In this document: piece after piece, positions 1 to 64,000 of the stretch
How positions within the stretch are numbered: position 1 is the first letter of the stretch
Layout: each line of letters starts with the position of its first letter
NCBI GenBank assembly: GCA_027006785.1
Contig: JALTFR010000032.1
Span: forward strand, 544 to 64,543
DNA length: 64,000 nt
Direction: 5' to 3'
From: Thermoplasmata archaeon
GTDB lineage: Archaea > Thermoplasmatota > Thermoplasmata > WALJ01
Translations under genes and position numbers: made by a program
Notes under the pieces: generated by a model
What the model was told of the DNA's origin: nothing
The model's database searches: none
What the model saw: the letters and a program-made list of their open reading frames with translations, nothing else

Positions 1-1
1 T

Positions 2-832
2 TTCACGCCTTTTCAGCTCTTTCTCCCTTCTCTTTATCTCTTCTTCCATCTCTTCGAGATTCTTCCTCTCCTCTCTGAGGGCATCCATGTCGCTTTCTAT
101 TTTCTTCTCCATCTTGAGAACTCTTTCCTCTCTTTTCACGTGCTCTTCTATCTCCCTCTCGAGACGGCGTCTGACCCTTTCGTTCTTGTCTTCCATATCT
201 CTCAGGGTTGCCCAGGATTCATCCAGTCTGGCTTTCTCATCATCAATCTCTTTTTTTCTTCTTATAAGCTCTATTTCCAGTTCTTCAACATCTTTTTCTT
301 TTTTTCTCAGCCTTTCCTCTCTCTCCCGGAGCTCACTCTCCAGTCTGTTCAGCTCCCTACGCTCCCTTTCAAGGTCCTCTTTCTCATAATCCCTGCGAAC
401 TGCAACTATACGTTCTATTCCATCTCCCTCATCATCCACAACTACCTTTCTTGATACTCTCCCGCCTTCTCTTAGAACGTCATCCCTTCTGTATGTTGCG
501 GCCCAGTCCGAGAATATCTTCTGCAGGTATGCGACATCTATGGATGAGCTGCGGTATGAATAGGTGAACACCTCTATAACGGTATCCGCATCCATGGAAT
601 CTTCAACTATAGAGGATATGGCCTCATCTCCAAAGAGTTCCTCCTGTCCGTGATAATATGCCATAGGGCACCTTTTACCCTTAATCACAAGGAAGCCTTC
701 GGCAACTTTATCCGAGACAGAGGTAGTCTTGACATATCCTTCAAAGTCATCCGGCAGGTCATCAAAGATATTTCGGAGCGCATCGAAACCTCCAAAGGAG
801 CTTCTTATCATTTTTCCGGTGGGCAGCCTCAT
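2..832 (-). CDS. DUF2226-like N-terminal domain plus long charged coiled coil (partial, runs off left edge)
   Basis: Open frame from ATG at 832 (MRLPTGKMIRSSF...FEGYVK...GDEAISSIVE...IEVFTY) continues into an E/K/R-rich helix to the window edge. It is absent from the ORF track because there is no stop codon in the window. The LPxG / FxGY / GDEA pattern resembles DUF2226. Confidence 0.7.
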   Translation of the reverse strand, partial: MRLPTGKMIRSSFGGFDALRNIFDDLPDDFEGYVKTTSVSDKVAEGFLVIKGKRCPMAYYHGQEELFGDEAISSIVEDSMDADTVIEVFTYSYRSSSIDVAYLQKIFSDWAATYRRDDVLREGGRVSRKVVVDDEGDGIERIVAVRRDYEKEDLERERRELNRLESELREREERLRKKEKDVEELEIELIRRKKEIDDEKARLDESWATLRDMEDKNERVRRRLEREIEEHVKREERVLKMEKKIESDMDALREERKNLEEMEEEIKRREKELKRRE

Positions 833-895
833 GGCAGCTGAATGGGATTGACTTATAATATACTTTACCCCAGGGGCTAGCTCTGAGGGAAAGAG

Positions 896-903
896 TTTTA
901 TAC
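896..903 (+). promoter_or_regulatory. TATA box of rpl7ae operon
   Basis: TTTTATAC preceded by purine-rich GAAAGAG, about 25 nt upstream of the structured leader. Confidence 0.55.
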
Positions 904-927
904 AGGTGGGAAGTAGGTGACATCTCA

Positions 928-964
928 CCTGTGAATGATGCGGCTGAAAGGCCACACAGGAGGT
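928..964 (+). promoter_or_regulatory. Putative L7Ae-binding K-turn / Shine-Dalgarno-sequestering 5' UTR element
   Basis: CCTGTG(928-933)/CACAGG(955-960) stem encloses box C-like ATGATG and box D CTGA; the 3' arm overlaps the SD AGGAGGT (958-964) of rpl7ae. Confidence 0.65.
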
Positions 965-970
965 AATAAA

Positions 971-1339
971 ATGGCAGCAATATTTGTAAGATTCGAAACA
1001 CCGAAGGAACTGGCGGACAAGATCTACAAAGCAGTGGAACTTGCCAGAGATACAGGAAAGATAAGGAAGGGATCCAACGAGGTCACAAAGATAGTCGAGA
1101 GAGGAGAGGCAGCCTTCGTCGTTATGGCAGAGGATGTTTCACCACCCGAGATACTGGCGCACATGCCCCTTCTCTGCGAGGAGAAGTCCGTGCCATACGG
1201 ATATGTTCCCGAGAAACTGAATCTCGGGCTTTCCGCAGGAATAAAGAAAGGCACAGCCTCCATAGCCATAACCGAGCCGGGAAAGGCGGCAGAGCTCCTG
1301 AAGGAGATATCTGCAGAGATCGAGAAGCTCAGGAAGTAA
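971..1339 (+). CDS. rpl7ae: 50S ribosomal protein L7Ae
   Basis: [38 protein letters not shown] motifs; ATG 971 follows SD. Confidence 0.97.
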
Positions 1340-1351
1340 AGAGGGATTCAA

Positions 1352-1564
1352 TTGGGCGAAGATAACGGAATTCCGGTTGAAGTGGTCGAACTCATCGGCA
1401 GGACCGGGATGACAGGCGAGGCCATGCAGGTCAAGGTCCGTGTTCTGGACGGAAGGGACAAGGGAAGGATAATCACCCGCAATGTCATGGGCCCTGTTCA
1501 GGTCGGCGACATACTCATGCTCAAAGAGACCGCCAGAGAGGCCAAGAAGATGAGGCCGAGGTGA
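1352..1564 (+). CDS. rps28e: 30S ribosomal protein S28e
   Basis: [42 protein letters not shown]; TTG start. Confidence 0.97.
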
Positions 1565-1568
1565 TTTA

Positions 1569-1877
1569 ATGGTCGATAGAAGAGTCTGCTCTTTCTGCGG
1601 AAAGGAGATCGAACCCGGCACAGGCCGCATGTATGTCAGAAAGGATGGCAGTGTGCTCTATTTCTGCAGCAGTAAGTGCTACAAGAACATGATAGAGCTC
1701 AAGAGAGTTCCCAGAAGAGTCACATGGACTGCCGAATATGAGAAGGAAAAGAAGGTTCGAACCAGCTCAAAGGAAGAAGAGAAGAAGCCAGAGAAGAAAT
1801 CATTGAAGAAGATTAAAAAATCTGTCAAATCAAGTGGTGAAAAGCCAGAGAAAGGCGGAAATAAAAAGAAGGAATAG
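1569..1877 (+). CDS. rpl24e: 50S ribosomal protein L24e with Lys/Glu-rich C-terminal tail
   Basis: [31 protein letters not shown]. Confidence 0.97.
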
Positions 1878-1879
1878 AG

Positions 1880-2329
1880 ATGGAAAGAACCTTTGTGATG
1901 CTCAAGCCGGATGCGGTTTCCAGGGGACTCATGGGCGAGATAATCTCCCGTCTCGAGAAAAAGGGACTTAAGATGCTTGCCGCCAGATTCATGAAGATAA
2001 CCCCTGATATCGCATCCAGGCACTATGCGGAGCATGTGAACAAACCCTTTTACCCGAAACTTCTGAATTTTATAACCTCCGGCCCGGTACTCGCAATGGT
2101 ATGGGAAGGAGAGGATGCCGTATCCGTCGTGAGAACAGTGGTTGGTAAAACAGACCCGAAGGAGGCGGCCCCGGGAACAATAAGAGGCGACTACGGCATG
2201 ATAAAGACCATGAACCTGATACACGCATCGGATTCCACCGAAAGTGCGGAGCGTGAGATTTCCATATTTTTCTCTCCGCAGGAGCTGGTAGAGTGGAAAA
2301 GGGCGGATGAGGAGTGGCTTTCCTTCTAA
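1880..2329 (+). CDS. ndk: Nucleoside diphosphate kinase
   Basis: ERTFVMLKPD, GTIRGDYG, NLIHASDS (catalytic His). Confidence 0.98.
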   Translation: MERTFVMLKPDAVSRGLMGEIISRLEKKGLKMLAARFMKITPDIASRHYAEHVNKPFYPKLLNFITSGPVLAMVWEGEDAVSVVRTVVGKTDPKEAAPGTIRGDYGMIKTMNLIHASDSTESAEREISIFFSPQELVEWKRADEEWLSF

Positions 2330-2398
2330 GAATATGGAGAAATGGGAAAAATTAAATACCACGATTCTCTTAATCCCTCATAAAGCAGGGGGACAAAT

Positions 2399-2752
2399 GT
2401 GAAAAGCAGCATGTATGAGGGCCTCTTCAGAGCCCTCAAGAAAGAGAAGGTACGAGCCTGCGTGATATCGTCAAGGCGAGGCACACCGATAGCGTGGTAT
2501 GGAATAGAAAGGAAGAAGATAGATACAATATCAACCCTCTCGGCTGCCATGTACGGGGCCTCTCTCGTCCTCCACAGGGAAAGTGAACTCCCATCGCCAG
2601 ACATTGTCATGTCGGATTCGGATGACAAGGTCTTCATGATAAAGGGAATGAAGAACGGCAATATACTGGCGGTTATAGGCGAGGGAGATCAGAAGAAGAT
2701 TATGAAGGATATGAACAGAGTTATAGATGAATTCGGAGGTGCAGGTCTATGA
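2399..2752 (+). CDS. Roadblock/LC7 (MglB-like) domain protein
   Basis: 117 aa with ACVISSRRGTPIA...STLSAAMYGAS...MSDSDDKVFMI...NILAVIG, the typical roadblock pattern; GTG start. Confidence 0.75.
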   Translation: MKSSMYEGLFRALKKEKVRACVISSRRGTPIAWYGIERKKIDTISTLSAAMYGASLVLHRESELPSPDIVMSDSDDKVFMIKGMKNGNILAVIGEGDQKKIMKDMNRVIDEFGGAGL

Positions 2753-4278
2753 AAGAGGTCAATATACCGGGTGAAATAAGAAGGTTTTTCGAACTGAAAG
2801 GCAGCAGGTCGCTCCTGATAAAAGGGCCGGCAGGCACAGGTAAAACCACCTTGGCTCTTCAGATAATGGAGGATCTTGGCAACCCCAGTTCCAGCTTTTA
2901 TCTCACGACAAGAGTCTCTGACGAGTCCCTTTTCCAGCAGTTTCCATGGCTGAGGGATGAGGAAAGGAGGAGAAAGGTGGTGGATGCAGGAAAAGTGCTT
3001 CTCGAGGCACTCTACGGGAAGAAAAAAGAGCCTGAACTGCCGCCCGAGGCAAGTGAGACTATAGGTGTTGCAAAGAAATTCCTGAAGAACATAACCGAGA
3101 CCGATATACCCGAAAAAGTAGACAGGACCTATCTTAACAGAGTTTTCTCGAAATATGGCAGAATTCCTGAGATTGAATACACCTATGACCGCATAGATAC
3201 CATGCTTCCCGAGAGAACAATGGTGGTCATAGACAGTGTGGAGGGAATCACACACAAATACTCTGTTGACCCCGAGGATTTCATCATGATGCTTCAGAAG
3301 GACCTTGTGGAGTCTTCCAACACCAATGTGGTCTTCGTCCTTGAGAAGAATGAAGCGCCCGAACTGGAATATCTCGTTGATGGTGTGGTAAATCTCCATG
3401 CCGAATCGGAGAACTCGAAGAGAATACGCGAGATAAGCCTTGAAAAGCTGAGGTCGATAAAGATAGAACAGCCGAAGTACGTATTCACACTCAACAGAGG
3501 GAAGTTCAGGAGCTTTGACATATCTGACAGTACTTCTGATAAGAAAAGCAGGGAATGGAAGCCGTGCACTGAAAAAGAAGGGATGTACAGCACGGGAATA
3601 TCAGACCTTGACAGGATTCTCGGGGGCGGATATCGCAAAGGAAGCTATAATGCGCTGGAACTGGACCCAAATGTTTCTCTTGAGGATTTCTATCTCATCG
3701 TCCGACCGATATGGATGAACTTTGTACTTCAGAAGAGAGGCATTGTGGCAGTACCCGTAGGTGGTGACACATCGGAGCACATAATACAAGACGCCATGCA
3801 CTTTCTGGGAAAGGAGAAGGCGCACTCCCTTGCTGAGAACTATATAAGAATAGTAGATTATTTTTCGGAAGAGTCCGAGAGTCCATTTGTCATGCCCATG
3901 GCAGGAAAGGACACAGATGAGATAATACGTCTCTATACCGAGAATCTGCAGCACATAAGGGGCCCTGAGAACCGGCCGATAATGGACTATGTCGGTTTCG
4001 ACACCATAGAGTATCTGAGAGGAGACAACATCGCTATAAAGGACCTGCTTTCAACAGTATCCAGAACCAAGAGGTCAGATGACATAGGCCTCTGTGTCGT
4101 ACGTCCGGGCCTGAAACTTACCCAGGAGATAATGAACCTTTCAGATACCTACATAAGGCTATTTGTAAAGGACAGGGTACTCTTTATCTACGGCATAAAG
4201 CCAAAGACGGGCATGTATGTCGTTATAGTGGATGAAGAGCGCGGTCTTCCACACATACGTCTGGAACCCATGGTCTAA
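2749..4278 (+). CDS. GvpD-like double-domain RecA/KaiC-superfamily ATPase
   Basis: N-terminal Walker A GPAGTGKTT and Walker B VVIDS; second domain STGISDLDRILGGG has a degenerate P-loop; ATGA overlap with roadblock gene. Confidence 0.85.
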   Translation: MKEVNIPGEIRRFFELKGSRSLLIKGPAGTGKTTLALQIMEDLGNPSSSFYLTTRVSDESLFQQFPWLRDEERRRKVVDAGKVLLEALYGKKKEPELPPEASETIGVAKKFLKNITETDIPEKVDRTYLNRVFSKYGRIPEIEYTYDRIDTMLPERTMVVIDSVEGITHKYSVDPEDFIMMLQKDLVESSNTNVVFVLEKNEAPELEYLVDGVVNLHAESENSKRIREISLEKLRSIKIEQPKYVFTLNRGKFRSFDISDSTSDKKSREWKPCTEKEGMYSTGISDLDRILGGGYRKGSYNALELDPNVSLEDFYLIVRPIWMNFVLQKRGIVAVPVGGDTSEHIIQDAMHFLGKEKAHSLAENYIRIVDYFSEESESPFVMPMAGKDTDEIIRLYTENLQHIRGPENRPIMDYVGFDTIEYLRGDNIAIKDLLSTVSRTKRSDDIGLCVVRPGLKLTQEIMNLSDTYIRLFVKDRVLFIYGIKPKTGMYVVIVDEERGLPHIRLEPMV

Positions 4279-4291
4279 AAACAAATCTCAA

Positions 4292-4298
4292 TTTTTTT
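4292..4298 (+). terminator. Oligo-T terminator between convergent operons
   Basis: T7 run 14 nt after the stop at 4278. Confidence 0.4.
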
Positions 4299-4305
4299 AT
4301 TCTTA

Positions 4306-4848
4306 TTATTTTTTCTTTTTTAGGTTCTTCAGTTCTTCCACCATTTTTTCCCGGATATAAGGTGGAAGTATCACATAATTCGGCTGTTTGCTCAGGTCCA
4401 GAGGAGGATTCATGAAATCATCCTTTGATTTGAAGCCTGCTTTTCTGAAGAAAGAGGAACCTTCGCGGGTAAGAGGTTTTGTTATCATGTATCCGTTCAC
4501 TTCTTTCAATGCCAGAAGCAGGAGCATCCGGCCTATGCCTTTTTTTCTCAGCTCGGGATGGACTTCAATGGCTCTGAGTACATATACCGGCATCCCATTA
4601 TATGCGCTCTCTGTCCATTCCTCCACATACACCCACCCTAACACAAGCGTCTCCTTCATAGCCACTATAAGCACCGGTCTGGGAAACCTTCGGAGCCACA
4701 TCTTGAATGCCAGATCATAGCCGACTATGCCGAGGCCGTGGAAGAAATCAAAACCGCCCTCTTCCTCGGGAATCTCGAGTTTATCCACCTCTCGTGCATT
4801 TTCAATCTTGTAATAAGATATGTTTCCGCTTTTCAGAAGTTCCTTCAA
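4306..4848 (-). CDS. GNAT family N-acetyltransferase
   Basis: IEVHPELRKKGIGRMLL acetyl-CoA motif; FFRKAGF. Confidence 0.85.
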   Translation of the reverse strand: MKELLKSGNISYYKIENAREVDKLEIPEEEGGFDFFHGLGIVGYDLAFKMWLRRFPRPVLIVAMKETLVLGWVYVEEWTESAYNGMPVYVLRAIEVHPELRKKGIGRMLLLLALKEVNGYMITKPLTREGSSFFRKAGFKSKDDFMNPPLDLSKQPNYVILPPYIREKMVEELKNLKKKK

Positions 4849-4879
4849 AATCTCACCACAAAAGTGGAAGAAAAGGGGT

Positions 4880-5488
4880 TTATTCGGTGTACACTATCCA
4901 GACGCTGGCGTTGTTCCTCATTATCATGTTCAGCATAGTCTGACTTATGCCCGCTTTTTCCAGAAGTATAGGGAGCCACTCGTCCGGAGCTATTTTTTTG
5001 GTTCCGTCAGGGGCTACGGTTGCAATATGTGCAACTCTCAGTTGCTTTCCCTCAACCTTTATCCTTTTAGCCATCTCTGCCCTGTATGTCTGGATGATGA
5101 TGTCCTGACTGTCTATGGCACCGGGTTTTACCGTTGAGTTATAGTATTCTGCGACCTCGTAGTGTATGCTTGCAAAGTTCCCTATCCTTTTGGTGTACTC
5201 CTGCCACCCTCTCAGGAAAGGAGATTCGACAGTCACAACACAGTGTTTTGTGGGCATTTCAACCTCTTCAAAGGTGGAGAGAGCAGAATCTCCGTTCTTC
5301 AGCGCATCGACAAAGTCTTCCCAGCTTTCGTACTCCTCTTCCGGCATGCTCCTTGCCAGTGCTGCCGCCAGGCTCATCAAGTATGTGTTCATTCCTGCGG
5401 CACCCTGTTTGTCCGCTATGTCCTCAAGGAAGAGGTAGGCTGCAACATCAACCAGCGGGTTGTCCTTCACAAGGTCCTTCTTTCTCAT
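4880..5488 (-). CDS. V4R/methanogen-output-domain-like protein, Cys-depleted paralogue
   Basis: Aligns along its length with 5485-6114 (DVA..D..K.G..G..Y....LAR.M..E.Y..W..F..AL..G). Confidence 0.65.
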   Translation of the reverse strand: MRKKDLVKDNPLVDVAAYLFLEDIADKQGAAGMNTYLMSLAAALARSMPEEEYESWEDFVDALKNGDSALSTFEEVEMPTKHCVVTVESPFLRGWQEYTKRIGNFASIHYEVAEYYNSTVKPGAIDSQDIIIQTYRAEMAKRIKVEGKQLRVAHIATVAPDGTKKIAPDEWLPILLEKAGISQTMLNMIMRNNASVWIVYTE

Positions 5489-6114
5489 TCTTCTTCCTCC
5501 TCACCTTTGAGCCTTGCTCCGTGCATGATTATCGCATAAACGCAGGCATAGTTCCTGAGCAGGCTTCTGACATATTCCTCATTCACTCCTATCTTCTTCA
5601 GGTTCGGCTTGTCTATCTTCGTTTCTCCGGTGAAGCCTCTGTCAGCCAGCTGATAGGATTCCAGCTGCTGGCCGGCTACTGTTATATTTTTTGCCACCTC
5701 GTCCCTGAACTTCTGGTGTATCACGCAGAAGTTGCAGACAGCCGTGTCCCTTATGCTGTTGTTGTACTCCTCAGCCACAAGGCGGTCGGCCTCGGGAACC
5801 TCTCCGACGCTGTACCTTATCCTCGTTATCGTCGGGTTGAACACACACTCGCGGAGCGCGTATATGTAGCCGACCACATCTCCGTCCACATCCGTTATCG
5901 CAAGGTCCGTAAGGGCGGTCACATCCCCCTCTATGGAGAATGCGGTCCTCCCTTCCCTGAGAGCCACATTGAAGGAGGGCCATCCCATGTAGGCTTCCTT
6001 GCCCATCCTTCTGGCCAGGTTCTCGCCGACCCTCAGCCAGTACTGTATCGTTCCTTCTACTCCTGCCTTCTCGCTCATGTCCTGGATGAGCGATACAAGC
6101 GCCACATCAAGCAT
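5485..6114 (-). CDS. V4R/methanogen-output-domain-like protein, Cys-rich paralogue
   Basis: VGENLARRMG, RECVF, VCNFCVIH, YACVY; Cys spacing resembles V4R-clan small-ligand/metal-binding domains. Confidence 0.65.
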   Translation of the reverse strand: MLDVALVSLIQDMSEKAGVEGTIQYWLRVGENLARRMGKEAYMGWPSFNVALREGRTAFSIEGDVTALTDLAITDVDGDVVGYIYALRECVFNPTITRIRYSVGEVPEADRLVAEEYNNSIRDTAVCNFCVIHQKFRDEVAKNITVAGQQLESYQLADRGFTGETKIDKPNLKKIGVNEEYVRSLLRNYACVYAIIMHGARLKGEEEEE

Positions 6115-7753
6115 CTTTTTCGCCTCCTTTTTCTTCTTTCTTCACATATATCGTATACCTTCCTCTGGTCGTTTTGTCCAGTCGTCCTTCTTCGACAAGC
6201 ATATTCACAATATTCTCCACATCTTCACCTTTCATGCTTTTAGCCAGGGCCTTTTTCAGTCTGTTGATGGTGCATCCGCGCTCCGGTATTGCATCCAGTA
6301 TTCTGGCACTCATCTCTTCCGCCATTTCAGAGGATTCGACATCTTTCTCCGCTATGTCTCCTGCTTTAACGGGTTTTTCTCCGGTATCTATCTTAGTGAC
6401 AGGGAAAAACCTGCGGGTCCTGCCCTTTTTATCCTCTATGATAAGACCTTTCTTAATAAGCGAAGAAAGTATGTCATCGAGAGGAGAGGATATGAATGAA
6501 AGAACCAGTTTTTTCAGTTTAGTATAACTGATTCCATCCGAAGGCACCGCCGAAGAAACAAAACGCTCCTCTTCGCTCAAAGATTGAGAATCTTCAGTTT
6601 CACGAGTTCCTGTTTTCCCCTTTACTGCTTTACCACTTTTTCCCGATTCCACACCGTCCAATCTTTTTGAGATGGCCTCTATGGTGATAGCGTTCTCTTT
6701 AAGGGACTCTTGCACTGAGTTCAAGGAGACGGAATACTCCTCGCGCAGGCTGTTCAAAGCTCTCTCAAGAGAATCCAGTCTGGAATCCCTTCTGGAAAGT
6801 TCGTCCATCAGTATTTTTTCTGTCTCTTCTTTCAACCTATTTTCCAGCTGAGCTATTCTTTCTGCCTGTGATGAGAGGCCAGAGACGGTGGAGGACAGCA
6901 TAGTATCTATTCTGGATATCCTTTCTTCCATCATCTCCATGCGCTCCAGAAGACTTGTTGTTTTGTCCACGGTGTATTCCTGACTCTTCAGTTTTATCAT
7001 GGCCTTGAAGTTCTTTGGCTTGTATGAAGGTACATGCTCGCTGAGTGCTTTTATAAGCGCCTCGTAGGTGTCCTGAAGCTGTTTTGCCGATATCATACCT
7101 CTCTTTATGTTCTTTGCAACGTCTCTGGTGCGTATGAATCTTCCATCGTAATAGAACATCTCGCTTCCGCTGGTCTCAAGTCTTATTCTCTCGAGAGTGT
7201 CAATTATGATGTTCTCCGCTCCCGGTCCGAATTCCTTCCACAGGTTCATGCTCAGGTCCTTAAGAGTTGTGTCATAGACGATTTCAAGTATGTTCGGAGG
7301 TATCTTTGTGACATCTATTATCTCGCCGAAGCCGGTCTCTTCCATGACAGAGAGTAGTTTTTTGTTCATCTTCAGCATATCTTTTTTCAGGAGTTTCATT
7401 CTGGTATTGTCAACTTTGCTTTCAAGTTCCTTCATGAGCTCATCATTCTTCCCCACCACAAAGTCGGTGAACTCCTTTATCTTCGTCATCAGCCTTTCGT
7501 CTTCCTCCTTGAGATGTGCTATTTCAGACTCTAAAACATCCATTCTCTCAAGAACATCTCTCTTCCAGTTCTCAAGGTCGGCCAGATCCGAGCTTTTTGC
7601 TCTTTTTTCCACCTCTTTCTTAAGTTCTTCCAGTTCCTTCAGAAAATCAGGTCCTTCTCCCTTTTCAAGGCCTTCCGGCGCATATTCCTCGCTGTTTTCA
7701 GGGCTTTTTTCCTCGATCACAGGTCCTTTTTCTATCTCAATTTCTTCCGTCAT
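6107..7753 (-). CDS. Coiled-coil protein with two C-terminal winged-helix-like domains
   Basis: Start placed at ATG 7753 (MTEEIEIEK). Two long heptad segments; C-terminal repeats ...LSSLIKKGLIIEDKKGRTRRFF and ...VNMLVEEGRLDKTTRGRYTIY. Confidence 0.75.
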   Translation of the reverse strand: MTEEIEIEKGPVIEEKSPENSEEYAPEGLEKGEGPDFLKELEELKKEVEKRAKSSDLADLENWKRDVLERMDVLESEIAHLKEEDERLMTKIKEFTDFVVGKNDELMKELESKVDNTRMKLLKKDMLKMNKKLLSVMEETGFGEIIDVTKIPPNILEIVYDTTLKDLSMNLWKEFGPGAENIIIDTLERIRLETSGSEMFYYDGRFIRTRDVAKNIKRGMISAKQLQDTYEALIKALSEHVPSYKPKNFKAMIKLKSQEYTVDKTTSLLERMEMMEERISRIDTMLSSTVSGLSSQAERIAQLENRLKEETEKILMDELSRRDSRLDSLERALNSLREEYSVSLNSVQESLKENAITIEAISKRLDGVESGKSGKAVKGKTGTRETEDSQSLSEEERFVSSAVPSDGISYTKLKKLVLSFISSPLDDILSSLIKKGLIIEDKKGRTRRFFPVTKIDTGEKPVKAGDIAEKDVESSEMAEEMSARILDAIPERGCTINRLKKALAKSMKGEDVENIVNMLVEEGRLDKTTRGRYTIYVKKEEKGGEKDA

Positions 7754-7757
7754 TCGA

Positions 7758-8567
7758 TCACATAAAGCTCCTGAGTTTCTTATCCAGTTCGGGCATCCAT
7801 GCCCGGTAGCATTCATCTGCCATTATCTCTCCACTCATGGCCTTAACATGCTTCTGGATGGCTTTTTCAAGGAACATCCTCCATAACTGGTCGGTCATGT
7901 AAGGGGCAGATGTCCCTATTTCATTGAAGGTAAGGGTTATTATTTCATCAACAGCACCGACACCCACAACGTCTTTCAGCTTATCCTTTATGAATTGAAG
8001 TATCTCCATGTTCTTTTTGTATTGTTTTGTCTGTTCAAAGCGCTCCACGAACAAAAGCCTGCTCAGTTTTCTCAGTTCGTCAGCCACATCTTTCGGATAT
8101 TTGTTCAGTATGTCCTCGTTTATGGGTTTCAGTTCCAGTATGTGTTTCATCACAGTGCTACCTTTCATGGACGTGCTGACAATATTCTGAAAATCCGCCG
8201 GCACTATTGGCCTTGAGAACTCAAGCGTCATGAATGCATTGTCACCCACACCTGCTATGACAACAGTCCCTTCTTTGTACTGTTCTATGGCTATTCTGAG
8301 GTTTTCTCTTCTTAACTGTCCGCATATGTGCTGCATATTGGCTTTCAGAAGGTTCAGCATGTAGAATTGTTTGGCATTAAGGTCTCTGGGTATAACGGAT
8401 GAGAATGTCCTTCCATCCACCCCCATGAGGAATATCATGTCGCAGCCTGCCTCGTCCTTCAGGCGCTTCAGTTCCATGCTCAGAAGGTGTTTAAGGAGTG
8501 CGACATTCTCGGCTTCGAGTCTTCGGTCCAGTGTTTTCCTCAGATTGGGTTCCATGCTATCACTCAT
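7758..8567 (-). CDS. Roadblock/longin-like N-terminal domain plus helical C-terminal domain
   Basis: CDMIFLMGVDGRTFSS...IAIEQYKEGTVVIAGVGDNAFMTL roadblock-like pattern; stop/start overlap with the KaiC gene. Confidence 0.6.
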   Translation of the reverse strand: MSDSMEPNLRKTLDRRLEAENVALLKHLLSMELKRLKDEAGCDMIFLMGVDGRTFSSVIPRDLNAKQFYMLNLLKANMQHICGQLRRENLRIAIEQYKEGTVVIAGVGDNAFMTLEFSRPIVPADFQNIVSTSMKGSTVMKHILELKPINEDILNKYPKDVADELRKLSRLLFVERFEQTKQYKKNMEILQFIKDKLKDVVGVGAVDEIITLTFNEIGTSAPYMTDQLWRMFLEKAIQKHVKAMSGEIMADECYRAWMPELDKKLRSFM

Positions 8568-9439
8568 TTGAAGTTATAGGAATCAAAGATAATCTGGATG
8601 GCTTCCTCCGGCGAATACGGGTATGTCCAGCCTTCCTTCATCTTCTTCAGTTTCTCAAGGACATAATCGGGGGCCTTCATGTGCTCGGCGGTCCTTATGG
8701 CCTCGTCGAATATCTCATCGTAGTTCTTCTTTTCATCCTTTTCAATCTCGACAGGGCTGCTTCTCACGATAACACCGGCGCCTCTCGAGAACATGTACGG
8801 ATAAACGTCCTCTCCATGGGCCGTCCCTCTCATCTTAACTATCTTCAGGGTCCTGTTAAAGGCACCACCTATAGGATAATACTCGAGGTGGATGACGCCA
8901 TCCGACAGGTATATCGGGAGCAGGACATCCTCTCCTATGGTCTCGCCGGGCCTTGCGTGCTCCTCAACCGTGGCAACCACAACCCCAAGTTCCTTCAGGG
9001 TGTAGAAGAGCTTTCCGATGAGTTCCCTCTGTATCAGTTTGTCCTCCGTGGCCCATATGACCGGCGTCATCGGGTCTATGACAACCCTGGTCTTTATGTC
9101 GTAGTCGCTCCGAACTTTCACAAGCTGGGGCAGTTGTTCCTCTATCATCTTCTTGAAGTTCTTTCCTTTCAGGTGTATGAAGAACAGGTCCTTCTCATAG
9201 TGCTTCTCCATGTCCCAGCCCATCATCTTTGCCTCTTTCATTATCTGTTCAGGGCTCTCTTCCATCGTTATGTACAGGCCCTGTTCCCCTATGTTTATCC
9301 CGTGCATGAGGAACTGCATTGCGAATGTTGTCTTTCCCGTACCGCTTGAACCTACGATAACGATGGCGCTCTTGTCTATTATCCCTCCTTCGATGAGGGA
9401 GTCGAGTCCGTATATTCCAGTTTTTATTCTTTCTACCAT
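8564..9439 (-). CDS. Single-domain KaiC/RAD55-family ATPase
   Basis: IKTGIYGLDSLIEGG, Walker A GSSGTGKT, YITMEESP, RVVIDP, SDGVIHL, KIVKMRG. Confidence 0.92.
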   Translation of the reverse strand: MVERIKTGIYGLDSLIEGGIIDKSAIVIVGSSGTGKTTFAMQFLMHGINIGEQGLYITMEESPEQIMKEAKMMGWDMEKHYEKDLFFIHLKGKNFKKMIEEQLPQLVKVRSDYDIKTRVVIDPMTPVIWATEDKLIQRELIGKLFYTLKELGVVVATVEEHARPGETIGEDVLLPIYLSDGVIHLEYYPIGGAFNRTLKIVKMRGTAHGEDVYPYMFSRGAGVIVRSSPVEIEKDEKKNYDEIFDEAIRTAEHMKAPDYVLEKLKKMKEGWTYPYSPEEAIQIIFDSYNFK

Positions 9440-9441
9440 TT

Positions 9442-10335
9442 TTATTCCTCCTTTCCTTCCTTCATCTGTTTTGCCAGAAGCTCGGCAAAGCTCCTGCTCT
9501 TTTTACTTTCCTCAACAAGGTTGACTATTTTCTCCTCTTCTTCGGGGGTAAGTACTTTCTTTTCCTGATTAAATTGCTCGCTCATGGCCTCCGCAAAGCT
9601 TCTTGCAGCGGCTATGGCAGAGGATATCTCTCTCATCATGGTCCACGGAGGGTCAAAATCGTCCTCATCTTTTATGGGAGTGTTGAGCCTGTACTTGTAA
9701 TAAGTATTGCCAATCTCCGTAGCCTTCATGTCCTCGTCCAGTATTCCGTATCTCTGGAGTACATCCATTCTGTAAGCGACCTCATCCTCATTCATGTGCA
9801 GTCTGGCAGATATCTCAAGGATGTCCATCCCGGCATCGTCTATCTTCAGTCCGATAATCTTCCGGTCATATTCGTCCAGAGCTATCTGGTATGCCTGAAG
9901 AGGATTGGCTTTTACAAGGAACTCGCACTGTTCATACCCTTCACTGACACATCTTATCTCCTCGGAATTCGCAGATATTCCGAGGTCGTCCGAGAAGAAA
10001 CTGGAAAACATATCTGCAGTTATGTAGCATGTCTTCTTTCCCTTGGCATCGGGAATAAGCCCGGGAACAGGAGAATCTTTAACGCTGAAGAGATACGAAA
10101 AGTCGCCGACCTTTTCTATGTCAAGCTCACCAAGGTCAGTCTCTCTGAATATGAATTGCATGAATTGAAATAGAGGCGTGTTTCTGACCTGTTCCTCGTC
10201 ACTCGCAGTAAGCATCTTTTTTGTCTCTTTCGGCGGGACTCTGGACATCTTTATGACGGTGTTTATACCCGTTTCCAGCTTTGTCATATGGTCAAGGGCT
10301 GCCATCCTGTGTGCAAAACTGCGATAAGGGCTCAT
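9442..10335 (-). CDS. V4R domain plus winged-helix protein
   Basis: TCYITADMFSSFF...SEEIRCVSEGYEQCEFLV is the V4R C...E..C...G...C.F signature; followed by HTH LHMNEDEVAYRMDVLQRYGILD...TEIG. Confidence 0.8.
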   Translation of the reverse strand: MSPYRSFAHRMAALDHMTKLETGINTVIKMSRVPPKETKKMLTASDEEQVRNTPLFQFMQFIFRETDLGELDIEKVGDFSYLFSVKDSPVPGLIPDAKGKKTCYITADMFSSFFSDDLGISANSEEIRCVSEGYEQCEFLVKANPLQAYQIALDEYDRKIIGLKIDDAGMDILEISARLHMNEDEVAYRMDVLQRYGILDEDMKATEIGNTYYKYRLNTPIKDEDDFDPPWTMMREISSAIAAARSFAEAMSEQFNQEKKVLTPEEEEKIVNLVEESKKSRSFAELLAKQMKEGKEE

Positions 10336-10868
10336 TCTCTCTGCACCTCCTCCATTGCAGCATCCTCGAGCAGTTCTATCTCCTCGGGTGAAAGAAGGCT
10401 TTTCCCTTTTTCGGTCACGTCTTTTCCATGTATGAGTCCATTCTCCTCGGCTTTTTTAAGTCCATCCCGTATTTCATCCTCATCAACCTTCAGTACGGAC
10501 GCCATGATTTTTTCGTCTTTAATACCGAGCAGCATCAGTTTGACTATGCTCTCTGCAAGTTCCTCTCCTCCACCCTCGCCCTCGATCAGAGGAAGAAGCA
10601 GATGTCTCAGAGCAAGGAGCCTCTCGGCGTTTTTCCCTTTTATTGTAAGGCTCATGCTTTCGACTTCAAAACTCAGCGTTCCTTCTCTGTTCTCTATATT
10701 CTGAAGGTCCTTTATGGGTATCTCGTACCATATGTCTCCATCTGTGAGCATAAGGTTGTTCAATGTAAGATAGAGCGCTCCGTCTTTCCATACAAATCCC
10801 ATGTCGACATTGCTGTCAACTATGCGGAATGTGACATTGCCTACCTTCTGCATCTTACTGCTCATCAT
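10332..10868 (-). CDS. CheF-like protein (one PH-like domain plus C-terminal winged helix)
   Basis: Start placed at ATG 10868, about 22 nt below a TATA-like element. WKDGALYLTLNNLML...EIPIKDLQNIE and ...LLGI...DEDEIRDGLKKAEENGLI...VTEKGK resemble the CheF N- and C-terminal patterns. Confidence 0.55.
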   Translation of the reverse strand: MMSSKMQKVGNVTFRIVDSNVDMGFVWKDGALYLTLNNLMLTDGDIWYEIPIKDLQNIENREGTLSFEVESMSLTIKGKNAERLLALRHLLLPLIEGEGGGEELAESIVKLMLLGIKDEKIMASVLKVDEDEIRDGLKKAEENGLIHGKDVTEKGKSLLSPEEIELLEDAAMEEVQRE

Positions 10869-10885
10869 GCTTGTATGGGAGTTTA

Positions 10886-10900
10886 CCTTTAAATATTTTT
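10886..10900 (-). promoter_or_regulatory. TATA-like element of the KaiC-type operon
   Basis: Minus strand AAAAATATTTAAAGG about 22 nt upstream of ATG 10868, within an AT-rich divergent spacer. Confidence 0.45.
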
Positions 10901-11051
10901 CGTAGAGATGGGCATTTATATAACTATGGTTTAGTTTTTGAATAATGATAACAGTAATGAAAAAAAGATATATGGTATTTTTTAGGAATATCTTTTCGGA
11001 AGCGCCAATCACAATCTTTATATCTCAAATTTGGATGGGCAATGGATAGCG

Positions 11052-12962
11052 ATGGCAGATATTGCGGAGTCACTTGCAGAAAAGCAGAAGGAAATATCGG
11101 TTTCAGAGTTCTTCGAGAGGAACAGGCATGTTCTGGGCTTTGATTCCATGCCGAAATCCCTGATAACGGCGGTCAAAGAGGGTGTGGACAATGCTCTGGA
11201 TGCCTGTGAAGAGGCCGGCATCCTCCCTGAACTATACGTCGAACTGAAAAAGGAAGAGGACAATGAATATCTCATAGTAATACAGGACAATGGCCCGGGC
11301 ATCGTTCGCAAGAACATACCGAAGGTCTTCGGCCAGCTTCTTTACGGTTCAAGGTTCCATGCCATAAGGCAAAGCAGGGGACAGCAGGGAATCGGAATAT
11401 CCGGTGTCGTTATGTACGGTTTCCTCAGCACAGGAAGGCCGGCGAGGATAGTTTCAAAGACCAAGGGGAAGAGCGCTGCCACCGAGGTGGTGCTCCGCAT
11501 AGACACCAAGAAGAACAGGGCTGAGATAATAAAAGAGGACGTCCTTCTATGGGATGAGGTCGAGCACGGAACAAGGATAGAGGTCCATATAAAGGGGAGG
11601 CTAATAAAGGGTAAGCAGTCTGTATACGAGTATTTGAGAAGAACGGCCATAGTGAACCCACACACCAGGATAACCTATGTTGAGAACGGGACGAAATATA
11701 TCTTTGAAAGGGCTACGGAGATCCTTCCAAGGAGTACTGTGGAGATAAAGCCGCACCCATATGGAGTAGAGCTCGGAACTCTCATAAAGATGCTTAAATC
11801 CGCCAAAAACAGGAAGGTGAAGGCCTTTCTTACGGACGAGTTTTCAAGGGTCAGCTCTTCCGTGGCAGAGGAGATATGCAGGAAGGCAGGCGTGGATCCT
11901 TCAAAAAAGCCTGCCGAACTCACTCCGCAGGAGGCAAAATCCCTTCACCGTGCAATGAACAAGGTCAGGATAATGGCTCCCCCTTCGGATTGCCTGTCAC
12001 CCATCGGCGCTCCCCTGATAAAGAAGGGATTGAAGAATGTGATGAAGGAGTACAAGCCAGAGTACTATGTCCCGCCGGTCACAAGGGAACCCTCGGTGTA
12101 CCGGGGCAATCCTTTTCAGGTGGAGGTTGGGATTGTATATGGAGGCGACCTTCCGAAGGACAGGCCGGTGGAGATACTGAGGTTTGCGAACCGCGTGCCG
12201 TTGCTCTATCAGCAGGGTGCCTGCGCTCTCACCCATGCTGTTGAAAGGATGAACTGGAAGCAGTACGGTCTGGAGCAGAAGGGAGGTAAGGGGATACCAT
12301 CAGGCCCCGCGGTCATACTGATACACATCGCTTCCACAAGGGTGCCCTTCACATCCGAGGCAAAGGAGGCTGTTGCGGACATACCCGAGATACTGGACGA
12401 GACCACCAAGGCCCTGAAGGAATGTGCTCGCCATCTCCGTCTTCACATAAACAAGCTTCAGAAGAAGAAAAAGACAAGTGAGAAGTTTGTGATAGTCAGG
12501 AAGATAATACCCGAGATAGCGAGGAAATCCGCTGAGATAACCGGCAACCCTGTGCCACCCATAGATAGAACGATAACGAGCATCATGGGTGTGCTATGGG
12601 TGGATGACGATGCGAAGTACTCAAAGAACGGCTACGATGTGTCGGTGAAGGTGATAAACTACACTCCCAAGAGGCTGAGGATACCTCTGTATCTGGATAT
12701 AGAGCCGGAGGTGGTGGAGAGCATGGAGCCGCAGGCCGAGAGGGACGGAAGAGGCCTCAGGTATGACCTGGACCTTCAGAGCACCGAGGAACTGGACATA
12801 AAGTTGAGGCTAAGGCTTGAGAAAGGAGAGTACAGCATGGACATATACACGGACAAGATAAACCCGGTGCTCGTGGTGGGCGCAGACCCGCTTCCGGGGG
12901 ACTGGGACATAGAGGCCGAGAAGGTCATAGTCAGCGGAGCGGAGGTGAGCGGAGATGAGTGA
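11052..12962 (+). CDS. top6B: DNA topoisomerase VI subunit B
   Basis: [57 protein letters not shown]; C-terminal extension. Confidence 0.97.
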
Positions 12963-14049
12963 GCAGAGCCAGAGCGAGGCGGTCAAGGAGCTTGAGAAGA
13001 TAGCGGAGGACATATACCGGCAGATAAAGGAGGGAAAGATTCCCGAGATGAAGATACCGGTCAGGACGAAGAACAACATCGTCTTCGACATAAGGCACGG
13101 TGTCTGGAAGTATGGCGGGAATTTCGGGAAGAGGAGCGCGAAGAAGCTGGACGGCGCATACATGCTTCTCCGGACCCTCTACATTCTGGACTTCATCAAG
13201 GAGATGATAGAGCAGAGAAAATCATCCACGCTAAGGGAGATGTACTACATTTCCGAGGGATGGAACGAGGCCAAGTTCCATGCGCAGGACGAGTCCAACA
13301 ACCTTGTTGAAGATCTGGAGATCGTAACGCGCTACATGAGGGAGGACTTCAAACTGAGACCCGAGGAGGACGGTGCGAGGGTCATCGGCAACATAACGAT
13401 AAACGAGACCAATAGAAAGGGAGTGAAGAAGAGGATAAACTGCAGGGACGACGTTGGCGATTCTGGGTATACTATACCCTACAATGTGGAGAGGGAGAAG
13501 ATAGAGTTCCTGGATGTGGATGCTGACTTCGTGATAGCCATAGAGACTGGCGGTATGTTCGACAGGCTCGTCGAGAACGGTTTCGATGAGAAGGAGAGGG
13601 CCGTGCTGGTGCACCTGAAAGGCCAGCCGGCCAGAAGCACCCGAAGATTCCTCAAAAGGATGAACGAGGAGATGGGACTTCCGGTGGTGGTCTTCACCGA
13701 TGGGGACCCGTGGTCATTCAGGATATTCGCATCGGTTGCCTACGGGGCGATAAAGACCGCTCACCTTTCCGAGTACCTTGCGACGCCCACCGCGGAGTTC
13801 GTGGGGATAACCGCATCAGACATACTGAACTACGACCTTCCCACAGATAAACTCAGCGAGAGGGATGTGGATGCCCTTAAAGCAGAGCTATCGGACCCCC
13901 GTTTCCAGACCGAGTTCTGGACATCCGAGATAAAGGCAATGCTGGAACTGAAGAAGAAGGCAGAACAGCAGGCCCTTGCCAAGTACGGACTGGACTTTGT
14001 AACGGACACCTATCTGCCTGAGAAACTGAGCGACATGGGGATACTCTAG
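12955..14049 (+). CDS. top6A: DNA topoisomerase VI subunit A
   Basis: TLREMYY (catalytic Tyr), [29 protein letters not shown]. Confidence 0.98.
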
Positions 14050-15443
14050 ACCCATTTCCTGTCCATCATCCTTCCCGATAGATGCACCGAGAGGTAGAGA
14101 AGGAAGGCGCTCCAGTCCAGCAGGAAGATGACCAGAAGTAAGCCGGGGAATCCCATTTCAAGCCCTTTTTTGATGCCGTAGGAACCTATGGAGATGAGGC
14201 TGAATATAACGATGGAAACGCTGTAAAGGAGGAGAACATCAGATCTTTTTCCGGAATACCTTATTCCGAAGGGGAGTGCTATGGCAAGGGAAAGGAAGAA
14301 GGAGAGAATGAGGATCGCAAATGCCATCGGAAGATAGGAATAACCGGTATATATCGCAAAGTAGAAGGGAAATGAGAGAGCTGCTATGAATGGTAGAACA
14401 AGGCTTCCAAGCTTTCCGGTGACTATGGCCCTGCCGGATATTGGAAGGTTCTTCAGTATCCAGAGCGTGTCCTCCTCGGCCAGAAATATGTTCAATCCGG
14501 GAAATACGAAGAGGTAGGACGCCAGTATGAAGGCTCCGAGGAAGAGGAAGATGAAGGGCAGGTGCGGGACTATATGCGGCCTTATCTCGGGAGGGAAGAT
14601 GTCAGGGTCCATGTTGATTGCGAGATATCCGCTAAGGAAGCCGACCATGACAGAGGTGAAAACGAAACTGGTGACCAGCCTGTCCCTCCAGAGAACAGTC
14701 ATCTCTTTCCATCTCAGCGACTGAACCGGGTCCCTGATTACCTTTGAATAGGGCGCAGCGCTCCCCCTTTCCTTTCTTATGATATATCCGAAGGAGTTCG
14801 GGGCCATGTGAAGCAGCCATATGAGATACGGAATCGAGGCAAGTATGAGAAGTGCGATTTGCCAGGGCTCGTGGAAATACCAGAGAGCGCTCATGAACAG
14901 GACAGGAATGAGCATGTACCTTCTCTTAGAGCTGAAATAATGAAGTCCGACACCGGCACCCAGGACCATGGAAAGAACAACGCCTCCGGTGAACTTCGCA
15001 TAGAGTTCTGGATATCCGATGGGCACATGGTAGATGTGCAGAAGCACGATGTATGAGGATGAGAAAAGGGCCCAGAGCCCGAGGTTCACCCAGAAAATCA
15101 TGGAAAAGATGCCGAGCGAGACGCCCGTGCGCCTTACAGGAGATGCGAACAGGTACTCAATATGTCTGGATGTCACGAAATATCGGTGCATGTCCGCCGA
15201 GGCCTTGAGCATGAAGAGGAAGAAGACCACCATGAAAATCTGGTCCATGTTCACAGGAAGTTTGGCATCCATCTCGAAAACGGTCAGCCTCGCCGCCATT
15301 ATTACGGAGAATGCGATGATGATGGAGAACCACGAGTAAAGAACAGGGCTGTCCCGGGCCCTGGCCTTCAGGGAACGGGATGCCTCGGCGAGCTCAAGAG
15401 CGAATATTCGGTGGCCTTCCCTTAACAAGCGAGAAATAGGCAT
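14046..15443 (-). CDS. ABC-2 type exporter permease (multi-TM)
   Basis: Many hydrophobic helices, [10 protein letters not shown] motif, overlaps upstream ABC ATPase; start uncertain. Confidence 0.7.
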
Positions 15444-16110
15444 TCTCAACGCTCCCGTATTCCTTCATCAATTCGTCCTTTCTTCCGTGGAAGATGACCT
15501 TACCTTTCTTCATGATATAGACGGTATCCGCTATGTTCTCGACAAGGCCGGTGGAATGCGTGGCTATGACGGTGGTGCCGGACCTCTCCTTTATGAAATC
15601 CTGAAGGGTTCTTGATGTAAGTGGGTCGAGGCCGTAAACCGGCTCATCCAGCAGAAGATTCTTCGGAGAGTGCATTATCGCAGCTATGATCGATATCTTC
15701 TGCTTCATTCCCTTGGAGTATGTGCCTATCTCGTAATCCATGAAATCCAGGATTCCCAGGTTTCCAGCAAGTGTGTCTATCCTTTTATCAGCATTTTCCA
15801 CCTCTCTCACCGATGCGATGAAGTGAAGGAACTCGCGGCCGGTGAGCCTCTCATACAGATAGGGCATCTCGGGCAGGTATCCCGTTATCCTTCTGGCATC
15901 TATGGAATCCCCTTCAACCGGTATGCCATCCACCTCTATGCTCCCCGAGTCGAAGGGAATGATGTTCGCGCATATCTTAAGAAGCGTGCTCTTTCCGGCA
16001 CCGTTCTCTCCGAGTATCGCTGTAACCTCCCCGTCCCTGAAGTCCAGGCTCACCATGTCCAGTGCCCGTATCTCACCGTATTCCTTCAAAAGTCCTCTTA
16101 TCTCTATCAT
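15394..16110 (-). CDS. ABC transporter ATP-binding protein
   Basis: GENGAGKST, YSKGMKQK, LLLDEP. Confidence 0.93.
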   Translation of the reverse strand: MIEIRGLLKEYGEIRALDMVSLDFRDGEVTAILGENGAGKSTLLKICANIIPFDSGSIEVDGIPVEGDSIDARRITGYLPEMPYLYERLTGREFLHFIASVREVENADKRIDTLAGNLGILDFMDYEIGTYSKGMKQKISIIAAIMHSPKNLLLDEPVYGLDPLTSRTLQDFIKERSGTTVIATHSTGLVENIADTVYIMKKGKVIFHGRKDELMKEYGSVENAYFSLVKGRPPNIRS

Positions 16111-16158
16111 TCGGTACCCCTCCCGTCTCGCACTATATAAGAATTTCAGGCAGGCAGC

Positions 16159-17172
16159 TCACAGTACTTTACTGACCTCTTCCTTCAGTTCCTTGATTAC
16201 ATCGACAGGTGTCGGGTCAACCTCCCTCAGTATCGCTAGATAATAGCTCACGAAGTCACCTACGTAAATCAGAGACATTATCTTCTCGAGTGTGCTCTCA
16301 CCCCGGGCTCTTACGTCTATAACCTGTGCACCTGCCTTTTTCATGACAGTTCGGTTGAATTCGGTTATCTTCCTCAGTATGTCGTTCTCATCCGCCCGGA
16401 GGAATACTGCGGAGAATCCCTTTCCACCCTCATTCCACCCGACTATCTCGTTGTGGTCCATCTCGGTGAGAGCCCCGTAGAATGCTAGCATCTTTGAGTT
16501 CTCGTTTATCTGGGTGTGCCAGCGGTTCGCTGCCGAGACATAAGGGCCGTAGGAATATATCACCGGAATCCTTTCAGCCAGCTGTGCGGCTATTCTTTTT
16601 GCCTCGTTATCTTCTAAAGGCACCGAAGGATTCAGGCTCTCTCTCATTTTTTTCAGGAGAGCGCTCACCTTCATCATCTCGACTTCGGGGTCGTAGATGT
16701 TGAGGGATTTCATGATGCTACCTATGGCAGAAACAAGGTATCCTAGGGCAGCCCTCGGCTGAAGGCCTTTCGGAACCTCTATGAAGTATCCTCCTTTTTC
16801 CTCCATGAGCTCTTTTAGCTTCCCTCCTGACGATATCGCAATCACCGTGGCCTTTCTCTCGAAGGCCTCCCTCACCATGTTAAGTGTCTCATAGGTGTTT
16901 CCAGAGTAGGAAAGGGCTATAACAAGGCTTTTTTTGGATACAAAGCTCGGTATAACGTATTTTCTGTTTGTTACGAATGGCATATGCAGCCTTTCGCATA
17001 ACCATGCAGCTGCTATCTCTCCTGCAATGGCGGAACCGCCCATCCCGCATGCCACTATATTTTCCGGGCGGAAATAGGGTATGTCAACCCTGTTTCCATG
17101 CATGCCCTGTATGAGATGTTCGGGAAGCGAGAATATGGAAGAGAGCATATCTTCTCTGTCTATCGCCTCCAT
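16159..17172 (-). CDS. Bifunctional phosphoglucose/phosphomannose isomerase
   Basis: GMGGSAIAG, SYSGNTYET, QPRAALGY, QINENSK, EMDHNEIVG, DPTPVDVIKELK. Confidence 0.93.
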   Translation of the reverse strand: MEAIDREDMLSSIFSLPEHLIQGMHGNRVDIPYFRPENIVACGMGGSAIAGEIAAAWLCERLHMPFVTNRKYVIPSFVSKKSLVIALSYSGNTYETLNMVREAFERKATVIAISSGGKLKELMEEKGGYFIEVPKGLQPRAALGYLVSAIGSIMKSLNIYDPEVEMMKVSALLKKMRESLNPSVPLEDNEAKRIAAQLAERIPVIYSYGPYVSAANRWHTQINENSKMLAFYGALTEMDHNEIVGWNEGGKGFSAVFLRADENDILRKITEFNRTVMKKAGAQVIDVRARGESTLEKIMSLIYVGDFVSYYLAILREVDPTPVDVIKELKEEVSKVL

Positions 17173-17230
17173 TTTCGCTCTGTCCTCCAGAACATCAAAG
17201 TTTTCTGTCAGTATATCACCTCATTTGGAG

Positions 17231-17334
17231 TGCCGAGGACGGGGTTTGAACCCGTGACCTTCGGATTTCCCGGGAACGAGCGTCCGCATCAGTCCCTATG
17301 AGTCCGACGCTCCACCAGGCTGAGCCACCTCGGC
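17231..17334 (-). tRNA. tRNA-Met(CAT), elongator type, 30-nt intron at 37/38 (17267-17296); CCA not encoded
   Basis: GCCGAGG acceptor, GCTC/GAGC D arm, TCGGA-CTCATA-[intron]-A-TCCGA anticodon arm, ACGGG-TTCAAAC-CCCGT T arm. Confidence 0.93.
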
Positions 17335-17342
17335 TTGGGGTT

Positions 17343-18197
17343 TTACTCCTCGGAGGGGCTCTCCTCTTCGGAGTTTTCAGGGTGAAGGGCAGAATATATC
17401 TTTCCTGCCGCAGCTTTACCCAGTTTTTCTATGGACTCAAGGTCCTCGAGGCTGGCGCTCTTCAGGGATTCAAGGCTCTTATAGCCCGCATCGTAGACAA
17501 GTCTGGCCTTAGCAGGGCCGATTCCGTCTATGGACTCAAGGGCCTCCATGACAGCCTCTTCGTTCTCCTCCTTTATGGCCTCCTGTCTCTCATCCACAGC
17601 AGGCTTTCTGAGGATTTCGGACTTCCTTATCTCAACCCTTTTCACAGGCCTTATCTTCTTACAGTCCTTTGCAACCGCCTTGGAAAGCTCTCCGGATACC
17701 ATCGCCTTTACTAGCTCAGGCATCGTCATGTTTGCAGTTAGGGCCCTGATGGTCTCACGGGACTGCATCCTTATGGCATGCTGATGTGATGAGGATATCC
17801 TGCCGATGGATATGGCTACGAGCTTCACCCTTACCTTGTAACCGTCCTTTGTTCTGACATCCACCACATCCTCTATCTTGGAGCTCCTCCTTCTGGTGAG
17901 CCGGCGCACATAATCGCTGGTCATGTCATGCCCTATGAACTCGGTCGTGGCGTCTGTACCCTTTATTCCATTGATCTTGAAATAGAGCTTGATATGTGAT
18001 TTTGTGAAATCTCCCGATATATCCTGAAGACTGGTCTCGCTCACCCTTCCAAGCAGCATCTCGGGCTCTCTGGCCGGAGTCTCACCTATCTCGGCGTTGT
18101 TGAACATGCCGGGAGCGAGTACTCTGTACCACTGCTTGGCTTTCCATGCTTCTCGTGTCTTACGGGCAGCGACCCTTGCTCTTGCCTTTTTTGCCAT
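17343..18197 (-). CDS. rps3ae: 30S ribosomal protein S3Ae (eS1) with C-terminal helix-hairpin-helix extension
   Basis: WKAKQWYRVLAP, DYVRRLTRRRSSKI, PVKRVEIRKSE; tail LESIDGIGPAKA...LESIEKLGKAAA. Confidence 0.95.
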   Translation of the reverse strand: MAKKARARVAARKTREAWKAKQWYRVLAPGMFNNAEIGETPAREPEMLLGRVSETSLQDISGDFTKSHIKLYFKINGIKGTDATTEFIGHDMTSDYVRRLTRRRSSKIEDVVDVRTKDGYKVRVKLVAISIGRISSSHQHAIRMQSRETIRALTANMTMPELVKAMVSGELSKAVAKDCKKIRPVKRVEIRKSEILRKPAVDERQEAIKEENEEAVMEALESIDGIGPAKARLVYDAGYKSLESLKSASLEDLESIEKLGKAAAGKIYSALHPENSEEESPSEE

Positions 18198-18312
18198 GTT
18201 TTGCCTCCTTGAAACTGAGGTTAGCGCTCTCCTACTGCTAACCCTTTATAATACTTTTGTTCGGGAAGCCGCAAATCGCCAACTGTTATATATGCCCTTC
18301 GGATGCTCCATT

Positions 18313-19632
18313 ATGCTCGATATCAGGCTCATAAGGGAGAATCCAGACATCGTGAGGGAATCGCAGAGGCGCAGGAGAGCCGACATTTCAATAGTTGACA
18401 GGGTTCTCGAGTACGACAATCTGTGGAAGGATGCGTTAAAGAGGATAAACGAGCTCAGGGCCCTGCGCAACTCGAAGAGCCGCGAGATAGGCCAGATAAA
18501 GAAATCGGGTGGCGACATATCGCAGGTCACCGCTGAGATGAAGTCCATTTCATCTGAGATAAAGCAACTCGAGGTGAAGGTGGACGAGTACCTGTCGGAG
18601 AGGGACAGGCTGCTGAGGTCGATACCGAACCTTCTTGACCCTGATGTTCCGGACGGAGAGGATGAGGATGACAACCTTCCCATAAGGTTCTGGGGAAGGG
18701 CCAGGGTGAAGCCGGACGATATCGAGCATTTCAATGAGGAATCCCTTGGAAAGATGGAACACGAGGTGCTTTCATTCGAGGCGGTCAGCCATGTGGACAT
18801 TATGGAAGACAAAGGGCTGGCGGACATAGCGAGGGCCGCAAAGGTCTCGGCATCCAGATTCTACTACATGAAGGGAAAACTGACGATACTGGACCTCGCA
18901 CTGCAGCGCTTCGCACTGGACATGCTGATGAAGAAGGGGTATGCGCCCGTTCTCCCGCCATACATGCTCAGGAAGGAGGCTGAGGAGGGGGTGACGGACC
19001 TGAGCGCTTTCGAGGACACCATCTACAAGATTGAGGGAGAGGACCTCTATATGATACCGACATCAGAGCACCCTCTGGCCGCAATGTACATGAACGAGAT
19101 ACTGGAGCCCGACATGCTGCCCGTGAAGTACGCGGGGGTGAGCACCTGCTTCAGAAAGGAGGCGGGAGCGCACGGAAAGGACACGAAGGGCATATTCAGG
19201 GTGCACCAGTTCAACAAGGTGGAGCAGTTCGTGTTCTCGAAGCCGGAGGATTCAAAGGAGATCCATGAGGAACTGATAGCCAATGCGGAGGAGATATTCA
19301 AGGCCCTGGAGATACCGTACAGGATAGTGAATGTCTGCTCAGGTGACCTGGGGGCCGTGGCATCGAAGAAATACGACCTGGAGGCGTGGATGCCGGTGCA
19401 GGGGAAGTTCAGGGAGATGGTGTCTGCCAGCAATGTCCTTGAATATCAGGCGCGCAGGCTGAACATAAGGTACCGCGGAAAGGGAGAGAACATATTCGTT
19501 CACACGCTGAACAGCACTGCCATTGCCACCACGAGGGCCGCCGTAGCAATAATGGAGAACCACCAGACCGAGGACGGAAGGATAATCATACCGAAGGCGC
19601 TCCGCCCTTACACAGGGTTCGACGAGATATGA
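18313..19632 (+). CDS. serS: Seryl-tRNA synthetase (bacterial/eukaryal type)
   Basis: MLDIRLIRENPD, IPTSEHPL, FRKEAG, GIFRVHQFNK, HTLNSTA. Confidence 0.97.
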   Translation: MLDIRLIRENPDIVRESQRRRRADISIVDRVLEYDNLWKDALKRINELRALRNSKSREIGQIKKSGGDISQVTAEMKSISSEIKQLEVKVDEYLSERDRLLRSIPNLLDPDVPDGEDEDDNLPIRFWGRARVKPDDIEHFNEESLGKMEHEVLSFEAVSHVDIMEDKGLADIARAAKVSASRFYYMKGKLTILDLALQRFALDMLMKKGYAPVLPPYMLRKEAEEGVTDLSAFEDTIYKIEGEDLYMIPTSEHPLAAMYMNEILEPDMLPVKYAGVSTCFRKEAGAHGKDTKGIFRVHQFNKVEQFVFSKPEDSKEIHEELIANAEEIFKALEIPYRIVNVCSGDLGAVASKKYDLEAWMPVQGKFREMVSASNVLEYQARRLNIRYRGKGENIFVHTLNSTAIATTRAAVAIMENHQTEDGRIIIPKALRPYTGFDEI

Positions 19633-19781
19633 AAAACGGATAACAATGATTTTCAGGGAAAATTACTTATAGCGATGAATGGATATGGGCATGGTGAGAT
19701 ACTGAGAAATAAGGGAAAAGAGAGCAAGCAACCTGAGCAGGTGGATAGCATTTTGGCCCACACTTACCTTTAGGTGATAAA

Positions 19782-20423
19782 ATGAACTTAAGTGAAAAGA
19801 GGCTTAAAATTGCAATCCCGGCCATTGTCATGGCAATTCTGGTACTTGCAGCCCTGTTTTTCCCGTTCCAGGGAGATGAAAGCGAGGAATCAGAGATGCA
19901 CACGAGCTATGTCATAAAAACCATGGCCCCAGATGACGAGAGCTACACCCTTATACTGCCAATACCTGTGGATGAAAACGGAGACCCATTACCTCTGACA
20001 GAACAGCTTCACATAGAAGGAAACGGAAGTTTTGAAATACTCAATGAAAGCTATGGATGGGTGGTAAGAGTGGACGGGAGGGGCGATCTGGTTGTTAGTG
20101 GAGAGATGAACTATTTCAGTGAGCCGACCTTCCCAAGCATAGTGAATTCCACCGGGCCGCCAGTCCAGAATCCCAAGTATTCGTGGGAAGAGAAGATCCC
20201 AGGGTACTGGAACACCACGATATACTCCAGCAAAAGAGACATCCTTTTATCGATCTCATATTCTTCAAATAAAATCTGTGGATACGAGGCTGAAGGGATA
20301 AGCTGGGGGACATTCAAATGGAATGAAGAAGAAGGCAAATGGGACGATTCCATATATCTGAATGAAAACGGATGGGTGCCTTTGACCCTCAATGTAACGG
20401 AACTTCTGAGAAATGTGTATTAG
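19782..20423 (+). CDS. Hypothetical membrane-anchored or secreted protein
   Basis: N-terminal basic plus hydrophobic segment, then Trp/Asn-rich beta-type domain with several N-x-S/T sequons; SD GGTGA. Confidence 0.7.
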   Translation: MNLSEKRLKIAIPAIVMAILVLAALFFPFQGDESEESEMHTSYVIKTMAPDDESYTLILPIPVDENGDPLPLTEQLHIEGNGSFEILNESYGWVVRVDGRGDLVVSGEMNYFSEPTFPSIVNSTGPPVQNPKYSWEEKIPGYWNTTIYSSKRDILLSISYSSNKICGYEAEGISWGTFKWNEEEGKWDDSIYLNENGWVPLTLNVTELLRNVY

Positions 20424-20594
20424 CGGAACCGTTTTTATGCCAGCTCTGCCCCCACCTCCGGTTTCTCAGGAATGGAATGAGGGGATGGATGACCGATAAG
20501 GGCAGTAAGCGATGCTGAGGAAAAGAAGGAAATAAGACACCCCCGTCATTCTTATATTCCATTGCCCGCTCTTCCTTAAAGGAGCCGAAGAGAT

Positions 20595-20786
20595 ATGACC
20601 TGCAAATGGTATTGCTGCTGCCCTGTCCGGAGATTCACCGAGGAGGGAAAGATTGAGAGGAGATGGGTCGAGGAGTACTGCCTCGGGGACAGATGGAGGG
20701 AATGCGTAAGGTATCGGATGGAAGAGAACGGGGAGTACCACCCGGACAACATGCTTCCCGATGGCAGCATACGGGAAGGGCTGTAG
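20595..20786 (+). CDS. Small Cys-rich hypothetical protein
   Basis: CKWYCCCP...W...YC...W..CVRY.MEE.GEYHPDNMLPDG; SD GGAG; sits at the head of the ipk operon. Confidence 0.7.
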   Translation: MTCKWYCCCPVRRFTEEGKIERRWVEEYCLGDRWRECVRYRMEENGEYHPDNMLPDGSIREGL

Positions 20787-20821
20787 GGCAAACTAATAAA
20801 ACCAGAACCCTTTTTCCACCC

Positions 20822-21595
20822 ATGCAGATAATCAAGCTCGGAGGCAGCCTGATAACCGACAAGAAGAAGGCGAAAAGGCCGAGAAAAGGCGTTATGGAGC
20901 GTCTTGCGAATGAGATGGCGGCATCCGGGGAGAAGCTCATGGTCGTGCACGGCGCGGGCTCCTACGGGCACCACCTAGCGAAGGAAGGGAAATTGAACGA
21001 GGGATTCATCGGCGAGTGGCAGATGGAGTATCTCTCAAAGGTGCACAGGGACATGAGGGAACTGAACCTGATGGTGATGAACGCCATGATAGACGCCGGC
21101 CTGAACCCGATATCCATACCTCCTTCCAGCATAGCGGTGTACGAGGCAGGGAACCTCTCGCATTTTCCAACGCAGCTCTTCGAGATGTACTCACGCATGG
21201 GCCTGACCCCGCTCAGTTTCGGCGACATGGTGCCCGACACCAAAAGGCTGTTCTCAATATGCTCCGGAGACCATATCATGAGGGAACTGGCAGGGCTGGA
21301 AGGTGTCGAAAGGGCCATATTCGCAACCGATGTGGACGGCATCTACGACAGGCCGCCAACCGAGAAAGGAGCGGAGCTCCTTGAGGAGATATATCCTGAT
21401 AAGCAGGTTCTCACTGAGGTCATGTACACAGACACCACTGGCGGAATGGCGCAGAAGATAGCCGACGGCCTCGCTATCGCAAGGAAAGGCGTCGAGGTAC
21501 TGGTCATAAACGGGCTTTTCGAAGGAAGGCTGGAAAAGGCTATTAAGGGCGAGAGAGTACCGGGTACACGCATAAGGTGGAAGAAAGATGATTGA
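20822..21595 (+). CDS. ipk: Isopentenyl phosphate kinase
   Basis: IIKLGGSLITDK, VHGAGSYGHH, SGDHIM, TDVDGIY, DTTGGMAQKI; adjacent to fni. Confidence 0.93.
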   Translation: MQIIKLGGSLITDKKKAKRPRKGVMERLANEMAASGEKLMVVHGAGSYGHHLAKEGKLNEGFIGEWQMEYLSKVHRDMRELNLMVMNAMIDAGLNPISIPPSSIAVYEAGNLSHFPTQLFEMYSRMGLTPLSFGDMVPDTKRLFSICSGDHIMRELAGLEGVERAIFATDVDGIYDRPPTEKGAELLEEIYPDKQVLTEVMYTDTTGGMAQKIADGLAIARKGVEVLVINGLFEGRLEKAIKGERVPGTRIRWKKDD

Positions 21596-22643
21596 GAAGC
21601 GCAAGAACGAGCACATCGAGATATGCCTCGGAAGGAACACGAAGGCCCACCACAATCACTGGGATGACATAGATCTGGTTCACAGAGCGCTCCCCGAGGT
21701 GGATTTTGACAACATAGACCTCAGCACTGAACTGTTCGGTGTCGAACTCAAGGCACCGATCATCATATCCGCGATGACCGGGGGCACTGAACTTGGAAAG
21801 AGGATAAACGAGAACCTGGCGATAGCCGCGGAGAAACTGGGCATCGGCATGGGTGTGGGCAGCCAGAGGCCGTATCTCGTGGACAGGAGCCTTGGCGAGA
21901 CATACAGCATAGTGAAGGAGCACAGGGTCCCGCTCTTGCTGGGCAACATCGGAGCGCCTCAGTTGATAGACCAGAAGAGAAGCCCGGGGGTCACGAGAAA
22001 ACAGCTTGAGAAGCTCATGATAATGCTGGATGCGGACATCCTTGCGGTGCATCTCAATTTCCTTCAGGAAGCCGTTCAGCCCGAGGGTGACATGAGGGCA
22101 GAGGGAATCCTCTCCGCTATAAGCTCCCTTTCAAAGTCATTCCCTGTCATCGTTAAGGAAACCGGCGCAGGCATATCCCGCGGAATGGCCCTGAAGCTCA
22201 AGAGGGCAGGTGTCATGGGAATAGATGTGGGCGGCATGGGCGGAACATCCTTCGCTGCGGTTGAGAAGTACAGGGCAGAGGCCAGAGGCGACAGGAGAAA
22301 GGCGGAGCTCGGTGAGATATTCTGGGACTGGGGAATACCCACGCCTGCGTCCGTTCTTGAGGCATCGGTTGGAATACCGGTTATCGCAACGGGCGGAATA
22401 AGGAACGGACTGGACGCTGCAAAGGCCCTGTCTCTGGGGGCGAGCGCTGTGGGCATCGCCGGGGAACTTCTGAAGCCTGCCACGGAATCGCCCGAGGCGG
22501 TCATTGAGAAACTGGAGGGCATAATACATCAACTGAAGGTGGCCATGTTCCTTGTGGGCGCTCGGAATGTCTACACCATGAAGAACACGAGGGTGATAGT
22601 CCACGGAAGGCTGAGGGACTGGTTCGAGCAGGTGGAGGTCTGA
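21588..22643 (+). CDS. fni: Type 2 isopentenyl-diphosphate isomerase
   Basis: RKNEHIEIC, SAMTGG, GSQR, HLNFLQE, VKETGAG, GGTSFAAVE. Confidence 0.97.
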   Translation: MIEKRKNEHIEICLGRNTKAHHNHWDDIDLVHRALPEVDFDNIDLSTELFGVELKAPIIISAMTGGTELGKRINENLAIAAEKLGIGMGVGSQRPYLVDRSLGETYSIVKEHRVPLLLGNIGAPQLIDQKRSPGVTRKQLEKLMIMLDADILAVHLNFLQEAVQPEGDMRAEGILSAISSLSKSFPVIVKETGAGISRGMALKLKRAGVMGIDVGGMGGTSFAAVEKYRAEARGDRRKAELGEIFWDWGIPTPASVLEASVGIPVIATGGIRNGLDAAKALSLGASAVGIAGELLKPATESPEAVIEKLEGIIHQLKVAMFLVGARNVYTMKNTRVIVHGRLRDWFEQVEV

Positions 22644-22645
22644 GC

Positions 22646-23797
22646 ATGGAGATGGTCTGTCCGAAGTGCGGCTCACAGATGGAGCCCATGGAGAAGAGCG
22701 ATATACTTGGCGTACACACATGGTATCATTGCCCGAAGTGTGACGAGAGACACCACATATTCGAAGGAGTTCTCAAGAAGTACAGGGAACCGATATGGAA
22801 GGAGATAGAATCGTATTTCTACGGGGATTTCAAAGCAGTATCAGATCTAAGGAACGAGGAAGTGGAGAAACTGCACTGGGAGATGGTCACCGACTACCCG
22901 AAGAGAAAGGGAAAATACACGAGGCCAACACTTCTGGCTCTCACTGCCGGGGCCATGGGAGTTCCGCTTGAGAAGAGCATAAAGACCGCCGCTGCCATGC
23001 AGACATCCGAGGACTGGATACTGATACACGACGACTGGCAGGACGGCTCAACGATGAGAAGGGGGAAGCCCGCCCTTCACCTGATATACGGGCCCGAACT
23101 TGCGATAAACGCAGGGGATTCCCTTCACATAATCATGTGGAGGATGCTAAGGGACAACTTAGATATTCTGGACCGTGATGTCGCGCTCCGCATAATTGAC
23201 GAGTTCTACGACATGATGCAGAGGACCACTCTCGGGCAGACAGCGGAGATGCTCTGGATACAGGAAAAGAGGTATGATTTGAAGGAAGAGGATGCGTACT
23301 ACATCATAGACGGAAAGACCTCATATTACAGCCTCGCAGGGCCCATGAGGCTCGGGGCCATACTCGCAGGGGCCGATGAAGACACTCTGGACGTGCTCTC
23401 CGAGTTCGGCACCTATCTCGGAAGGGCGTTTCAGATAAGGGACGACCTTCTTGACCTGAAGACCGATTTCAGAGGTCTAAAGGAAAGAGGAGGCGACATA
23501 AGGGAGGGCAAGAGGTCCCTTATGCTCATACACCTCCTGAACCACGCCAGCGAGGATGACAGGCAGGCTGTGATATCCATACTTGAGAAACCGAGGGATA
23601 AAATAGGAAAGGAGGATATAGACACCGTCATAGGCCTTATGGAAAGATACGGCTCCCTGGAGCACGGAGAGAGCGAAGCTAGGAAATGGGCTGAGAAGGC
23701 CCTCCACACCCTTAGAACAAAGATGGACTTCCTTAAAGGAGATGAGAGAGAGGCGATAGAATGGGCCGTGGACTTTATGCTCACACGGGATTTCTGA
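22646..23797 (+). CDS. Polyprenyl diphosphate synthase with N-terminal zinc ribbon
   Basis: LIHDDWQD..MRRG (FARM), GQTAE, DGKTS, FQIRDDLLD (SARM), EGKRS; N-terminal CPKC-x20-CPKC. Confidence 0.9.
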   Translation: MEMVCPKCGSQMEPMEKSDILGVHTWYHCPKCDERHHIFEGVLKKYREPIWKEIESYFYGDFKAVSDLRNEEVEKLHWEMVTDYPKRKGKYTRPTLLALTAGAMGVPLEKSIKTAAAMQTSEDWILIHDDWQDGSTMRRGKPALHLIYGPELAINAGDSLHIIMWRMLRDNLDILDRDVALRIIDEFYDMMQRTTLGQTAEMLWIQEKRYDLKEEDAYYIIDGKTSYYSLAGPMRLGAILAGADEDTLDVLSEFGTYLGRAFQIRDDLLDLKTDFRGLKERGGDIREGKRSLMLIHLLNHASEDDRQAVISILEKPRDKIGKEDIDTVIGLMERYGSLEHGESEARKWAEKALHTLRTKMDFLKGDEREAIEWAVDFMLTRDF

Positions 23798-23806
23798 GGA
23801 GGGCAC

Positions 23807-24754
23807 ATGCCTAAGCCAGCATACAGGCCTGCCATCATAATGGCCATGACTTTCCTCATTGCTCAATTCCTTGCGCTCCTGATAATTCCGCTTTATCCCC
23901 AGGAATACAGGGCCTTCGGAGACCCGAACAATGTTATGAACCCGATATACTACGTCCTCCTGGTACTCGTAACCACGGCTATAATGCTATTTTTCGCAAA
24001 GAAGGGCATGGATATATTGATTCAGTACTTTATGATAGCCTCCGTGTGGGGAACCGTGGTTTTCGTGCTTTATCCTGTGATATACACGCTTATCCCGCTG
24101 GTGCCCTTTATGATGCTCGGTTTCATAGACATACCCCTGATAGTCTCCATAATAGTGGCAACTCTCATATCCGGAGCACTCTACATAAAGCCGGAATGGT
24201 ATGTGATAGACATAGCCGGAGTTGTTATGGGTTCAGGCATAATTGCAGTGCTCGGCCTATCATTCGGCATACTTCCCACCATAGTACTTCTTATCATCAT
24301 GGCTGTCTATGACTTCATATCGGTCTACCGCACGAAGCACATGCTTGACCTTGCCGATGCGGTGCTTGAAACCAAACTGCCCATCGTTATGGTTGCCCCC
24401 AAGGAAAGGAACTACTCATTCGTCGAGGACACTATAAAGATAAAGAAGGAGGACAGGGGCGCGGGAGGCGAAAGGGAAGCGATGTTCATGGGCCTTGGTG
24501 ACATAATCATACCCGGAATCCTGCCGGCATCCATATTCCTCAACTCAGGGGCGCCCCACGACATCGCATTCGGAATCGCTACATTCTCGATAATTGGCGC
24601 TTTCATGGGCTACCTACTTCTCCTTCACTTCGTGTTCAAGGGAAAGGCGCATGCAGGCCTCCCTCCGCTGAACACCGGTGCGATACTCGGATACATGATA
24701 GGGGCGTTCATCCTGACCGGGAACCCGATATTCGGAATTGCGTTCGGGTGGTGA
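23807..24754 (+). CDS. Presenilin-family intramembrane aspartyl protease (PSH)
   Basis: AVYDFISV, MGLGDII, AGLPPLN; multiple TM helices. Confidence 0.93.
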   Translation: MPKPAYRPAIIMAMTFLIAQFLALLIIPLYPQEYRAFGDPNNVMNPIYYVLLVLVTTAIMLFFAKKGMDILIQYFMIASVWGTVVFVLYPVIYTLIPLVPFMMLGFIDIPLIVSIIVATLISGALYIKPEWYVIDIAGVVMGSGIIAVLGLSFGILPTIVLLIIMAVYDFISVYRTKHMLDLADAVLETKLPIVMVAPKERNYSFVEDTIKIKKEDRGAGGEREAMFMGLGDIIIPGILPASIFLNSGAPHDIAFGIATFSIIGAFMGYLLLLHFVFKGKAHAGLPPLNTGAILGYMIGAFILTGNPIFGIAFGW

Positions 24755-24755
24755 G

Positions 24756-25385
24756 ATGAGGGACAAGGTCGAGAAGAGATACGACAGGTTCAGCAGCTTC
24801 TATGATTTTCTCGATACCTTTCCGGGTCTCGGTTCCGCAGAAGAAAAGTGGAGAAGACAGGCCATAGATATGCTGCGAATAGAGAGGGGCTCCATTGTGG
24901 TGGACATAGCTACCGGAACAGGGCTGATCCTACCATGGATAGCGGAGAAAAGGCCGAAGACGGTCATCGGCATAGACATATCCAGAAACATGCTGCTCAA
25001 GGCTAAGAAGAGGATGGAGGGTATGGGGGAGCACATGATAATCAGAGGGGATGTCGAAGCGCTCCCGTTCAGGGATGACAGCATAGACAGGGTGATAAGC
25101 ACCTTTTCCCTGACAACCATTCCTGGATATGAGAAGGCCATAGACGAGATGCTCAGGGTGATGTCCATACACGGAAGAGGGGTGATAATGGACACCGGAA
25201 GACCGAAGAAGGCATGGGCGAAGGTGATGCACGGCCTGATAACTCCGGTTGCAAAGCTCTTCGGAAGGACGCACTTCGACAGGGATATTGAGGGAGCTCT
25301 CCGCAGCAGGGCAAAGATAATAGAGAGAAGCGAGTTCTACGGTGGAATGGTGTATGCCCTCGTTTTCGAGAAGGTGAGAGATTGA
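24756..25385 (+). CDS. Class I SAM methyltransferase (UbiE/MenG-like)
   Basis: VVDIATGTG, GIDISRNML, GDVEALPF. Confidence 0.85.
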   Translation: MRDKVEKRYDRFSSFYDFLDTFPGLGSAEEKWRRQAIDMLRIERGSIVVDIATGTGLILPWIAEKRPKTVIGIDISRNMLLKAKKRMEGMGEHMIIRGDVEALPFRDDSIDRVISTFSLTTIPGYEKAIDEMLRVMSIHGRGVIMDTGRPKKAWAKVMHGLITPVAKLFGRTHFDRDIEGALRSRAKIIERSEFYGGMVYALVFEKVRD

Positions 25386-26392
25386 ACCTGCAGGAACTGG
25401 TCAGGTCGCTGAGGCCTGAGAGCCCAAGGGAATTCGATGAAACGAAGCCCATCGCAATGTGGACCGAGAAGGACACATCGAAGGGAGAGATAGTGGACGC
25501 CTTCGTCCTGATACTTCGTACAAGGGGCTGTTACTGGGCGCTCAACTCGGGATGCACCATGTGCGGGTACATCAACGATGCAAGGATGGAACCGGTCTCC
25601 GATGAGAACATGGAGATCCAGCTTGAAAAGGCACTTAAAAGGTACAGGGGAGAGAAGGTGGTAAAGATATTCACATCTGGCAGTTTCCTTGACCCGAACG
25701 AGATATCACCAGAGATGCAGGTGAGGATAGCCCGAGCGTTCAAGGATGCAGAGCGCTTCATCGTGGAATCGCTGCCAGAATTCGTCACTGAAAAGATACT
25801 CGAACCCGTGGTGCAGGACAATCTTGAGATAGCCATAGGGCTGGAGAGCGCATCCGACGAGGTTCTGGAAAGGAATGTGAACAAGTCATTCAGGGTGAAG
25901 GACTACATTCGGGCAGCAGAACTGATGAGTGAGATTGGAATAGCGTTGAAGACATACCTTCTCCTGAAGCCTCCCTTCATGACCGAAAATGAGGCCATTG
26001 AGGACGCGGAGCGCTCTGTCCTGTTCGCTGCGAAGTACTCATCCGAGATATCCCTGAACCCGATAAACATACAGTCGCACACCCTTGTGAACCGATTGTG
26101 GAAAAGGGGGGAGTACAGGCCGCCGTGGCTCTGGTCGGTCATAGAGGTCATAAAGGCAACGAAGCCGGAGATAGGCGATGTCCGTCTCGTCTCATGGCCA
26201 ACGGCCGGAGGGCTTCAGAGGGGAGCGCACAACTGCGGGAAATGCGATAAAGACGTCTTGAAGGCAATAGAGGAATTCTCGCTCACGCAGGACCTTTCGG
26301 TCTTCGACGGGCTTTCATGCTCCTGCATTGATGAATGGAAGGATGTTCTGCAAACCGGAGATTCCCTGGGATTCGAGTGGAGAATTGACTAG
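25382..26392 (+). CDS. Archaeosine biosynthesis radical SAM protein RaSEA
   Basis: LRTRGCYW....GCTMCGY, FTSGSFLD, AIGLES, YLLLKP, YRPPWLWS, GAHNCGKC. Confidence 0.9.
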   Translation: MNLQELVRSLRPESPREFDETKPIAMWTEKDTSKGEIVDAFVLILRTRGCYWALNSGCTMCGYINDARMEPVSDENMEIQLEKALKRYRGEKVVKIFTSGSFLDPNEISPEMQVRIARAFKDAERFIVESLPEFVTEKILEPVVQDNLEIAIGLESASDEVLERNVNKSFRVKDYIRAAELMSEIGIALKTYLLLKPPFMTENEAIEDAERSVLFAAKYSSEISLNPINIQSHTLVNRLWKRGEYRPPWLWSVIEVIKATKPEIGDVRLVSWPTAGGLQRGAHNCGKCDKDVLKAIEEFSLTQDLSVFDGLSCSCIDEWKDVLQTGDSLGFEWRID

Positions 26393-27171
26393 ACCCATTC
26401 CGCCAGCTGCTCTGCCTTCGTGAAGACCTTCTTTCTCATGAGATATATGGTGAGCGCCGCCGTTATCATGCCTCCGCCAGTTATCATGAAGTAGATTATC
26501 ATCTGGTACTCCGCTGCGACCAGCGGGTCAGTGCCTGCCATTATGAGGCCTGTCATCGCTCCCGGGATGAAGATTATTCCAAGGGTCTTAAGGCGGTCTA
26601 TGGTCGGCATTATCGCGGCCTTTATCGCCTGCTTCCCGAACTCATCCATCGCTATTTCCGATGGTATCCCGAGGGAGAGAGCGCTCTCCACCCGGTCCTT
26701 TCCGAGCCTTATCTCACGCAGAAACCTCTCGCTCGTAAGTGAGCATATAGTCATGGAGTTCCCGAATACCATGCCTGAAAGAGGGATGATGAACTGGGGA
26801 CTCATCGGCATCGCACCGGACAATGCCAGAACGACTATCACCACAACGGAGCCCGTGAGTATGGCCGGCGTTGTTACAGAGCCGGCATCAGGCATTCCAG
26901 ACGCCCTTTTAGCGGATGTCCTTCCTGCCACGAGCACCATTCCGATGAGCAGTATCCATATCAGAAGGTACCAGTAAGGTGAGGAGAATATGTATGTGAG
27001 GAAAAGGGCGAGGAGGAATATCTGCACACCTCCTTTGAGGAGCGCATACAGGTACTCTTTTTCAGTTCCAAGCCTCTTCATTCTCATGAGCGCAACCGCA
27101 ACGACTATCAGAACACCCGCCATTGCCATAGTTAAAAGGGCCTGCTCCGGCGTGTAGGGTATCCCGCTCAA
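26389..27171 (-). CDS. fetB: FetB/YbbM-like ABC permease
   Basis: QFIIPLSGMVFGNSM, IFIPGAMTGLIMAG.DPL.AA.YQ; start uncertain (TTG 27171 or 27186). Confidence 0.88.
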   Translation of the reverse strand: MSGIPYTPEQALLTMAMAGVLIVVAVALMRMKRLGTEKEYLYALLKGGVQIFLLALFLTYIFSSPYWYLLIWILLIGMVLVAGRTSAKRASGMPDAGSVTTPAILTGSVVVIVVLALSGAMPMSPQFIIPLSGMVFGNSMTICSLTSERFLREIRLGKDRVESALSLGIPSEIAMDEFGKQAIKAAIMPTIDRLKTLGIIFIPGAMTGLIMAGTDPLVAAEYQMIIYFMITGGGMITAALTIYLMRKKVFTKAEQLAEWV

Positions 27172-27860
27172 TAGACCCCCTCCCATTCGAACCCGTCCTT
27201 CTTTCCCACTTTCACCACCTTTCCGTCCTTTATGGATGCTATCCTGTTCCCGACCCGGAGCGCCTGCTCTGTGTCATGGGTGACCCATATCACCGTGAGC
27301 CTCCGTTTTTTCACCATATCCAGTATGCTTCTTTCGATGAGTTCCACCTTCTTCGGGTCAACGCCTGCCGTCGGCTCGTCGAGAAGCAATGCCTCCGGCC
27401 TGAGTGCTATGGCGCGGGCAAGAGCTACCCTCTTTTTCTCTCCTCCTGAGAGCTTTTCGGCATCCCTGTGAAAGAGTTCCTCGGGGACTCCAGAATCCCT
27501 CAGGGCATTCACGACCCTCTTCTCACCCTCTATTCCCGCGATTTTCAGAGGCGTCATAACATTCTCCATGACCGTTCCGGGAAACATCACGCTGTTCTGT
27601 GGCATCAGGACGACACGGCGCCTGAGCTCAACAGGGTCAATTTTCCGTATGTCCTTTCCATCAACCCTTATCTCTCCCGAATCTATGTCTATAAGCCGGT
27701 TTATGCACCTGAGCAGTGTGGATTTTCCAGAGCCAGAGGGACCGACAAGGGAGAGTATCTCGCCTCTGCGCACTGTCAGGTCTATCCCCCTGAGTATCTC
27801 CTTCTTTCCGTAGGATTTCTTCACGCCTTTCAGGCCTATGTGTATGTCCGAGGGATTCAT
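27168..27860 (-). CDS. fetA: FetA-like ABC ATP-binding protein
   Basis: GPSGSGKST, LSGGEKKR, LLDEPT; upstream of fetB. Confidence 0.85.
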   Translation of the reverse strand: MNPSDIHIGLKGVKKSYGKKEILRGIDLTVRRGEILSLVGPSGSGKSTLLRCINRLIDIDSGEIRVDGKDIRKIDPVELRRRVVLMPQNSVMFPGTVMENVMTPLKIAGIEGEKRVVNALRDSGVPEELFHRDAEKLSGGEKKRVALARAIALRPEALLLDEPTAGVDPKKVELIERSILDMVKKRRLTVIWVTHDTEQALRVGNRIASIKDGKVVKVGKKDGFEWEGVY

Positions 27861-27965
27861 GGGTGTGCAGCGCAGTGGGATTAAAAGATATGCGTCACAC
27901 TTTCACCCACCCCTCCTCCATCCTTAAATGTCTGCATACTGTAAGGTCATTTCCAAGGTGATGGA

Positions 27966-28526
27966 ATGGATGAGTTCATTGAATACGAGGACCCGGCATA
28001 TATGGAGGTGGACATCTCAAAGCCATGTGAGAGGCCCGGAGCCTTCAGGGAGGTCATCTTCGGCACGGATGTGAGCAGATTGAAGTATGACATGATGGAA
28101 ACGCTTTTCAGGGTCATGTCTGCCGACTGGGGAAAGGGAATCGCCGCACCATACGGATATCCTGCGGACGGGTGCAGCGCTGAGAAGGTCAGAGAGGAGT
28201 TCGGAAAAGAGGCCCTTGATCTGTTGAAGGAGGCGGAGCGCATCGGAATGGACATTCGATCGGAATGGTCATGGGCGCTCATTACCGCCGCACCTGAAGA
28301 TATGCGGGACAATGTCATAGAGGCTGTGCTTCGCCAGATTCCCTGGGGTCACGTATTCATCGAAGCGCTCCTTCTGGAAGGGGACATATCCAGAGCGGAA
28401 CTGGAAAGGGTGTTCGATGAGAGGATAGGAAGGCTGACATTCGTGGAGCGCACGCCCCTACTGACGGCGGAAGTGACGCTGTCCAGCCTCGATGATGTCG
28501 AGTGGTACAGCCTGAGCAGGTTCTAG
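27966..28526 (+). CDS. Hypothetical protein
   Basis: 186-aa ORF with genome-like codon use filling the gap between fetA and pckG; no motif recognised. Confidence 0.7.
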   Translation: MDEFIEYEDPAYMEVDISKPCERPGAFREVIFGTDVSRLKYDMMETLFRVMSADWGKGIAAPYGYPADGCSAEKVREEFGKEALDLLKEAERIGMDIRSEWSWALITAAPEDMRDNVIEAVLRQIPWGHVFIEALLLEGDISRAELERVFDERIGRLTFVERTPLLTAEVTLSSLDDVEWYSLSRF

Positions 28527-28577
28527 TTTCGCACAAAGCTTTTTACGCAGCACGATTTCCCAGCAAGCGGTGAAGAT

Positions 28578-30425
28578 ATGATATCACCCGAACAGATGGC
28601 AAAGCTAGAGGCCATAGGCAGCGAGGAACTGATGGATTTCGTGAACAGGTATGTTGAACTGATGGAGCCGGATTCCGTCTTCGTATGCACGGATTCGGAT
28701 GAGGATTACAGATATATCCGGGAGAGAGCGCTCCGCGAGGGCGAGGAAAGGCAGTTGAAGGACTTCGGCTCGCACACGGTCCATTTCGACAACTACTACG
28801 ACCAGGCAAGGGACAAGAAGAACACGGCGATACTCACGGACGGGGAGGAAATACCCTTCATAAACACGAAGGACCGCAGCGAGGGCCTTGAGGAGATTCA
28901 CGAGATTATGAAAGAGATAATGAAGGGAAGGGAGATGATAGTTGCTTTCTTCTCGCTCGGCCCCAGAGAGTCCCCTTTCAGCATACTGGGCGTCCAGATA
29001 ACCGATTCCCCCTATGTAGCACACAGCGAGCACATGCTCTACAGGACAGCATACGATGAGTTCAAAAGGATTGGCAAGGGTGTGGAGTTCTTCAAATTCG
29101 TACACTCTGAGGGAGAGCTGGACGAGAGGAAGAGTTCCAAGAACCTCGATAAGAGGCGCGTCTACATAGACCTGAAGGAGAAGAGTGTCTACTCGGTAAA
29201 CACCCAGTATGGCGGAAACACCATAGGCCTCAAGAAACCGGCTTTCAGACTGACCATAGATCAGGCTGCCAGAGAGGGCTGGCTTTCTGAGCACATGTTC
29301 CTGATGGGTGTGAATGGCCCTGATGGAAGGGTCAGTTATTTCACAGGAGCGTTCCCCTCAATGTGCGGAAAGACATCTACATGCATGGTGAGAGGTGAAA
29401 GGCTCGTGGGTGATGACCTCTCATTCATAAGGAACATAGATGGCGAAGCAAGGGCAGTGAATGTGGAGAACGGTGTCTTTGGAATAATTCAGGGCATAAA
29501 TTCAAGGGATGACCCTCAGATATGGAATGTCCTGCACTCCGACAATGAGGTGATATTCTCCAACATTCTTGTCAGCGAGGGGCTACCTTACTGGACCGGC
29601 AAGGACGGAGAGCTCCCGGACAGGGGAGAGAACCATAGCGGAGAGTGGTGGAAGGGAAAGAAGGACGCAGAGGGCAACGAGATACCACCCAGCCATAAGA
29701 ACGCGAGGTTCACCGTCAGGCTCTCCTCTTTTGAGAATTTGGACGCGGACGCTCTTGATGCAGGAAAAGGAGTACCTCTCAGCGGAATAATCTTCGGAGG
29801 AAGGGATGCAGACACATGGCCACCTGTATGTGAGTCATTCAACTGGAAGCACGGCATCATAACGAAGGGGGCCTCTCTCGAGTCCGAGACAACGGCAGCA
29901 ACACTTGGCAAGGAGGGTGTGAGGAAGTTCAATCCCATGGCCATACTGGATTTCATGTCCATAAACCTCGGGAAGTACCTGAGAAACTACCTAGATTTCG
30001 AGAAAAAGCTTCAGAAGGTCCCGAAGGTATTTGCTGTGAATTACTTCATAAGGGATGAGAACGGCAATTTTCTGAATGAGAAGACTGACAAGGCGGTCTG
30101 GCTCAAGTGGATGGAATTGAGGGTTCACGGAGATGTCTCTGCGCTCGAGAGCCCGATAGGATACATACCGATATACCGGGACCTGAAAGCCCTGTTCAAA
30201 GAGGTGCTCAACAAAGACTACAGTGAGGAGGACTACGAGAAGCAGTTTACCATACGCGTACCTGAACTTCTCAACAAGATAGAGCGGATAGAAAAGGCAT
30301 ATCGCGAGATAGATGGAACACCTGAGGAGCTATTTGAGGAACTTGAGGAGGAAAGAGAGAGACTCGAGGAAACACTCAGGCATTATGGAAAGAGATTATC
30401 ACCGTTTGATATAGGATTCATATAA
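28578..30425 (+). CDS. pckG: GTP-dependent phosphoenolpyruvate carboxykinase
   Basis: YGGNTIGLKK, WLSEHM, GAFPSMCGKTST, LVGDD, FGGRD, RKFNPMA. Confidence 0.97.
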   Translation: MISPEQMAKLEAIGSEELMDFVNRYVELMEPDSVFVCTDSDEDYRYIRERALREGEERQLKDFGSHTVHFDNYYDQARDKKNTAILTDGEEIPFINTKDRSEGLEEIHEIMKEIMKGREMIVAFFSLGPRESPFSILGVQITDSPYVAHSEHMLYRTAYDEFKRIGKGVEFFKFVHSEGELDERKSSKNLDKRRVYIDLKEKSVYSVNTQYGGNTIGLKKPAFRLTIDQAAREGWLSEHMFLMGVNGPDGRVSYFTGAFPSMCGKTSTCMVRGERLVGDDLSFIRNIDGEARAVNVENGVFGIIQGINSRDDPQIWNVLHSDNEVIFSNILVSEGLPYWTGKDGELPDRGENHSGEWWKGKKDAEGNEIPPSHKNARFTVRLSSFENLDADALDAGKGVPLSGIIFGGRDADTWPPVCESFNWKHGIITKGASLESETTAATLGKEGVRKFNPMAILDFMSINLGKYLRNYLDFEKKLQKVPKVFAVNYFIRDENGNFLNEKTDKAVWLKWMELRVHGDVSALESPIGYIPIYRDLKALFKEVLNKDYSEEDYEKQFTIRVPELLNKIERIEKAYREIDGTPEELFEELEEERERLEETLRHYGKRLSPFDIGFI

Positions 30426-30484
30426 TGCAACAGATTTGACCGCCATAGCTTTATATAGAGGAAAAATGGGCGAGCGGTGATAGC

Positions 30485-31438
30485 ATGGAGTCCTATGATA
30501 CAGTGATAATAGGTGCCGGCCCGGCAGGTTTGAATGCCGCCATATATGCAGTACGTGCCGGTCTGAGTGCCATAGTGCTGGACGGAAAGACAGCCGGTGG
30601 TCTGGTAGCAGAGTCTCCGGCCATAGAGAACTATCTCGGTTTCAGCAGCATAGACGGTATGAAACTCTCGGCCAAGTTCAAGACACATGCACAGCACTAT
30701 GTCCAGATAAAGGAAATAGAGCCAGTAACGGACATAATCAGAAAAGAAGATGTGTTTCTTGTGAAGACAGAGAGAGGCGAGTACTCCGCGAAGACCATAA
30801 TACTGGCAACGGGGAGCGAGCACCGCCACCTCGGAATACCCGGTGAGGAGGAGTTCTCCGGGCGTGGAGTTTCTTACTGCTCCACATGTGACGGATTCTT
30901 CTTCAGGAACAAGGAGGTTCTGGTCGTGGGTGGTGGAAATACCGCTGTCGGCGACGCTATATACCTTAAAGGTGTCGGCTGCAATGTCAGGCTCGTTCAC
31001 AGAAGGGGCTCACTCCGTGCTGAAAAGGCCCTGCAGGATAAGATGTTCTCCATGGACATACCTGTTATGTGGGATTCCGAGCTTGTGGAGATATATGGTG
31101 ATAGCAAGGTCAAAGGAGTCAGGGTAAGGAACAAAAAGACGGGTGAGATAAGCGATGTGGCGGTTGATGGTATTTTCATATCGATAGGGGAGGACCCGAA
31201 TAACGATCTTGCCAAAAATCTCGGTGTAAAGCTTGCTGATGATGGATACGTGATAATAGATAGGTTCAGCAGGACCAATGTACCGGGAGTGTATGCTGCC
31301 GGTGACCTTACCGGAGGGGTCAAGCAGATAATCGTAGCTGCATCCGAAGGTGCGGTAGCAGCTCTTTCTGCCTACGAGGACATAAACAACCCCTACTGGA
31401 AGAAAGATGAAGGAAGTGTAGAAGGATTTGAAATATGA
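30485..31438 (+). CDS. trxB: Thioredoxin reductase
   Basis: GAGPAG, GVSYCSTCDG, GGGNTA, YAAGD. Confidence 0.95.
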   Translation: MESYDTVIIGAGPAGLNAAIYAVRAGLSAIVLDGKTAGGLVAESPAIENYLGFSSIDGMKLSAKFKTHAQHYVQIKEIEPVTDIIRKEDVFLVKTERGEYSAKTIILATGSEHRHLGIPGEEEFSGRGVSYCSTCDGFFFRNKEVLVVGGGNTAVGDAIYLKGVGCNVRLVHRRGSLRAEKALQDKMFSMDIPVMWDSELVEIYGDSKVKGVRVRNKKTGEISDVAVDGIFISIGEDPNNDLAKNLGVKLADDGYVIIDRFSRTNVPGVYAAGDLTGGVKQIIVAASEGAVAALSAYEDINNPYWKKDEGSVEGFEI

Positions 31439-31448
31439 GGTGAGAAAA

Positions 31449-32099
31449 ATGGAACAACTGATAGATGAGGAATCAAGGCAGGAACTGAAAGAAAAGTTCC
31501 AGAAAGAGATGAAGAGGCCCGTCGAACTCATGGTCTTCATAGACCCGGAGGACAGCGAGCACAAGGATTATTCCGATTTCTCGGTGCAGATATCGAAGGA
31601 ACTGGCCGAGATAGACGACAGAATAAAGGTGAAAGTTTTCAACAAGGGCGACCCCGAGTGTGAGAAATACGATGTAAGCCGCTTTCCTAGCATACTCATA
31701 GACCCTGACTCCGGTTATAAGATAAGGTACACCGGAGCACCAGCCGGGCAGGAGGGCTGGGGATTCGTGGAGACAATAACCCTTGTTTCAAGGGATGACC
31801 CGGGGCTGCTTCCGGTAAATGCTGAGAAGCTCAGAGGCCTCAGCAAGGATGTGAAGGTGCAGGTATATGTAACACCTTCGTGCCCTTATTGCCCGATGGC
31901 AGTCGTTCTGGCCAACAAGGCGGCCATAGCTGCAAAGGGAAAGGTCATGGCAGAGTGTGTGGAAGCATACGAGAACCCGGACCTTGCGGACCTCTACAAT
32001 GTGAGCGCTGTGCCCCAGCAGGTTCACAATGATGGTGCTCTGATATCCGTTGGTGTGCAGCCTGAGGACAAGTTCGTGGACGACATACTGAAGTCCTGA
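31449..32099 (+). CDS. Protein disulfide oxidoreductase (two thioredoxin folds, only C-terminal CPYC present)
   Basis: RYTGAPAGQEGWGF, VTPSCPYCP, VSAVP; ATG follows SD GAGGTGA. Confidence 0.88.
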   Translation: MEQLIDEESRQELKEKFQKEMKRPVELMVFIDPEDSEHKDYSDFSVQISKELAEIDDRIKVKVFNKGDPECEKYDVSRFPSILIDPDSGYKIRYTGAPAGQEGWGFVETITLVSRDDPGLLPVNAEKLRGLSKDVKVQVYVTPSCPYCPMAVVLANKAAIAAKGKVMAECVEAYENPDLADLYNVSAVPQQVHNDGALISVGVQPEDKFVDDILKS

Positions 32100-32109
32100 G
32101 GCAGGAAAA

Positions 32110-32412
32110 ATGTCCGAGAAGGATGAGGAACTGAAGCAGAAGATCATGGATGCGCTCTCCAATGTCATAGACCCGGAGACATTCATAGATGTCGTCACCA
32201 TGAACCTCATCCTGAAACTGGAGGTAAAGGACGGGAATGTGGAGGCGGTCTTCCGCCCATCCGCACCCACCTGCCCTCTCGGCGTCCAGCTGGCATACAG
32301 CGTAAAGAAGGCGATAAAGGATGTCGAGGGGGTCAAATCCGTTAAGCTCACAGTTGTGGATTACATAATGGCAAACGAACTGAACAAGATGCTGGAAGAG
32401 GAAGATGTCTGA
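32110..32412 (+). CDS. DUF59 / SufT-like Fe-S assembly protein
   Basis: LSNVIDPE..IDVV.MNLI, SAPTCPLG. Confidence 0.88.
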   Translation: MSEKDEELKQKIMDALSNVIDPETFIDVVTMNLILKLEVKDGNVEAVFRPSAPTCPLGVQLAYSVKKAIKDVEGVKSVKLTVVDYIMANELNKMLEEEDV

Positions 32413-32848
32413 GATATACCGCATGATTCTTGAATGCCTCTCCGGAAGGGTGCTGGAGATAGGATGTGGTTCCGGGCGACTGACCGATTTTTTGAACGAA
32501 AAAGGGCTTGATGCAACCGGATTAGACCCTTATGCATACGGAAGCAACTGTATCAGGGCCTATGCCGAGGAACTGCCCTTCGATGACGGGGAATTCGATT
32601 CCATCGTATCTGTGAAAAGCCTGCACCACACCGAAGCGCCGAAGGCGCTCAGGGAGGCGCTCCGTGTTCTCAAAAAGGGAGGAAGGATATGCATAGCGGA
32701 CTGGGTATTCGGAGCGCAAACAGGAATACCTGAGCGATATTTCACTCACGATGAGATAAGGAAGATGCTATCCGATGCAGGGTTCGGTTCCATAGAGTTC
32801 ATGGAATCGCCAGAGCGTGATATCTTCATTGTCAGGGCCATCAAATAA
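32405..32848 (+). CDS. Small class I SAM methyltransferase
   Basis: VLEIGCGSG, AEELPFDDGEFD, SLHH, LKKGG. Confidence 0.85.
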   Translation: MSEIYRMILECLSGRVLEIGCGSGRLTDFLNEKGLDATGLDPYAYGSNCIRAYAEELPFDDGEFDSIVSVKSLHHTEAPKALREALRVLKKGGRICIADWVFGAQTGIPERYFTHDEIRKMLSDAGFGSIEFMESPERDIFIVRAIK

Positions 32849-33425
32849 GGCCGGCGAAGAGCGCCAGAAGGTAGTAGGCGAGCGCGGGGAACAGGACCAT
32901 TGTAAAATCGTCGTTGAGCCATCTCAGTTTTTCATGTTTCCCGAGCATCTCCGACCATATGCCGACCCCGGCAACTATTGGGCCGATTATCAACTGCTCG
33001 TAACTGACCATTCCGAAGGGAACTATGGATGTTATATAGAATATCAGGGTGTACAGGATCAGGGCTGAGGGTATCATCCACTTCTTCTTCCGGTAATATC
33101 CCATGAAGGGGTCTATCCATGCCCATGCGAACACGATGGGGACATTCACCCACACAGGAAAGAGGAAGAAGGAAACACCGAGCCCGATAGCGCACCATCC
33201 GAAGCCCGATAGTGTGTTCTTCTCGTAGTTCCTGAAAAGAGGTATGTCGAATCCTAGGAATATGCGCAGAACCTCGAAGAGCATCACGATGCCGACCACC
33301 AGTATGGCTGTAAGGTCCCTGTAGAACTCACCCACAGGGAGCACATAATAGAGCAGAGCGACAAAGCCGAACATATGGATTATCTTCCTCGTTTTCTCGT
33401 ATTCCATCGTTTTCCAATCCTGCAT
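32841..33425 (-). CDS. Dolichol kinase / cytidylyltransferase-like membrane protein
   Basis: RKIIHM, FRNYE, AWIDP, DDFT motifs with TM helices. Confidence 0.7.
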   Translation of the reverse strand: MQDWKTMEYEKTRKIIHMFGFVALLYYVLPVGEFYRDLTAILVVGIVMLFEVLRIFLGFDIPLFRNYEKNTLSGFGWCAIGLGVSFFLFPVWVNVPIVFAWAWIDPFMGYYRKKKWMIPSALILYTLIFYITSIVPFGMVSYEQLIIGPIVAGVGIWSEMLGKHEKLRWLNDDFTMVLFPALAYYLLALFAGLI

Positions 33426-33490
33426 TTCATATTAATAGCTTATGGACATTTCTGGCTCAAAGTTTATCTTCATGAAACTAATGAGTCCGT

Positions 33491-34909
33491 ATGCATGCGA
33501 TATCCTTCCTTGATATGCGAGAGTACGACAGAAACGCCGTGTTCCTCGGTGTTCCGGAGGAATCACTGATGGAGAACGCCGGAAGAGGCGCGGCTGAGAT
33601 AATCGCAGATGAGTACGATGTTAAGGGAAAGAGGATACTGATAATTTGCGGCACAGGGAACAATGCAGGGGACGGAACGGTCGTTGCCAGATACCTGAAG
33701 GAGAAAGGCGCTCTCCCCGCAATATATCTTCTCAAGGGCAGGGTGAGAAGCGAACTGTCCAACATGAACCTGAAAAGGGCAGAGGAGAGGGGGATATCTG
33801 TGCACACATCCGGGCTTAAGGAGCTCATAGAGCGCTCCGATATGCTCATTGATGCCCTGCTGGGAATAGGCGTATCTGGCAATCCTAAGGAGCCGTATAA
33901 GAGCGCAATAGAGATGATGAACTCCTCGGGAAAACCGATAATTTCCATAGACATACCGTCCGGAATGGGCTATGACCCATCTGTAAAACCTGAGCTCACC
34001 ATAACATTCGACTCCCCGAAGGAGGGCATGGAGGGAAATGTGAGGGTCGTGGACATCGGGATTCCCAAGGATGCGAAGGAATATGTCGGACCCGGAGCAT
34101 TCGTGCGCTACCCGAGGCTGAGAAAGGACGCGCACAAAGGGGACGGCGGACGAATAATGATAATCGGAGGCGGGCCGTACCACGGAGCGCCGATAATGGC
34201 AGGAAAGGCGGCATACCGCGCCGGTTCGGACCTCGTCTATCTGACCGTACCGGAGAGGATATACTCAATTGCGGCATCATCCTGTGATAACTTCATAGTC
34301 AGGTCGGCGGGAAATGAGGTGATAGATAAAGGGGCTCTTTCCATAATCGGGAGCATGCAGGACAAGATGCATGCCGTTCTTATAGGCCCGGGGATCGGCA
34401 GGGATGATAGGACAAAGAGAGCCATAGCTTCCTTGCTGGAGAAGGTGAAGGCCCCTATGATAATAGATGCCGATGCGCTCCACATGATAGACCTCAATAA
34501 AGTCCCTGAGGGAACGGTTATAACCCCGCACAGGGGCGAGTTCAGGGCGTTGTTCGGCGAGCATCCTCCCGAGGACATCGCGGAGAGAAAGGAGATGGTG
34601 ATGCAGAAAGCGAAGGAATATGGGATAACGATAGTTCTCAAAGGCCCGGTGGATGTGATATCAGATGGAGAAAGGGCGATGCTCAACAGGTCCGGCGTTC
34701 CACGGATGGCCGTGGGCGGAACAGGAGATGTTCTGGCAGGCGTGATAACATCCCTCATCGGCAGGGGAATGGAGCCCTACCATGCGGCAAGGCTGGGTTC
34801 TTTCATTACAGGATATGCCGGGGAAAAGGCCTTCGCAGAGAAGAGCTACGGGATGATCGCCACCGATGTGATAGAGAGGATACCGGAGGTCCTGAAGGAG
34901 TTCCTGTGA
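33491..34909 (+). CDS. nnr: Bifunctional NAD(P)H-hydrate epimerase/dehydratase
   Basis: LMENAG, GNNAGDG, DALLGIG, SIDIPSG, HKGDGG, IDADAL, TPHRGEF, GGTGDVLAG. Confidence 0.96.
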   Translation: MHAISFLDMREYDRNAVFLGVPEESLMENAGRGAAEIIADEYDVKGKRILIICGTGNNAGDGTVVARYLKEKGALPAIYLLKGRVRSELSNMNLKRAEERGISVHTSGLKELIERSDMLIDALLGIGVSGNPKEPYKSAIEMMNSSGKPIISIDIPSGMGYDPSVKPELTITFDSPKEGMEGNVRVVDIGIPKDAKEYVGPGAFVRYPRLRKDAHKGDGGRIMIIGGGPYHGAPIMAGKAAYRAGSDLVYLTVPERIYSIAASSCDNFIVRSAGNEVIDKGALSIIGSMQDKMHAVLIGPGIGRDDRTKRAIASLLEKVKAPMIIDADALHMIDLNKVPEGTVITPHRGEFRALFGEHPPEDIAERKEMVMQKAKEYGITIVLKGPVDVISDGERAMLNRSGVPRMAVGGTGDVLAGVITSLIGRGMEPYHAARLGSFITGYAGEKAFAEKSYGMIATDVIERIPEVLKEFL

Positions 34910-34940
34910 AAACCTTTTAACCTGAGGCCCATTCATTACT

Positions 34941-35075
34941 ATGATAGCGGGAGTGTGCTACATCTGCGGAGCGCCTGCCCTTCACACATGCTCGATATGC
35001 GGGAGAATGGTGTGCGATGCACATTATGACAGTTCATTGATGGCCTGCACCGAGTGCGCGAAGGGACGGCATTAA
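34941..35075 (+). CDS. 44-aa zinc-finger microprotein
   Basis: MIAGVCYICGAPALHTCSICGRMVCDAHYDSSLMACTECAKGRH*; three CxxC plus CxxH; stop overlaps that of pdaD; below ORF-track cutoff. Confidence 0.8.
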   Translation: MIAGVCYICGAPALHTCSICGRMVCDAHYDSSLMACTECAKGRH

Positions 35076-35566
35076 AGTATGAAGATGGCAGCGGCCAGGG
35101 CCGTCACCCAGTGCTCGTCATCGCCCTGTATCGAGGCACCTACGGAGCGCACATCGTTCACCTCATCCTCCTCTATGTCCGTGAGGGATGCGAGCATATA
35201 TGTCGCCATATCTTCTGCAACCTGCCGGGCTTCGTCAAGGCCTATGTGTCCGTGATATTCTGAGATATAGCCATAATGCTCTTTATCTGCCGTCCGGGCA
35301 AGGCCAACCGCAGCGCTCACCACACCTCTTTCATATGTCGTTATTCTGGACATTACGCAGAATGTTATCTGTCCGTCCAGAAGTTCTTTCAGCCCCTCCT
35401 TCTTGGAGATTATCTTCGCTCCGGGCGGGTATATGGATGAAACCGTTACGAGATTGAGCCTCTCTATGCCCGCTTCTCGCAGTGCCATCTCGAAACTGAG
35501 AAGTTCCTCATCTGCCTTTCCTTTTCCGGAGGTGAAGAAGACCTTTTTCGGAACAAGTACGGTCAT
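35072..35566 (-). CDS. pdaD: Pyruvoyl-dependent arginine decarboxylase
   Basis: SFEMALREAGI..LNLVTVSSI (Ser-Ser self-cleavage site), GYISEYH; TTTAAATA about 22 nt upstream of ATG 35566. Confidence 0.93.
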   Translation of the reverse strand: MTVLVPKKVFFTSGKGKADEELLSFEMALREAGIERLNLVTVSSIYPPGAKIISKKEGLKELLDGQITFCVMSRITTYERGVVSAAVGLARTADKEHYGYISEYHGHIGLDEARQVAEDMATYMLASLTDIEEDEVNDVRSVGASIQGDDEHWVTALAAAIFIL

Positions 35567-35607
35567 AGATGGGAGAGCGCGATATCTGTATTTAAACTTT
35601 ACAGGGT

Positions 35608-36093
35608 TCATTCATCAACGCAGTCAAACTCTCCCTCTTCCATCATTATTATACGGTTCAGAACGCACTTCAGTGACTCCAGATTTTTAAGGAGATCTTC
35701 CAGTTTCATATGGTATTCCTCATTCTCCGATTTTGCAGCCAGTTTTTCAGTTATCTGCATGAGGGGAAGCACCTCCTTCTCAAGCAACTCCCTGGGCTGT
35801 TCAAGGAATTTCTCGAGAAATGATGGAATGATGGAGAAGTACTTGACACGGCCTTTCTTCTTAACTGTTATCATGTAGTCCTTGAGGAGCCTGTTAAGTG
35901 AGGTTGACACGGATGAACGGCTGAGACCGGTCTCTTCCGCTATCTCATCTATTGTCAGGGGCCTGTCCGATATTCCGAGTATGCCGTATATCCTTCCGTC
36001 CGTGTGGGTATAGCCCCACCTGACCATTATCCTCTCGATGAGGTCCATGAACTTCTGTTTTTTTCTCGTTACAGGCATACTATCACGCTCCAC
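35608..36093 (-). CDS. GbsR/MarR-like transcriptional regulator
   Basis: WGYTHTDGRIYGIL...LTIDEIAEETGLSRSSVSTSL. Confidence 0.88.
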   Translation of the reverse strand: MERDSMPVTRKKQKFMDLIERIMVRWGYTHTDGRIYGILGISDRPLTIDEIAEETGLSRSSVSTSLNRLLKDYMITVKKKGRVKYFSIIPSFLEKFLEQPRELLEKEVLPLMQITEKLAAKSENEEYHMKLEDLLKNLESLKCVLNRIIMMEEGEFDCVDE

Positions 36094-36133
36094 AAAGAAA
36101 ATAAAAAGGGTTTAAATGGTTTTCCAGCCCCGT

Positions 36134-36478
36134 TTATTTCTCATAGGCTATGAGGGCCCCACCTATCAGGGCTATCCATGCTCCCAGGGTCCAGAAGCCA
36201 CCGTCGAAGGGCATGGTTATCAGTGCGAGAAGTACTATGGACCATCCCGCACCCTTCGGGCTCTTTTCATAGTAGTAGGCGGCTACCATCATTATGAGGC
36301 TGAGTATTATTTCGGTCCAGCCTGTGGCCGTTACTCCGACAACGCTCCATCCATAGAGGGTATTCGCTGCCAGAACGGCTATTCCATCCGTCAGTATGAT
36401 GAGCGCCCCCAGAAGGGCGGTCCAGAGCCCGTATTTCGTTCCGTTTCCTGTTGAGATTTCGTCGGTCATTTTTATCAC
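36134..36478 (-). CDS. Small multi-TM membrane protein
   Basis: About four hydrophobic helices, GGFWTLGAWIALIGGAL; SD and TATA upstream. Confidence 0.8.
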   Translation of the reverse strand: MIKMTDEISTGNGTKYGLWTALLGALIILTDGIAVLAANTLYGWSVVGVTATGWTEIILSLIMMVAAYYYEKSPKGAGWSIVLLALITMPFDGGFWTLGAWIALIGGALIAYEK

Positions 36479-36524
36479 CGATTATCCACTATGCATCGGT
36501 TATATTTAAAGATTTCTGTCATAT

Positions 36525-36550
36525 CTGATATATCAGTTATAACTGACATA
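36525..36550. promoter_or_regulatory. Overlapping palindromic operator-like site
   Basis: CTGATATATCAG (36525-36536) and TCAGTTATAACTGA (36533-36546) are both perfect palindromes, just upstream of minus-strand TTTAAATATA (36501-36510). Confidence 0.6.
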
Positions 36551-36653
36551 AACGTTATTTATTGAAATTAGCGCGCAATGTGGAACCACGTGAAACAGCA
36601 ACAAAACACCAAAGTGCCTATAAAGGAAAAAATGAGGGATCAAAGAAAAGGAT

Positions 36654-37946
36654 TCAGAGCCCCACGAGCTCCTCGTAATCGTAGGCCCTGGTTCCTTCTG
36701 CGAAGCAGTAGTGTATCGTCTGGAACCCTTCCTTGAAGGCCGCGACATCCTGCCCGACCTTCTTTGGCTCTTCCTTGTCTATCACTATGCGCTTCATGAA
36801 CTCTGCCACATCCTTCATATCGCTCTCTTTCATTCCTATGCGGGTCAGCTCCTGGGTTCCGAGCCTGAGCCCGCTCGGGTCCAGAGCGCTGTTCACATCA
36901 TCCCACGGAAGCAGGTTCTTGTTCACGATGATGTATGCCTTTTCAAGGGCCTCGGAAGCGAACTTTCCACCTCCGTGCTCCCTGACATCCACCACAAGGG
37001 TGTGTGATTCAGTGAATCCCTTCTTCTCCGCCAGAACTTTGAATCCCCTTTCGTAGAGCGCCTGTCCGAGCGCCTTGGCGTTCCTGACTATCTGATCGGC
37101 ATATCTCTCGCCGAACTCTATGTGCTCCGCAAGGGCGACACCGAGCGCTGCCATTGCGTTCAGGTGGTGGTTGCTTAAAACTCCGGGGAACACGGCGTAT
37201 TTGAGCTTCCTTCTGGTCTTGTCATCCCTCGGGTTCGCGACTATCATTCCGTGCTGCGGTCCCGGAAGGGTCTTGTGGGTGCTCATCGTCATCATCTCGG
37301 CTCCCTCTCTCAACGGGTCCTGGAACTTCCCGCCTGCTATGAGCCCTGCCACATGTGCGGCGTCGTACCAGACATGGCTCCCGACCTCTTGGAACGCATC
37401 CTGAAACTCCTTGAGCGGCGTCGGGAAGAGATAGACGGACTGCCCGAAGAGCGCAAGTTTTGGCTTGACTTCCATTATCGTGTGTATCGTGCCGTCTATG
37501 TCAAGGTTCATCTCATCCACATCGAAGGGATATTCCACGGGCTCAAGCCCTCTAAGACCGACGGCTCCGAACTTCGCACTGCTTATATGGGCTCCCGCCG
37601 CAACGCTCGGGACCGTTATTCTATCGCCCGGCTTCGTGAGAGCGAAAAGGACCGCCATGTTGGCATTGGTCCCTGATATCGGCCTGACATCCGCATATTC
37701 CGATTTGAAAAGCTTCTTAGCAAGTTCAGTGACCTTTATCTCTATGAGGTCCACGAACTCGTTTCCCTGATAGTACCTCTCACCCGGGGTTCCCTCGGCA
37801 TACCTGTTGTGCAGGTCCGTTGCCATGACCTCCCTCGCCAGCGGGCTGAGAAGGTTCTCCGAGGCTATCATCGGTATTGAGTTCCTGAAGAGTTCAGTGT
37901 GCTTCTTAGCCATTTGCCTTATGTAGAGCGCTTCGTCCAGCATCAT
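36654..37946 (-). CDS. glyA: Serine hydroxymethyltransferase
   Basis: IASEN, RYAEG, RYYQG, YDAAHV, STHKTLPGPQHG, FPG..SNHH, SGLRLGT. Confidence 0.97.
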   Translation of the reverse strand: MMLDEALYIRQMAKKHTELFRNSIPMIASENLLSPLAREVMATDLHNRYAEGTPGERYYQGNEFVDLIEIKVTELAKKLFKSEYADVRPISGTNANMAVLFALTKPGDRITVPSVAAGAHISSAKFGAVGLRGLEPVEYPFDVDEMNLDIDGTIHTIMEVKPKLALFGQSVYLFPTPLKEFQDAFQEVGSHVWYDAAHVAGLIAGGKFQDPLREGAEMMTMSTHKTLPGPQHGMIVANPRDDKTRRKLKYAVFPGVLSNHHLNAMAALGVALAEHIEFGERYADQIVRNAKALGQALYERGFKVLAEKKGFTESHTLVVDVREHGGGKFASEALEKAYIIVNKNLLPWDDVNSALDPSGLRLGTQELTRIGMKESDMKDVAEFMKRIVIDKEEPKKVGQDVAAFKEGFQTIHYCFAEGTRAYDYEELVGL

Positions 37947-37973
37947 ATCACCGCTCCGGTATATGTTCCAGCA

Positions 37974-38357
37974 TTAAAAAGGGTTTCCCGCATCCTTTTC
38001 GGTCATGCCGTTGAGGATGTCCTCCATCCGGTCACCTGTTATCTCTCCGATTTTTTCACCCATAAGGTCCATGGAGACCGGCTTTCCTATCTGTCCCGCT
38101 ATGGCTCCTATCTCCGCCTTTATCCCCTCGACAAGCGGTGCATCGTGCTCAAATCCAAGCTCGGGAAAATCAACTGCAACGAGTATCGAGTCTATGTCTT
38201 CTCTCTCCCCCATCCTTCTGACAGCCATCGGAAGGTCTATTAGGCGGGTGACCGGCGCTATGTCCATCCCGACATTAAGCGACATGGCCTTCTCCCTCAT
38301 GCGCTCTATGACATCCATCATTCCGGTGTCAAGGTTGGATACGACAGCAATCTTCAT
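37974..38357 (-). CDS. Divergent lumazine synthase / archaeal riboflavin synthase-fold protein
   Basis: KIAVV...V..LIDLPMAV....E.EDIDSILVA...GKPV...DAG recalls archaeal RibC, but the TTFARVDM segment is absent. Confidence 0.45.
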   Translation of the reverse strand: MKIAVVSNLDTGMMDVIERMREKAMSLNVGMDIAPVTRLIDLPMAVRRMGEREDIDSILVAVDFPELGFEHDAPLVEGIKAEIGAIAGQIGKPVSMDLMGEKIGEITGDRMEDILNGMTEKDAGNPF

Positions 38358-38394
38358 GATTGGCAGAAGGGGATGTAGCATTTAAGTATTGAGG

Positions 38395-39369
38395 TCAGGC
38401 GGGCCAGTATATCTTAACGAGAGGAAGCAGGCCTCTCGTTTCAATGTCGAAATCATCGTAATACTGGATGATCAGCCTCAGAAGAAGGTCAATGTCCACC
38501 AGAGTGATAGGGATATTAGAGCGCTCCGCCTCATATCTCGCCTCCTTTGAAAAGCCTCCGGTTGAAACATAGAGACCCTTGTTTCCCTGCCTCAGCGCAC
38601 CTACAAAGCTCCGTATCTCATGGGAGCCCATCTGGCCGTTCCTGTGTTTGACCTCAACCACTATTCTGGGCTCTTCAAGCCCGAGCCCATCGGGAGATGC
38701 CACGACATCTTTTCCCCTGTCCGAGCCTCTCGGAGAGACTATGGTCTTATAGCCCATTGCCCTGAGAAGACCGGCCACGAGTTCCTGCATCTGCTCCCAG
38801 TTCAGGGCCATTATCCTGTCCTTCACGAACTCTCTGGAGCGCTCTTCCATATCTTCTTTGATCTCCTCGATTTCCTCACGATCTTCTTCAGACACCTGTT
38901 TCTTTCCCTCAAGAATGGCCAGAATCTCAGTCTTTGCCTCATCAGGAACAAGAAACAGGGCGGATATCGCGCCCAGACTGTTCTTCGTGGAGACGGAAAG
39001 CAGGTCTCTGCTGACCGCTCCGACCCATTCAACCTTCCTTACATGGCGGTATTCAACCCTTTTACTGTCATACTCATATTCTCCTGACACCTTTCCGATA
39101 TGGTATGTCCTCGTGCTCGGCTGATAGGTGATGACATAATCTCCAATATTGATCTCAAACAGAAATCTCACGAGCTGTCCGCTTGAAATGGCGATTTTTC
39201 CCCTGCTATATTCTCCGTATTTTTCTTTCATCAATCTTTTGATATCGCTCTTTTTCTTTCCTGAAAGGTCTCCGAGCTCATCCCATCCCATCGCCACGAT
39301 TCCGTTCTCAAGGAAGTCATCTATGAGATGGGCTCCTTCTCCTGCCCGTATCATCCACATCTTTGGCAT
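38395..39369 (-). CDS. Mrr-family (type IV) restriction endonuclease
   Basis: N-terminal MWMIRAG...VAMGW domain; C-terminal DRGKD...IVVEVKHR, GLYVSTGGFS.EAR.EA. Confidence 0.9.
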   Translation of the reverse strand: MPKMWMIRAGEGAHLIDDFLENGIVAMGWDELGDLSGKKKSDIKRLMKEKYGEYSRGKIAISSGQLVRFLFEINIGDYVITYQPSTRTYHIGKVSGEYEYDSKRVEYRHVRKVEWVGAVSRDLLSVSTKNSLGAISALFLVPDEAKTEILAILEGKKQVSEEDREEIEEIKEDMEERSREFVKDRIMALNWEQMQELVAGLLRAMGYKTIVSPRGSDRGKDVVASPDGLGLEEPRIVVEVKHRNGQMGSHEIRSFVGALRQGNKGLYVSTGGFSKEARYEAERSNIPITLVDIDLLLRLIIQYYDDFDIETRGLLPLVKIYWPA

Positions 39370-39487
39370 GAATATGATATATGGTCTCCCGTATTTGAGC
39401 ATTGTCCTCTCTTTCCATACAATAACACGAATTAATAAACCCATATATGACCGCAACCTTTATACGCATTTCCCTGTGCCAGCACCC

Positions 39488-40207
39488 ATGCTTCTCCAGC
39501 TGAAGAATGTCGAGGTGGAGCGAGACGGAAAGAAGATAGTCCAGTTCGCGAACATCGCGGTGAAAAAGGGAGAGATACACGGCCTTGTCGGCCTTAACGG
39601 AGCGGGAAAGAGCACTCTGGCCTATGCCATAATGGGCATAATCCCGATATCATCTGGAAGCATCATCTACAGGGGAGAGGATATAAGCCACCTTTCAATT
39701 ACAGAGAGGGCAAGAAAGGGAATAACCATGGCATGGCAGGAACCCGCTCGTTTTGAGGGAATAACGGTCAGAAAATACCTTGAGATAAGCAGGAAGAAAA
39801 AGGAGGATTCCATAGAAGAGGCCCTGGAACTCGTCACACTTGAACCCAAAAAATATCTCAACAGGGAACTGGGAGAAGGTCTGAGCGGCGGGGAGAGGAA
39901 GCGCATAGAACTGGCCGCGGTCTACCTCATGAGACCTGAGCTCGCAATACTTGACGAACCGGACAGCGGTATAGACATGATGTCCATCTACGACATAATC
40001 GGTCTGATAAAGACCATAAATTCAAAGGGAAGCACGGTTCTAATGATAACCCACAGGGACGAGATGTCCGAGATAGCGGACCGAAACACACTGATGTGCA
40101 ATGGAACACCCGCTATAACGGACACACCGATAAAGGTGAGCCGCATATTCAGGGAGATGTGCAGGAACTGTGACGAACACGACTTCGAAAAGAAGGGGGG
40201 GTGCTGA
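39488..40207 (+). CDS. sufC: SufC-like ATPase (SmsC type)
   Basis: GLNGAGKST, AWQEPARFEG, LSGGERKRIELA, LDEPDSGID; C-terminal C-x20-CxxC. Confidence 0.9.
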   Translation: MLLQLKNVEVERDGKKIVQFANIAVKKGEIHGLVGLNGAGKSTLAYAIMGIIPISSGSIIYRGEDISHLSITERARKGITMAWQEPARFEGITVRKYLEISRKKKEDSIEEALELVTLEPKKYLNRELGEGLSGGERKRIELAAVYLMRPELAILDEPDSGIDMMSIYDIIGLIKTINSKGSTVLMITHRDEMSEIADRNTLMCNGTPAITDTPIKVSRIFREMCRNCDEHDFEKKGGC

Positions 40208-41166
40208 TGGACATGCGAAAGATATACGAGAAGGAATATGAGATGCTGGTAAAGGCATACGAGGAAGCGGGAGAGGATGCGGAACCCTTCAAGAACATGG
40301 ACTTCGCGACACTGGCGATAAACGGCGATAAGATTCTAGCATCCAAGGGAACAGAGGGCATAGAGATGGAGGCAGAGAACAGGGATGATGGGGCGATAGT
40401 GGCACACATAAGGATAGAGCCCGGTGTCAAGCTGAAGAACCCGGTGCATGTCTGCTTCGGAATGCTCCCGCAGGAGGGCAGGCAGTGGGTGATAAGTCAC
40501 ATAGATGTGGGCGAAGGAGCCGAAGCGGAACTGGTATCTCACTGCTTCTTTCCCAATGCAGTGAAGGTTGAGCACATCTCAGAGGGCTACATAACCGTCA
40601 GAAAAGGTGCGAAGTTCACCTACGGTGAGGAGCATTTCCACAGCGACCACGGCGGCGTCGTTGTGAAGCCGTACACTGGAGTCAAGGTGGAAGAAGGGGC
40701 GGAGTTCACCAACACATTCACCATGAAACACGGAAGGATGGGCGAACTGTACATAGACTATGAGGCAGATGTGGACAGGAACGGAAAGGCGCTCATGATA
40801 ACTAAGGTCTATGGAAAGGGCACAGACATAGTCAACGGAAAGGAGGTCATAAGGCTCAACGGAGAGCATGCCTCCGGAATCATAAAGACAAGGGTCGCTC
40901 TCAAGGACGAGGCCACCAGTGAGGTCATAAACATAACCGAGGGAAATGCTGCCTACTGCAGGGGGCATGTGGACTGCACTGAGATACTTATGGACAATGC
41001 TAAGGCCACCTCAATACCGCAGATAAGTGCCACACACCCTAAAGCAAAGGTCACCCACGAGGCAGCCATAGGCAGCGTTGATAAGAAGCAGTTGCAGACG
41101 CTTATGGCCAGGGGGCTCACCGAGGACGAGGCGATAGATATGATAGTTCAGGGAATTCTGGCATAG
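40207..41166 (+). CDS. sufB: SufB/D-like Fe-S scaffold (SmsB type)
   Basis: PVHVCFG, SHCFFPN, GHVDCTEI, KVTHEAAIG, LMARGL. Confidence 0.9.
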   Translation: MDMRKIYEKEYEMLVKAYEEAGEDAEPFKNMDFATLAINGDKILASKGTEGIEMEAENRDDGAIVAHIRIEPGVKLKNPVHVCFGMLPQEGRQWVISHIDVGEGAEAELVSHCFFPNAVKVEHISEGYITVRKGAKFTYGEEHFHSDHGGVVVKPYTGVKVEEGAEFTNTFTMKHGRMGELYIDYEADVDRNGKALMITKVYGKGTDIVNGKEVIRLNGEHASGIIKTRVALKDEATSEVINITEGNAAYCRGHVDCTEILMDNAKATSIPQISATHPKAKVTHEAAIGSVDKKQLQTLMARGLTEDEAIDMIVQGILA

Positions 41167-41225
41167 AGTTCTCACACATGTTCGGATAAATCTATTAATA
41201 CAGCCTCCAACTTTTCTCTTTTACC

Positions 41226-42521
41226 ATGGATGCACAGGTAATTGCAGGTCTTTCAGTACTAATACTGGTCTATGTGCTCATAGGCTTCAATCTGATAAAC
41301 AGGACAGTTGCAGCGCTCTTCGGTGCCTTTCTGGTGGGACTTTTAGCTCTCATATTCGGGTTTGCAGGGCTTGACGATATCATTGATTACATAGATTTTG
41401 AAACCATAATCCTCCTCATGAGCATGATGATAATAGTTGGAATCCTCGGGAGAACAGGATTCTTTCAGGTTGTATCCTATAAAACAGCAAAGCTTGCAGG
41501 GGGTAGTTCGTGGAAGATACTTGTCGCCATAGCGCTCCTCACAGCCACACTCTCCGCATTTCTGGACAATGTCACCACCATACTCCTGGTTCTGCCGATA
41601 ACTCTGGAACTCACCAAGGCTATGGATATAAACCCGACACCATTCATACTTTCCGAGATTTTCGCATCCAACATAGGCGGAACAGCCACACTAGTGGGTG
41701 ACCCGCCGAATATAATGATAGGAACACAGGCCAATCTTGCTTTTATGGACTTCATATACAACCTTGCACCAATCGTTTTCATCGACCTCGGCGTGCTCAT
41801 TCTAATAATGTTTTTGATATACGGTAAAGAAATAATGTCTGCCAGTAAACTTTCCGAGGAAAAGCTCAGGGATATGGAGAAAAAGTACAGAATAGTGGAC
41901 CGCTCCCTGTATCACAAGTCCATAGGAATTCTCGTATTCACCATCGCTCTTTTCATAGTCGGAGAGGATTTTAACATCTCCTCGGCGGCTGCGGCGTTCA
42001 CCGGAGCCACCCTGCTTCTTCTCCTTACTCGCGAAGACATATACGGCGCTCTGGAACATGTGGAATGGCCGACCCTCCTCTTCTTCGCAGGGCTTTTCGT
42101 TGTTGTTGGCGGGGTGAACAGCATGGGTGTGCTGGACCTTATTGCCAATGGCATACTTGAGATTTCCCATGATAACATTGTACTCGCTATAATAGCAATA
42201 GTCTGGGTCTCTGCATTTACATCGGCAATAATAGACAACATACCATTCACAGCCACGATGATACCCGTGATATTCGTGATGTCCTCAAACCTGAATGTGC
42301 CCTCAGCCCCCCTGTTCTGGGCTCTCTCCCTTGGAGCATGTATGGGCGGAAACGGCACACTTATCGGCGCATCTGCCAATGTTGTAGGGGTGAGCATAGC
42401 GGAAAGGAATGGGATTATCATAGGTTTCAAGGGATTTTTGAGGAATGGAATGATTGTTATGATCAGTACCGTGGCGGTAGCCACGATATATCTCATAGTA
42501 AGATATGTATGGTTGGGGTGA
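41226..42521 (+). CDS. ArsB/NhaD-family (SLC13-like) ion transporter
   Basis: SAFLDNVTT, NIGGTATLVGDPPN, SAIIDNIP, GGNGTLIGASAN. Confidence 0.9.
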   Translation: MDAQVIAGLSVLILVYVLIGFNLINRTVAALFGAFLVGLLALIFGFAGLDDIIDYIDFETIILLMSMMIIVGILGRTGFFQVVSYKTAKLAGGSSWKILVAIALLTATLSAFLDNVTTILLVLPITLELTKAMDINPTPFILSEIFASNIGGTATLVGDPPNIMIGTQANLAFMDFIYNLAPIVFIDLGVLILIMFLIYGKEIMSASKLSEEKLRDMEKKYRIVDRSLYHKSIGILVFTIALFIVGEDFNISSAAAAFTGATLLLLLTREDIYGALEHVEWPTLLFFAGLFVVVGGVNSMGVLDLIANGILEISHDNIVLAIIAIVWVSAFTSAIIDNIPFTATMIPVIFVMSSNLNVPSAPLFWALSLGACMGGNGTLIGASANVVGVSIAERNGIIIGFKGFLRNGMIVMISTVAVATIYLIVRYVWLG

Positions 42522-42525
42522 AAAG

Positions 42526-43371
42526 ATGTACTCGCTGGCAGATAAGGAAGAAATGTATGCTCTGATTTCAAGGGTTCTCATGGTGGCTAATAAAAACCCT
42601 GTTATGATGAAAGCTGCGGAATACATGGGAAAACTTCTCCCTGAGGCGGAATATCACCTGATATATGTGATAGATACGTCCCAGAGAGGCATGGCGCTGA
42701 CCAAGGATATGGAACTCGCATCCGAGGAAATAGGAAAAAACTCGATAAAAGACATGGAGGATATACTGAAAACTGAAGGTGTCAGAAGTGTGAAAAGCAC
42801 TATAACAGAGGGAAAACCCCATGAAAGGACGCTGTGGTATGCACATAAATCAGGCATAGACCTGATAATCCTCAGCACTGATATTGAGCCTGAAAGGAAA
42901 AAACCGTGCTTGGGAAGGATAACAAAGAGCATTCTGGAAAGGACTGATATCCCCGCAATGGTCTTCACCCCGTATTTCAAAGAGGGAGCGCCCAGACAAA
43001 TACTGAACGTGAACAGCGGGGTTAATGAGTCATTCAGGGCCACGGAGATTGGGTTGAGGCTGTGCAGAGCCATAGGTGCGGAGATGCTAACATTGTACAT
43101 CGGAGAGGAGATTTCCTCTCACAGGATGGATGAGATGAAGAGAAAGGCTGAAGGGATGGGCGTTAGATATTCTGTTAAAATAGTTGATGGAAATCCTGTG
43201 GATATGGTTCTGAAAGAGTCTGAAAAAGCGGACCTTCTTGTGATGAGCAGAGGAATACCGAGTCTTAGATACCGCAGCCTGAGAAAGATATACCCCGGAT
43301 TCTCCTTTGACGCTGCAAAGAGGGAGATACTCAAGAAATCGAGCATTCCCGTGCTCCTGATACCCAAGTGA
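42526..43371 (+). CDS. Universal stress protein (tandem USP domains)
   Basis: EGKPHERTL..AH..GIDLIIL; GNPVDMVLKESEKADLLVM. Confidence 0.85.
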   Translation: MYSLADKEEMYALISRVLMVANKNPVMMKAAEYMGKLLPEAEYHLIYVIDTSQRGMALTKDMELASEEIGKNSIKDMEDILKTEGVRSVKSTITEGKPHERTLWYAHKSGIDLIILSTDIEPERKKPCLGRITKSILERTDIPAMVFTPYFKEGAPRQILNVNSGVNESFRATEIGLRLCRAIGAEMLTLYIGEEISSHRMDEMKRKAEGMGVRYSVKIVDGNPVDMVLKESEKADLLVMSRGIPSLRYRSLRKIYPGFSFDAAKREILKKSSIPVLLIPK

Positions 43372-43431
43372 TGTAAATGAAGGGAAGATTATTAAAGGTC
43401 TTTATCTATGTCGAAGTAGAAGGGGGATGAA

Positions 43432-44274
43432 ATGCACAGCATAACCAACGTAGAGGACCTGTACTCGGCGGTATCGAGAATCGTCATAGCGGCTGACAAA
43501 AGCCCTGTGATATTCAGGGGGGCCGCCTATACCGCCAGACTCTTTCCAGAGGCCATATACTACATAATAAATGTCATCAACACGACCGATAGGGCCATAG
43601 TGCTGAGCAAGGAATATGAGAACACCCTGAGAAAGATGGGCGAAGAGGCAATAGAATCCATAAAGGAGATACTGACACGTGAAGGTGTTAAAAAAATCGA
43701 AGAAAATATAGAAAGAGGCAGGCCATCCACGAGGATACTCACATATGCCAGAAATGTAGGTGCCAATCTCATAGTCCTCGCCACGCACTCTAAGATGGGC
43801 TCTCAGGCTCTAGGTCTCGGAGCAACATCCAGAGGCATAATAGAGAAGACGAAGATACCACTGCTCATCTTCACTCCTTTCTCAAGAGAAAGAGAGCCCA
43901 AGGTTATACTAAATCCTAGCAGTGGTGTCAAATATTCTTTCAAGGCAAGCATGCTTGCCATCCGTCTGGCACATGATCTCGGTGCCGAACTGGTAACCCT
44001 CTACACAGGTCATGGTGATGTGAGAAAGAAATACGGGACTGTCATAGATTATGCCAACCAGATGGACGTGAAATACACCATTGAAGTTGCAGAAGGAAGC
44101 CTCGCTGAAGCCATTCTGGAATACTCGAAGAAAGCGGACCTGATGGTGGCCAGCAGAGGAAGGCCCGGATTGGGATACAAATTCAGGGCTCTGTCCAAGG
44201 AACTGGCACTGGGAAAGCTGGAAAAAGAAGTTCTGGGCATGGTCGAAATACCGATTATTCTCATACCTGATTAA
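43432..44274 (+). CDS. Universal stress protein (tandem USP domains), paralogue of previous gene
   Basis: GRPSTRILTYA...ANLIVLATH; GSLAEAILEYSKKADLMVASRG. Confidence 0.85.
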   Translation: MHSITNVEDLYSAVSRIVIAADKSPVIFRGAAYTARLFPEAIYYIINVINTTDRAIVLSKEYENTLRKMGEEAIESIKEILTREGVKKIEENIERGRPSTRILTYARNVGANLIVLATHSKMGSQALGLGATSRGIIEKTKIPLLIFTPFSREREPKVILNPSSGVKYSFKASMLAIRLAHDLGAELVTLYTGHGDVRKKYGTVIDYANQMDVKYTIEVAEGSLAEAILEYSKKADLMVASRGRPGLGYKFRALSKELALGKLEKEVLGMVEIPIILIPD

Positions 44275-45357
44275 CTACGGTATTATCTCTGTGGTGTTGT
44301 TCACTTCCGGGTAATTCAGGTCAGACTCCGATATCAGGCCGCTGTCCAGGGCCTTTTCCACCCTCGGCTTTATCTCTTTCATCAAATCTATGAGGTATTT
44401 CACGGTCTCGCATATAAGTTCAAACCCATCATCACCCCACAGCCTTTCCTTGTTTGCGAACAGGCATCTTCCACCGCAGACATCGTAATATGGACAGGAA
44501 GGGCACGGCTCATCGGGAAACACTGAGTTGCGGACATCTTCAGGCTCGCTCTTCTCTATGTTTCCAACATGGTTCCATTCAAATTCCCCTCCTATGGGGC
44601 AGGCAAGTATCTCCCCATCGGTTGATATTGCAAAGGCATCCCTTCCTGAACCGCAGGGAAGACCGGGTTTCTCAAGACCGAACAATCTCTTCATGACCCC
44701 CTGAAAAGGTACTATTCCCGGGACCTTTCCCATATTCTCTATTGAATCTATCCAGAAATCAGCCAGTTTTTTGAGGCCGGGATAGTAGGATTCGCTCAGC
44801 CATCGGTTAAAGTCCTTCCATGAGTCATCCGGATCCCACACCACATTGAGCTGCCAGTGCACATGGTCGAAAGGACGGAGAGAAAGAAGATGCATGACAT
44901 CTCTGTAGATGTCGCTCTCCTGTGAGACAGCCATTCTCGCAATAAGGTCCCCTTCAAAACCTCTTTTTCTTATAAGTTCAGCATTTTTTACCGCCGCTTT
45001 ATACACTCCTTTTCCACGGTAATAGTCCGTTATTTCCTCCGCCCCGTCCAGAGATATAAGTATCGTATGCATCCTTTTCAGCATCCCGGGTCTCAGAACA
45101 TGGAGGAAGATGCCGTTGGTCTGGAGAAAGAAATTTCTGGCAGGGATTTCCTTCATGATTCTCTCCATGTAATCCATATTCAGAAGTGGCTCTCCGCCGT
45201 AGAAGGCTATGTCAGCTTCGGGGTCATTCTCTATGAACCTCTTCAGGTGATCGAAATCATAGCTTATCTCGTGTGGCATGACCTCTTCGGGTATGCTTCC
45301 GCCGCAGTATCGGCAGTTCAGGTTGCATACCGGTGTCGTGAATATGAACCAGAGCAC
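44275..45357 (-). CDS. Radical SAM/SPASM protein (AF0577/TIGR04084-like)
   Basis: CNLNCRYC, FYGGEPL, LQTNG, SLDG, CGSG...CP, CPSCPYYDVCGGRC; GTG start. Confidence 0.85.
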   Translation of the reverse strand: MLWFIFTTPVCNLNCRYCGGSIPEEVMPHEISYDFDHLKRFIENDPEADIAFYGGEPLLNMDYMERIMKEIPARNFFLQTNGIFLHVLRPGMLKRMHTILISLDGAEEITDYYRGKGVYKAAVKNAELIRKRGFEGDLIARMAVSQESDIYRDVMHLLSLRPFDHVHWQLNVVWDPDDSWKDFNRWLSESYYPGLKKLADFWIDSIENMGKVPGIVPFQGVMKRLFGLEKPGLPCGSGRDAFAISTDGEILACPIGGEFEWNHVGNIEKSEPEDVRNSVFPDEPCPSCPYYDVCGGRCLFANKERLWGDDGFELICETVKYLIDLMKEIKPRVEKALDSGLISESDLNYPEVNNTTEIIP

Positions 45358-45495
45358 AGGGTGGGATTGCAGGTTAGATATTACTTTTTCCCCACCTCTG
45401 AATTCATCACTTCCAGTACACGAAAATGTCCTTCTGCACGCAGATAAAGAATATTGTTATATAGGAAAAGGATTTTGCCCGCCTTAGGCGTTAAA

Positions 45496-45792
45496 ATGGT
45501 AACGCAAACAGAAATTAAGAAGATGCTGGAGAACGGGACCTCCCAAGTTCCGCATGGAGAGGTCTACATAGTAGAGGAAAGATGCAAAGGTTGCGGTCTG
45601 TGCATAGCGTTCTGTCCCAAGCATGTGCTGGTTCAGTCAGACAGGATAAACGAAAAGGGATACCATCCACCTGAACTGGTGGAAGTACCACCCACCGATA
45701 TATGTATAGGGTGCGGGATGTGCGAGCGCATATGTCCGGATTTCGCCATTTTTGTGAAAACAGACAAGGACAAGGAGAAAAAGAGGGATTGA
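45496..45792 (+). CDS. korD: 2-oxoacid:ferredoxin oxidoreductase delta subunit (2x[4Fe-4S])
   Basis: CKGCGLCIAFCP, CIGCGMCERICPDFAI. Confidence 0.88.
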   Translation: MVTQTEIKKMLENGTSQVPHGEVYIVEERCKGCGLCIAFCPKHVLVQSDRINEKGYHPPELVEVPPTDICIGCGMCERICPDFAIFVKTDKDKEKKRD

Positions 45793-45793
45793 T

Positions 45794-46933
45794 GTGAGCA
45801 ATGAAATCCTTGAAGGAGAGTATTTTTTGAGCGGAGATGCAGCTGCAGCAGAGGGTGCCGTGGCCGCAGGTTGCAAGGTCTTTGCCGGATACCCAATAAC
45901 TCCATCCAGTGAGGTGGCGGAAAAGCTAGCAAGAAGGCTCCCGCAGGTAGGGGGCGTGTTCATACAGATGGAAGACGAACTCGGTTCAATAGCTGCCATA
46001 CTTGGTGCCTCGTGGGGAGGAAAGAAGAGCATGACAGCCACTTCAGGCCCGGGTTTCAGCCTTATGATGGAGAACTACGGCCTTGGAATGATGACAGAGA
46101 CGCCAACGGTCATCGTGAATGTTCAGAGGGGCGGCCCCTCCACAGGATTGCCCACACTTCTGGGCCAGGGAGAGTTCATGCAGGCCAAGTTCGGTTCCCA
46201 CGGGGTCTTTGAAGCAATAGCACTGGCACCTGAATCACCGCAGGAATGCTTCGATTTCACCATAAAGGCCTTCAATCTGGCCGAGAAGTACCGACAGCCC
46301 GTCGTCGTATTGATGGATGAATCCACAGGTCACCTTTTCGAGAAGGTCAGGATTCCTCCGGAGGACGAGATTGAGATAATAAACAGAAAGAAGCCAAAAG
46401 AGGTCCCCTATCCACCGTTCATGCCAGATGATGACTTGATACCGCCAATGCCGATTGTTGGCGAAGGCCACCAGATACATGCCACCGGCCTCACGCATGA
46501 CGAGTACGGAAGGCCCACCATAACTGCCGAAGCACAGGAAAAATACGTGAAGCGCTTGGTCGAGAAGATAAGAAAGCATGCCGACGAGATAATGGATTAT
46601 GAAGAGGTCATGACAGATGATGCGGATGTGATCGTCGTGGCATATGGAATAACCGCAAGGTCGGCCAGGAGAGCCATAATACAGGCAAGAGAGAAAGGAA
46701 TAAAGGCCGGTCTCATAAGGCTGAAGGTGGTGTGGCCGTTCCCGGACAAGATTCTCCAGAAATACGCGGATAAGAAGTTTGTAGTTGCGGAGGTCAATCA
46801 GGGCCAGGCCCTTATCATGGTAGAGAGAGCCATAAGAAAGAGCGCCACCTTCGTTGGGAAGATGGGCGGAGAACCACACAGGCCGGAAGAGATTCTCAAA
46901 GGAATAGAGGAGGCATACAATGCCAATTCATAA
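45794..46933 (+). CDS. korA: 2-oxoacid:ferredoxin oxidoreductase alpha subunit
   Basis: FAGYPITPSSE, QMEDELGS, TATSGPGFSLM, QRGGPSTG. Confidence 0.92.
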   Translation: MSNEILEGEYFLSGDAAAAEGAVAAGCKVFAGYPITPSSEVAEKLARRLPQVGGVFIQMEDELGSIAAILGASWGGKKSMTATSGPGFSLMMENYGLGMMTETPTVIVNVQRGGPSTGLPTLLGQGEFMQAKFGSHGVFEAIALAPESPQECFDFTIKAFNLAEKYRQPVVVLMDESTGHLFEKVRIPPEDEIEIINRKKPKEVPYPPFMPDDDLIPPMPIVGEGHQIHATGLTHDEYGRPTITAEAQEKYVKRLVEKIRKHADEIMDYEEVMTDDADVIVVAYGITARSARRAIIQAREKGIKAGLIRLKVVWPFPDKILQKYADKKFVVAEVNQGQALIMVERAIRKSATFVGKMGGEPHRPEEILKGIEEAYNANS

Positions 46934-47843
46934 GGCAGAACACCATCCTCTGGATGCGTATCTCAGGACAGAAAGGCTCCCGCATGTATGGTGTCCGGGC
47001 TGCGGTCTGGGAATAGCGCTGGGTGCCTATCTAAGAGCGCTCCAGAATGTCGGTTTTGACCCGCAGGAAACCGTCATGGTCTCGGGAATAGGCTGCTCCG
47101 GAAGGGCGGCCGGATATGTCAAGATGGACTCCTTCCACACAACTCACGGAAGGGCAATACCCTTTGCCGTGGGGCTCAAGGCCGCAAGGCCGGAGTTGAA
47201 CGTGACCGTGTTCAGCGGTGATGGAGACCTGTTCTCCATAGGTGGCAACCACATACTCCACGCTGCTAGAAGGAATGTGAACATCACTGTGCTTGCCATA
47301 AACAACTATGTCTACGGAATGACCGGTGGCCAGCTTGCGCCGACGACCCCGGAGTCATCCATAACTACGACATCCCCCTACGGTAACATAGAGTCGCCAT
47401 TCAACATAGCCGGGCTCATGGCCGTGGCAGGTGCATCCTATGTGGCCCGCTGGACCACGGTTCACGAGAGAAGGCTTCAGAAGTCCATAGAGAAGGCACT
47501 GACCAAGAGGGGATTCTCAATAGTCGAGATAATGTCCCCGTGCCCCACAACATTCGGAAGAAGGAACAACATGAGGGGCATAGTGGACTCCATGATGTAT
47601 TACAAGAAGTATTCGGTAATAAAAGAGCATCCGAACCCGCTGGACGGAGTTATAAAGCCGGGTGAGAAGTTCATAGTAGGGGAGTTCATGGACGCCCCGG
47701 ATGAGCCCACCTTCGAGGACAAGCTTGAGGAGCTGAAGAACAAGGAGTTCCTGAAGACAAGTCAGGCTGACAGAACAACATGGATACTGGAGCACAGAAG
47801 ACATCTTGAGACACTTGCTAAGATAATCGGAGGTGAGCAGTGA
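46920..47843 (+). CDS. korB: 2-oxoacid:ferredoxin oxidoreductase beta subunit
   Basis: WCPGCG, GIGCSGR, HGRA, GDGDLFSIGGNH, YGMTGGQ, SPCPT. Confidence 0.92.
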   Translation: MPIHKAEHHPLDAYLRTERLPHVWCPGCGLGIALGAYLRALQNVGFDPQETVMVSGIGCSGRAAGYVKMDSFHTTHGRAIPFAVGLKAARPELNVTVFSGDGDLFSIGGNHILHAARRNVNITVLAINNYVYGMTGGQLAPTTPESSITTTSPYGNIESPFNIAGLMAVAGASYVARWTTVHERRLQKSIEKALTKRGFSIVEIMSPCPTTFGRRNNMRGIVDSMMYYKKYSVIKEHPNPLDGVIKPGEKFIVGEFMDAPDEPTFEDKLEELKNKEFLKTSQADRTTWILEHRRHLETLAKIIGGEQ

Positions 47844-48388
47844 TGGCCCGCATAGAGATGCAGATAGGTGGTTTCGGAGGCCAAGGTGTCATACTGGCAG
47901 GCCTGGTAATAGCCAGAGCGCTCTCCCTCTACGACGGAAGGGAAGCGGTGTTCACACAGGCGTATGGGCCCGAGGCCAGGGGTGGAGCGTCTGCGTCCGG
48001 AATAGTCGTGGACGATGAAAGGGTTGACTACCCGTACCCCCTGCACCCCGAGATACTGGTGCTCATGTCGCAGGAAGCAATGACGACATACCTTCCAAAC
48101 ATGAGAAAGGGAGGCATTCTGATAATAGAGGAGAACCTGGTGCACCTTGATGGTGAGCCGGATGTTTCCGAACTTCATAAGATTCCTGCCACGAAGATAG
48201 CTGAGGAACTAGGGAACAAGATAGTCACCAACATAGTCATGGTCGGCTTCATAGCGAAGGTCGTAGGAGACAGGATAGGCCTGAAGAAGGAGAGTATCAA
48301 GAAGTCGGTGCTCGAAATGGTCCCTGCAAAGGTCAGGGAATTGAACGAAAAAGCGTTTGAGATGGGATATAACTACGAGGAGGCATGA
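47840..48388 (+). CDS. korC: 2-oxoacid:ferredoxin oxidoreductase gamma subunit
   Basis: GFGGQGVIL, YGPEARGG, NIVMVG. Confidence 0.92.
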   Translation: MMARIEMQIGGFGGQGVILAGLVIARALSLYDGREAVFTQAYGPEARGGASASGIVVDDERVDYPYPLHPEILVLMSQEAMTTYLPNMRKGGILIIEENLVHLDGEPDVSELHKIPATKIAEELGNKIVTNIVMVGFIAKVVGDRIGLKKESIKKSVLEMVPAKVRELNEKAFEMGYNYEEA

Positions 48389-48389
48389 A

Positions 48390-49112
48390 ATGTCCAAAGA
48401 GAAAGAGAATGATATGAAGATGATAACCGTGTACATAATGGGAAAGGCCTACAAGGTGCCTTTCGGGCTAACGATAATGAAGGCCATGGAGTATGCGGGA
48501 TACAGGTTCATAAGAGGATCAGGGTGCAGGGCAGGATTCTGCGGTGCCTGCGCCACGGTCTACAGGAGAAAGGGAGAGTACAAGCTCAGGACCGCCCTTG
48601 CCTGCCAGACCACTGTCGAGGACGGAATGTACCTGGCACAGCTTCCCTTTGTGCCATCCAACAGGAAGGAGTACGACATAGAGGAACTTGACCCGAAGAA
48701 GAATGTCCTTTCAGAGTATTACCCTGAGATAAACAGGTGCGTTTCGTGCAACACATGTACCAAGGCCTGCCCGCAGGAACTTCAGGTCATGGACTATATT
48801 CAGGCCTCAATAAGGGGGGACTATAAGCTGGTGACCTCCCTCTCATTTGACTGCATACAGTGTGGCCTTTGCGTCGTGAGGTGCCCCGCCGAGATAACCC
48901 ACTACCATGTGGCACAGCTTGCCAGAAGGCTCTATGGAAAATACTATTCACCCGTACCCCAGCACCTTCTGGACAGGTTGAAGGAGATAGAGGAAGGGAA
49001 GTTCGATTCAGAGATAGAGGAGCTGAAAAAGATGGATGCTAAGAAGCTTGAAGAGGTCTATGTCGCAAGGGACATACAGAAGATACCCAGAGGGGAGGTG
49101 GCTGGAGAATGA
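48390..49112 (+). CDS. Fumarate reductase-type Fe-S subunit ([2Fe-2S] plus 2x[4Fe-4S])
   Basis: GCRAGFCGAC...LAC; CVSCNTCTKACP; CIQCGLCVVRCP. Confidence 0.88.
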   Translation: MSKEKENDMKMITVYIMGKAYKVPFGLTIMKAMEYAGYRFIRGSGCRAGFCGACATVYRRKGEYKLRTALACQTTVEDGMYLAQLPFVPSNRKEYDIEELDPKKNVLSEYYPEINRCVSCNTCTKACPQELQVMDYIQASIRGDYKLVTSLSFDCIQCGLCVVRCPAEITHYHVAQLARRLYGKYYSPVPQHLLDRLKEIEEGKFDSEIEELKKMDAKKLEEVYVARDIQKIPRGEVAGE

Positions 49113-50758
49113 AGCTCATAGACGGATACACCGAGGAGATGCGCGAGTCCATAGAGAAGGTCGAGAAGACAAGGGCGGAGCGCATGAAGAAGAGCTATCC
49201 TGCCCTGACGATGGAGGAAAGGGAGGAGGTTCTCAATAAATACCATCCTGACTACAAGCCGGACAAAAAGAGGGCTGTCAGGGTCGGACCAAATAAGGGG
49301 GAAGTCGCGCCACATGAGGTCGTTGACCTTCTGGAGGCCTATCCTCTGATAACTGCAAAAGATGTTGACCTCAAGACCATAGACTACGATGTGGACCTCC
49401 TGATAATCGGAGGAGGTGGAGCTGGAACTGTGGCCGCGCTCTGGGCCAATGATAACGGCATATCTGCCGAGAACATACTGATGGCCACAAAGCTCAGGCA
49501 CGGAGATGCCAACTCAATGATGGCGCAGGGAGGCATACAGGCGGCGGATACACCTGAGGACAGCCCTGCAAGGCATTATCTCGATGTCATAGGAGGAGGT
49601 CACTTCGCGAACAAGCCGGAACTTGTGGAAGCGCTCGTCAAGGACGCTCCTTTCATACTCAAATGGCACGAGGAACTGGGCGTCATATATGACAAGGACG
49701 AGAACGGGAACTACATAGAGAGGCCCGGCGGCGGAACATCAAGGTTCAGGCTCCATTCTGCCAAGGACTACACCGGAATGGAGATAATGAGGGTCATCAG
49801 GGATGAGTTCAGGAACAGGCAGATACCTGTTCTAGAGTTCACACCTGCAGTGGAACTTCTAAAAGATGAGTCCGGAAATGTGGCAGGAGCGGTCCTCTTC
49901 AACATGGAGACCGAGCAGTACTACACCGTGCGTGCAAAGGCCACCGTGCTTGCGACAGGCGGTTTCGGAAGGCTTCACATACAGCAGTTCCCAACGACGA
50001 ACCATTACGGAGCGACTGCAGACGGGCTTGTGATGGCATACAGGGCCGGAGCGAAGCTCAGGGACCTTGACACCGTCCAGTACCACCCGACAGGCGCAGC
50101 ATATCCGGAGCAGATAGTCGGTCTCCTGATAACCGAGAAGGTAAGGGGAATGGGAGCGCAGCCTGTGGACAAGAACGGAGACCTCTTCGTCTTCCCGATG
50201 GAACCGAGGGATGTTGAGGCCGCCTCATTCATAAAGCGCTGTGCCGACGGAAAATGCGTGCAGACGCCCACGGGAATGCATGGAATCTGGCTCGACTCCC
50301 CGATGATAGAGGAAATCGAAGGTGAGGGTGCAATAAGGAAGAATCTCGATGCCATGTACAGGATGTACAAGCGCTTTGGAATAGACATGACCAAGGACCC
50401 GATACTCGTCTTCCCCACACTGCACTACCAGAACGGAGGAGTTGAGATAGATGCGAGCGCTCAGACATCCATACCAGGACTGTTCGCAGGAGGAGAGGTC
50501 GAAGGTGGAGTGCATGGAAAGAACAGGCTGATGGGAAATTCGCTGCTCGATTACAATGTCTTCGGAAGAAGGGCTGGAATAAGCGCTGCCCAGTGGGCCT
50601 CCAAGCGCTCCAAGCCCGGAAAGCTGAGCCTCGCCCATGTGGATTCCTTCGTAAAGGAACTGGAAAAGGCGAAGATACCTCCGGAGCGCAGGTCTCCGAT
50701 GCTTCTGCCAGAGTATAGAGGCGAAAAGGTTCTCGCAAGGATGCTTGATATCCTCTAA
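49109..50758 (+). CDS. Fumarate reductase / succinate dehydrogenase-family flavoprotein (TfrA-like)
   Basis: IGGGGAG, ANSMMAQGG, QYHPTG, TEKVRG, PRD, HYQNGG, NRLMGNSL. Confidence 0.9.
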   Translation: MKLIDGYTEEMRESIEKVEKTRAERMKKSYPALTMEEREEVLNKYHPDYKPDKKRAVRVGPNKGEVAPHEVVDLLEAYPLITAKDVDLKTIDYDVDLLIIGGGGAGTVAALWANDNGISAENILMATKLRHGDANSMMAQGGIQAADTPEDSPARHYLDVIGGGHFANKPELVEALVKDAPFILKWHEELGVIYDKDENGNYIERPGGGTSRFRLHSAKDYTGMEIMRVIRDEFRNRQIPVLEFTPAVELLKDESGNVAGAVLFNMETEQYYTVRAKATVLATGGFGRLHIQQFPTTNHYGATADGLVMAYRAGAKLRDLDTVQYHPTGAAYPEQIVGLLITEKVRGMGAQPVDKNGDLFVFPMEPRDVEAASFIKRCADGKCVQTPTGMHGIWLDSPMIEEIEGEGAIRKNLDAMYRMYKRFGIDMTKDPILVFPTLHYQNGGVEIDASAQTSIPGLFAGGEVEGGVHGKNRLMGNSLLDYNVFGRRAGISAAQWASKRSKPGKLSLAHVDSFVKELEKAKIPPERRSPMLLPEYRGEKVLARMLDIL

Positions 50759-50769
50759 GAGGGTTTGAC

Positions 50770-53175
50770 ATGGCTGAAAAGAAGAAGCCGAGGATTGGCG
50801 TATATGTCTGCCACTGCGGCGGTAACATCTCAGACACAGTGTATGTTGACCAGGTGGCGGAATATGCCAAGAACATGGAAGACGTTGTGGTCGTACGCAG
50901 CATCTCACACATGTGCTCCGAAGAGGGACAGAATGCAATAATCGAAGATATCGGAAAGGAGCACCTCGACAGGGTGGTAGTGGCAGCATGCTCCCCTCAG
51001 TTTCAGGGAGAGACATTCAAGAAGGCAGCTGCGAAGGCGGGCCTCAACCCGTACATGATAGAGATGGCCAACATAAGGGAACAGAGCGCATGGCCGCACT
51101 TCGAGGACAGGCAGAAGGCAACTGAGAAGGCAGAGGTACTTACGAGGATGGCTGTAGAGCGGATGAGGGAGGCAGAGCCCGCCAAACCCGAGAAGATAGA
51201 GATAGGAAAGACCGTACTGGTAATCGGAGCCGGAATCGCAGGTATTCAGGCCTCACTCGACCTTGCCGATGCTGGCTTTGATGTCCATCTTGTGGAGAAG
51301 AAACCAGTCATAGGCGGCCACATGGCACAGCTTTCCAGAACATTTCCTACAAACGACTGTGCATCGTGCATTCTTTCTCCAAAGATGGCGGATGTCGTGG
51401 AGCATCCGGGAATACACCTTCACAGGAATTCAGAGATTGTGGAGGCCAAGGGGACCGTCGGAAATTTCCAGATAAAGATCAAGGAAAATCCGGTCTATGT
51501 AGACCCGGTTGCATGTACTGCATGTAACAGGTGTGCGGAGGTCTGCCCCGTACTGGTGCCAAACGAGAACGACCTCGGTCTGACTCTCAGAAAGGCCATA
51601 GACATACCTTCGGGCATTGCGGTGCCTCACGCATATGTGCTTGATGACAAGGCCTGCCTAGGTCTGGAGCCGCTGGCATGTGGAAAATGCGCCGAGGTCT
51701 GTGACGTGAATGCGATAAACTATGACCAGAAGCCAAAGGAGATAGATGTGAAAGCAGATACCATAATCGTAGCAACAGGTTATGATATCTTCGACGCAAA
51801 GCTCAAGCCACAGTACGGCTATGGAAAGTTCGAAAATGTCCTGAACGCCCTTGAACTTGAAAGAATACTTGTGCATATGGGCGAAGGCAAGATGATAAAG
51901 AAGCTCGGAAAGAAGATCGCTTTCGTGCAGTGCGTCGGCTCCAGGGATGCACAGGTCGGGAACCTTTATTGTTCAAGGATATGCTGCATGTACGCGACGA
52001 AACTGGCGCTCATGCTTAAGAGTGCGGATCCATCAAAAGACATTTACATATTCTACACTGACCTGAGGGCCTATGGAAAGGGATTCGAGGAGTATTATCG
52101 CAGGGCTCAGGAGCTGGGTATTAAATATGTGAGAGGAAGGCCGGGAGAGCTGCATGAGAATCCTGAGAACAAGAAGATAATCGTTAAGGTTGAGGATACC
52201 CTTACGAGAAACATACTCCAGGGAGAGTTCGACCAGGTGATACTCTCAGTGGGACTGACGCCCAGTAAGGGAACCATAGAGATTGCGGAGATGCTCAAGC
52301 TCCCGAGAAGCCCGGACGGATTCCTGCAGGAAGCACATGCAAAGTTCAAACCGCTGGATACTGCTGTCGAAGGTATATTCATAGCCGGAACCGCTCAGGG
52401 ACCGAAGGATATACCTGATAGCGTTGCACAGGCGAGTGGGGCCGCTGCAAGGGCCATAAGGCTGATGAACCGCGGAGAACTGGAACTCAGCCCCGTCAAG
52501 GCCACCATAGACACTGAACTCTGTGATGGTTGTGGAAAGTGTGTAGAGGCCTGCCCTGCGGATGCGATATATATGATGGGTGGATTCGCCGCTGTCAATA
52601 CCCCAGCATGTAAGGGCTGCGGAGCATGTATATCATCCTGTCACACCGGCGCCATAGACCTGAAGGTATTCAGCAATGCCAAGGTTATGGAAGAGATCGA
52701 GGCAGCGCTCGAGGACAAGAAGCCCGGAGAGAACAGGATACTGCTCTTTGCTGACGATATGTGCACATACAGGCTGGCGGATGGTGTAGGTACTGCCAAG
52801 ATGAAATATTCACCAGATGTCCTCATAATACGGGTACCATCCAGTTCAAGGGTCACTCCTGAGATGATGGCAAAGGCATTCGAGCTCGGCGCAGATGGAA
52901 TAATGCTGGGAGAATGTGAGCCAGCCGTTTCACCCTATCTGGGAACAGGGCCGGTCATAGCCAGACAGGTGGAGGAACTCAAATCAATGCTTGAAAAGGC
53001 AGGTATAGAGAAGGAGAGGGTTCTTTTCACCCAGTATGTCACAGTGATGCTCTCCGCATTTGTAAACCACACGAACAGGATGTCGGACCTCACGAGAAAG
53101 CTGGGCAACATACCTGAGGAGAAGAGAAAGAAACTGGCCGAGATAGTCAAACAGATGAAGGAGGAATCTAAGTGA
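50770..53175 (+). CDS. hdrA: Heterodisulfide reductase subunit A with fused, degenerate MvhD domain
   Basis: VCHCGGNI, AACSP, IGAGIAG, KTFPTNDC-type RTFPTNDCASC, inserted ferredoxin, QCVGSRD, CSRICC, C-terminal ferredoxin, then MvhD-like domain. Confidence 0.95.
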   Translation: MAEKKKPRIGVYVCHCGGNISDTVYVDQVAEYAKNMEDVVVVRSISHMCSEEGQNAIIEDIGKEHLDRVVVAACSPQFQGETFKKAAAKAGLNPYMIEMANIREQSAWPHFEDRQKATEKAEVLTRMAVERMREAEPAKPEKIEIGKTVLVIGAGIAGIQASLDLADAGFDVHLVEKKPVIGGHMAQLSRTFPTNDCASCILSPKMADVVEHPGIHLHRNSEIVEAKGTVGNFQIKIKENPVYVDPVACTACNRCAEVCPVLVPNENDLGLTLRKAIDIPSGIAVPHAYVLDDKACLGLEPLACGKCAEVCDVNAINYDQKPKEIDVKADTIIVATGYDIFDAKLKPQYGYGKFENVLNALELERILVHMGEGKMIKKLGKKIAFVQCVGSRDAQVGNLYCSRICCMYATKLALMLKSADPSKDIYIFYTDLRAYGKGFEEYYRRAQELGIKYVRGRPGELHENPENKKIIVKVEDTLTRNILQGEFDQVILSVGLTPSKGTIEIAEMLKLPRSPDGFLQEAHAKFKPLDTAVEGIFIAGTAQGPKDIPDSVAQASGAAARAIRLMNRGELELSPVKATIDTELCDGCGKCVEACPADAIYMMGGFAAVNTPACKGCGACISSCHTGAIDLKVFSNAKVMEEIEAALEDKKPGENRILLFADDMCTYRLADGVGTAKMKYSPDVLIIRVPSSSRVTPEMMAKAFELGADGIMLGECEPAVSPYLGTGPVIARQVEELKSMLEKAGIEKERVLFTQYVTVMLSAFVNHTNRMSDLTRKLGNIPEEKRKKLAEIVKQMKEESK

Positions 53176-53576
53176 CACGTGTTGTGATGCTGAATGATAA
53201 TAGCGAGGCCTTCACAAAGAAGGTCAATGAGATGACGAACGACATGATAACCCTCTGTGAACAGTGCGGAATATGCAGTACCAGTTGCCCTGTTGCAGAG
53301 GACATGGATATACCTCCTTCGGAGATAATGAGGCTGGTACAGCTGGGAGACGAGTATGTTCTGGAGACAAAGGCGATATGGGTCTGTGCATCATGCTACA
53401 CATGTACGGTGCGCTGCCCGAGAGGAGTGGACCTTTCCAAGGTTACCGAGGCATTGAGGCAGATAAATCTGAGAACGAACGTCAATTATCTGGATATTGA
53501 CAATCTCGATTCCGAGGAAGTCGAGGAGTTACCGGCAATAGCGCTCGTCAGTGCCATGAGGAAGTATACAGGGTGA
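53172..53576 (+). CDS. hdrC: Heterodisulfide reductase subunit C
   Basis: CEQCGICSTSCP, IWVCASCYTCTVRCPRG. Confidence 0.93.
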   Translation: MTRVVMLNDNSEAFTKKVNEMTNDMITLCEQCGICSTSCPVAEDMDIPPSEIMRLVQLGDEYVLETKAIWVCASCYTCTVRCPRGVDLSKVTEALRQINLRTNVNYLDIDNLDSEEVEELPAIALVSAMRKYTG

Positions 53577-53577
53577 T

Positions 53578-54480
53578 ATGATGAAGAAGTTTCCATACTA
53601 CCCGGGATGCACGCTGAAACAGTATCCAAAGAAGTTCGGAATACCATCCGAGGAGTCTGCCAGAGCACTGGGACTGGAGATGGTCGAGATTCCGAGGTGG
53701 AACTGCTGCGGTGCTGTCGCATCCCTTACTGCAGATGATATGATGCATCAGGTGGCTCCGATACGAAACCTGATAAGGGTTCAGGAGATGAATGACGAGG
53801 GTCTTGTGGACAACGAGTACAGGCTTGTGGTTTTCTGCTCCATGTGTTTCAACACACTGAAAAGGGCAAACATGATGGTAAAGGAGAACGAAGCTGCCCT
53901 CAATACCATAAACGAGTTCATGGACAGAGAGCAGGACTACAAGGCCAATGTTGAAGTCGTTCATTTCCTTGAAATACTCCGGGACATGGGCTTTTACAGG
54001 CTGGAAGACATGATAAAGAAGCCACTGAAGGGTCTGAAAATAGCTCCTTACTACGGATGCAACCTTCTCAGGCCGAAAGAGGTCGGTATAGACAACCCCG
54101 AGGCTCCGACAATAATGGAGAACTTCGTGGAGGCTCTGGGCGCAGAGGTCATTGATAACCCGCTGAAGTCACTGTGTTGTGGAAGCTATCATACCGTTGG
54201 CGGTCACAAGGACATAGTTGCGGAAAGGACATACGCCATTGTCAATGCAGCCAGAAAAGCCGGTGCCGATATGATGATAACGGCATGTCCGCTCTGTGCT
54301 TTCAATCTGGACGACCGGCAGGCCCTGACCAAGGAACTCCATCCTGAGTTTCAGCATATGCCGGTTCTGTACTTCACACAGATTCTGGCCTTTGCTCTCG
54401 GACTGGAGGACAAAGCCGGCCTCGAGGAGAACTATGTGGATGCCCGCCCGATTCTTAGAGAAAAGGGCCTGATGGACTGA
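53578..54480 (+). CDS. hdrB: Heterodisulfide reductase subunit B
   Basis: Two CCG domains: YYPGC...WNCCG...CSMC and YYGC...CCG...ACPLC. Confidence 0.94.
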   Translation: MMKKFPYYPGCTLKQYPKKFGIPSEESARALGLEMVEIPRWNCCGAVASLTADDMMHQVAPIRNLIRVQEMNDEGLVDNEYRLVVFCSMCFNTLKRANMMVKENEAALNTINEFMDREQDYKANVEVVHFLEILRDMGFYRLEDMIKKPLKGLKIAPYYGCNLLRPKEVGIDNPEAPTIMENFVEALGAEVIDNPLKSLCCGSYHTVGGHKDIVAERTYAIVNAARKAGADMMITACPLCAFNLDDRQALTKELHPEFQHMPVLYFTQILAFALGLEDKAGLEENYVDARPILREKGLMD

Positions 54481-54514
54481 AAACCCTTTTAAACACCATT
54501 CCTTTCCCTTTTCC

Positions 54515-55147
54515 GTGAGAGTCATAATCAACTGCGCTGCATCCGTTGACGGGAAGATAGCACTGCCGAGCAGGAAGCAGACAAGGATATCCAGCGAGGA
54601 TGACATAGCAAGGGTGCACAGGCTGCGGGCCGAGGCGGACGCCATTCTCGTGGGCGTCGGAACGATCCTTTCAGACGATCCGAAACTCACGGTAAAGGAG
54701 AAGTATGCTCGGGGAAAGAACCCTCTGCGCGTCGTTCTGGACACGCATCTCCGCACACCTGAGGGCGCCATGGTGCTCAACGACATGGCACCCACCCTCA
54801 TATTCAACTCCCTGAAGGACGGAAGCTACGGAAATGCGGAACTGTTCAGATGTCCTGAGAACAACGGGCATGTGGATCTGAACTGCGTCCTTTCGGAACT
54901 GGAGAGAAGAGGAATAGGAACCCTCATGGTCGAGGGTGGCTCAACTGTGATATGGGAGTTTCTCAGGCAGGGAAAGGCAGATGAACTGAACATATTCTTG
55001 GGAGATATGGTGATAGGCGGAAGGGATTCGCCAACAGTCGCAGACGGCAGGGGAGCGCAGTCTATCGAGGATATCGTAAAACTTGAGTTCATAGAGGCCA
55101 GGAGGATGGGTGGAGGTGTACTGCTCAGGTACCGCCTGCCTTCATGA
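54515..55147 (+). CDS. 2,5-diamino-6-ribosylamino-4(3H)-pyrimidinone 5'-phosphate reductase (RibD C-terminal type)
   Basis: AASVDGKIA, DAILVGVGTILSDDP, RVVLD, LMVEGG. Confidence 0.9.
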   Translation: MRVIINCAASVDGKIALPSRKQTRISSEDDIARVHRLRAEADAILVGVGTILSDDPKLTVKEKYARGKNPLRVVLDTHLRTPEGAMVLNDMAPTLIFNSLKDGSYGNAELFRCPENNGHVDLNCVLSELERRGIGTLMVEGGSTVIWEFLRQGKADELNIFLGDMVIGGRDSPTVADGRGAQSIEDIVKLEFIEARRMGGGVLLRYRLPS

Positions 55148-56410
55148 GTTCAGGTACTTCGCCACCCTTTCCATTCCTTCCACTATTTTGTCTGTGTCAT
55201 TCACCAGAGGGCCGTATGATATACGAACTGCATTCTTGAGGGTCTGTCCGAAGCCTCCGCCGGGTATGAAAAGGACTCCGGTGTGCTTAAGAACCTCAGG
55301 AACGAACTCGTCCGCATCCCTTCCGACATCCATAACCGTGTAAAGCCCTCCTTTTGGAACCAATCTCCTCATTCCAAGGTTCTCGTCTATGGCCTTCAGG
55401 GTTATCTTTGCGGCGTTCTCATACTCCTTCTTGGTCTGCTCTATGTACCTTACAAGTGAGCCGTCGTCGAGAGAGGTGTTGATGTACTGAGTTATCGCCA
55501 TCTGGTGCAGGGTGTCCGGGCAGAGTATGGATATCTGCTGGGTCCTCTCCATCCCGGATATGACATCCTCGGACGCCTCTATCCAACCCATCCTTCTACC
55601 TAGCCCTCTGGCCCACTTGGAGTTGGAGTGTATCGCTATCAGGTTCTCGTGATCCTTCGGTGACCATGAGAAATACTCGGGCTCTTTCCCGAAGACCTGG
55701 GTCTTGTATGCGAAGTCAAGAACCAGATAACCCCCATGCTCCGTAACTATATCCAAGACTGCTCTGGCAAAGGCATCCGGAGGAATCTGGCTTGTCGGGT
55801 TGTCAGGTGCGGGGAACAGGACAACTTTCGGTCTTTTTGCATAGTATAGCTTCTCAAAGCGCTCTATGGCATCATCAACATCAGGCATGAACTCCCATTT
55901 CTCTGTGTCCATGGCCCTCAGGAAATAGACTTTTGGAGCTATCGGATGCACTCCCCTGATTCCGACGGCATACACCAGTTGCCCGTAGTAATTTGCATAG
56001 GTGGGGTCGAGAAGAACTATGCCGTCACCGGGGTCAGCGATGGTCACGAAAAGGTCATGGGTGAGCTGGCTGCTGGACTGACCGACTATGATGTTCTCGG
56101 GCCCTATGTCCATTCCGAATATCTCATGTTCCATTCGGGCGAGCGCCTCCCTCATCTCCATCGTTCCGGGTGTTGCGCTGTACGCTCCGCTGGCATGGAA
56201 CTTCTCCACATCGGACACTATGTCCATGTATGCCTCCCTCATCTCCTCAGGCGCTCTGTGGTTAACCCACCCTCCACCGAAGGAAATGACATCATCAGGG
56301 TCAAGGCCCATGTTTATGATGTTCTTCCTGTCTGCCATCTTCATTATCTGCCTGATTGGAGACGGGCTCTTTATCTGCTGCTGGACTATCTTTGAAAGTG
56401 ACGGCTTCAT
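55142..56410 (-). CDS. PLP-dependent aminotransferase class I/II
   Basis: PDNPT, LDFAY, SNSKWARGLGRRMGW, VRISY. Confidence 0.9.
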   Translation of the reverse strand: MKPSLSKIVQQQIKSPSPIRQIMKMADRKNIINMGLDPDDVISFGGGWVNHRAPEEMREAYMDIVSDVEKFHASGAYSATPGTMEMREALARMEHEIFGMDIGPENIIVGQSSSQLTHDLFVTIADPGDGIVLLDPTYANYYGQLVYAVGIRGVHPIAPKVYFLRAMDTEKWEFMPDVDDAIERFEKLYYAKRPKVVLFPAPDNPTSQIPPDAFARAVLDIVTEHGGYLVLDFAYKTQVFGKEPEYFSWSPKDHENLIAIHSNSKWARGLGRRMGWIEASEDVISGMERTQQISILCPDTLHQMAITQYINTSLDDGSLVRYIEQTKKEYENAAKITLKAIDENLGMRRLVPKGGLYTVMDVGRDADEFVPEVLKHTGVLFIPGGGFGQTLKNAVRISYGPLVNDTDKIVEGMERVAKYLNS

Positions 56411-56534
56411 TCTTTCACCATGCGCTTATCTTCCACTGTGATAAAAGGATTGTCATGGCGATTTGTAGTCATTTGAGCGACAAAACTTATATCTTATGGG
56501 CGTGTGTTTGAGGCGCATATTAAAAGGTGATATC

Positions 56535-57731
56535 ATGAGCAGGAACATAGTTGTTTCCCAGATTGAGGAACCTCCGATATCGAGGACACCCACCGAGATG
56601 GTGGAAAGAAAGGGAATAGGTCACCCCGACAGTGTGGCGGACGGAATAGCCGAAGCGGTTTCACGTGAGCTATCAAAGTATTATCTTGATGAATATGGTA
56701 CCATATTTCATCACAATACCGATCAGGTGGAGATAGTCGGAGGACAGTCCAAGCCGGAGTTCGGAGGGGGCTCGGTACTTGAACCCGTGTATATCCTGCT
56801 TTCGGGAAGGGCCACCACGATGGTGGATGGAAAGAGGGTTCCGTACAGGACCATAGCTCTCAGGGCAGCCAAGGAGCAGATAAGCCAAAATTTTCTGAAT
56901 ATAGACCTTGACGAGGACGTTACATTCGATTGCAGGATAGGACAGGGTTCCGTGGACCTCAGAGGGGTGTATGACACCAAGAAGTTCCTCGCGAACGACA
57001 CATCCTTCGGAGTGGGATATGCACCACTTTCCGATGTGGAGCGTCTTGTTCTGGAGACCGAGAGATACATAAATGGAAAACTGAGGTTTGATATGCCCGG
57101 ACTGGGAGAGGATGTCAAGGTCATGGGAGCCCGTATCGAGGAAAAAATCATAATAACTATCGCCATAGCAATGGTCGGAAAGCACCTCTCATCTCCCGAG
57201 GCGTACATGGAGCTCAAGGAGAAGCTGTATGAAAGGGTCAAAGCCCACGGAGAGGAACTTCTCGGAAGGGACTTCGAGCTCTACATAAACACGGCGGACA
57301 TACCAGAGAACAATGTCTATTATCTCACAGTAACAGGCCTCAGCATGGAGAACGGCGACGACGGCTCCGTAGGCAGGGGAAACAGGGTGAATGGCCTCAT
57401 AACTCCATACAGACCCATGAGCATGGAGGCTGCCTCGGGAAAGAACCCTGTGACCCACGTAGGCAAACTCTACAACCTTCTCTCCACGAAGATAGCCGAG
57501 GACATCATAAAGGAGACAGCTGGAGATGTAGAGGAGGCCAGAGTGCGCATTCTGGCACAGATAGGACACCCTATAGACCATCCATTGCTGGCCAGCACCA
57601 ACTTGATAATGGCGGACGGAGTGCCTCTCTCAAAGGTGAAGGGCGAGGTCGAGGGCATAGTGGATAATTGGCTGGCAAACATAGACAGGATAACACAGTT
57701 GCTTGTCGAAGGCAAGCTGAACACATACTGA
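56535..57731 (+). CDS. mat: Archaeal methionine adenosyltransferase
   Basis: [49 protein letters not shown]. Confidence 0.96.
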
Positions 57732-57735
57732 CCCC

Positions 57736-57756
57736 TTTCCTTTTTTCTTGTTTTTC
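57736..57756 (+). terminator. Pyrimidine / oligo-T terminator after mat
   Basis: TTTCCTTTTTTCTTGTTTTTC directly after the stop codon. Confidence 0.55.
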
Positions 57757-57780
57757 ATCAGGTAACCCTTAAATGCCGGG

Positions 57781-59058
57781 TTGCATTCCGCTTATGTGAA
57801 ATGTGCAGTCTTCACAACCGACAGAGATATGCCAGAATTGGAGGAACTCCTTCTCACTCTGGAGATGGATGTTGAGAGGGTTTTCTTTCAGGATAGGCAG
57901 GCATCACCCAGAACCTTCTTCGGGAGAGGAAAGATAGAGGAGATAAAGGACTGGCTGGATTCTCATGAGGACATAGAGGCAATAGTGGTGAACCACGAAC
58001 TGAGGCCGGCACAGCTGTATTTTCTCGAAAAGACCTTTGGAAAGCGCGTTTTCGACAGGGTGGGGATAATACTCGAGATATTCATGAAAAATGCGCACAG
58101 CAGGGAGGCAAAACTGCAGGTCGAACTTGCGGAGATGAAGTATCAGCTGTCATTCATACGTGAATACGTCCATTCTGCTAAGGAGGGGGAGCACCCCGGA
58201 TTTATGGCCGGAGGAGAGTATGCTGTGGATGACTATTATCTCTTCATAAAGCGCCGGATAACCCGCATTAAGAGTGAGCTTGACAGCATACGGCGGGACA
58301 GAGAGGCCAAGAGGAGAGCAAGAAGAAGGAAGGGGTTCTATCTCGTGGCCATAGCAGGATACACCAACGCAGGAAAGAGCACCCTTCTGAACACCCTGAC
58401 AGGAGAGCGGATTCTCGTGGAAGACAGGATGTTTTCCACACTTTCAACCACCACAAGGCGTATAGAGTCCCCATACAGGATACTTGTCACTGACACGGTG
58501 GGATTTATCAAAGAACTTCCTCCATGGATAATAGAGGCATTCAAGGCCACGCTTGAGGAAGTATTTCAGGCCGATGCTATAATACTGGTTCTTGATGCAT
58601 CGGAGGATGATTTCACTATGAAAACCAAACTCAAAGCCTCCGAGGAGGTTCTTTTCCCTGACATCGGCGGGATACCCGTGATACTGGCCCTCAACAAATG
58701 CGATTCCATGGATGAGAACGAATGCGATAGAAAGAAGAGGATGATGGAAGGAGGGCGATATGAAGTCGTGCCAATCTCTGCAAGAACTGGAAAAGGAACC
58801 GATGCGCTTGTAAAACTGCTGGAATCCATTTTCAGTCCGGAGATAAGTATGTCCGTATGGCTTCCTGCAGGGGAGGAATCCACGGTCAGCTGGGCCTATG
58901 ACCACGGAATGGTCAGAGATATTGACAGGAAGGAGGGGATAAAGCTTGAAGTGGAGATATATGAGCGCTCTGCTGCGGTTCTGGAGAAAAAGGTCAAAGA
59001 GGCCGGAGGAAAGGTTATTCGGGTGGAGCGTCACGATGCCCCCGAACAAAATCTATAA
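57781..59058 (+). CDS. hflX: Ribosome-splitting GTPase HflX
   Basis: [37 protein letters not shown]; start uncertain. Confidence 0.95.
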
Positions 59059-59096
59059 ATAGGGAATGGAGATGGGATGGAAGCCGAGGTGATTTG

Positions 59097-59603
59097 ATGG
59101 CAAGAAAACCTGGTAGAATGTATACGAAGATATCCGGTCCCGCATATACGCGCAGAGAGTACATGGGAGGTGTCCCAGCACCGAGAATAATTCATTTCGA
59201 CTTCGGAAACAAGTCAAGGGATTTTTCTCTGGCAGTCTCACTCATTGTGGAAGAGGCATGTCAGATAAGGCATACGGCACTTGAAGCCGCACGTATCACC
59301 TCAAACAGATATCTCAACAAGAGCCTCGGCACTACGAACTATCGGATGAAGATAAGGACATATCCGCACCATGTAATAAGGGAGAACAAACAGGCAACTG
59401 GCGCAGGTGCTGACAGGGTTTCACAGGGTATGAGAAAGGCCTTCGGCAAGCCGGTGGGAACCGCTGCAAGGGTCAAACCCGGTCAGAAGGTAATGACGGT
59501 CTATGTGGATGAACAGAACCTCGAGGTTGCCAAGAAGGCTCTGAGAAAGGCATCCATGAAACTACCGACGCCATGCAGAATACTTCCCGAGAAACTAAAC
59601 TGA
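59097..59603 (+). CDS. rpl10e: 50S ribosomal protein L10e (uL16)
   Basis: [37 protein letters not shown]. Confidence 0.97.
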
Positions 59604-60298
59604 AAACCGCATATTCCCTTCTTTATTCCGCTTTTGGCCCTCAGGGTTGGTGGCCAGTATATTCTGACGGAGGCGGAGGATATCATAAAGGCGATTTTTC
59701 ACTTCCGTCCACTGAGAAGCAGAGGCTTGAGATAGCATTCGGGGCCATATTGACACAGCAGACCTCATGGCAGAACGCTCAGAAAGCGGTTCTGAACCTC
59801 ATCACTAGGGATCTTCTTTCTCCGGAGCGCATACTGGGGGTGCACGATGAAGAAATGCATGCTATAATCCGCTCATCGGGTTATTTCAGGCAGAAAACAG
59901 AGAGGCTGAAGGCCTTTTCCGCATTTTTGGTGGACAGATACGGTGGAAGCATATCCGAGATGCTCTCTGGAGAAGTTGAATCGGTCAGAAAGGAACTTCT
60001 GTCCCTGAAAGGAATAGGTAAGGAGACAGCGGACTCGATTATGCTCTATGCAGGGAACATCCCGACATTCGTGGTGGATGCATACACATTCAGGATGGCG
60101 GAGCGCACGGGCATAATGCCGGACAGGGACTATGAAGCCCTGAAATCTGAATTTGAAGATGCTCTTGGTGGGGATTTCAGATTATACAACGAGTATCATG
60201 CGCTCCTCGTGGAACTGGGTAAAAGGCACTGTCGTACCAGAGCATTGTGTGAGGGATGCCCACTGCAGGCTGTGTGTCCATATCATAAAAAACTTTAA
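59573..60298 (+). CDS. Endonuclease III-related HhH-GPD protein with [4Fe-4S] motif
   Basis: [42 protein letters not shown]-x6-C-x2-C-x5-C; start uncertain. Confidence 0.9.
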
Positions 60299-60331
60299 AT
60301 GCCATTACACACTTAATCCTTCGGTGATTCC

Positions 60332-61030
60332 ATGGTGGTCAAGAAGAATCCTTCCAGATTGAAAAAGCTTGAGAACGAGGGTAAAAAAGGCAAAGAGCCT
60401 GCCTCATCCGGAGATAAAGATTACGATATCACAAAGATACTCGATGAGGAAGAGAATAAGCCTGATAATTCTGAGCCAGAACTAGAACCTGCCACCGTGG
60501 AAGAGGCACATGTGAAGAAATTGAAGATACAGGAGACCAAGGACATCTCTCTTCTCAGAAGGCTTGCTGCGGATGCAAGGAAGGATGCCAGCGATAACAT
60601 GGCAAAATACACGAAGATCAATGCAAAGGCCGAGAAGCTAATAGCAAGTGCGGAGAAGGAGAAGGAGAAGGCAGAAGCGCTCATGGAGAAGGCAGAAGCC
60701 CTGAAAGAGAAGGCAGATATGGACCGAGAGATGGCAAAGATAGAGGAGGGTTCAAAGGCCGCCAAACTGAAGGCAAGGGCAGAGAAGACCGAGGCAAAGA
60801 GGAGGGCGATTCTAGCAAAGGCAGACAGGCACAGGGCAAAATCGGAGAGTCTCCGGGAAAAGGCTATGAAATACAAAGAAGAAGCAGCCGAGTACTACGA
60901 GAAAGCCAAGATATTTGAGAGAACGGAGAGAGAGTACACCCTCAGGGCAGACAGACTTGAGGGAAAAAGCAGCGAGCACCTCTCTTCTGCAAAATCGGCA
61001 GGAGCCGTCAAGACGAAGAAGAGGCTCTGA
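60332..61030 (+). CDS. Hypothetical charged alpha-helical (coiled-coil) protein
   Basis: K/E/A-rich heptads; own TATA-like element upstream. Confidence 0.75.
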   Translation: MVVKKNPSRLKKLENEGKKGKEPASSGDKDYDITKILDEEENKPDNSEPELEPATVEEAHVKKLKIQETKDISLLRRLAADARKDASDNMAKYTKINAKAEKLIASAEKEKEKAEALMEKAEALKEKADMDREMAKIEEGSKAAKLKARAEKTEAKRRAILAKADRHRAKSESLREKAMKYKEEAAEYYEKAKIFERTEREYTLRADRLEGKSSEHLSSAKSAGAVKTKKRL

Positions 61031-61241
61031 TAGAGTTCTCTGCAGCTTTCAGGCATGCAAGCAGGTCATTCGCTGTGTGATACAGTGACATTGGATTGGA
61101 AGAGTTCATAGAGAAGAAAAGTTCTTTTCCTCTGATTTCTCCTCTCACAAATTTATCATTATCCATTTTAAGAGAGTCGAAGACAGCCTTTGCCATTTTT
61201 TCATCATCATATCTGATGTGTATTTCGCAGGATACATTCAT
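61008..61241 (-). CDS. pcc1: KEOPS complex subunit Pcc1
   Basis: 77 aa; AVFDSLKMDN...SLYHTANDLLACLKAAE. Confidence 0.8.
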   Translation of the reverse strand: MNVSCEIHIRYDDEKMAKAVFDSLKMDNDKFVRGEIRGKELFFSMNSSNPMSLYHTANDLLACLKAAENSIRASSSS

Positions 61242-62077
61242 GAGCGCATCATCTCGTATGCTTTCAGAAGGTTTGAAAGAAGGGTGTATCTGGTCACGGG
61301 CCCGACACCACCGGGAACAGGCGTTATGAAGGATGCCTTTTCCTTCACTGCATCGAAGTCCACATCACCCACCACCTTTCCGTTCACCCGGTTCATCCCG
61401 ACATCTATGACAACCGCACCCTCTTTTACCATGTCCGCAGTTATCAGGCCCGGAACCCCTGCGGCGACCACTATGATGTCCGCATTCCTTGAATGCTCTG
61501 CAGTGTCCTTCGTGAAGACATGGCAGACATGCACCGTTGCGTTCTCGTTGAGAAGAAGCATTGCCAGCGGCCTTCCGATGGACGCACTGTGATTGATTAT
61601 ACAGACCTCTGAGCCCTTCAGCTCCGTGCCAGACTCCTCAATTATCCTCATTATCGCCATCGGTGTGGGGGGGACAAAAAGGGGCTTTCCCTGCAGTATC
61701 CTTCCGATATTTGCAGGGTTCTGGACATCCACGTCCTTATTTTCAGAGATGTGCGGCGATATCTCCGCCATGTTCCAGCCATCAGGAAGGGGGAGTTCGA
61801 CCATTATCCCGTGCACATCGCTATCCGCGTTCAGTTCCCCTATGGTTTCAAGCACGGATGAGAGTTCTGTGTCAGAGGGAAAGCTGTGGACGAAAAGCCT
61901 GCCACCGATCCCTTCCAGACTCCTCTTTTTCATGCGAATGTATATCTCAGAGCCTTCATTGGAGCCTATAAAAATAGTATGAAGGTTTAATGATGGGTTT
62001 CCGAGGGCCTCAAGTTCCCTGCGTATCTCCTTTTCGATATCTGAGGCCAGCCTCTTTCCGTCGAATATGCGGGCCAT
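61238..62077 (-). CDS. folD: Methylene-THF dehydrogenase/cyclohydrolase
   Basis: YIRMK, ELPLP, KDVD, GRPLAMLL, IDVGMNR, TPVPGGVGPVT. Confidence 0.95.
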   Translation of the reverse strand: MARIFDGKRLASDIEKEIRRELEALGNPSLNLHTIFIGSNEGSEIYIRMKKRSLEGIGGRLFVHSFPSDTELSSVLETIGELNADSDVHGIMVELPLPDGWNMAEISPHISENKDVDVQNPANIGRILQGKPLFVPPTPMAIMRIIEESGTELKGSEVCIINHSASIGRPLAMLLLNENATVHVCHVFTKDTAEHSRNADIIVVAAGVPGLITADMVKEGAVVIDVGMNRVNGKVVGDVDFDAVKEKASFITPVPGGVGPVTRYTLLSNLLKAYEMMRS

Positions 62078-62078
62078 A

Positions 62079-63182
62079 TCATGAAACTATGTCCACGGCA
62101 TCGGATTTTACGGGCGCATCGCCTTTACCGACTATCTGCTTGGACTTCACGCCGGTTATTACCACCATGACCTTCAGTCTGTGCTCTATGGTCGGGTCAA
62201 CGGAAGCGCCCCATATTATCCTTGCATTCTTGCTCACGCGCCTCTGTATCTCCTCTGCGACCCTCTGAGCCTCTGAAACGGTCATATCCGCACCGCCGGT
62301 GACATTCACGAGCACACCTGTTGCCTCGCTGATGTCCGCCTCTATCATCGGGGAGTTTATGGCCTCCTCTATGGCTTCTAGCGCTCTGTTCTCGCCCATT
62401 GCCTCGGACTGCCCCATTCCGATGTATGCAACTCCGCTTCCCTTCATGATGGTCTTCAGGTCGTTGAAGTCGAGATTGACCATGCCGGGCTTGGTGATTA
62501 TCTCTGTTATTCCGGTTATGGAGCGCATGAGTATCTCGTCCGCAACTTTGAATGCCTTGTCCAGAGGAAGCCTTGGAACGAGCTCTATCAGCTTGTCGTT
62601 GGGTATGACTATGACCGTGTCGGCAACCCTTCTCAGCCTCTCAAGTCCCCATGCAGCGTTCTTCTGCCTTGCGATTCCCTCTGCTGCGAACGGGGTGGAT
62701 ACAACGGCTATCGTCAGGGCACCTTCCTCTTTTGCGAGCTGAGCAACAAAACCTGATGAGCCTGTTCCGCTACCTCCTCCGAGCCCGCATGTCACGAAGA
62801 CCATGTCGGCACCCTTGATTACGGAACGGAGCTCTTCTTCTGCCTCTCTTGCTGCCTTTTCCCCCATTTGAGGAACCGCCCCTGCTCCGAGACCTCTCGT
62901 GGTTCTTCTTCCGAGCAGTATCTTCTTCTGTGCCTTTATTGTCAGAAGGTGCTGTGCATCCGTGTTTGCAGCAACCATCTCCACTCCGGTTATGCCTTCC
63001 TTCATCATCCTGTCTATGGTGTTGGAGCCAGCCCCACCAAGACCTATGACGACAATCTTCGTCCTCAGATTCCGAAGTATCTCTTCCAGTTCCTTGTCGT
63101 CGTCAGTTATCATTCCGGCAGTATCCAGAGCATTTGTGGGCTCAGGGCCCTTTGAAAGCGCCTCTTCTATTATGGATTTCAT
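62079..63182 (-). CDS. ftsZ: Cell division protein FtsZ
   Basis: GLGGAGSN, NTDAQHL, GLGGGSGTG, PFAAEG, IPNDKL, NLDFND. Confidence 0.97.
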   Translation of the reverse strand: MKSIIEEALSKGPEPTNALDTAGMITDDDKELEEILRNLRTKIVVIGLGGAGSNTIDRMMKEGITGVEMVAANTDAQHLLTIKAQKKILLGRRTTRGLGAGAVPQMGEKAAREAEEELRSVIKGADMVFVTCGLGGGSGTGSSGFVAQLAKEEGALTIAVVSTPFAAEGIARQKNAAWGLERLRRVADTVIVIPNDKLIELVPRLPLDKAFKVADEILMRSITGITEIITKPGMVNLDFNDLKTIMKGSGVAYIGMGQSEAMGENRALEAIEEAINSPMIEADISEATGVLVNVTGGADMTVSEAQRVAEEIQRRVSKNARIIWGASVDPTIEHRLKVMVVITGVKSKQIVGKGDAPVKSDAVDIVS

Positions 63183-63299
63183 TTATACACCTCGTGCATC
63201 CCGGCATATTATAAGAGGCTAATACACCTACAATATATAAGAATTACTCAGAATGCACTCAGGAGCGCACGGCAGCTTTAAATAAAGGCTATCACTTGC

Positions 63300-64000
63300 A
63301 TGCTGGTGCAAAAGAAGATAGCATCCTATCCGCTTCCCGAAACAGGGAGAAGGAACAACATACCGGTCAGTTTTCTCGCTAGATACAGGGGCTTCGGGAG
63401 GGATGCACACCGCCTCCTGTACATTGCCCTTTTCGGTTCAATAAGCGGTTCGATAATCTGGTTCATACTGGTCTTATACCTCTCGGAACTCGGATTCAGG
63501 CCGGCCTTCGTGGGCTATGTCTTCTTCCTTCAGGGGATGTCACAGGCACTGGTGGCCATACCTGCGGGTCGCTTGTCCGATTTCTACGGCCGGAAGAAGC
63601 CGATAATCATAGGCTCATTCCTCTCGTTCATCGGCGCTCTCCTCCTTGTCTTTCCTCTCACAGCGATAATGGCCTTCTCAGCAGCGATACTCATGGGAAC
63701 GGGGATGGCGATATTCTCTCCCGCATTCTCATCCATACTCGCAGAGAGGACCAGCACATCCCGCAGAAAATACCTTTACTCCCTTCAGAGCATATCCATG
63801 ATGGTTGGGAGCGCTCTGGCCATGCTATTTGCAGGGTCTCTTCCGGACATTTTCAGAGGGATGGGGGATGCAATACTCGGCTACCGCATAGTGATAGGGG
63901 TGAGCGCATTCTTCATGCTCATCCGTGCGGTGTTGAGCCTCTTCGTCAGGGAATCGGAGAGGGAGAGCAGGCCCGAGACAAGCATGCCAAAATCACTGAG
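63300..64000 (+). CDS. MFS transporter (partial, runs off right edge)
   Basis: ATG 63300; PAGRLSDFYGRKKP (MFS motif A) and TM helices. Confidence 0.88.
   Translation, partial: MLVQKKIASYPLPETGRRNNIPVSFLARYRGFGRDAHRLLYIALFGSISGSIIWFILVLYLSELGFRPAFVGYVFFLQGMSQALVAIPAGRLSDFYGRKKPIIIGSFLSFIGALLLVFPLTAIMAFSAAILMGTGMAIFSPAFSSILAERTSTSRRKYLYSLQSISMMVGSALAMLFAGSLPDIFRGMGDAILGYRIVIGVSAFFMLIRAVLSLFVRESERESRPETSMPKSL

Follow-up and report, generated by a model that had tools for sequence, protein, structure and literature searches.

Duplicated proteins of a KaiC-like ATPase operon in Thermoplasmata share a conserved Cys/His site that one paralogue has replaced in some lineages

BcsD (AxCeSD), TRAPPC3, PoxR and H-NOX are structural relatives of Thor-TRAPPC3, a zinc-binding protein of Asgard archaea (PMC10933270). 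Across the TRAPPC3/V4R fold the zinc sites, whose ligand positions vary, anchor the sheet to helix D, and in mouse TRAPPC3 a Ser-Asn hydrogen bond takes the place of the zinc site (PMC10933270). The zinc site of MopR has been described as structural. In MsvR, cysteines of the V4R domain modulate redox-dependent DNA binding, and the CX2CX3H motif of MthMsvR resembles RsrA (PMC3729527). V4R and MetOD1 domains have also been compared with an ATC-hydrolase-like C-S hydrolase (Galperin et al., PMC5847659), a paper that cites Makarova, Galperin & Koonin 2017 for archaeal signaling modules built on KaiC-like ATPases.

Within a 64,000-nucleotide stretch of DNA from a Thermoplasmata archaeon (hereafter the window), two adjacent genes encode proteins that a sequence-only reading had described as tandem V4R-like paralogues, one keeping a set of cysteines and the other having replaced them. 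Both open reading frames were taken from the window:

5485..6114, minus strand: protein B, 209 amino acids, the Cys-retaining paralogue
4880..5488, minus strand: protein A, 202 amino acids, site-less in the window's lineage

BLASTP aligned A residues 12-199 with B residues 1-195 at 56/201 identities (28%, E 1e-20), and hhalign comparison of the A orthologue family with the B orthologue family gave a probability of 100% (E 1.2e-63). At the level of sequence, these results show that A and B are end-to-end paralogues with similarity well above chance, as had been proposed. The quoted motif correspondences were also exact: ECVF, AVCNFCVIH and RNYACVY of B pair with ESPF, AIDSQDIII and RNNASVW of A, each Cys giving way to Ser or Asp and the His disappearing. 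From B to A, C90 aligns with S89, C127 with D126, C130 with D129, H133 with I132 and C191 with S195. All four cysteines of the window's B fall at site positions, and the only Cys of its A is C83. The A ATG overlaps the B TGA (ATGA), with a Shine-Dalgarno-like run, GGTGAGGAGG, 5' of the A start, and the B start overlaps the stop of the 569-amino-acid gene directly upstream; A and B are predicted to be translationally coupled.

The description of the pair as V4R-like did not hold by sequence. The Pfam V4R model (PF02830) matched neither A nor B (E<=0.1) nor any of 47 superfamily members (E<=10), and when profiles of A, B and the superfamily were compared by hhalign with the family of the operon's own V4R-HTH protein, the probabilities were 0.3-0.7%. 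The triad C-x25-C-x7-C (C155/C181/C189 of MopR; C206/C232/C240 of MaMsvR) is likewise absent from A, B and their relatives. Searches of Pfam, NCBIfam and PDB sequences with A and B returned no meaningful match, a superfamily profile found only noise among PDB sequences, and Pfam at E<=10 gave only noise for the 47 superfamily members. Podar 2008 contained nothing on the cysteines. By these searches A and B are duplicated members of a small family of ~200-amino-acid proteins that carries no annotation in Pfam or NCBIfam.

A and B are part of a predicted eight-gene operon, collinear across Thermoplasmata, in the order wHTH, V4R-HTH, KaiC-like ATPase, possibly Roadblock-like protein, coiled-coil protein, B, A and GNAT. 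In the window the other members are:

10332..11012, minus strand: g1, small protein that opens the conserved cluster and weakly matches a winged helix
9442..10335, minus strand: g2, genuine V4R plus AsnC-type HTH (PF02830, E 3.5e-7, 30.7 bits, just below the 31-bit cut-off)
8564..9439, minus strand: g3, single-domain KaiC-like RecA-type ATPase (PF06745, E 1.6e-49)
7758..8567, minus strand: g4, 269 amino acids, N-terminal part tentatively Roadblock/LC7-like (hhalign probability 91%, E 1.1e-6)
6107..7816, minus strand: g5, 569-amino-acid coiled-coil protein with weak C-terminal winged-helix matches, its length varying among genomes
4306..4848, minus strand: g8, GNAT N-acetyltransferase (PF13508 and PF00583), last gene of the cluster, following A in the loci

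Collinearity held at 80 species-level loci wherever the contig was long enough, and at nearly all loci of sufficient length g3, the KaiC-like gene, is followed by g4 and g5 and then by B. At every locus with both genes, A and B are neighbors in the same orientation, consistent with a complex. The true start of g1 is probably downstream of the annotated GTG, because its orthologues are ~170-207 amino acids long. The g2 protein has the Cys spacing C-x25-C-x7-C, as in MopR and MsvR, and the MsvR model matches its V4R part. Matches of g3 to NCBIfam KaiC-family models are at the domain level, all under the curated cut-offs. The Pfam Robl_LC7 model did not match single g4 orthologues, and we call g4 Roadblock-like only tentatively. 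The sequencing runs that contain the locus are DNA only and come from hydrothermal-vent metagenomes. We considered and rejected an anti-phage defense system: PADLOC gave no meaningful defense-system match for any of the eight operon proteins, and, far from being patchy, the operon occurs in nearly all Thermoplasmata with its gene order kept.

Beyond the class, distant homologues share the pattern CPF…PFCxxHQxxR…GCKS…CxY in the superfamily alignment. The hallmark of the family is a tetrad, C90...C130-x2-H133...C191 in B numbering, to which either C127 or the Cys of 'GCKS' is added; in place of the V4R triad the spacing here is C-x39-C-x2-H-x57-C. At three loci, in Hodarchaeota, Lokiarchaeota and one bacterium, a distant member immediately follows a Roadblock gene, and small-GTPase genes also adjoin distant homologues in Asgard archaea and a bacterium. 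Two proteins are fusions, one of a KaiC ATPase with the family domain (P0309) and one of an Arf-like GTPase with the family domain (P0336). Like the archaeal KaiC modules, A and B sit in an operon that has a single-domain KaiC-like ATPase at its center and encodes HTH proteins, and one relative is KaiC-fused; this conserved linkage, together with P0309, marks the family as a KaiC-associated accessory module.

We then asked how far the residues that distinguish A from B are conserved, beginning with B, whose relevant features in the window are:

5845..5847, minus strand: Cys90 (ECVF; aligned with 'CPF' of the superfamily), just past strand 80-87, a proposed metal ligand found in at least 90% of the superfamily alignment
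5716..5736, minus strand: C127-N-F-C130-V-I-H133, a loop and the N-terminus of helix 129-142
5542..5544, minus strand: Cys191 (YACVY; aligned with 'CxY' of the superfamily), start of the last beta-strand, found in at least 90% of the superfamily
5866..5895, minus strand: acidic beta-hairpin TDVDGDVVGY, residues 74-83, B-specific and invariant

B was found at 80 genome loci and is 71-99% identical across Thermoplasmata (76-95% for homologues P0001-P0120). C90, C130, H133 and C191 occur in 121/121 homologues and C127 in 119/121; the five-residue set is held in ~200 orthologues overall, and all 79 of 79 species-level genomes have it complete. The cysteines are thus conserved among orthologues, and the Cys/His set of B is, on this survey, a real and strongly selected site. 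C130 and H133 extend throughout the superfamily, and C127 is specific to B. Five conserved Cys and His residues, a CxxC among them, would suit an Fe-S cluster or a redox switch just as well as zinc. The hairpin, in which D75, D77, G78 and D79 were found in 121/121 B homologues, is inserted with respect to every other member of the superfamily alignment and is present neither in A nor in distant homologues. The mean identity of B, ~80%, is above that of the KaiC-like ATPase and of topoisomerase VI-B at the same loci (mean pairwise identity 0.80 for B vs 0.65 for A). By this measure B ranks among the most conserved proteins of the whole archaeal class Thermoplasmata. Such extreme conservation is more than a simple structural-zinc adaptor obviously needs, and counts against the reading that we favor below.

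The corresponding features of A in the window are:

5222..5224, minus strand: Ser89, Cys in 57/78 genomes
5093..5113, minus strand: D126-S-Q-D129-I-I-I132, ancestrally [D/N]-x-x-C-x-x-[H/C]
4904..4906, minus strand: Ser195, Cys (37) or Asp (18) if the site is kept, Ala/Ser/Gly if it is lost
5240..5242, minus strand: Cys83, A-specific and conserved even in site-lost lineages

Homologues of A (P0121-P0240) are 59-93% identical, and 88/121 have both C89 and C129. Among 78 species-level genomes, A carries C89, C129 and H or C at 132 in 57, where residue 195 is mostly C or D, is intermediate in 5, and has wholly lost the site in 16, which belong only to the window's clade and to DHVE2. Position 195 is C or D only where the rest of the site is kept. 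Because the four residues are lost together, they are likely to form one site. Site-lost lineages share F135Y, Q154H and A157T, and after the D126-I132 segment they still have Q133 and R136 of the HQxxR motif. Mean identity among the site-lost proteins is 0.78, and they appear to be under purifying selection with no decay. C83 was present in 118/121 homologues and in 16/16 of the genomes with a lost site. At the position of C127, A has D, N, E, T or S, and the first Cys of B is never present. In two genomes (L082/L083), A has C157 and lacks C195. The distribution indicates that both A and B carried the site ancestrally, and that the constant difference between them is a smaller one, namely that C127 of B is never found in A and that A has its own conserved C83.

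Both proteins gave confident AF2 models (B, pLDDT 89.4, pTM 0.86; A, pLDDT 94.0, pTM 0.89), with a two-layer fold of ~4 long helices and a four-stranded sheet that begins with a long N-terminal helix. The N-terminal helices are highly conserved yet paralogue-specific. In the B model the candidate ligands are placed where strand 80-87 ends, at the N-terminus of helix 129-142 and where strand 191-197 begins. In Foldseek searches the A and B models each retrieved BcsD, TRAPPC3/Bet3 and MopR/PoxR/DmpR, with weak scores (best E 4.5e-3, TM 0.35-0.56), which weakly suggests a two-layer alpha/beta fold of the TRAPPC3(Bet3)/V4R/BcsD/H-NOX group.

BcsD/CesD was the top match for both models (probability up to 0.98, TM normalized by target 0.48-0.59). 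Unlike BcsD, however, the pair is archaeal, has no bcs genes at the inspected loci and is only ~9-11% identical, and the resemblance most likely reflects a shared fold group. We know of no Cys/His site in BcsD. Chains of N. fowleri TRAPPC3 (6aq3) were matched at probability 0.69-0.80 and TM 0.33-0.41, and Bet3/Trs33 (2j3t and 2j3r) at 0.33-0.44 for B and more weakly for A; the order of secondary-structure elements is compatible. As in Thor-TRAPPC3 (PMC10933270), a Cys-based site is predicted at the junction of sheet and helix, with a polar swap in some members. A and B are a paralogous pair like the eukaryotic TRAPPC3/TRAPPC6 heterodimer, and their relatives, like TRAPP, occur in small-GTPase and Roadblock neighborhoods. 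They differ from TRAPP/Bet3 in having no Pfam match and no TRAPP chain at E<=10 (profile vs PDB sequences), with TM of 0.3-0.43; their ligand set, Cys3His plus an extra Cys, occupies other sequence positions than in TRAPPC3; and the NTPase of the operon is a KaiC-like ATPase, not Rab. Nothing in the analysis points to acylation of A or B or to a membrane role. MopR/PoxR/DmpR chains were matched at probability 0.28-0.66 (TM 0.30-0.39, E 0.04-1). Shared with V4R proteins are a conserved Cys cluster, which serves as a structural zinc site in MopR/PoxR and in redox sensing in MsvR, and the character of a small sensor module of regulators, stand-alone or fused.

Taken together, we favor, at slightly better than even odds (roughly 0.55), the reading that A and B probably pair as a heterodimer, an adaptor or sensor whose structural site is of zinc type and has given way to polar residues in A of some lineages. 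The tetrad would comprise a Cys after strand 2, a Cys-x2-His/Cys at the N-terminus of the fourth long helix and a Cys that starts the last strand, usually accompanied by a fifth Cys. It would bind one metal ion, most probably structural Zn2+, tying the beta-sheet to the helix like the zinc sites of Thor-TRAPPC3, PoxR and MopR. The His position shows His/Cys interchange and the fifth Cys differs, being C127 in B and the 'GCKS' Cys in distant members, with C157 in the C195-less A of L082/L083 as a further case of swapping; such interchange and ligand swapping are typical of metal sites. B has the tetrad in every genome, together with a further Cys of its own that makes CxxCxxH, and on this reading the ancestral tetrad of A would have been C89, C129, H132 and C/D195. 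In the window's lineage and DHVE2 the four A ligands would have turned into Ser, Asp, Ile and Ser together, along with F135Y, Q154H and A157T, so that a metal-stabilized site would have given way to a polar or packed one, much like the site of mouse TRAPPC3. Most likely, A and B would form a heterodimeric module, an adaptor or a sensor of a small ligand, attached to a KaiC-like P-loop NTPase switch. One genome (L056) has no A gene at all, so an obligate heterodimer would not be universal.

An unlikely alternative is that B, and ancestrally A, binds a [2Fe-2S] or [4Fe-4S] cluster through three or four Cys and the His, as an oxygen, redox or iron sensor that feeds the KaiC-like ATPase and HTH regulators, with lineages that have a site-less A sensing through B alone. 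Fe-S sensors with 3Cys+His and 3Cys+Asp ligation are known, and B offers four invariant Cys and one His, including CxxCxxH, with Asp or Cys at the fourth ligand position in A. The hosts are mostly anaerobes or vent archaea, and among the products of the operon is an MsvR-like V4R-HTH protein, MsvR being a redox-responsive regulator. The solved Cys-cluster members of the fold class cited above, however, bind zinc (Thor-TRAPPC3, PoxR, MopR), and His/Cys interchange at one ligand with free swapping of the auxiliary Cys is more typical of zinc. A also stayed conserved after complete loss of its site, a loss that a structural site can bear more readily than a sensing cofactor, and no Fe-S family was matched, the single Fer4_11 hit (E 0.049 in 1/47) being noise.

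Distinctly unlikely is a thiol, possibly zinc-thiolate, redox switch, in which a C127-C130 or other disulfide in B would release the metal and change the conformation. Oxidation with such consequences has been proposed for MsvR and for zinc-containing anti-sigma factors, and the invariant B-specific extra Cys does create a CxxC beside the His. A never has the first Cys of this CxxC and would be redox-inert in the window's lineage, which comes near to the idea of the earlier reading. But distant members have no CxxC and a different fifth Cys, so that this would not be a general mechanism of the family, and hhalign detected no sequence relationship between A or B and the operon's MsvR-like V4R protein family.

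The sequence-only reading had gone further, proposing a heterodimer of a metal- or redox-sensing subunit and a ligand-blind partner, or two sensors of different chemistry. What the survey upholds is that the B site is real and strongly selected; and in the window and in 16/78 genomes A is without every ligand and B has all of them, A never has C127, and A is less conserved than B (0.65 vs 0.80). As the conserved function of the duplication, however, a pair of sensor and blind scaffold by design is highly unlikely, and the survey of orthologues largely refutes its strong form. In 57/78 genomes A still has Cys, Cys and His/Cys, usually with a Cys/Asp fourth ligand, and the substitutions are largely lineage-specific, complete loss being confined to the 16 genomes of the window's clade and DHVE2. 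Particular clades account for the loss, and the genomes nearest to the window's clade (L013/L029) show an intermediate state. A single deep origin of site-less A was not supported: monophyly of the window's clade with DHVE2 received 0-21% bootstrap support over five genes in a crude NJ analysis with the site columns masked. Since both subunits had the site ancestrally, 'ligand-blind' would describe A in some lineages only, and the split appears to be local degeneration rather than the design of the family. We also rejected covariation of B position 153 (Cys/Ala/Ser) with the A site, which 30 contig-matched pairs had seemed to show: L005-L008 have C153 next to a site-less A.

That A and B are enzymes with a catalytic Cys/His/Arg rather than adaptors or sensors is extremely improbable: an active site could be built from the invariant Cys, His, Gln and Arg (HQxxR), and one superfamily member weakly matches MetOD1 (Pfam, E 0.042), but A keeps Q and R while dropping all Cys/His in several lineages without decay, the neighbors are NTPases, Roadblock, HTH and coiled-coil proteins with no metabolic genes, and to our knowledge none of BcsD, TRAPPC3/Bet3 or the phenol-binding MopR/PoxR sensor domains is an enzyme.

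The family has no Pfam or NCBIfam entry and no solved relative by sequence, and yet B is extremely conserved. If the fold assignment of the adaptor/sensor pair holds, A and B would represent a third, sequence-distinct branch of TRAPPC3/V4R type, tied to P-loop NTPase switches, with a bearing on the origin of eukaryotic GTPase-regulator complexes. A bolder and distinctly unlikely extension is a regulatory complex of TRAPP/Ragulator type, universal in Thermoplasmata and made up of A, B, the KaiC-like ATPase and g4, itself possibly Roadblock-like, in which a Bet3-like heterodimer would join a Roadblock subunit to control a P-loop NTPase switch, with an evolutionary link to the Roadblock/small-GTPase operons of Asgard archaea and with the B site as a regulatory (redox or metal) input. 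If true, that regulatory role of the Cys/His site would explain the near-ribosomal conservation of B. The natural series of A proteins, with full, partial or no site and one genome without A, offers a ready-made experiment on a structural vs regulatory site.

On the opposite strand, two further genes lie next to the operon:

2399..2752, plus strand: Roadblock/LC7-like gene, a weak Pfam match under the curated cut-off
2749..4278, plus strand: GvpD/KaiC-like ATPase gene, a Pfam match

This pair adjoins the operon in the window's clade only (L004-L008).

Proteins A and B, encoded next to each other on the minus strand of the window, are paralogues. They share 28% identity across ~200 residues (BLASTP, E 1e-20), and their two orthologue families match with a probability of 100% (hhalign, E 1.2e-63). 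In essentially every sufficiently long locus the pair lies inside one collinear eight-gene cluster, listed here in order of transcription.

Position 1: 10332-11012, minus strand, g1, small protein with a weak winged-helix match
Position 2: 9442-10335, minus strand, g2, V4R plus HTH protein
Position 3: minus strand, g3, KaiC-like ATPase
Position 4: 7758-8567, minus strand, g4, ~265 aa (269 aa in the window)
Position 5: 6107-7816, minus strand, g5, coiled-coil protein of variable length
Position 6: 5485-6114, minus strand, B, 209 aa
Position 7: 4880-5488, minus strand, A, 202 aa
Position 8: minus strand, g8, GNAT acetyltransferase

The stop codon of the upstream 569-aa gene is overlapped by the ATG of B, which AAGGAGG precedes, and the ATG of A overlaps the TGA of B (ATGA) after a GGTGAGGAGG run, so these three genes are translationally coupled. 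A sequence-only reading had aligned the Cys/His motifs of B with non-Cys residues in A, exactly as we found by BLASTP and by checking residue positions: C90, C127, C130, H133 and C191 of B correspond to S89, D126, D129, I132 and S195 of A. B has four Cys in all, every one at a site position (C90, C127, C130, C191), and the sole Cys of A is C83.

Searches of Pfam, NCBIfam, PDB sequences and PADLOC gave no match for either protein. The family is unannotated, and a literature search that did not include the key KaiC paper found no publication describing it in Thermoplasmata. The operon's real V4R domain is in g2, which combines an AsnC-type HTH with a C-x25-C-x7-C motif of the same spacing as in MopR and MsvR; the A/B profiles showed no relationship to this g2 family (hhalign, probability below 1%). 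Confident AF2 models built on a 92-sequence alignment (B: pLDDT 89.4, pTM 0.86; A: pLDDT 94.0, pTM 0.89) have a long N-terminal helix, three more long helices and a four-stranded sheet. Foldseek found no strong match to them in the PDB (best E 4.5e-3, TM 0.35-0.59), and among the weak matches both models separately retrieved BcsD/CesD (probability up to 0.98), TRAPPC3/Bet3 (up to 0.80) and the MopR/PoxR/DmpR V4R sensor domains (up to 0.66); the B model additionally retrieved YslB. The models point weakly to this fold group. The earlier label "V4R-like" is therefore defensible for the broad group but not for the V4R family, for which there was no Pfam or profile match. The best classification of A/B is as a branch of the TRAPPC3/V4R fold group that is distinct in sequence and arranges its ligands in its own way.

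In the B model, C90 comes right after strand 80-87, C191 opens strand 191-197, C130 and H133 lie at the N-terminus of helix 129-142, and C127 is in the loop before this helix. This predicted sheet-to-helix location of the candidate ligands is analogous to the Zn sites of Thor-TRAPPC3 and PoxR. The Thor-TRAPPC3 crystal structure, with BcsD (AxCeSD), TRAPPC3, PoxR and H-NOX listed as structural neighbours, holds Zn2+ by four Cys, as does PoxR; ligand positions vary among members, yet the beta-sheet is always tied to helix D, and mouse TRAPPC3 has a Ser-Asn hydrogen bond in place of the Zn site (PMC10933270). The Zn site of MopR (C155, C181, C189) has been described as structural. We propose, with a probability of about 0.55, that A and B form a heterodimeric adaptor or sensor module of TRAPPC3/V4R fold with a structural Zn site that was replaced in some A lineages. 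A and B would probably pair as a heterodimer, and the Cys3His site would most likely bind Zn in a structural role. That the same residues instead hold the Fe-S cluster of a sensor seems unlikely.

B homologues (P0001-P0120, 76-95% identical to B) keep C90, C130, H133 and C191 in 121/121 cases and C127 in 119/121. In a species-level survey (one genome per species, 80 loci, GTDB-based collection), A and B were paired from the same contig, and all five B residues were invariant across the 78 pairs counted. B also contains an acidic hairpin, TDVDGDVVGY (residues 74-83; window 5866-5895, minus strand), an insertion missing from A and every distant homologue; D75, D77, G78 and D79 are present in 121/121 B homologues, and the hairpin could be a cation-binding or partner-binding loop.

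Only 114 clusters were found by profile search of 1.84 billion cluster representatives. Distant members have ~190-210 aa and the signature CPF ... [S/N]PFCxxHQxxR ... L[G/A]C[K/R]S ... CxY. Across this wider family C90, C130, R137 and C191 are each conserved at 90% or more, the H133 position is mostly His and at times Cys, and in distant members the fifth Cys is in the "GCKS" strand, not at C127 of B. Metal sites typically show such exchange of His for Cys and such shifts of an auxiliary ligand. At the position of C127, A never has Cys but D, N, E, T or S. A thiol or zinc-thiolate redox switch using the unique CxxC of B, for which MsvR is a precedent, ranks somewhat below the Fe-S sensor in our estimate.

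Of the A homologues (P0121-P0240, 59-93% identical to A), 88/121 carry both C89 and C129, and almost every one of these also has His or Cys at position 132 and Cys or Asp at 195. In 57 of the 78 pairs A retains C89 and C129 together with H/C132, so the Cys/non-Cys split is not conserved across pairs; all three are gone in 16, and five are intermediate (N/C/H in loci L013 and L029; S/H/H in L038, L041 and L062). The 16 comprise five from the window's clade (four loci and the window itself; residues S/D/I) and 11 from the DHVE2/Aciduliprofundum clade (S or N/D/I or L). The count leaves out L004, which belongs to the window's clade as its sixth member and has the same A pattern. The first reading was to be refuted if the substitutions were confined to this genome; this largely applies, with these clades in place of the single genome. 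At position 195, A proteins that keep the site have C (37) or D (18) and those that lost it have A, S or G; F135Y, Q154H and A157T are common to the site-less proteins. Such all-or-none behaviour is a good argument that the four positions belong to a single functional site.

Loss of the site has not led to decay of these A proteins: their mean mutual identity is 0.78, and they retain Q133 and R136 of the family HQxxR motif. C83 also persists in them. With site columns masked, the intermediate L013 and L029 come out closest to the window's clade among A proteins, and joint monophyly of this clade with DHVE2 received just 0-21% NJ bootstrap in five operon genes, suggesting that loss was probably stepwise and may have happened on more than one occasion. 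Under the structural Zn reading, A would have swapped its site for Ser/Asp/Ile with compensating changes in some lineages including the window's, much as in mouse TRAPPC3. The Cys/non-Cys difference is real, but what it reflects is the loss, in particular lineages, of a site that was probably structural; a sensor with a partner blind by design, as first proposed, is improbable. Loci with full loss (L004-L008, L017-L019, L027, L035, L039, L045-L050) are from hydrothermal-vent lineages (window's clade, DHVE2), and the partial S/H/H forms are from MAGs with isolate names suggesting soil or sediment; the pattern may correlate with environment.

Of greater interest are the extreme conservation of B, the eight-gene operon itself, and the repeated association of the family with Roadblock and NTPase genes, Asgard archaea included. 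Within the same loci, identity to the window is 71-99% for B, 61-98% for the KaiC-like ATPase and 55-87% for topoisomerase VI-B; B is conserved at least as well as the former and better than the latter. Host lineages range across Thermoplasmata (DHVE2, Methanomassiliicoccales, Proteinoplasmatales SG8-5, Saliniplasma and many MAGs). The closest relative of the window is an uncultured MAG of this class, and hydrothermal-vent metagenomes contain the locus. The A/B-type branch is best seen as one that was duplicated and became fixed in a KaiC operon spanning the class. The family is tied to P-loop switches by gene neighbourhoods and by fusions, to a KaiC ATPase (P0309) and to an Arf-like GTPase (P0336). 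Residues ~33-124 of g4 matched a small Roadblock/LC7 alignment (hhalign, probability 91%, E 1e-6) and Pfam Robl_LC7 matched none of ten individual g4 orthologues; its N-terminal half is tentatively Roadblock-like. The A/B module may act as adaptor or small-ligand sensor for the operon's KaiC-like ATPase and Roadblock-like switch; that it is an enzyme is very improbable.

Distant family members lie directly downstream of Roadblock/LC7 genes: on a Hodarchaeota contig (L086:798-4722) after Ras/Arf GTPase, Roadblock, MetOD1-like and Roadblock genes, on a Lokiarchaeota contig (L088:5082-6043) after a Roadblock/LC7 gene, and downstream of a PatA_N-Roadblock fusion gene on a bacterial contig (L089:5161-6624). 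In the window's clade only (L004-L008), the GNAT end of the operon adjoins an opposite-strand pair (window 2399-4278, plus strand) in which a Roadblock/LC7-like gene (weak Pfam match) runs into the start of the gene for a 509-aa GvpD-like/KaiC-like ATPase. Among g5 proteins (an orthologue is at L001:7168-9999) length differs widely (window, 569 aa; L056, 755 aa; SG8-5, 943 aa), with conservation confined to the central part (27-60% identity) and weak winged-helix matches at the C-terminus. The g1 ORF has 226 aa from a GTG and its orthologues ~167-207 aa (SG8-5, 172 aa); its real start is probably further downstream. Thermoplasmatota MAG CSMAG_268 (L056:3803-5077) has g5, B with all Cys/His kept, a 72-nt gap and GNAT, with no A gene; A was either deleted naturally or lost as an assembly artefact. 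Archaeal B, A and GNAT genes (82%, 64% and 49% identity) in a MAG labelled Leptolyngbyaceae cyanobacterium (L057, JAIMBL010000099.1) are likely binning contamination. ARAGORN found no tRNA in the whole window, and Rfam placed one at 17231-17334 (minus strand, 104 nt, 58 bits), probably an intron-containing archaeal tRNA.

Follow-up and report, generated by a model that had tools for sequence, protein, structure and literature searches.

An archaeal gene cluster joining a 2-oxoacid:ferredoxin oxidoreductase, a FrdA-like pair and HdrABC, with a possible role in ferredoxin-linked fumarate reduction

Nine co-oriented, closely packed genes of a Thermoplasmata archaeon (positions 45496–54480 of the window, the 64,000-nt stretch of contig JALTFR010000032.1 analyzed here) bring together the 2-oxoacid oxidoreductase KorDABG, an Fe-S protein, a FrdA-like flavoprotein, a HdrA::MvhD-like fusion, HdrC and HdrB. 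We propose, with a probability of about 0.45, that the operon encodes Kor and a five-subunit, HdrABC-fed fumarate reductase that would carry electrons from ferredoxin to fumarate with no need of a free thiol. Both enzymes would be soluble, depend on ferredoxin and act on one segment of the C4/C5 dicarboxylate pathway. The catalytic pair of the second (the flavoprotein and a subunit with one [2Fe-2S] and two [4Fe-4S] clusters) would be fed through HdrB, HdrC and HdrA, and not by a quinol-binding anchor.

ORF and domain calls recovered the nine genes with the boundaries given by the initial annotation, and the junctions from korD to hdrB (+1, −14, −1, +1, −4, +11, +11 (or −4) and +4 (or +1) nt) agree with its statement that the genes overlap or lie at most 11 nt apart (−14 to +11 nt). 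GGAGG/GAGGTG-like motifs occur immediately 5′ of the internal genes; no Shine-Dalgarno motif was found in the upstream 20-mer of korD, suggesting that its leader is short or absent. The 138-nt intergenic region (45358..45495 (+)), read from the sequence as common to korD and a divergent radical-SAM gene, contains a putative archaeal TATA box (TTATATA, 45457–45463) ∼33–39 nt upstream of the korD ATG, which may serve as the promoter. This layout fits a single polycistronic unit. A co-oriented gene for an archaeal RibD-type pyrimidine reductase (54515–55147 (+); TIGR01508, 189 bits vs. a cutoff of 186) lies 34 nt after hdrB and may be a tenth operon gene; it adjoins the cluster in related loci too (L002, L003 and L088). 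The RibD-type reductase makes a riboflavin/deazaflavin precursor. The host is an uncultured vent archaeon.

No convincing transmembrane segment was found in the operon proteins (top 19-residue Kyte-Doolittle mean, 1.62), in keeping with the soluble system proposed earlier. As the initial annotation had stated, the operon has no hydrogenase, formate dehydrogenase or membrane anchor; a NADH/Flx module is also missing. In tblastn searches with relatives' queries, MvhA, MvhG, SucCD, fumarase, malic enzyme and GcvH were absent from the window, and the last five also from the ∼9.6 kb beyond it. The reported absence of mcr and mtr from the window held across ∼74 kb of the contig by Pfam annotation, and CoM/CoB genes were not seen in those ∼74 kb.

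The first four genes encode Kor. KorD (45496..45792 (+), 98 aa; Pfam Fer4 families) is a delta subunit resembling a 2x[4Fe-4S] ferredoxin, with two CxxCxxCxxxCP motifs (Cys 30/33/36/40 and 70/73/76/80) and top NCBIfam matches to OorD/OGOR_delta, under cutoff. The alpha subunit KorA (45794..46933 (+), GTG start; POR_N and PFOR_II) scored 532 bits with NF006412 (2-oxoacid:acceptor oxidoreductase alpha; cutoff 411) and 381 against 579 with the OGOR-specific model. The TPP-binding beta subunit KorB (46920..47843 (+); TPP_enzyme_C) had the 2-oxoglutarate ferredoxin oxidoreductase beta subunit as its top NCBIfam match (253 bits vs. a cutoff of 364), and the gamma subunit KorG (also termed KorC; 47843..48388 (+); Pfam POR; 181 aa in the gene call of the source contig) scored 195 bits with NF006323 (cutoff 235). 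The generic 2-oxoacid model was thus the only Kor model above its cutoff; by these matches Kor is a four-subunit 2-oxoacid:ferredoxin oxidoreductase, with 2-oxoglutarate as the most likely substrate. The initial annotation had placed an oxidative Kor in a probable peptide fermenter, which was not established: fumarase, sucCD and malic enzyme often lie beside the cluster in relatives (the whole branch in L032), and these neighbors fit a reductive C4-to-C5 branch equally well.

The Fe-S subunit (48390..49112 (+), 240 aa) is FrdB/TfrB-N-like and has no CCG domain. Its 12 cysteines all belong to cluster motifs, one for [2Fe-2S] (C46-x4-C-x2-C-x17-C72) and two CxxCxxCxxxCP; the flavoprotein has 2 cysteines. 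A natural Fe-S::flavoprotein fusion (P0313) exists, and a search for a solved structure close to the Fe-S subunit found none. The FrdA-like flavoprotein (49109..50758 (+), 549 aa; FAD_binding_2) has 95 extra N-terminal residues that are specific to its family, and its C-terminus is short. Its AF2 model (pLDDT 76.8) best matched the fold of E. coli FrdA (1kf6_A, TM 0.61), a PDB search gave no relative nearer than SdhA, and APS/PAPS reductase was a remote match (E 2.6e-11). Canonical Tfr membership fails, with 327 bits against a TfrA model cutoff of 718. L-Aspartate oxidase is an unlikely identity, since the flavoprotein has an Fe-S partner and a Gly at the site that corresponds to Glu121 of NadB.

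Aligned with E. coli FrdA and SdhA, the flavoprotein shows a complete fumarate site (H326, T342/E343, R367, H439 and R473), with Asn135 in the place of the His that binds FAD covalently (FrdA His44); these residues and Asn135 are invariant among 22 homologs. As judged from this alignment, the FAD is non-covalent. Work on E. coli FrdA H44 mutants reportedly showed that the enzyme with non-covalent FAD still reduces fumarate but does not oxidize succinate. The retention of the fumarate-site residues and the loss of the His point to fumarate reduction. The opposite direction, succinate oxidation driven by co-oxidation of ferredoxin (confurcation) toward a mid-potential acceptor (H+ or NAD+) in a fermenter or syntroph capable of full oxidation, strikes us as very improbable. 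For each 2-oxoglutarate, Kor would give a reduced ferredoxin and a succinate precursor, and Mvh-containing relatives could in principle evolve H2; however, the His required to oxidize succinate efficiently has given way to the invariant Asn, the window lacks both a hydrogenase and a NAD module, and the mean potential of ferredoxin and succinate would barely suffice even at very low H2.

HdrA (50770..53175 (+), 801 aa) is an HdrA2-type fusion with an MvhD-like domain. Its core is complete, with FAD and Cys motifs for six [4Fe-4S] clusters; residues 5–649 matched 5odc_A with 708 bits and all Cys motifs aligned. HdrA is also the best match of the NCBIfam HdrA2 model over its full length (918 bits; the curated cutoff of 1100 was missed). 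The MvhD-like domain (∼657–779) has lost three of the five conserved MvhD cysteines, and the cluster ligands are likewise missing in all 120 nearest homologs. HdrC (2x[4Fe-4S]) has two candidate starts, GTG 53172 (53172..53576 (+), 134 aa; a 4-nt overlap with hdrA) and ATG 53187 (129 aa); the former is more likely because relatives have 133–134 aa. HdrB (Pfam CCG; ATG 53578..54480 (+), 300 aa, or from 53581, 299 aa) is the sole CCG protein of the operon and carries two full CCG motifs, C10...CC42/43...C86xxC89 and C160...CC199/200...C236xxC239 (299-aa numbering). It scored 159 bits with NCBIfam SdhE (MFR) and 151 bits with HdrB TIGR03288, both under cutoff, and 133 bits with solved HdrB chains. 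The NCBIfam TfrB model was split over three proteins: the Fe-S protein at model positions 19–85, HdrC at 122–224 and HdrB at 269–471.

Relatives of the flavoprotein occur in at least 591 places in species-representative genomes from many archaeal and bacterial phyla; no cultured organism was among the homologs listed. Synteny was counted in the 39 loci whose flanks are complete. In every one of them the Fe-S and flavoprotein genes adjoin, and nearby are HdrB (35/39), HdrA (35/39), HdrC (34/39) and kor (25/39), so that the co-occurrence survey called for by the initial annotation finds its parts recurring together. In most loci HdrC-HdrB immediately precedes the Fe-S gene; among these are L043, L047, L070, L086, L087, L088 and L089, which are of HdrA2 type. 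Within one Thermoplasmata clade the nine-gene set is found in two orders (the window and L003 vs. L088 and L089); what is conserved is the set, not the order. Synteny that spans phyla, and the recurrence of the nine genes reordered in close relatives, rule out a chance linkage, and support the view that Kor, the Frd-like pair and HdrABC form a recurrent selected unit.

We give very little credence to the notion of mere neighbors, in which Kor would act alone, HdrA2CB would reduce some disulfide and the flavoprotein/Fe-S pair would be independent, with a substrate that is possibly not fumarate. HdrA2CB stands without the Frd pair in L085, a few bacterial loci (L020, L038, L055 and L057) have a Frd-like pair but no Hdr, about one-tenth of the full-flank loci have the Frd pair without nearby Hdr, and the operon proteins miss every equivalog-level NCBIfam cutoff for Tfr and Hdr. 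Speaking against it are how often the parts co-occur, the HdrB–Fe-S adjacency kept in both archaea and bacteria, junctions typical of an operon, and a nine-gene set that stays intact in close relatives although its order is reshuffled.

For the preferred reading, ferredoxin would exchange electrons at the ferredoxin domains of HdrA with the HdrA FAD, from which they would pass to the HdrC clusters, the non-cubane clusters of HdrB, the Fe-S subunit, the flavoprotein FAD and fumarate. HdrB and the Fe-S subunit would together be the split equivalent of methanogen TfrB. Such a split TfrB, wiring HdrC directly to the fumarate site in a physical complex, is suggested by the single CCG protein and by a Fe-S subunit that has no CCG domain and all of its 12 cysteines in clusters. 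The initial annotation had drawn a different circuit, in which a thiol/disulfide pair is coupled through Hdr as well. Spelled out, this couple (low-molecular-weight or protein-bound) would be an obligatory third partner: HdrB would reduce the disulfide with ferredoxin electrons and the thiols would reduce fumarate in the manner of Tfr. Of that circuit, the recurrent Kor/Frd/Hdr unit, with ferredoxin as the obvious shared carrier, stands, but the obligatory thiol pair appears unlikely. A lone CCG protein leaves the Frd side without a separate thiol-oxidizing site, the cysteines of the Fe-S subunit are taken up by clusters and those of the flavoprotein are only two, CoM/CoB or mcr genes were not seen in the ∼74 kb, and CCG proteins are also plain electron-transfer partners of SdhAB, as the similarity of HdrB to SdhE recalls. 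Counting for a thiol, and against direct wiring, all ten CCG cysteines of HdrB are kept and a GcvH (lipoyl-carrier) gene adjoins the flavoprotein gene in six related loci; a thioredoxin reductase and a thioredoxin-like gene lie in the window ∼15 kb from the operon, CoM-SH/CoB-SH are the donors of methanogen Tfr (Heim et al. 1998, cited in PMC6315080), and the same shuttle was considered by Rubin-Blum et al. (PMC6315080).

Most relatives add an interchangeable donor module to the common core, which is either MvhAG, a [NiFe] hydrogenase, or a set of NAD(P)H genes of Flx-like type, and in most relatives of the window cluster mvhD-mvhG-mvhA lies between hdrA and hdrC; the missing hydrogenase is therefore a peculiarity of the window lineage and not general for the cluster. 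In most relatives, an intermediate-potential donor (H2 through MvhAG-MvhD, NAD(P)H through Flx-like subunits) would enter at the HdrA flavin, and exergonic fumarate reduction (+33 mV) would pay for the reduction of ferredoxin, which Kor would then use. The window has the HdrA2-type version, with no cluster ligands in the MvhD-like domain and no donor module; here the net reaction would be reduced ferredoxin (from Kor acting on 2-oxoglutarate) plus fumarate to succinate. By analogy, it is taken to parallel the Fd:heterodisulfide activity of M. acetivorans HdrA2B2C2. If electrons simply went from ferredoxin to fumarate, ∼0.5 V would be lost and an HdrA of 801 aa that is competent for bifurcation would scarcely be called for; this speaks for a third partner that has escaped notice.

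A possible, if doubtful, reading is true three-terminal bifurcation, with NAD(P)H or F420H2 reducing the HdrA flavin, one electron passing to fumarate and one uphill to ferredoxin, and Kor carboxylating succinyl-CoA reductively; the operon would then make 2-oxoglutarate for biosynthesis or autotrophy. Measured against the bifurcating HdrA of known structure (∼55–60% identity), the HdrA core is conserved in full, the Mvh- or Flx-bearing relatives appear built for exactly such a reaction, and HdrA2B2C2 shows F420H2-dependent bifurcation (PMC5296606). The ferredoxin balance is even, with one made per fumarate reduced and one needed per succinyl-CoA carboxylated. The reductive direction agrees with non-covalent FAD, the clusters of malic enzyme, fumarase, frd, sucCD and kor in relatives can be read as a reductive branch, and the conserved ribD neighbor would supply the common flavin/deazaflavin precursor. 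Against this, the operon has no NAD(P)H- or F420-binding module, and the HdrA2 type may serve another purpose, because one WOR-3 genome has an Mvh-type set next to an HdrA2-type set, and NADH is already served by the Flx-type sets.

Precedents exist for an SdhA/SdhB-type pair that exchanges electrons through an HdrB-like CCG protein and not a heme anchor, as in type-E SdhABE/methylmenaquinol:fumarate reductase. The five-subunit NADH-fumarate reductase of Hydrogenobacter thermophilus, described by Miura et al. in 2008, reportedly offers another. These enzymes use quinones or NADH and have no HdrA, and type-E SdhA is a classical flavoprotein. Methanothermobacter TfrAB, which serves the reductive branch to 2-oxoglutarate, shares with the window a soluble FrdA-like flavoprotein, [2Fe-2S] and two [4Fe-4S] clusters and an HdrB-type CCG in the electron input. 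TfrB, however, holds Fe-S and CCG parts in one polypeptide with a thiol donor, whereas the window has a separate Fe-S subunit and HdrB, joined to HdrC/HdrA; relative to the TfrA model, the window flavoprotein has the 95-aa N-terminal extension and ∼140 C-terminal residues fewer.

The cofactor motifs of the HdrA core, HdrC and HdrB are common to the window and MvhAGD-HdrABC of hydrogenotrophic methanogens (5ODC; Wagner et al. 2017), but the window lacks MvhAG and the [2Fe-2S] ligands of the MvhD-like domain, and its proposed acceptor is fumarate, not heterodisulfide. M. acetivorans HdrA2B2C2, which catalyzes Fd-dependent reduction at HdrB and F420H2-dependent bifurcation (Yan, Wang & Ferry 2017, PMC5296606), has the same HdrA-MvhD fusion, the order A-C-B and no hydrogenase. 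The mechanisms that we propose are modeled on its activities; its acceptor is CoM-S-S-CoB in a methanogen, whereas the window has the Frd pair attached and no sign of methanogenesis.

In the ‘succinate operon’ of P. thermosuccinogenes, a succinate-producing anaerobe, fumarate reduction was proposed to be coupled to ferredoxin reduction (PMC7282089, citing a 2019 preprint). As outlined in that source, the gene content is alike in pairing a soluble two-gene fumarate reductase with an HdrABC-type complex; there NADH donates electrons through Flx, and the operon does not include kor, whereas the window has kor but no Flx and no fumarase. The rTCA cluster korABCD-tfrAB-flxABCD-hdrABC of Endoriftia persephone and Thioflavicoccus mobilis (Rubin-Blum et al. 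2019, PMC6315080; Mitchell et al. 2024, PMC11636981; reviewed in PMC13147460) likewise unites a Kor of four subunits, a soluble fumarate reductase of two and HdrABC in a single co-oriented cluster. Its products were proposed to assemble into a complex that delivers electrons to fumarate and, through ferredoxin, to Kor, and the genes are co-expressed in Endoriftia (PMC6315080, PMC11636981, PMC13147460). The bacterial layout, with Kor between HdrA and HdrBC, recurs in L018, L023 and L024. The bacterial cluster also has a Flx module (NADH dehydrogenase) and FlxD/MvhD as a protein of its own, both missing from the window, which differs further in its HdrA2-type fusion with a cysteine-poor MvhD-like domain, its archaeal host, its gene order and the lack of ACL or other rTCA genes nearby. 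The gene combination is thus very widespread, and a link of fumarate reduction to ferredoxin has already been proposed in bacteria; what is new here is an archaeal, donor-less version of the cluster, stripped of any hydrogenase or NADH module.

Nine consecutive ORFs were found on the plus strand (45496-54480), with exactly the domains that the initial annotation had given. They encode KorD (98 aa, two CxxCxxCxxxCP motifs), KorA (POR_N/PFOR_II), KorB (TPP_enzyme_C), KorG (POR), a 240-aa Fe-S protein, a 549-aa flavoprotein (FAD_binding_2), an 801-aa HdrA with a C-terminal MvhD/FlpD domain and, as the last two ORFs, HdrC followed by HdrB (CCG). The successive junctions measure +1, -14, -1, +1, -4, +11, +11 (or -4) and +4 (or +1) nt. 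Because HdrC has 133-134 aa and HdrB 300 aa in relatives, GTG 53172 and ATG 53578 are the likelier starts of hdrC and hdrB, respectively. Motifs resembling GGAGG/GAGGTG precede the internal genes and none precedes korD; a TTATATA box lies 33-39 nt upstream of korD, within the 138 nt that separate korD from a divergent radical-SAM gene. From the sequence we infer a layout as expected for a single archaeal polycistronic unit, to which a ribD-type pyrimidine reductase gene 34 nt downstream may belong. The observation itself is real and robust.

The divergent gene (44275-45357, minus strand) encodes a radical SAM/SPASM protein of the AF0577 family (TIGR04084, 470 bits). The RibD-type gene (54515-55147; archaeal pyrimidine reductase, riboflavin/deazaflavin precursor) lies downstream of the cluster both in the window and in three related Thermoplasmata-type loci (L002, 14950-15612; L003, 15375-15530; L088, 11687-12337), regardless of the remaining gene order. 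It may be a co-transcribed flavin supply for a two-FAD complex.

None of the operon products has a convincing membrane helix, which bears out the absence of a membrane anchor noted initially. The same holds for hydrogenase, formate dehydrogenase, mcr and mtr genes, none of which was found in the window or in ∼10 kb of adjoining contig. When MvhA, MvhG and HycI of a relative were compared with the window by tblastn, no match was obtained, and MvhD matched only the domain fused to HdrA. No donor module (MvhAG [NiFe] hydrogenase or Flx-like NAD(P)H genes) appeared in the Pfam annotation of ∼74 kb of contig, and CoM/CoB or mcr genes were not seen in that ∼74 kb. Genes for SucCD, fumarase, malic enzyme and GcvH were absent from the window and from ∼9.6 kb beyond.

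The window belongs to a 133.8-kb scaffold assembled from a hydrothermal metagenome (ENA ERZ23495671). The host is an archaeon, as judged from a tRNA with a putative intron and from Topo VI, archaeal ribosomal and SAM-synthetase genes on the contig. The tRNA gene (17231-17334, minus strand, 104 nt, 58 bits), whose length allows an intron, is the only Rfam match of the window. The presence of FolD and SHMT genes suggests that C1 chemistry is folate-based rather than methanopterin-based, and no sign of a methanogen was seen in the contig sequence examined. The closest species-representative genome is an uncultured Thermoplasmata MAG (L003) with the same gene order and a flavoprotein 90% identical to that of the window. 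Elsewhere in the window, a mostly minus-strand block (1139-10335) includes GvpD/KaiC-like ATPases, a V4R-domain protein and ORFs of 569 aa (6107-7816), 227 aa and 202 aa with no Pfam match; a 467-aa ORF at 14046-15449 also has no Pfam match, and a Mrr-type restriction-endonuclease-like gene (DUF8426/Mrr_cat) lies at 38395-39456 on the minus strand.

The flavoprotein aligns over residues 93-500 with E. coli FrdA and SdhA. All residues that bind or protonate fumarate are kept (H326 = FrdA H232; T342/E343 = T244/E245; R367 = R287; H439 = H355; R473 = R390), and they are invariant across 22 homologs from both domains. An invariant Asn135 occupies the position of the covalent-FAD histidine (FrdA H44). 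In E. coli FrdA H44 variants, non-covalent FAD permits fumarate reduction and not succinate oxidation, so that non-covalent FAD is taken as a pointer to the fumarate-reduction direction. The AlphaFold2 model (pLDDT 76.8) had E. coli FrdA as its best fold match (TM 0.61). A conserved N-terminal extension of 95 residues is confidently folded in this model and the C-terminus is short; TfrA and FrdA share neither feature. L-aspartate oxidase was rejected on account of the obligatory Fe-S partner, the TCA-branch neighbours in relatives and the lack of Glu at the position of NadB E121.

The Fe-S subunit contains a plant-type [2Fe-2S] motif and two four-Cys ferredoxin motifs, with no further cysteine. 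It belongs to a small, distinct family, with 118 clusters at E ≤ 1e-30 among 1.84 billion representatives. A sequence search gave no close solved relative of this subunit, and a solved structure of such a complex was found neither by sequence nor by fold. A natural fusion protein of 727 aa (P0313) joins the Fe-S subunit (4-227) to a FAD_binding_2 flavoprotein (293-674), which supports the view that the Fe-S protein and flavoprotein of the window (the Frd pair) are one enzyme. In an exhaustive search, fusions of the Fe-S subunit to a CCG domain were absent from the best 150 cluster representatives, and P0313 was the one Fe-S::flavoprotein fusion obtained.

The cofactor set of HdrABC is complete: HdrA has the FAD site and six [4Fe-4S] Cys motifs, HdrC two [4Fe-4S] motifs and HdrB two complete CCG motifs. 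The HdrA core aligned with the solved bifurcating HdrA of M. thermolithotrophicus (5odc_A) at 708 bits, with every cluster motif in register. The NCBIfam HdrA2 model was matched over its full length at 918 bits (cutoff 1100), and on this match the window HdrA is placed in the HdrA2 subclass. A [2Fe-2S] cluster has been predicted in the MvhD-like domain of HdrA2 (PMC5296606). In the window (52738-53106) three of the five cysteines of free-standing MvhD/FlxD are lost from this domain (FLCxWC → FADDMC, MCSGR → PSSSR, GCHPGDCHY → GECEPAVSPY). The 120 nearest HdrA homologs are all HdrA::MvhD fusions of about 790-810 aa (P0129-P0247), and three to five of the five MvhD cysteines are missing in them, in the patterns D-C-S-C-S or D-T-S-S-S. 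Judged from these replacements, the MvhD-like domain of the window HdrA is probably only structural.

At least 591 places encoding a relative of the flavoprotein were found when one genome per species was scanned by pattern. The best 80 of these are 61-90% identical and come from many phyla: archaeal carriers are Thermoplasmata, Theionarchaea, Methanofastidiosum, Mnemosynella, Thermococci, Heimdall- and Promethearchaeota, Culexarchaeum, Korarchaeota-like archaea and Desulfurococcales, and bacterial ones include Bipolaricaulota/Acetothermia, Thermotogae, WOR-3, Aerophobetes, Chloroflexales, Spirochaetota, Aminicenantes and Stahlbacteria. Homologs listed for a bacterial Flx-type query were all metagenomic proteins, with no cultured carrier among them. 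In the 39 loci with full flanks (at least 9 kb upstream and at least 4 kb downstream), the Fe-S gene always adjoins the flavoprotein gene (39/39), and HdrA is encoded in 35, HdrC in 34 and MvhD, separate or fused, in 33. The parts also co-occur outside the window, with HdrB in 35 and korDABG in 25 of the 39 loci.

The most frequent arrangement is hdrA-mvhD-X-hdrC-hdrB-FeS-Flav, flanked on one side or the other by kor. X is mvhG-mvhA with or without a HycI-type protease (group-3c [NiFe] hydrogenase) in 17 loci, three Flx-like genes (FrhB-like, Fer4_22, NAD_binding_1/DHODB-type) in nine loci, including four of Heimdallarchaeota, and a second HdrA-like flavoprotein of 846 aa in two Thermoplasmata loci. 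In the latter (L004, 5141-9178, and L005; MAGs with 74% flavoprotein identity), Mvh/Flx is replaced by the 846-aa protein (with Pyr_redox_2 and a C-terminal di-cluster domain) together with a 363-aa Fe-S protein, a pair that would amount to a fourth donor-module type. The donor-less HdrA2 type recurs in several loci: L003 has the gene order of the window, two close relatives (L088, L089) have the same nine genes ordered korDABG-hdrA2-hdrC-hdrB-FeS-Flav, and hdrA2-hdrC-hdrB-FeS-Flav is found in L043, L047, L070 and L086. A WOR-3 MAG (GCA_023131835.1; L087, 1-18418) encodes two complete, paralogous sets in tandem, mvhA-hdrC-hdrB-hdrA-mvhD-FeS-Flav and then hdrA2-hdrC-hdrB-FeS-Flav, followed directly by Mrp/Mbh-type antiporter-module genes. 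Since the Mvh- and HdrA2-type sets each have their own Frd pair there, the two types are not redundant. Locus L002, with 86% flavoprotein identity to the window, has the Mvh arrangement, so that the Frd pair is constant and the Hdr/donor part has changed hands inside a narrow clade.

Between archaeal and bacterial phyla (L002-L081) the flavoproteins are 61-70% identical and gene order is permuted between lineages. Such identity far exceeds that typical of vertical inheritance and points to horizontal transfer, by which the module has probably spread repeatedly. These comparisons show that the system is widespread and built from modules: among Asgard archaea, Thermoplasmata and numerous bacterial candidate phyla, the donor module is for H2, for NAD(P)H or missing.

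Other genes that recur nearby are sucC (14 loci), sucD (12), class-I fumarase alpha (11) and beta (10), malic enzyme (7) and GcvH (6). The Thermotogae locus L032 combines korDABG and hdrA-mvhDGA-hdrCB with the Frd pair, malic enzyme, class-I fumarase and sucCD; as read from the genes, the entire route from pyruvate/malate to 2-oxoglutarate and the proposed H2-driven electron supply are in one locus in these MAGs (L032/L031). The window Kor has alpha, beta, gamma and delta subunits, and its best NCBIfam matches are to the Kor/Oor group, not to Por/Vor/Ior. The generic 2-oxoacid alpha model alone scored above cutoff and the OGOR-specific models scored below, but the sucCD neighbours in relatives favour succinyl-CoA/2-oxoglutarate as the substrate.

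CCG proteins serve as electron-transfer subunits too. HdrB scored equally on methanogen HdrB and on SdhE, the CCG protein that pairs with SdhAB in type-E enzymes. The NCBIfam TfrB model was matched piecewise by the Fe-S protein ([2Fe-2S] part), HdrC (di-cluster part) and HdrB (CCG part), and for this reason HdrB and the Fe-S subunit are read as a split TfrB. The system would then be a fumarate reductase with HdrB-HdrC-HdrA as its electron-input side, in which the HdrB clusters would hand electrons directly to the Fe-S subunit. The initial annotation had coupled ferredoxin, a thiol/disulfide pair and fumarate/succinate through Hdr. Its core, that Kor, the Frd-like pair and Hdr form one soluble ferredoxin-linked system, stands, but the obligatory thiol couple is probably wrong: with one CCG protein per set and no spare cysteine in the Frd pair, no diffusible thiol shuttle is required and direct transfer is simpler. 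We therefore regard thiol-mediated three-way coupling as improbable, although HdrB keeps all its CCG cysteines and GcvH genes lie beside the Frd pair in six relatives. In these loci, mostly of the Flx type (L014, L018, L023, L024, L041 at 4047-4439, and L064), GcvH, a lipoyl carrier, adjoins the flavoprotein gene and is a candidate protein-bound dithiol/disulfide partner of HdrB. A GTP-type PEP carboxykinase gene, a thioredoxin-reductase-like gene and a thioredoxin-fold gene follow one another at 28578-32099 of the window; the thioredoxin pair is conceivably another disulfide system.

H2 is at -414 mV and NAD(P)H at -320 mV. Fumarate is at +33 mV (PMC5861303). The Mvh/Flx versions have a bifurcating architecture, in which the HdrA flavin would receive electrons from the mid-potential donor (H2 or NAD(P)H), with ferredoxin as low-potential acceptor and fumarate in place of the heterodisulfide as high-potential acceptor. 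One ferredoxin would arise for each fumarate reduced, and Kor needs one for each succinyl-CoA that it carboxylates; this balance would account for the company that kor keeps with the set. The 1:1 Kor stoichiometry gave reason to consider the reverse, succinate oxidation by confurcation, but this is very improbable given the invariant Asn at the covalent-FAD site and the missing hydrogenase.

For the donor-less version of the window, we slightly favour the reading in which Kor would oxidize 2-oxoglutarate and the resulting reduced ferredoxin would be re-oxidized by fumarate, at a probability of roughly 0.45. The net reaction would be 2-oxoglutarate + fumarate → 2 succinate + CO2, with one ATP gained via succinyl-CoA. 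HdrA2B2C2 offers an analogue in its Fd:CoM-S-S-CoB activity (PMC5296606). This reading is ranked first because the operon holds every part needed, an aminotransferase gene adjoins it and a PEP carboxykinase gene lies ∼15 kb away; the latter enzyme could feed the fumarate branch with oxaloacetate. A serious point in favour of a second reading is that HdrA has stayed complete and competent for bifurcation; on that reading the HdrA flavin would be reduced straight from a hydride carrier (NAD(P)H or F420H2), and bifurcation would be retained. We rate this second reading slightly lower.

A large proportion of the MAGs of anaerobic archaea and bacteria, Asgard archaea among them, have HdrABC annotations, usually with the disulfide substrate called unknown (e.g., PMC9723716, PMC8163825). 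In the relatives surveyed, a very conserved Frd-like pair, 61-90% identical across both domains, adjoins HdrC-HdrB at several hundred places, together with Kor and malate-to-2-oxoglutarate enzymes. We tentatively propose, with the odds somewhat against it, that in non-methanogens that carry Mvh-, Flx- or HdrA2-type HdrABC without CoM/CoB synthesis (e.g., Asgard archaea, Thermoplasmata, Theionarchaea, Bipolaricaulota, Thermotogae, WOR-3 and Aminicenantes) there would be no "unknown heterodisulfide". HdrB would be the wire to a dedicated Frd pair, fumarate the high-potential acceptor of bifurcation, and low-potential ferredoxin would go to the co-encoded Kor; the window would be a further, donor-less HdrA2 step that brings ferredoxin, fumarate and possibly a hydride carrier together at a single flavin. 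If so, (i) fumarate would be a general acceptor of flavin-based bifurcation; (ii) the source of low-potential ferredoxin for 2-oxoglutarate synthesis, or the disposal of ferredoxin electrons, would be explained; and (iii) reconstructions that list "TfrAB", "Mvh-Hdr" and "KOR" separately would need revising. Confirmation of direct wiring and of fumarate as acceptor would answer what Hdr does in anaerobes without CoM and CoB, and the window adds a minimal donor-less version whose five subunits are the simplest to reconstitute.

When compared with known systems, canonical TfrAB and canonical HdrABC were rejected, since every curated cutoff was missed. The flavoprotein scored 327 bits on the TfrA equivalog (NF004900, cutoff 718), matching model positions 6-409 of 546. 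TfrAB takes its electrons from CoM-SH + CoB-SH. TfrB is one polypeptide with a [2Fe-2S]+2x[4Fe-4S] part and two CCG domains, whereas the window splits these between the 240-aa Fe-S protein, without CCG, and HdrB. The Fe-S subunit has the cluster set of the TfrB/FrdB type without the [3Fe-4S] signature. With its full set of dicarboxylate-binding and catalytic residues the flavoprotein belongs to the FrdA/SdhA superfamily, but the enzyme differs from classical complex II (SdhABCD/FrdABCD), which has covalent 8-alpha-histidyl FAD, a [3Fe-4S] cluster in subunit B and a membrane anchor, in having Asn135 at the His44 position, four Cys in both ferredoxin-type motifs and no hydrophobic subunit. A match to APS/PAPS reductase (AprAB-Qmo) was remote (E 2.6e-11) and is kept as an analogy, not as membership. 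The Hdr subunits fell below the methanogen equivalogs (HdrA2 918 vs. 1100, HdrA 683 vs. 1400, HdrC 74 vs. 350, HdrB 151 vs. 345). The window shares with HdrA2B2C2 the HdrA-MvhD fusion, the A-C-B gene order and the lack of hydrogenase genes, and departs from the [2Fe-2S] domain predicted there in that three of the five conserved MvhD cysteines are replaced.

The gene combination is not new in kind, and the concept has already been proposed. In tubeworm symbionts and Thioflavicoccus, korABCD and tfrAB are interspersed with flxABCD-hdrABC, and a functional alliance or complex feeding Kor and fumarate reductase was proposed (Rubin-Blum et al., PMC6315080, Supplemental Note 3). Co-expression was shown across this cluster (Mitchell et al., PMC11636981), the bifurcation idea was restated in a 2026 survey (PMC13147460), and in Mnemosynellales Tfr is syntenic with an Hdr-like complex (PMC9635834). 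In other papers on archaeal MAGs, TfrA, Mvh-Hdr and KOR appear as separate entries and the disulfide is called unknown (PMC9723716, PMC8163825), and neither the literature searched nor the PDB gave a biochemical or structural characterization of such a system. The Hdr-linked soluble Frd cluster of Endoriftia and P. thermosuccinogenes resembles the window in gene arrangement: the Frd pair lies beside hdrABC, as in 35 of the 39 full-flank loci, whereas FlxABCD (or MvhADG in relatives), present in 26 of the 39, is absent from the operon and the 64-kb window. What is new here is an archaeal, donor-less HdrA2-type variant in one operon with kor.

Follow-up and report, generated by a model that had tools for sequence, protein, structure and literature searches.

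What HdrABC-type complexes reduce where CoM-S-S-CoB is missing is an old question, and it is raised again by an operon of a Thermoplasmata archaeon in which a fumarate-reductase-like pair of genes lies between genes of a 2-oxoacid:ferredoxin oxidoreductase (Kor) and genes of an Hdr module. The operon is part of a stretch of 64,000 nucleotides (contig JALTFR010000032.1, positions 544 to 64,543), which was analysed as a whole and is called here the window. Nine genes, from korD to hdrB, follow one another on the same strand, either overlapping or spaced by no more than 11 nt, in the order kor, Fe-S subunit, flavoprotein, hdrA, hdrC, hdrB, and no membrane anchor genes are found among them:

45454..45792, + strand: korD-like 2x[4Fe-4S] ferredoxin subunit of a 2-oxoacid:ferredoxin oxidoreductase, first gene of the tight operon (Fer4 families)
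45794..46933, + strand: korA, alpha subunit of a 2-oxoacid (2-oxoglutarate):ferredoxin oxidoreductase (POR_N, PFOR_II; NF006412 at 531.9 bits, cut-off 411)
46920..47843, + strand: korB, beta (TPP-binding) subunit (TPP_enzyme_C, Pfam)
47840..48388, + strand: korG, gamma subunit (PF01558 POR, 121.5 bits)
48390..49112, + strand: fumarate-reductase-like Fe-S subunit, 240 aa (Fer2_4 and Fer4 dicluster families)
49109..50758, + strand: flavoprotein subunit, 549 aa (PF00890, motifs, AF2 model, own clade)
50770..53175, + strand: HdrA2-type subunit with a fused MvhD-like domain (NF040770 HdrA2 at 917.7 bits, below the cut-off of 1100; FlpD domain at 657-779)
53172..53576, + strand: HdrC-like 2x[4Fe-4S] subunit (HdrC models, E 1e-19 to 1e-21)
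53578..54480, + strand: HdrB-like subunit with two complete CCG motifs (PF02754)

Among NCBIfam models, korB is matched best by the one for the beta subunit of 2-oxoglutarate ferredoxin oxidoreductase (253.5 bits, under the cut-off of 364). The Fe-S gene starts directly after the korG stop, with an ATG 6 nt downstream of GGAGG, and overlaps the flavoprotein gene by 4 nt. On balance it is considered rather likely that fumarate is reduced by this pair as part of an Hdr-based complex that works together with Kor and may be electron-bifurcating.

In the flavoprotein the covalent-FAD site reads DANSMMAQGG, aligned with RSHTVSAQGG of E. coli SdhA and RSHTVAAEGG of FrdA, and Asn135, at the position of the SdhA/FrdA covalent-FAD histidine, is present in all 81 family sequences. 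The dicarboxylate-binding and proton-donor residues H326, T342, E343, R346, R367, H439 and R473, which correspond respectively to FrdA H232, T244, E245, R248, R287, H355 and R390, are equally invariant (81/81); the roles of H232, T244 and R287 in the fumarate site of FrdA have been described (PMC5773532). Complex II variants without the covalent-FAD His ligand keep fumarate reduction and lose succinate oxidation (PMC5773532), and the family-wide loss of this histidine therefore fits one-way reduction of fumarate. E. coli SdhA and FrdA begin opposite residues 88-90 of the flavoprotein, leaving an N-terminal extension of about 90 aa with a consensus identity of 60-71% in the family and a pLDDT above 90 in the structural model. 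PF00890 (residues 96-479) is the only Pfam domain of the flavoprotein, with no match to Succ_DH_flav_C (PF02910), and only 76 residues follow R473, the last catalytic Arg, compared to about 211 in FrdA. The first-pass annotation had described the missing covalent-FAD His, the intact catalytic residues, the long N-terminal extension and the lack of an SdhA-type C-terminal helical domain, had taken it as established that non-covalent FAD favours fumarate reduction, and had also noted that the Fe-S partner lacks TfrB-type CCG domains; the observations are borne out, and the extension is shown in addition to be conserved. The Asn in place of the covalent-FAD His is a useful annotation marker for the family, whose members are at present labelled 'FAD-binding protein', 'succinate dehydrogenase' or 'L-aspartate oxidase'.

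It could also be supposed that the enzyme runs in the opposite direction, as a confurcating succinate dehydrogenase in which, while glutamate or 2-oxoglutarate is broken down oxidatively, electrons from succinate and from Kor-reduced ferredoxin would be merged and passed to NAD+ or protons. Such a role would suit the presence of kor in the same operon, the one reduced ferredoxin per succinate that Kor provides (established pathway stoichiometry) and the peptide-fermenting habit of relatives, e.g. Aciduliprofundum, and succinate oxidation has been considered for an SdhA beside HdrA2B2C2 in Culexarchaeia (PMC9723716). It is nevertheless regarded as quite improbable, because no member of the family has the covalent-FAD His and complex II variants of this kind cannot oxidise succinate (PMC5773532), because the mean donor potential of about -235 mV (an estimate from standard potentials) is too high for NADH and would serve H2 formation only if H2 were extremely low, and because many loci carry an uptake-type Mvh hydrogenase. 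The enzyme is preferably read as a membrane-free fumarate reductase that probably works one way, from fumarate to succinate.

The AF2 model of the flavoprotein reached a pLDDT of 94.8 from a 74-row alignment (34.8 from the single sequence), and the structures that match it best are the Shewanella flavocytochromes c3, which are soluble fumarate reductases (Z 42-42.7; about 390 residues superposed at an rmsd of 1.8-2.3 A), followed by FrdA (Z about 40), yeast Osm1 (Z 38), Sdh (Z about 36) and NadB (Z 35.4). Judged from this predicted model, the flavoprotein is structurally nearest to soluble fumarate reductases with non-covalent FAD. Residues 1 to about 72 of the N-terminal extension lay outside every structural match when the full-length model was searched. 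PDB 9lay, an Sdh/Frd flavoprotein, is matched at E 4e-27.

In the phylogeny the flavoprotein family forms a clade of its own and the TfrA-like proteins form another, each with support of 99-100, and a topology uniting the two is rejected (AU p=0.0002). Against the TfrA model NF004900 the window flavoprotein scores 327 bits (cut-off 718) and covers model positions 6-409 of 546, while TfrA-like proteins of other genomes score 657-684 bits. It is likewise excluded from the NadB clade (support 99-100), with a score of 266.7 bits against the NadB model TIGR00551, whose cut-off is 452.75. Position 207 is Gly in 81/81 family sequences; Phe stands there in Sdh, Frd and Tfr, and E. coli NadB has Glu121, the conserved Glu near the substrate amino group.

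These results bear on an identity with L-aspartate oxidase, which the first-pass annotation had named as an outcome that would refute its proposal. As such an oxidase the flavoprotein would serve NAD synthesis and the Fe-S subunit would remove the electrons anaerobically. The gene is the sole NadB-like gene, as well as the sole SdhA-like gene, of a host genome that has NadA and NadC; NadB also binds FAD non-covalently; the Aciduliprofundum homologue Aboo_0982 is annotated as L-aspartate oxidase; and a sister relation to NadB is not clearly rejected (AU p=0.052). The same genome, however, encodes an NadX-type aspartate dehydrogenase (115.8 bits, above the cut-off), and to this are added the low TIGR00551 score, the Gly at the Glu121 position, the place outside the well-supported NadB clade, and an obligatory Fe-S partner in an Hdr/Kor context unlike that of a low-flux biosynthetic enzyme, which together make the oxidase the least credible of the readings considered, with very little chance of being right.

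Almost as hard to credit is a substrate other than fumarate, for which mesaconate or some other dicarboxylate, unsaturated or 2-substituted, might be considered. The depth and separateness of a clade in which no member has been characterised, a Gly207 that matches neither the Phe of Sdh/Frd/Tfr nor the Glu of NadB, and relatives of the same fold acting on urocanate, cinnamate and steroids would allow for it, but all fumarate-binding and protonating residues of Frd/Sdh are invariant, and the genes are repeatedly found alongside kor, sucCD and those for fumarase (a context reported also in PMC8542988 and PMC7282089). Fumarate is consequently kept as the preferred substrate.

The Fe-S subunit, 240 aa long, is similar in length to SdhB (238) and FrdB (244). 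Twelve cysteines, comprising a 2Fe-2S set and two CxxCxxCxxxCP motifs, are invariant in 77/77 Fe-S subunits and lie in register with the E. coli SdhB/FrdB ligands. Among the invariant cysteines Cys158 (77/77) is shared with TfrB-like proteins, where E. coli SdhB has Ile and FrdB has Val, and this extra Cys would turn the 3Fe-4S site into a four-Cys site for the third cluster. No CCG domain (PF02754) was found in the subunit by Pfam and the TfrB model matches residues 19-85 only, whereas the TfrB-like neighbours of TfrA-like genes have 472-474 aa and carry CCG motifs. The Fe-S subunit and flavoprotein are naturally fused in one sister-clade protein (P0142), and in another protein (P0411) a Flx-type NAD-binding reductase module is fused to the Fe-S subunit; the latter was the sole fusion among the longer Fe-S-subunit forms searched, none of which joined the subunit to a CCG domain.

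As for the Hdr subunits, eight cysteines of HdrC are invariant in 54/54 sequences, and HdrB has both CCG motifs, with 10 cysteines invariant in 61/61. The HdrB gene product scores under the cut-offs of two curated models, SdhE (159 bits) and HdrB (151 bits), and its nearest solved chains are those of methanogen HdrB (E 1e-37). The MvhD-like domain fused to HdrA has kept only 2 of the 5 cysteines conserved in free and fused MvhD proteins.

The flavoprotein/Fe-S pair is genetically tied to Hdr across phyla, as was found in a survey of 80 loci of archaea and bacteria. Its recurrent neighbours in both domains are hdrC-hdrB, hdrA and often kor; at least one Hdr gene is present in 60 of the 68 loci having at least one 6-kb flank. 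The Fe-S gene adjoins the flavoprotein gene in 70/76 loci, hdrB is the gene immediately preceding the Fe-S gene in 37 of the 69 loci with room for it, and the order hdrC-hdrB-FeS-flavoprotein is seen in 32 loci. What differs by locus is the electron-input module, which may be an Mvh hydrogenase (MvhDGA at locus L048), Flx (Flx-like genes at L024 and L035) or, as in the window, none. In loci of the L035 type a Flx NAD-binding gene, not hdrB, is directly 5' of the Fe-S gene, and in sister-clade loci the dimer genes occur with a NuoF-like gene and without Hdr; together with the fusion in P0411, these arrangements suggest that the dimer is able to use inputs besides Hdr. The family is widespread and very strongly conserved, with identities of 62-90% across domains: of 200 other Thermoplasmatota genomes that were sampled, 38 have it, and it occurs also in Asgard archaea, Thermococci, Methanofastidiosa, Bipolaricaulota, Aminicenantes and others.

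The host genome assembly is 90% complete, and the genome-wide negatives given here apply to that portion. The remaining steps of the branch are represented in it by SucC and a class I fumarase. McrA was not found in the assembly, and CoM/CoB thiols are therefore unlikely donors. By tblastn there was no match in the host genome to MvhA, MvhG, FlxB or FlxC, and the one FlxA-like match, on contig C45, was weak, so that H2 or a Flx-type input of NADH was rejected for this host; F420H2, considered by analogy with M. acetivorans HdrA2, was rejected as well, since CofD (F420) was not found in the genome. With no Mvh, Flx B/C or CofD genes found and with the MvhD cluster ligands lost, a donor for bifurcation appears to be missing in the window host.

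It had been proposed in the first-pass annotation that the adjacent HdrB/C might supply the thiol-reactive site in trans, making the system a 'split Tfr'. In its full form this means that HdrB would oxidise or reduce either a thiol/disulfide couple free to diffuse or a protein, for instance DsrC or a lipoyl carrier, and that this partner would link Hdr to fumarate reduction with no continuous Fe-S wire. The parts list agrees with the proposal: CCG motifs are carried by the adjacent HdrB, where they are fully conserved with every ligand of the disulfide-reducing site, the nearest solved relatives of this protein are catalytic HdrB subunits, its gene is frequently placed directly 5' of the Fe-S gene (37/69 loci), the extra Cys of the Fe-S subunit is common to TfrB-like proteins, and the model for tubeworm symbionts includes a DsrC-like intermediate among its options (PMC11636981). 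The ancestry does not agree, as the flavoprotein is not of TfrA descent by either the AU test or its NF004900 score. Moreover, CoM/CoB are unlikely without McrA, no candidate thiol carrier is seen in the operon, a free thiol is needless where the parts share one complex, and the longer family forms without an Fe-S/CCG fusion add weak evidence in the same direction. The thiol-mediated link is therefore held to be unlikely, although it deserves more credit than any other alternative weighed here, and a direct electron path through the Hdr clusters is preferred.

From the features listed above we infer the substrate, the direction, the electron path and any bifurcation of such an enzyme. It would be a soluble heterodimer of a flavoprotein, with non-covalent FAD and a canonical fumarate/succinate site, and an SdhB-like Fe-S subunit holding a single 2Fe-2S site and a pair of four-Cys [4Fe-4S] sites. 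Because the pair has neither a membrane anchor nor a fused CCG domain, electrons would reach it via the co-encoded Hdr module, passing from the HdrA flavin to HdrC, the non-cubane clusters of HdrB, the Fe-S subunit, FAD and finally fumarate. In this scheme the role that CoM-S-S-CoB has as high-potential acceptor of an Hdr-type complex would fall to fumarate (+30 mV). At loci with Mvh hydrogenase or Flx NADH dehydrogenase, electron pairs would be split between fumarate and ferredoxin, and the reduced ferredoxin would feed the co-encoded 2-oxoglutarate:ferredoxin oxidoreductase. In the window host Kor-reduced ferredoxin might be the donor, or else HdrA might accept hydride directly, for example from NAD(P)H. 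A wider proposal may be put forward tentatively, at less than even confidence, namely that in non-methanogens the HdrB clusters are only a relay and fumarate is the true high-potential acceptor of Hdr bifurcation, with HdrA of the window lineage taking NAD(P)H hydride or a Kor-Hdr-Frd supercomplex being formed.

If true, the preferred reading would answer the question of what HdrABC-type complexes reduce in organisms lacking CoM-S-S-CoB and would extend the known bifurcating systems by a fumarate reductase that is membrane-free and conserves energy; the enzyme could provide low-potential ferredoxin for 2-oxoglutarate synthesis or H2 production. No biochemical data for any family member were found in the literature searched, and it can be said that the enzyme type has already been predicted from genomes and apparently never tested at the bench. 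The hypothesis is testable because a cultured host, Aciduliprofundum boonei, exists, with a homologue of 75% identity.

Among known systems the closest are clusters for which the same reading has been proposed. For the 'succinate operon' of Pseudoclostridium thermosuccinogenes a Flx-Hdr-linked two-gene fumarate reductase was proposed, as related in PMC7282089, which cites Koendjbiharie and van Kranenburg 2019 (10.20944/preprints201912.0288.v1), a preprint in which the enzyme type was reportedly first proposed. Hdr/Kor/'Tfr' clusters have been read in the same way in tubeworm symbionts (PMC11636981) and in Ca. Celaenobacter of the Cloacimonadota (PMC8542988). By their published descriptions, all of these share with the window a two-gene reductase beside HdrABC, and the proposal made for them is also fumarate reduction coupled to ferredoxin reduction. 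Flx or Mvh genes accompany them, as do in many cases genes for Kor, fumarase and SucCD, whereas the window has no Flx/Mvh module, its MvhD is fused to HdrA with the cluster ligands lost, and its order runs from kor through FeS, flavoprotein and hdrA to hdrC and hdrB. Locus L024, with seven Flx/Hdr genes and then two reductase genes, has the P. thermosuccinogenes layout, and no protein of that species was among the named matches listed in the homology searches.

Methanogen TfrAB (NF004900, NF004898) also consists of a soluble flavoprotein and an Fe-S protein whose third cluster has four Cys, is combined with CCG-type clusters and, together with Kor, serves a reductive branch to 2-oxoglutarate. 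In the window, however, the CCG domains belong to a protein of their own, which is HdrB-like and encoded along with HdrC and HdrA (in TfrB, of about 488 aa, they are fused), and the host shows no sign of CoM/CoB metabolism. The window flavoprotein belongs to a different lineage from TfrA (AU p=0.0002), has Asn in place of the His of the TfrA-like proteins examined, and has the N-terminal extension but not the C-terminal domain.

Methanogen MvhAGD-HdrABC (5odc, 8rvu) resembles the system in its HdrA, HdrC and HdrB with all cluster ligands, and Mvh is present in some related loci. It differs in its acceptor, CoM-S-S-CoB, where the presumed acceptor here is fumarate via the added Fe-S/flavoprotein dimer, and in the Mvh and the MvhD cluster ligands that the window lacks.

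The flavoprotein is like E. coli SdhA/FrdA (1nek, 1kf6) in its catalytic residues, in having FAD and capping domains and in being paired with an SdhB-like protein of the same ligand register, but it has no covalent-FAD His, no PF02910 and no anchor genes, and carries the extension of about 90 aa; its partner differs from SdhB/FrdB in the four-Cys third cluster. Shewanella flavocytochrome c3 (1qjd, 1d4c) and yeast Osm1 have the same catalytic residues and non-covalent FAD as the window flavoprotein, and likewise do without a membrane anchor or an SdhA-type C-terminal helical domain; the identity is about 34%. What sets the three apart is the entry of electrons, which is through a fused tetrahaem domain in flavocytochrome c3 and from FADH2/NADH in Osm1, while in the window enzyme it would be through a separate SdhB-like Fe-S subunit and Hdr.

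The Fe-S subunit and flavoprotein of the window are a typical pair of a widespread, already predicted enzyme type, read here as an Hdr-linked soluble fumarate reductase, which is uncharacterised (no biochemical characterisation of it was found in the literature searched). Their genes belong to a row of nine, korD to hdrB, that share a strand, with neighbours overlapping or no more than 11 nt apart. Pfam and NCBIfam assign them as follows (kor, 2-oxoglutarate:ferredoxin oxidoreductase; hdr, heterodisulfide reductase):

45454-48388, + strand, korD, korA, korB and korG
48390-49112, + strand, Fe-S gene
49109-50758, + strand, flavoprotein gene
50770-53175, + strand, hdrA with a fused MvhD-like domain
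53172-53576, + strand, hdrC
53578-54480, + strand, hdrB

The korG stop lies immediately ahead of the Fe-S gene, whose ATG is preceded at 6 nt by GGAGG. The source genome is a 1.33 Mb assembly of 49 contigs, 90% complete, and its nearest relatives are uncultured Thermoplasmata; the flavoprotein of DHVE2/Aciduliprofundum is 74-78% identical.

The flavoprotein was aligned with E. coli SdhA, FrdA and NadB, TfrA-like proteins and 80 family members. The covalent-FAD histidine, reported as missing in the first-pass annotation, is replaced by Asn135 in 81/81 family sequences, and the catalytic residues are intact as was claimed, the equivalents of FrdA H232, T244, E245, R248, R287, H355 and R390 being invariant. 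The N-termini of E. coli SdhA and FrdA align with residues 88-90, and the long N-terminal extension before this point, also recognised earlier, is conserved in the family and modelled with confidence by AlphaFold. The only Pfam domain is PF00890 (residues 96-479); Succ_DH_flav_C was not detected, which agrees with the proposed lack of an SdhA-type C-terminal domain. The Fe-S protein has the size of SdhB/FrdB, and 12 cysteines in register with the SdhB/FrdB ligands are invariant in all 77 sequences; the extra Cys158 corresponds to Ile in E. coli SdhB, Val in FrdB and Cys in TfrB-like proteins. TfrB-like proteins adjoining TfrA-like genes reach 472-474 aa and carry CCG motifs, whereas the CCG domain is absent from the window protein, just as the first-pass annotation had it.

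At 50% identity the whole family collapses into one representative, after which the score falls sharply from 805 to 475 bits. In the tree it is a separate clade (support 100) nested in a wider group, one part of which also has the N-terminal extension (40-46% identity); in another part the proteins are shorter (about 400 aa). The AlphaFold model, built from 74 sequences, has a pLDDT of 94.8 and finds E. coli FrdA as its top Foldseek match. In VIA-align the first places are taken by soluble flavocytochrome c3 fumarate reductases with non-covalent FAD (Z 42-42.7, rmsd 1.8-2.3 A, about 390 residues), followed by FrdA (Z about 40), urocanate reductase (39) and yeast Osm1 (38), and further down by mycobacterial Sdh1 (36) and NadB (35.4).

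Grouping with L-aspartate oxidase, considered in the first-pass annotation, was not observed, as the flavoprotein falls outside the well-supported NadB clade. It reaches 266.7 bits on the nadB model, below the cut-off of 452.75; where E. coli NadB has Glu121, all 81 sequences have Gly; and the genome holds a NadX-type aspartate dehydrogenase together with NadA and NadC. A deep sister relation to NadB, a question distinct from membership, was not clearly rejected by the AU test (p=0.052). Membership in TfrA is likewise dismissed: the curated TfrA model has a cut-off of 718 bits, on which the flavoprotein obtains 327 bits and true TfrA-like proteins, flanked by fumarase and TfrB-like genes, obtain 657-684 bits. 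A tree forcing the flavoprotein and TfrA-like groups together was rejected (p-AU 0.0002), therefore the "split Tfr", a thiol:fumarate reductase with its CCG part supplied in trans by HdrB/C, fails when taken as ancestry. A complex II flavoprotein is excluded by the missing covalent-FAD His, C-terminal domain and anchor genes.

The suggested link to Hdr holds across 80 related loci, counted where enough flanking room was available. The Fe-S gene is immediately upstream of the flavoprotein gene in 70/76 loci, hdrB immediately upstream of the Fe-S gene in 37/69, at least one Hdr gene occurs in the flanks of 60/68, and the order hdrC-hdrB-FeS-flavoprotein is found in 32 loci. Genes of kor are common as well, at times interleaved with hdr genes. 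All 10 Cys of the two CCG motifs of HdrB and all 8 of HdrC are invariant, and the solved proteins closest to the window HdrB are catalytic HdrB subunits. Archaeal hosts comprise Thermoplasmata, DHVE2, Thermococci, Methanofastidiosa, Archaeoglobi-related archaea, Methanomassiliicoccales and, from homology matches, Asgard archaea; bacterial labels are Bipolaricaulota, Thermotogae, Aerophobetes, Aminicenantes, Chloroflexaceae, KSB1, TA06 and Sumerlaeota. Several family-bearing genomes (L094-L099, G001, G002, G003, G005) also encode a second paralogue, full-length and TfrA/SdhA-like, which is 527-572 aa long and scores 480-523 bits with the TfrA model; in L096-L099 an ORF of 468-488 aa adjoins it.

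The electron-input module differs by lineage: MvhD, MvhG and MvhA in L048, Flx-like genes in L024 and L035, and in DHVE2 a second HdrA-like protein, MvhD and a 358-aa Fe-S protein. Loci of the DHVE2/Aciduliprofundum type (L013-L019, L022, L023, L036; for example L017:1116-7993) have the order hdrC, hdrB, hdrA, second HdrA-like (849 aa), mvhD, 358-aa protein (with weak Fer4 matches only), Fe-S, flavoprotein, and their input module, present in a cultured genus, may be a distinct one not yet described. A sister clade on bacterial contigs (L102-L104:7366-10891), 44% identical and with part of the N-terminal extension in common, combines Fe-S and flavoprotein genes with a NuoF-like gene (Complex1_51K and NADH_4Fe-4S); Hdr genes are absent from these loci, and their dimer is a candidate NADH-dependent soluble version. 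P0142 is a natural fusion of an Fe-S domain with a sister-clade flavoprotein, and in P0411 an FNR/FlxA-like NAD-binding reductase module is fused to an Fe-S subunit 55% identical to that of the window. As partners are interchangeable across loci, the dimer behaves as a catalytic cassette taking electrons from varied inputs.

In complex II, covalent attachment of FAD shifts the flavin potential upward by about 100 mV, and variants without it keep fumarate reduction and lose succinate oxidation (PMC5773532). The family-wide Asn at this site argues for one-way fumarate reduction as the likely direction, which the first-pass annotation had favoured. Electrons would flow from the flavin of HdrA via HdrC, HdrB and the Fe-S subunit to FAD and fumarate. 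The relevant potentials are +30 mV for fumarate/succinate, -320 mV for NADH, -414 mV for H2 and about -450 to -500 mV for ferredoxin. With H2 or NADH driving fumarate reduction, the energy left would suffice for ferredoxin reduction too, as in Bcd-Etf or Mvh-Hdr; one reduced ferredoxin for each fumarate would cover what Kor requires to carboxylate one succinyl-CoA. Confurcating succinate oxidation, the reverse direction, would be energetically unfavourable at these established potentials and at odds with the absent covalent-FAD His.

Regarding the donor for fumarate reduction, Mvh, Flx B/C and CofD genes were not found in the 90%-complete window genome. The MvhD-like domain fused to HdrA (52720-53175) retains 2 of the five conserved Cys present in the free MvhD of L048, L035 and L017 as well as in the fused one of L030; this loss, shared with the closest relative L012, coincides with the lack of Mvh and Flx donor genes. 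Either HdrA would bind a hydride donor directly, or Kor-reduced ferredoxin would donate to fumarate. This donor-less layout is a minor variant of the family. SucC is encoded on contig C3:11457-12539, and a class I fumarate hydratase of two subunits, which share 54-56% identity with those flanking TfrAB-like genes in L089, at C32:76511-77982 (minus strand), about 12 kb past the window end; with both present, this small genome encodes the complete branch leading from fumarate to 2-oxoglutarate.

A CitMHS-family di/tricarboxylate transporter gene and, after it, two tandem-Usp genes (41226-44274) precede the operon by approximately 1.2 kb, with a divergent radical-SAM gene in the interval; the transporter could move succinate, malate or citrate into or out of the cell. 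Downstream, 34 nt past hdrB, stands a RibD_C-domain gene (54515-55147), which is likewise found behind the flavoprotein gene in L005 and, a few kb further downstream, in L007 and L008. RibD_C is a reductase fold, NADPH-dependent in RibD, and the gene may serve riboflavin/FAD supply or be a mere neighbour. A class I/II aminotransferase gene (55142-56410, minus strand), convergent with the operon end, could tie glutamate/2-oxoglutarate or aspartate/oxaloacetate to the pathway.

Comparable arrangements have been described elsewhere: in Culexarchaeia SdhA adjoins HdrA2B2C2 (PMC9723716), and similar clusters including Kor occur in tubeworm symbionts (PMC11636981) and Ca. Celaenobacter (PMC8542988). 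PMC7282089 describes a "succinate operon" of P. thermosuccinogenes with, in this order, fumarase, FlxABCD-HdrABC and a two-gene fumarate reductase, for which coupling of succinate formation to ferredoxin reduction was proposed there with reference to a 2019 preprint. That operon, too, includes a putative succinate transporter, at its end.
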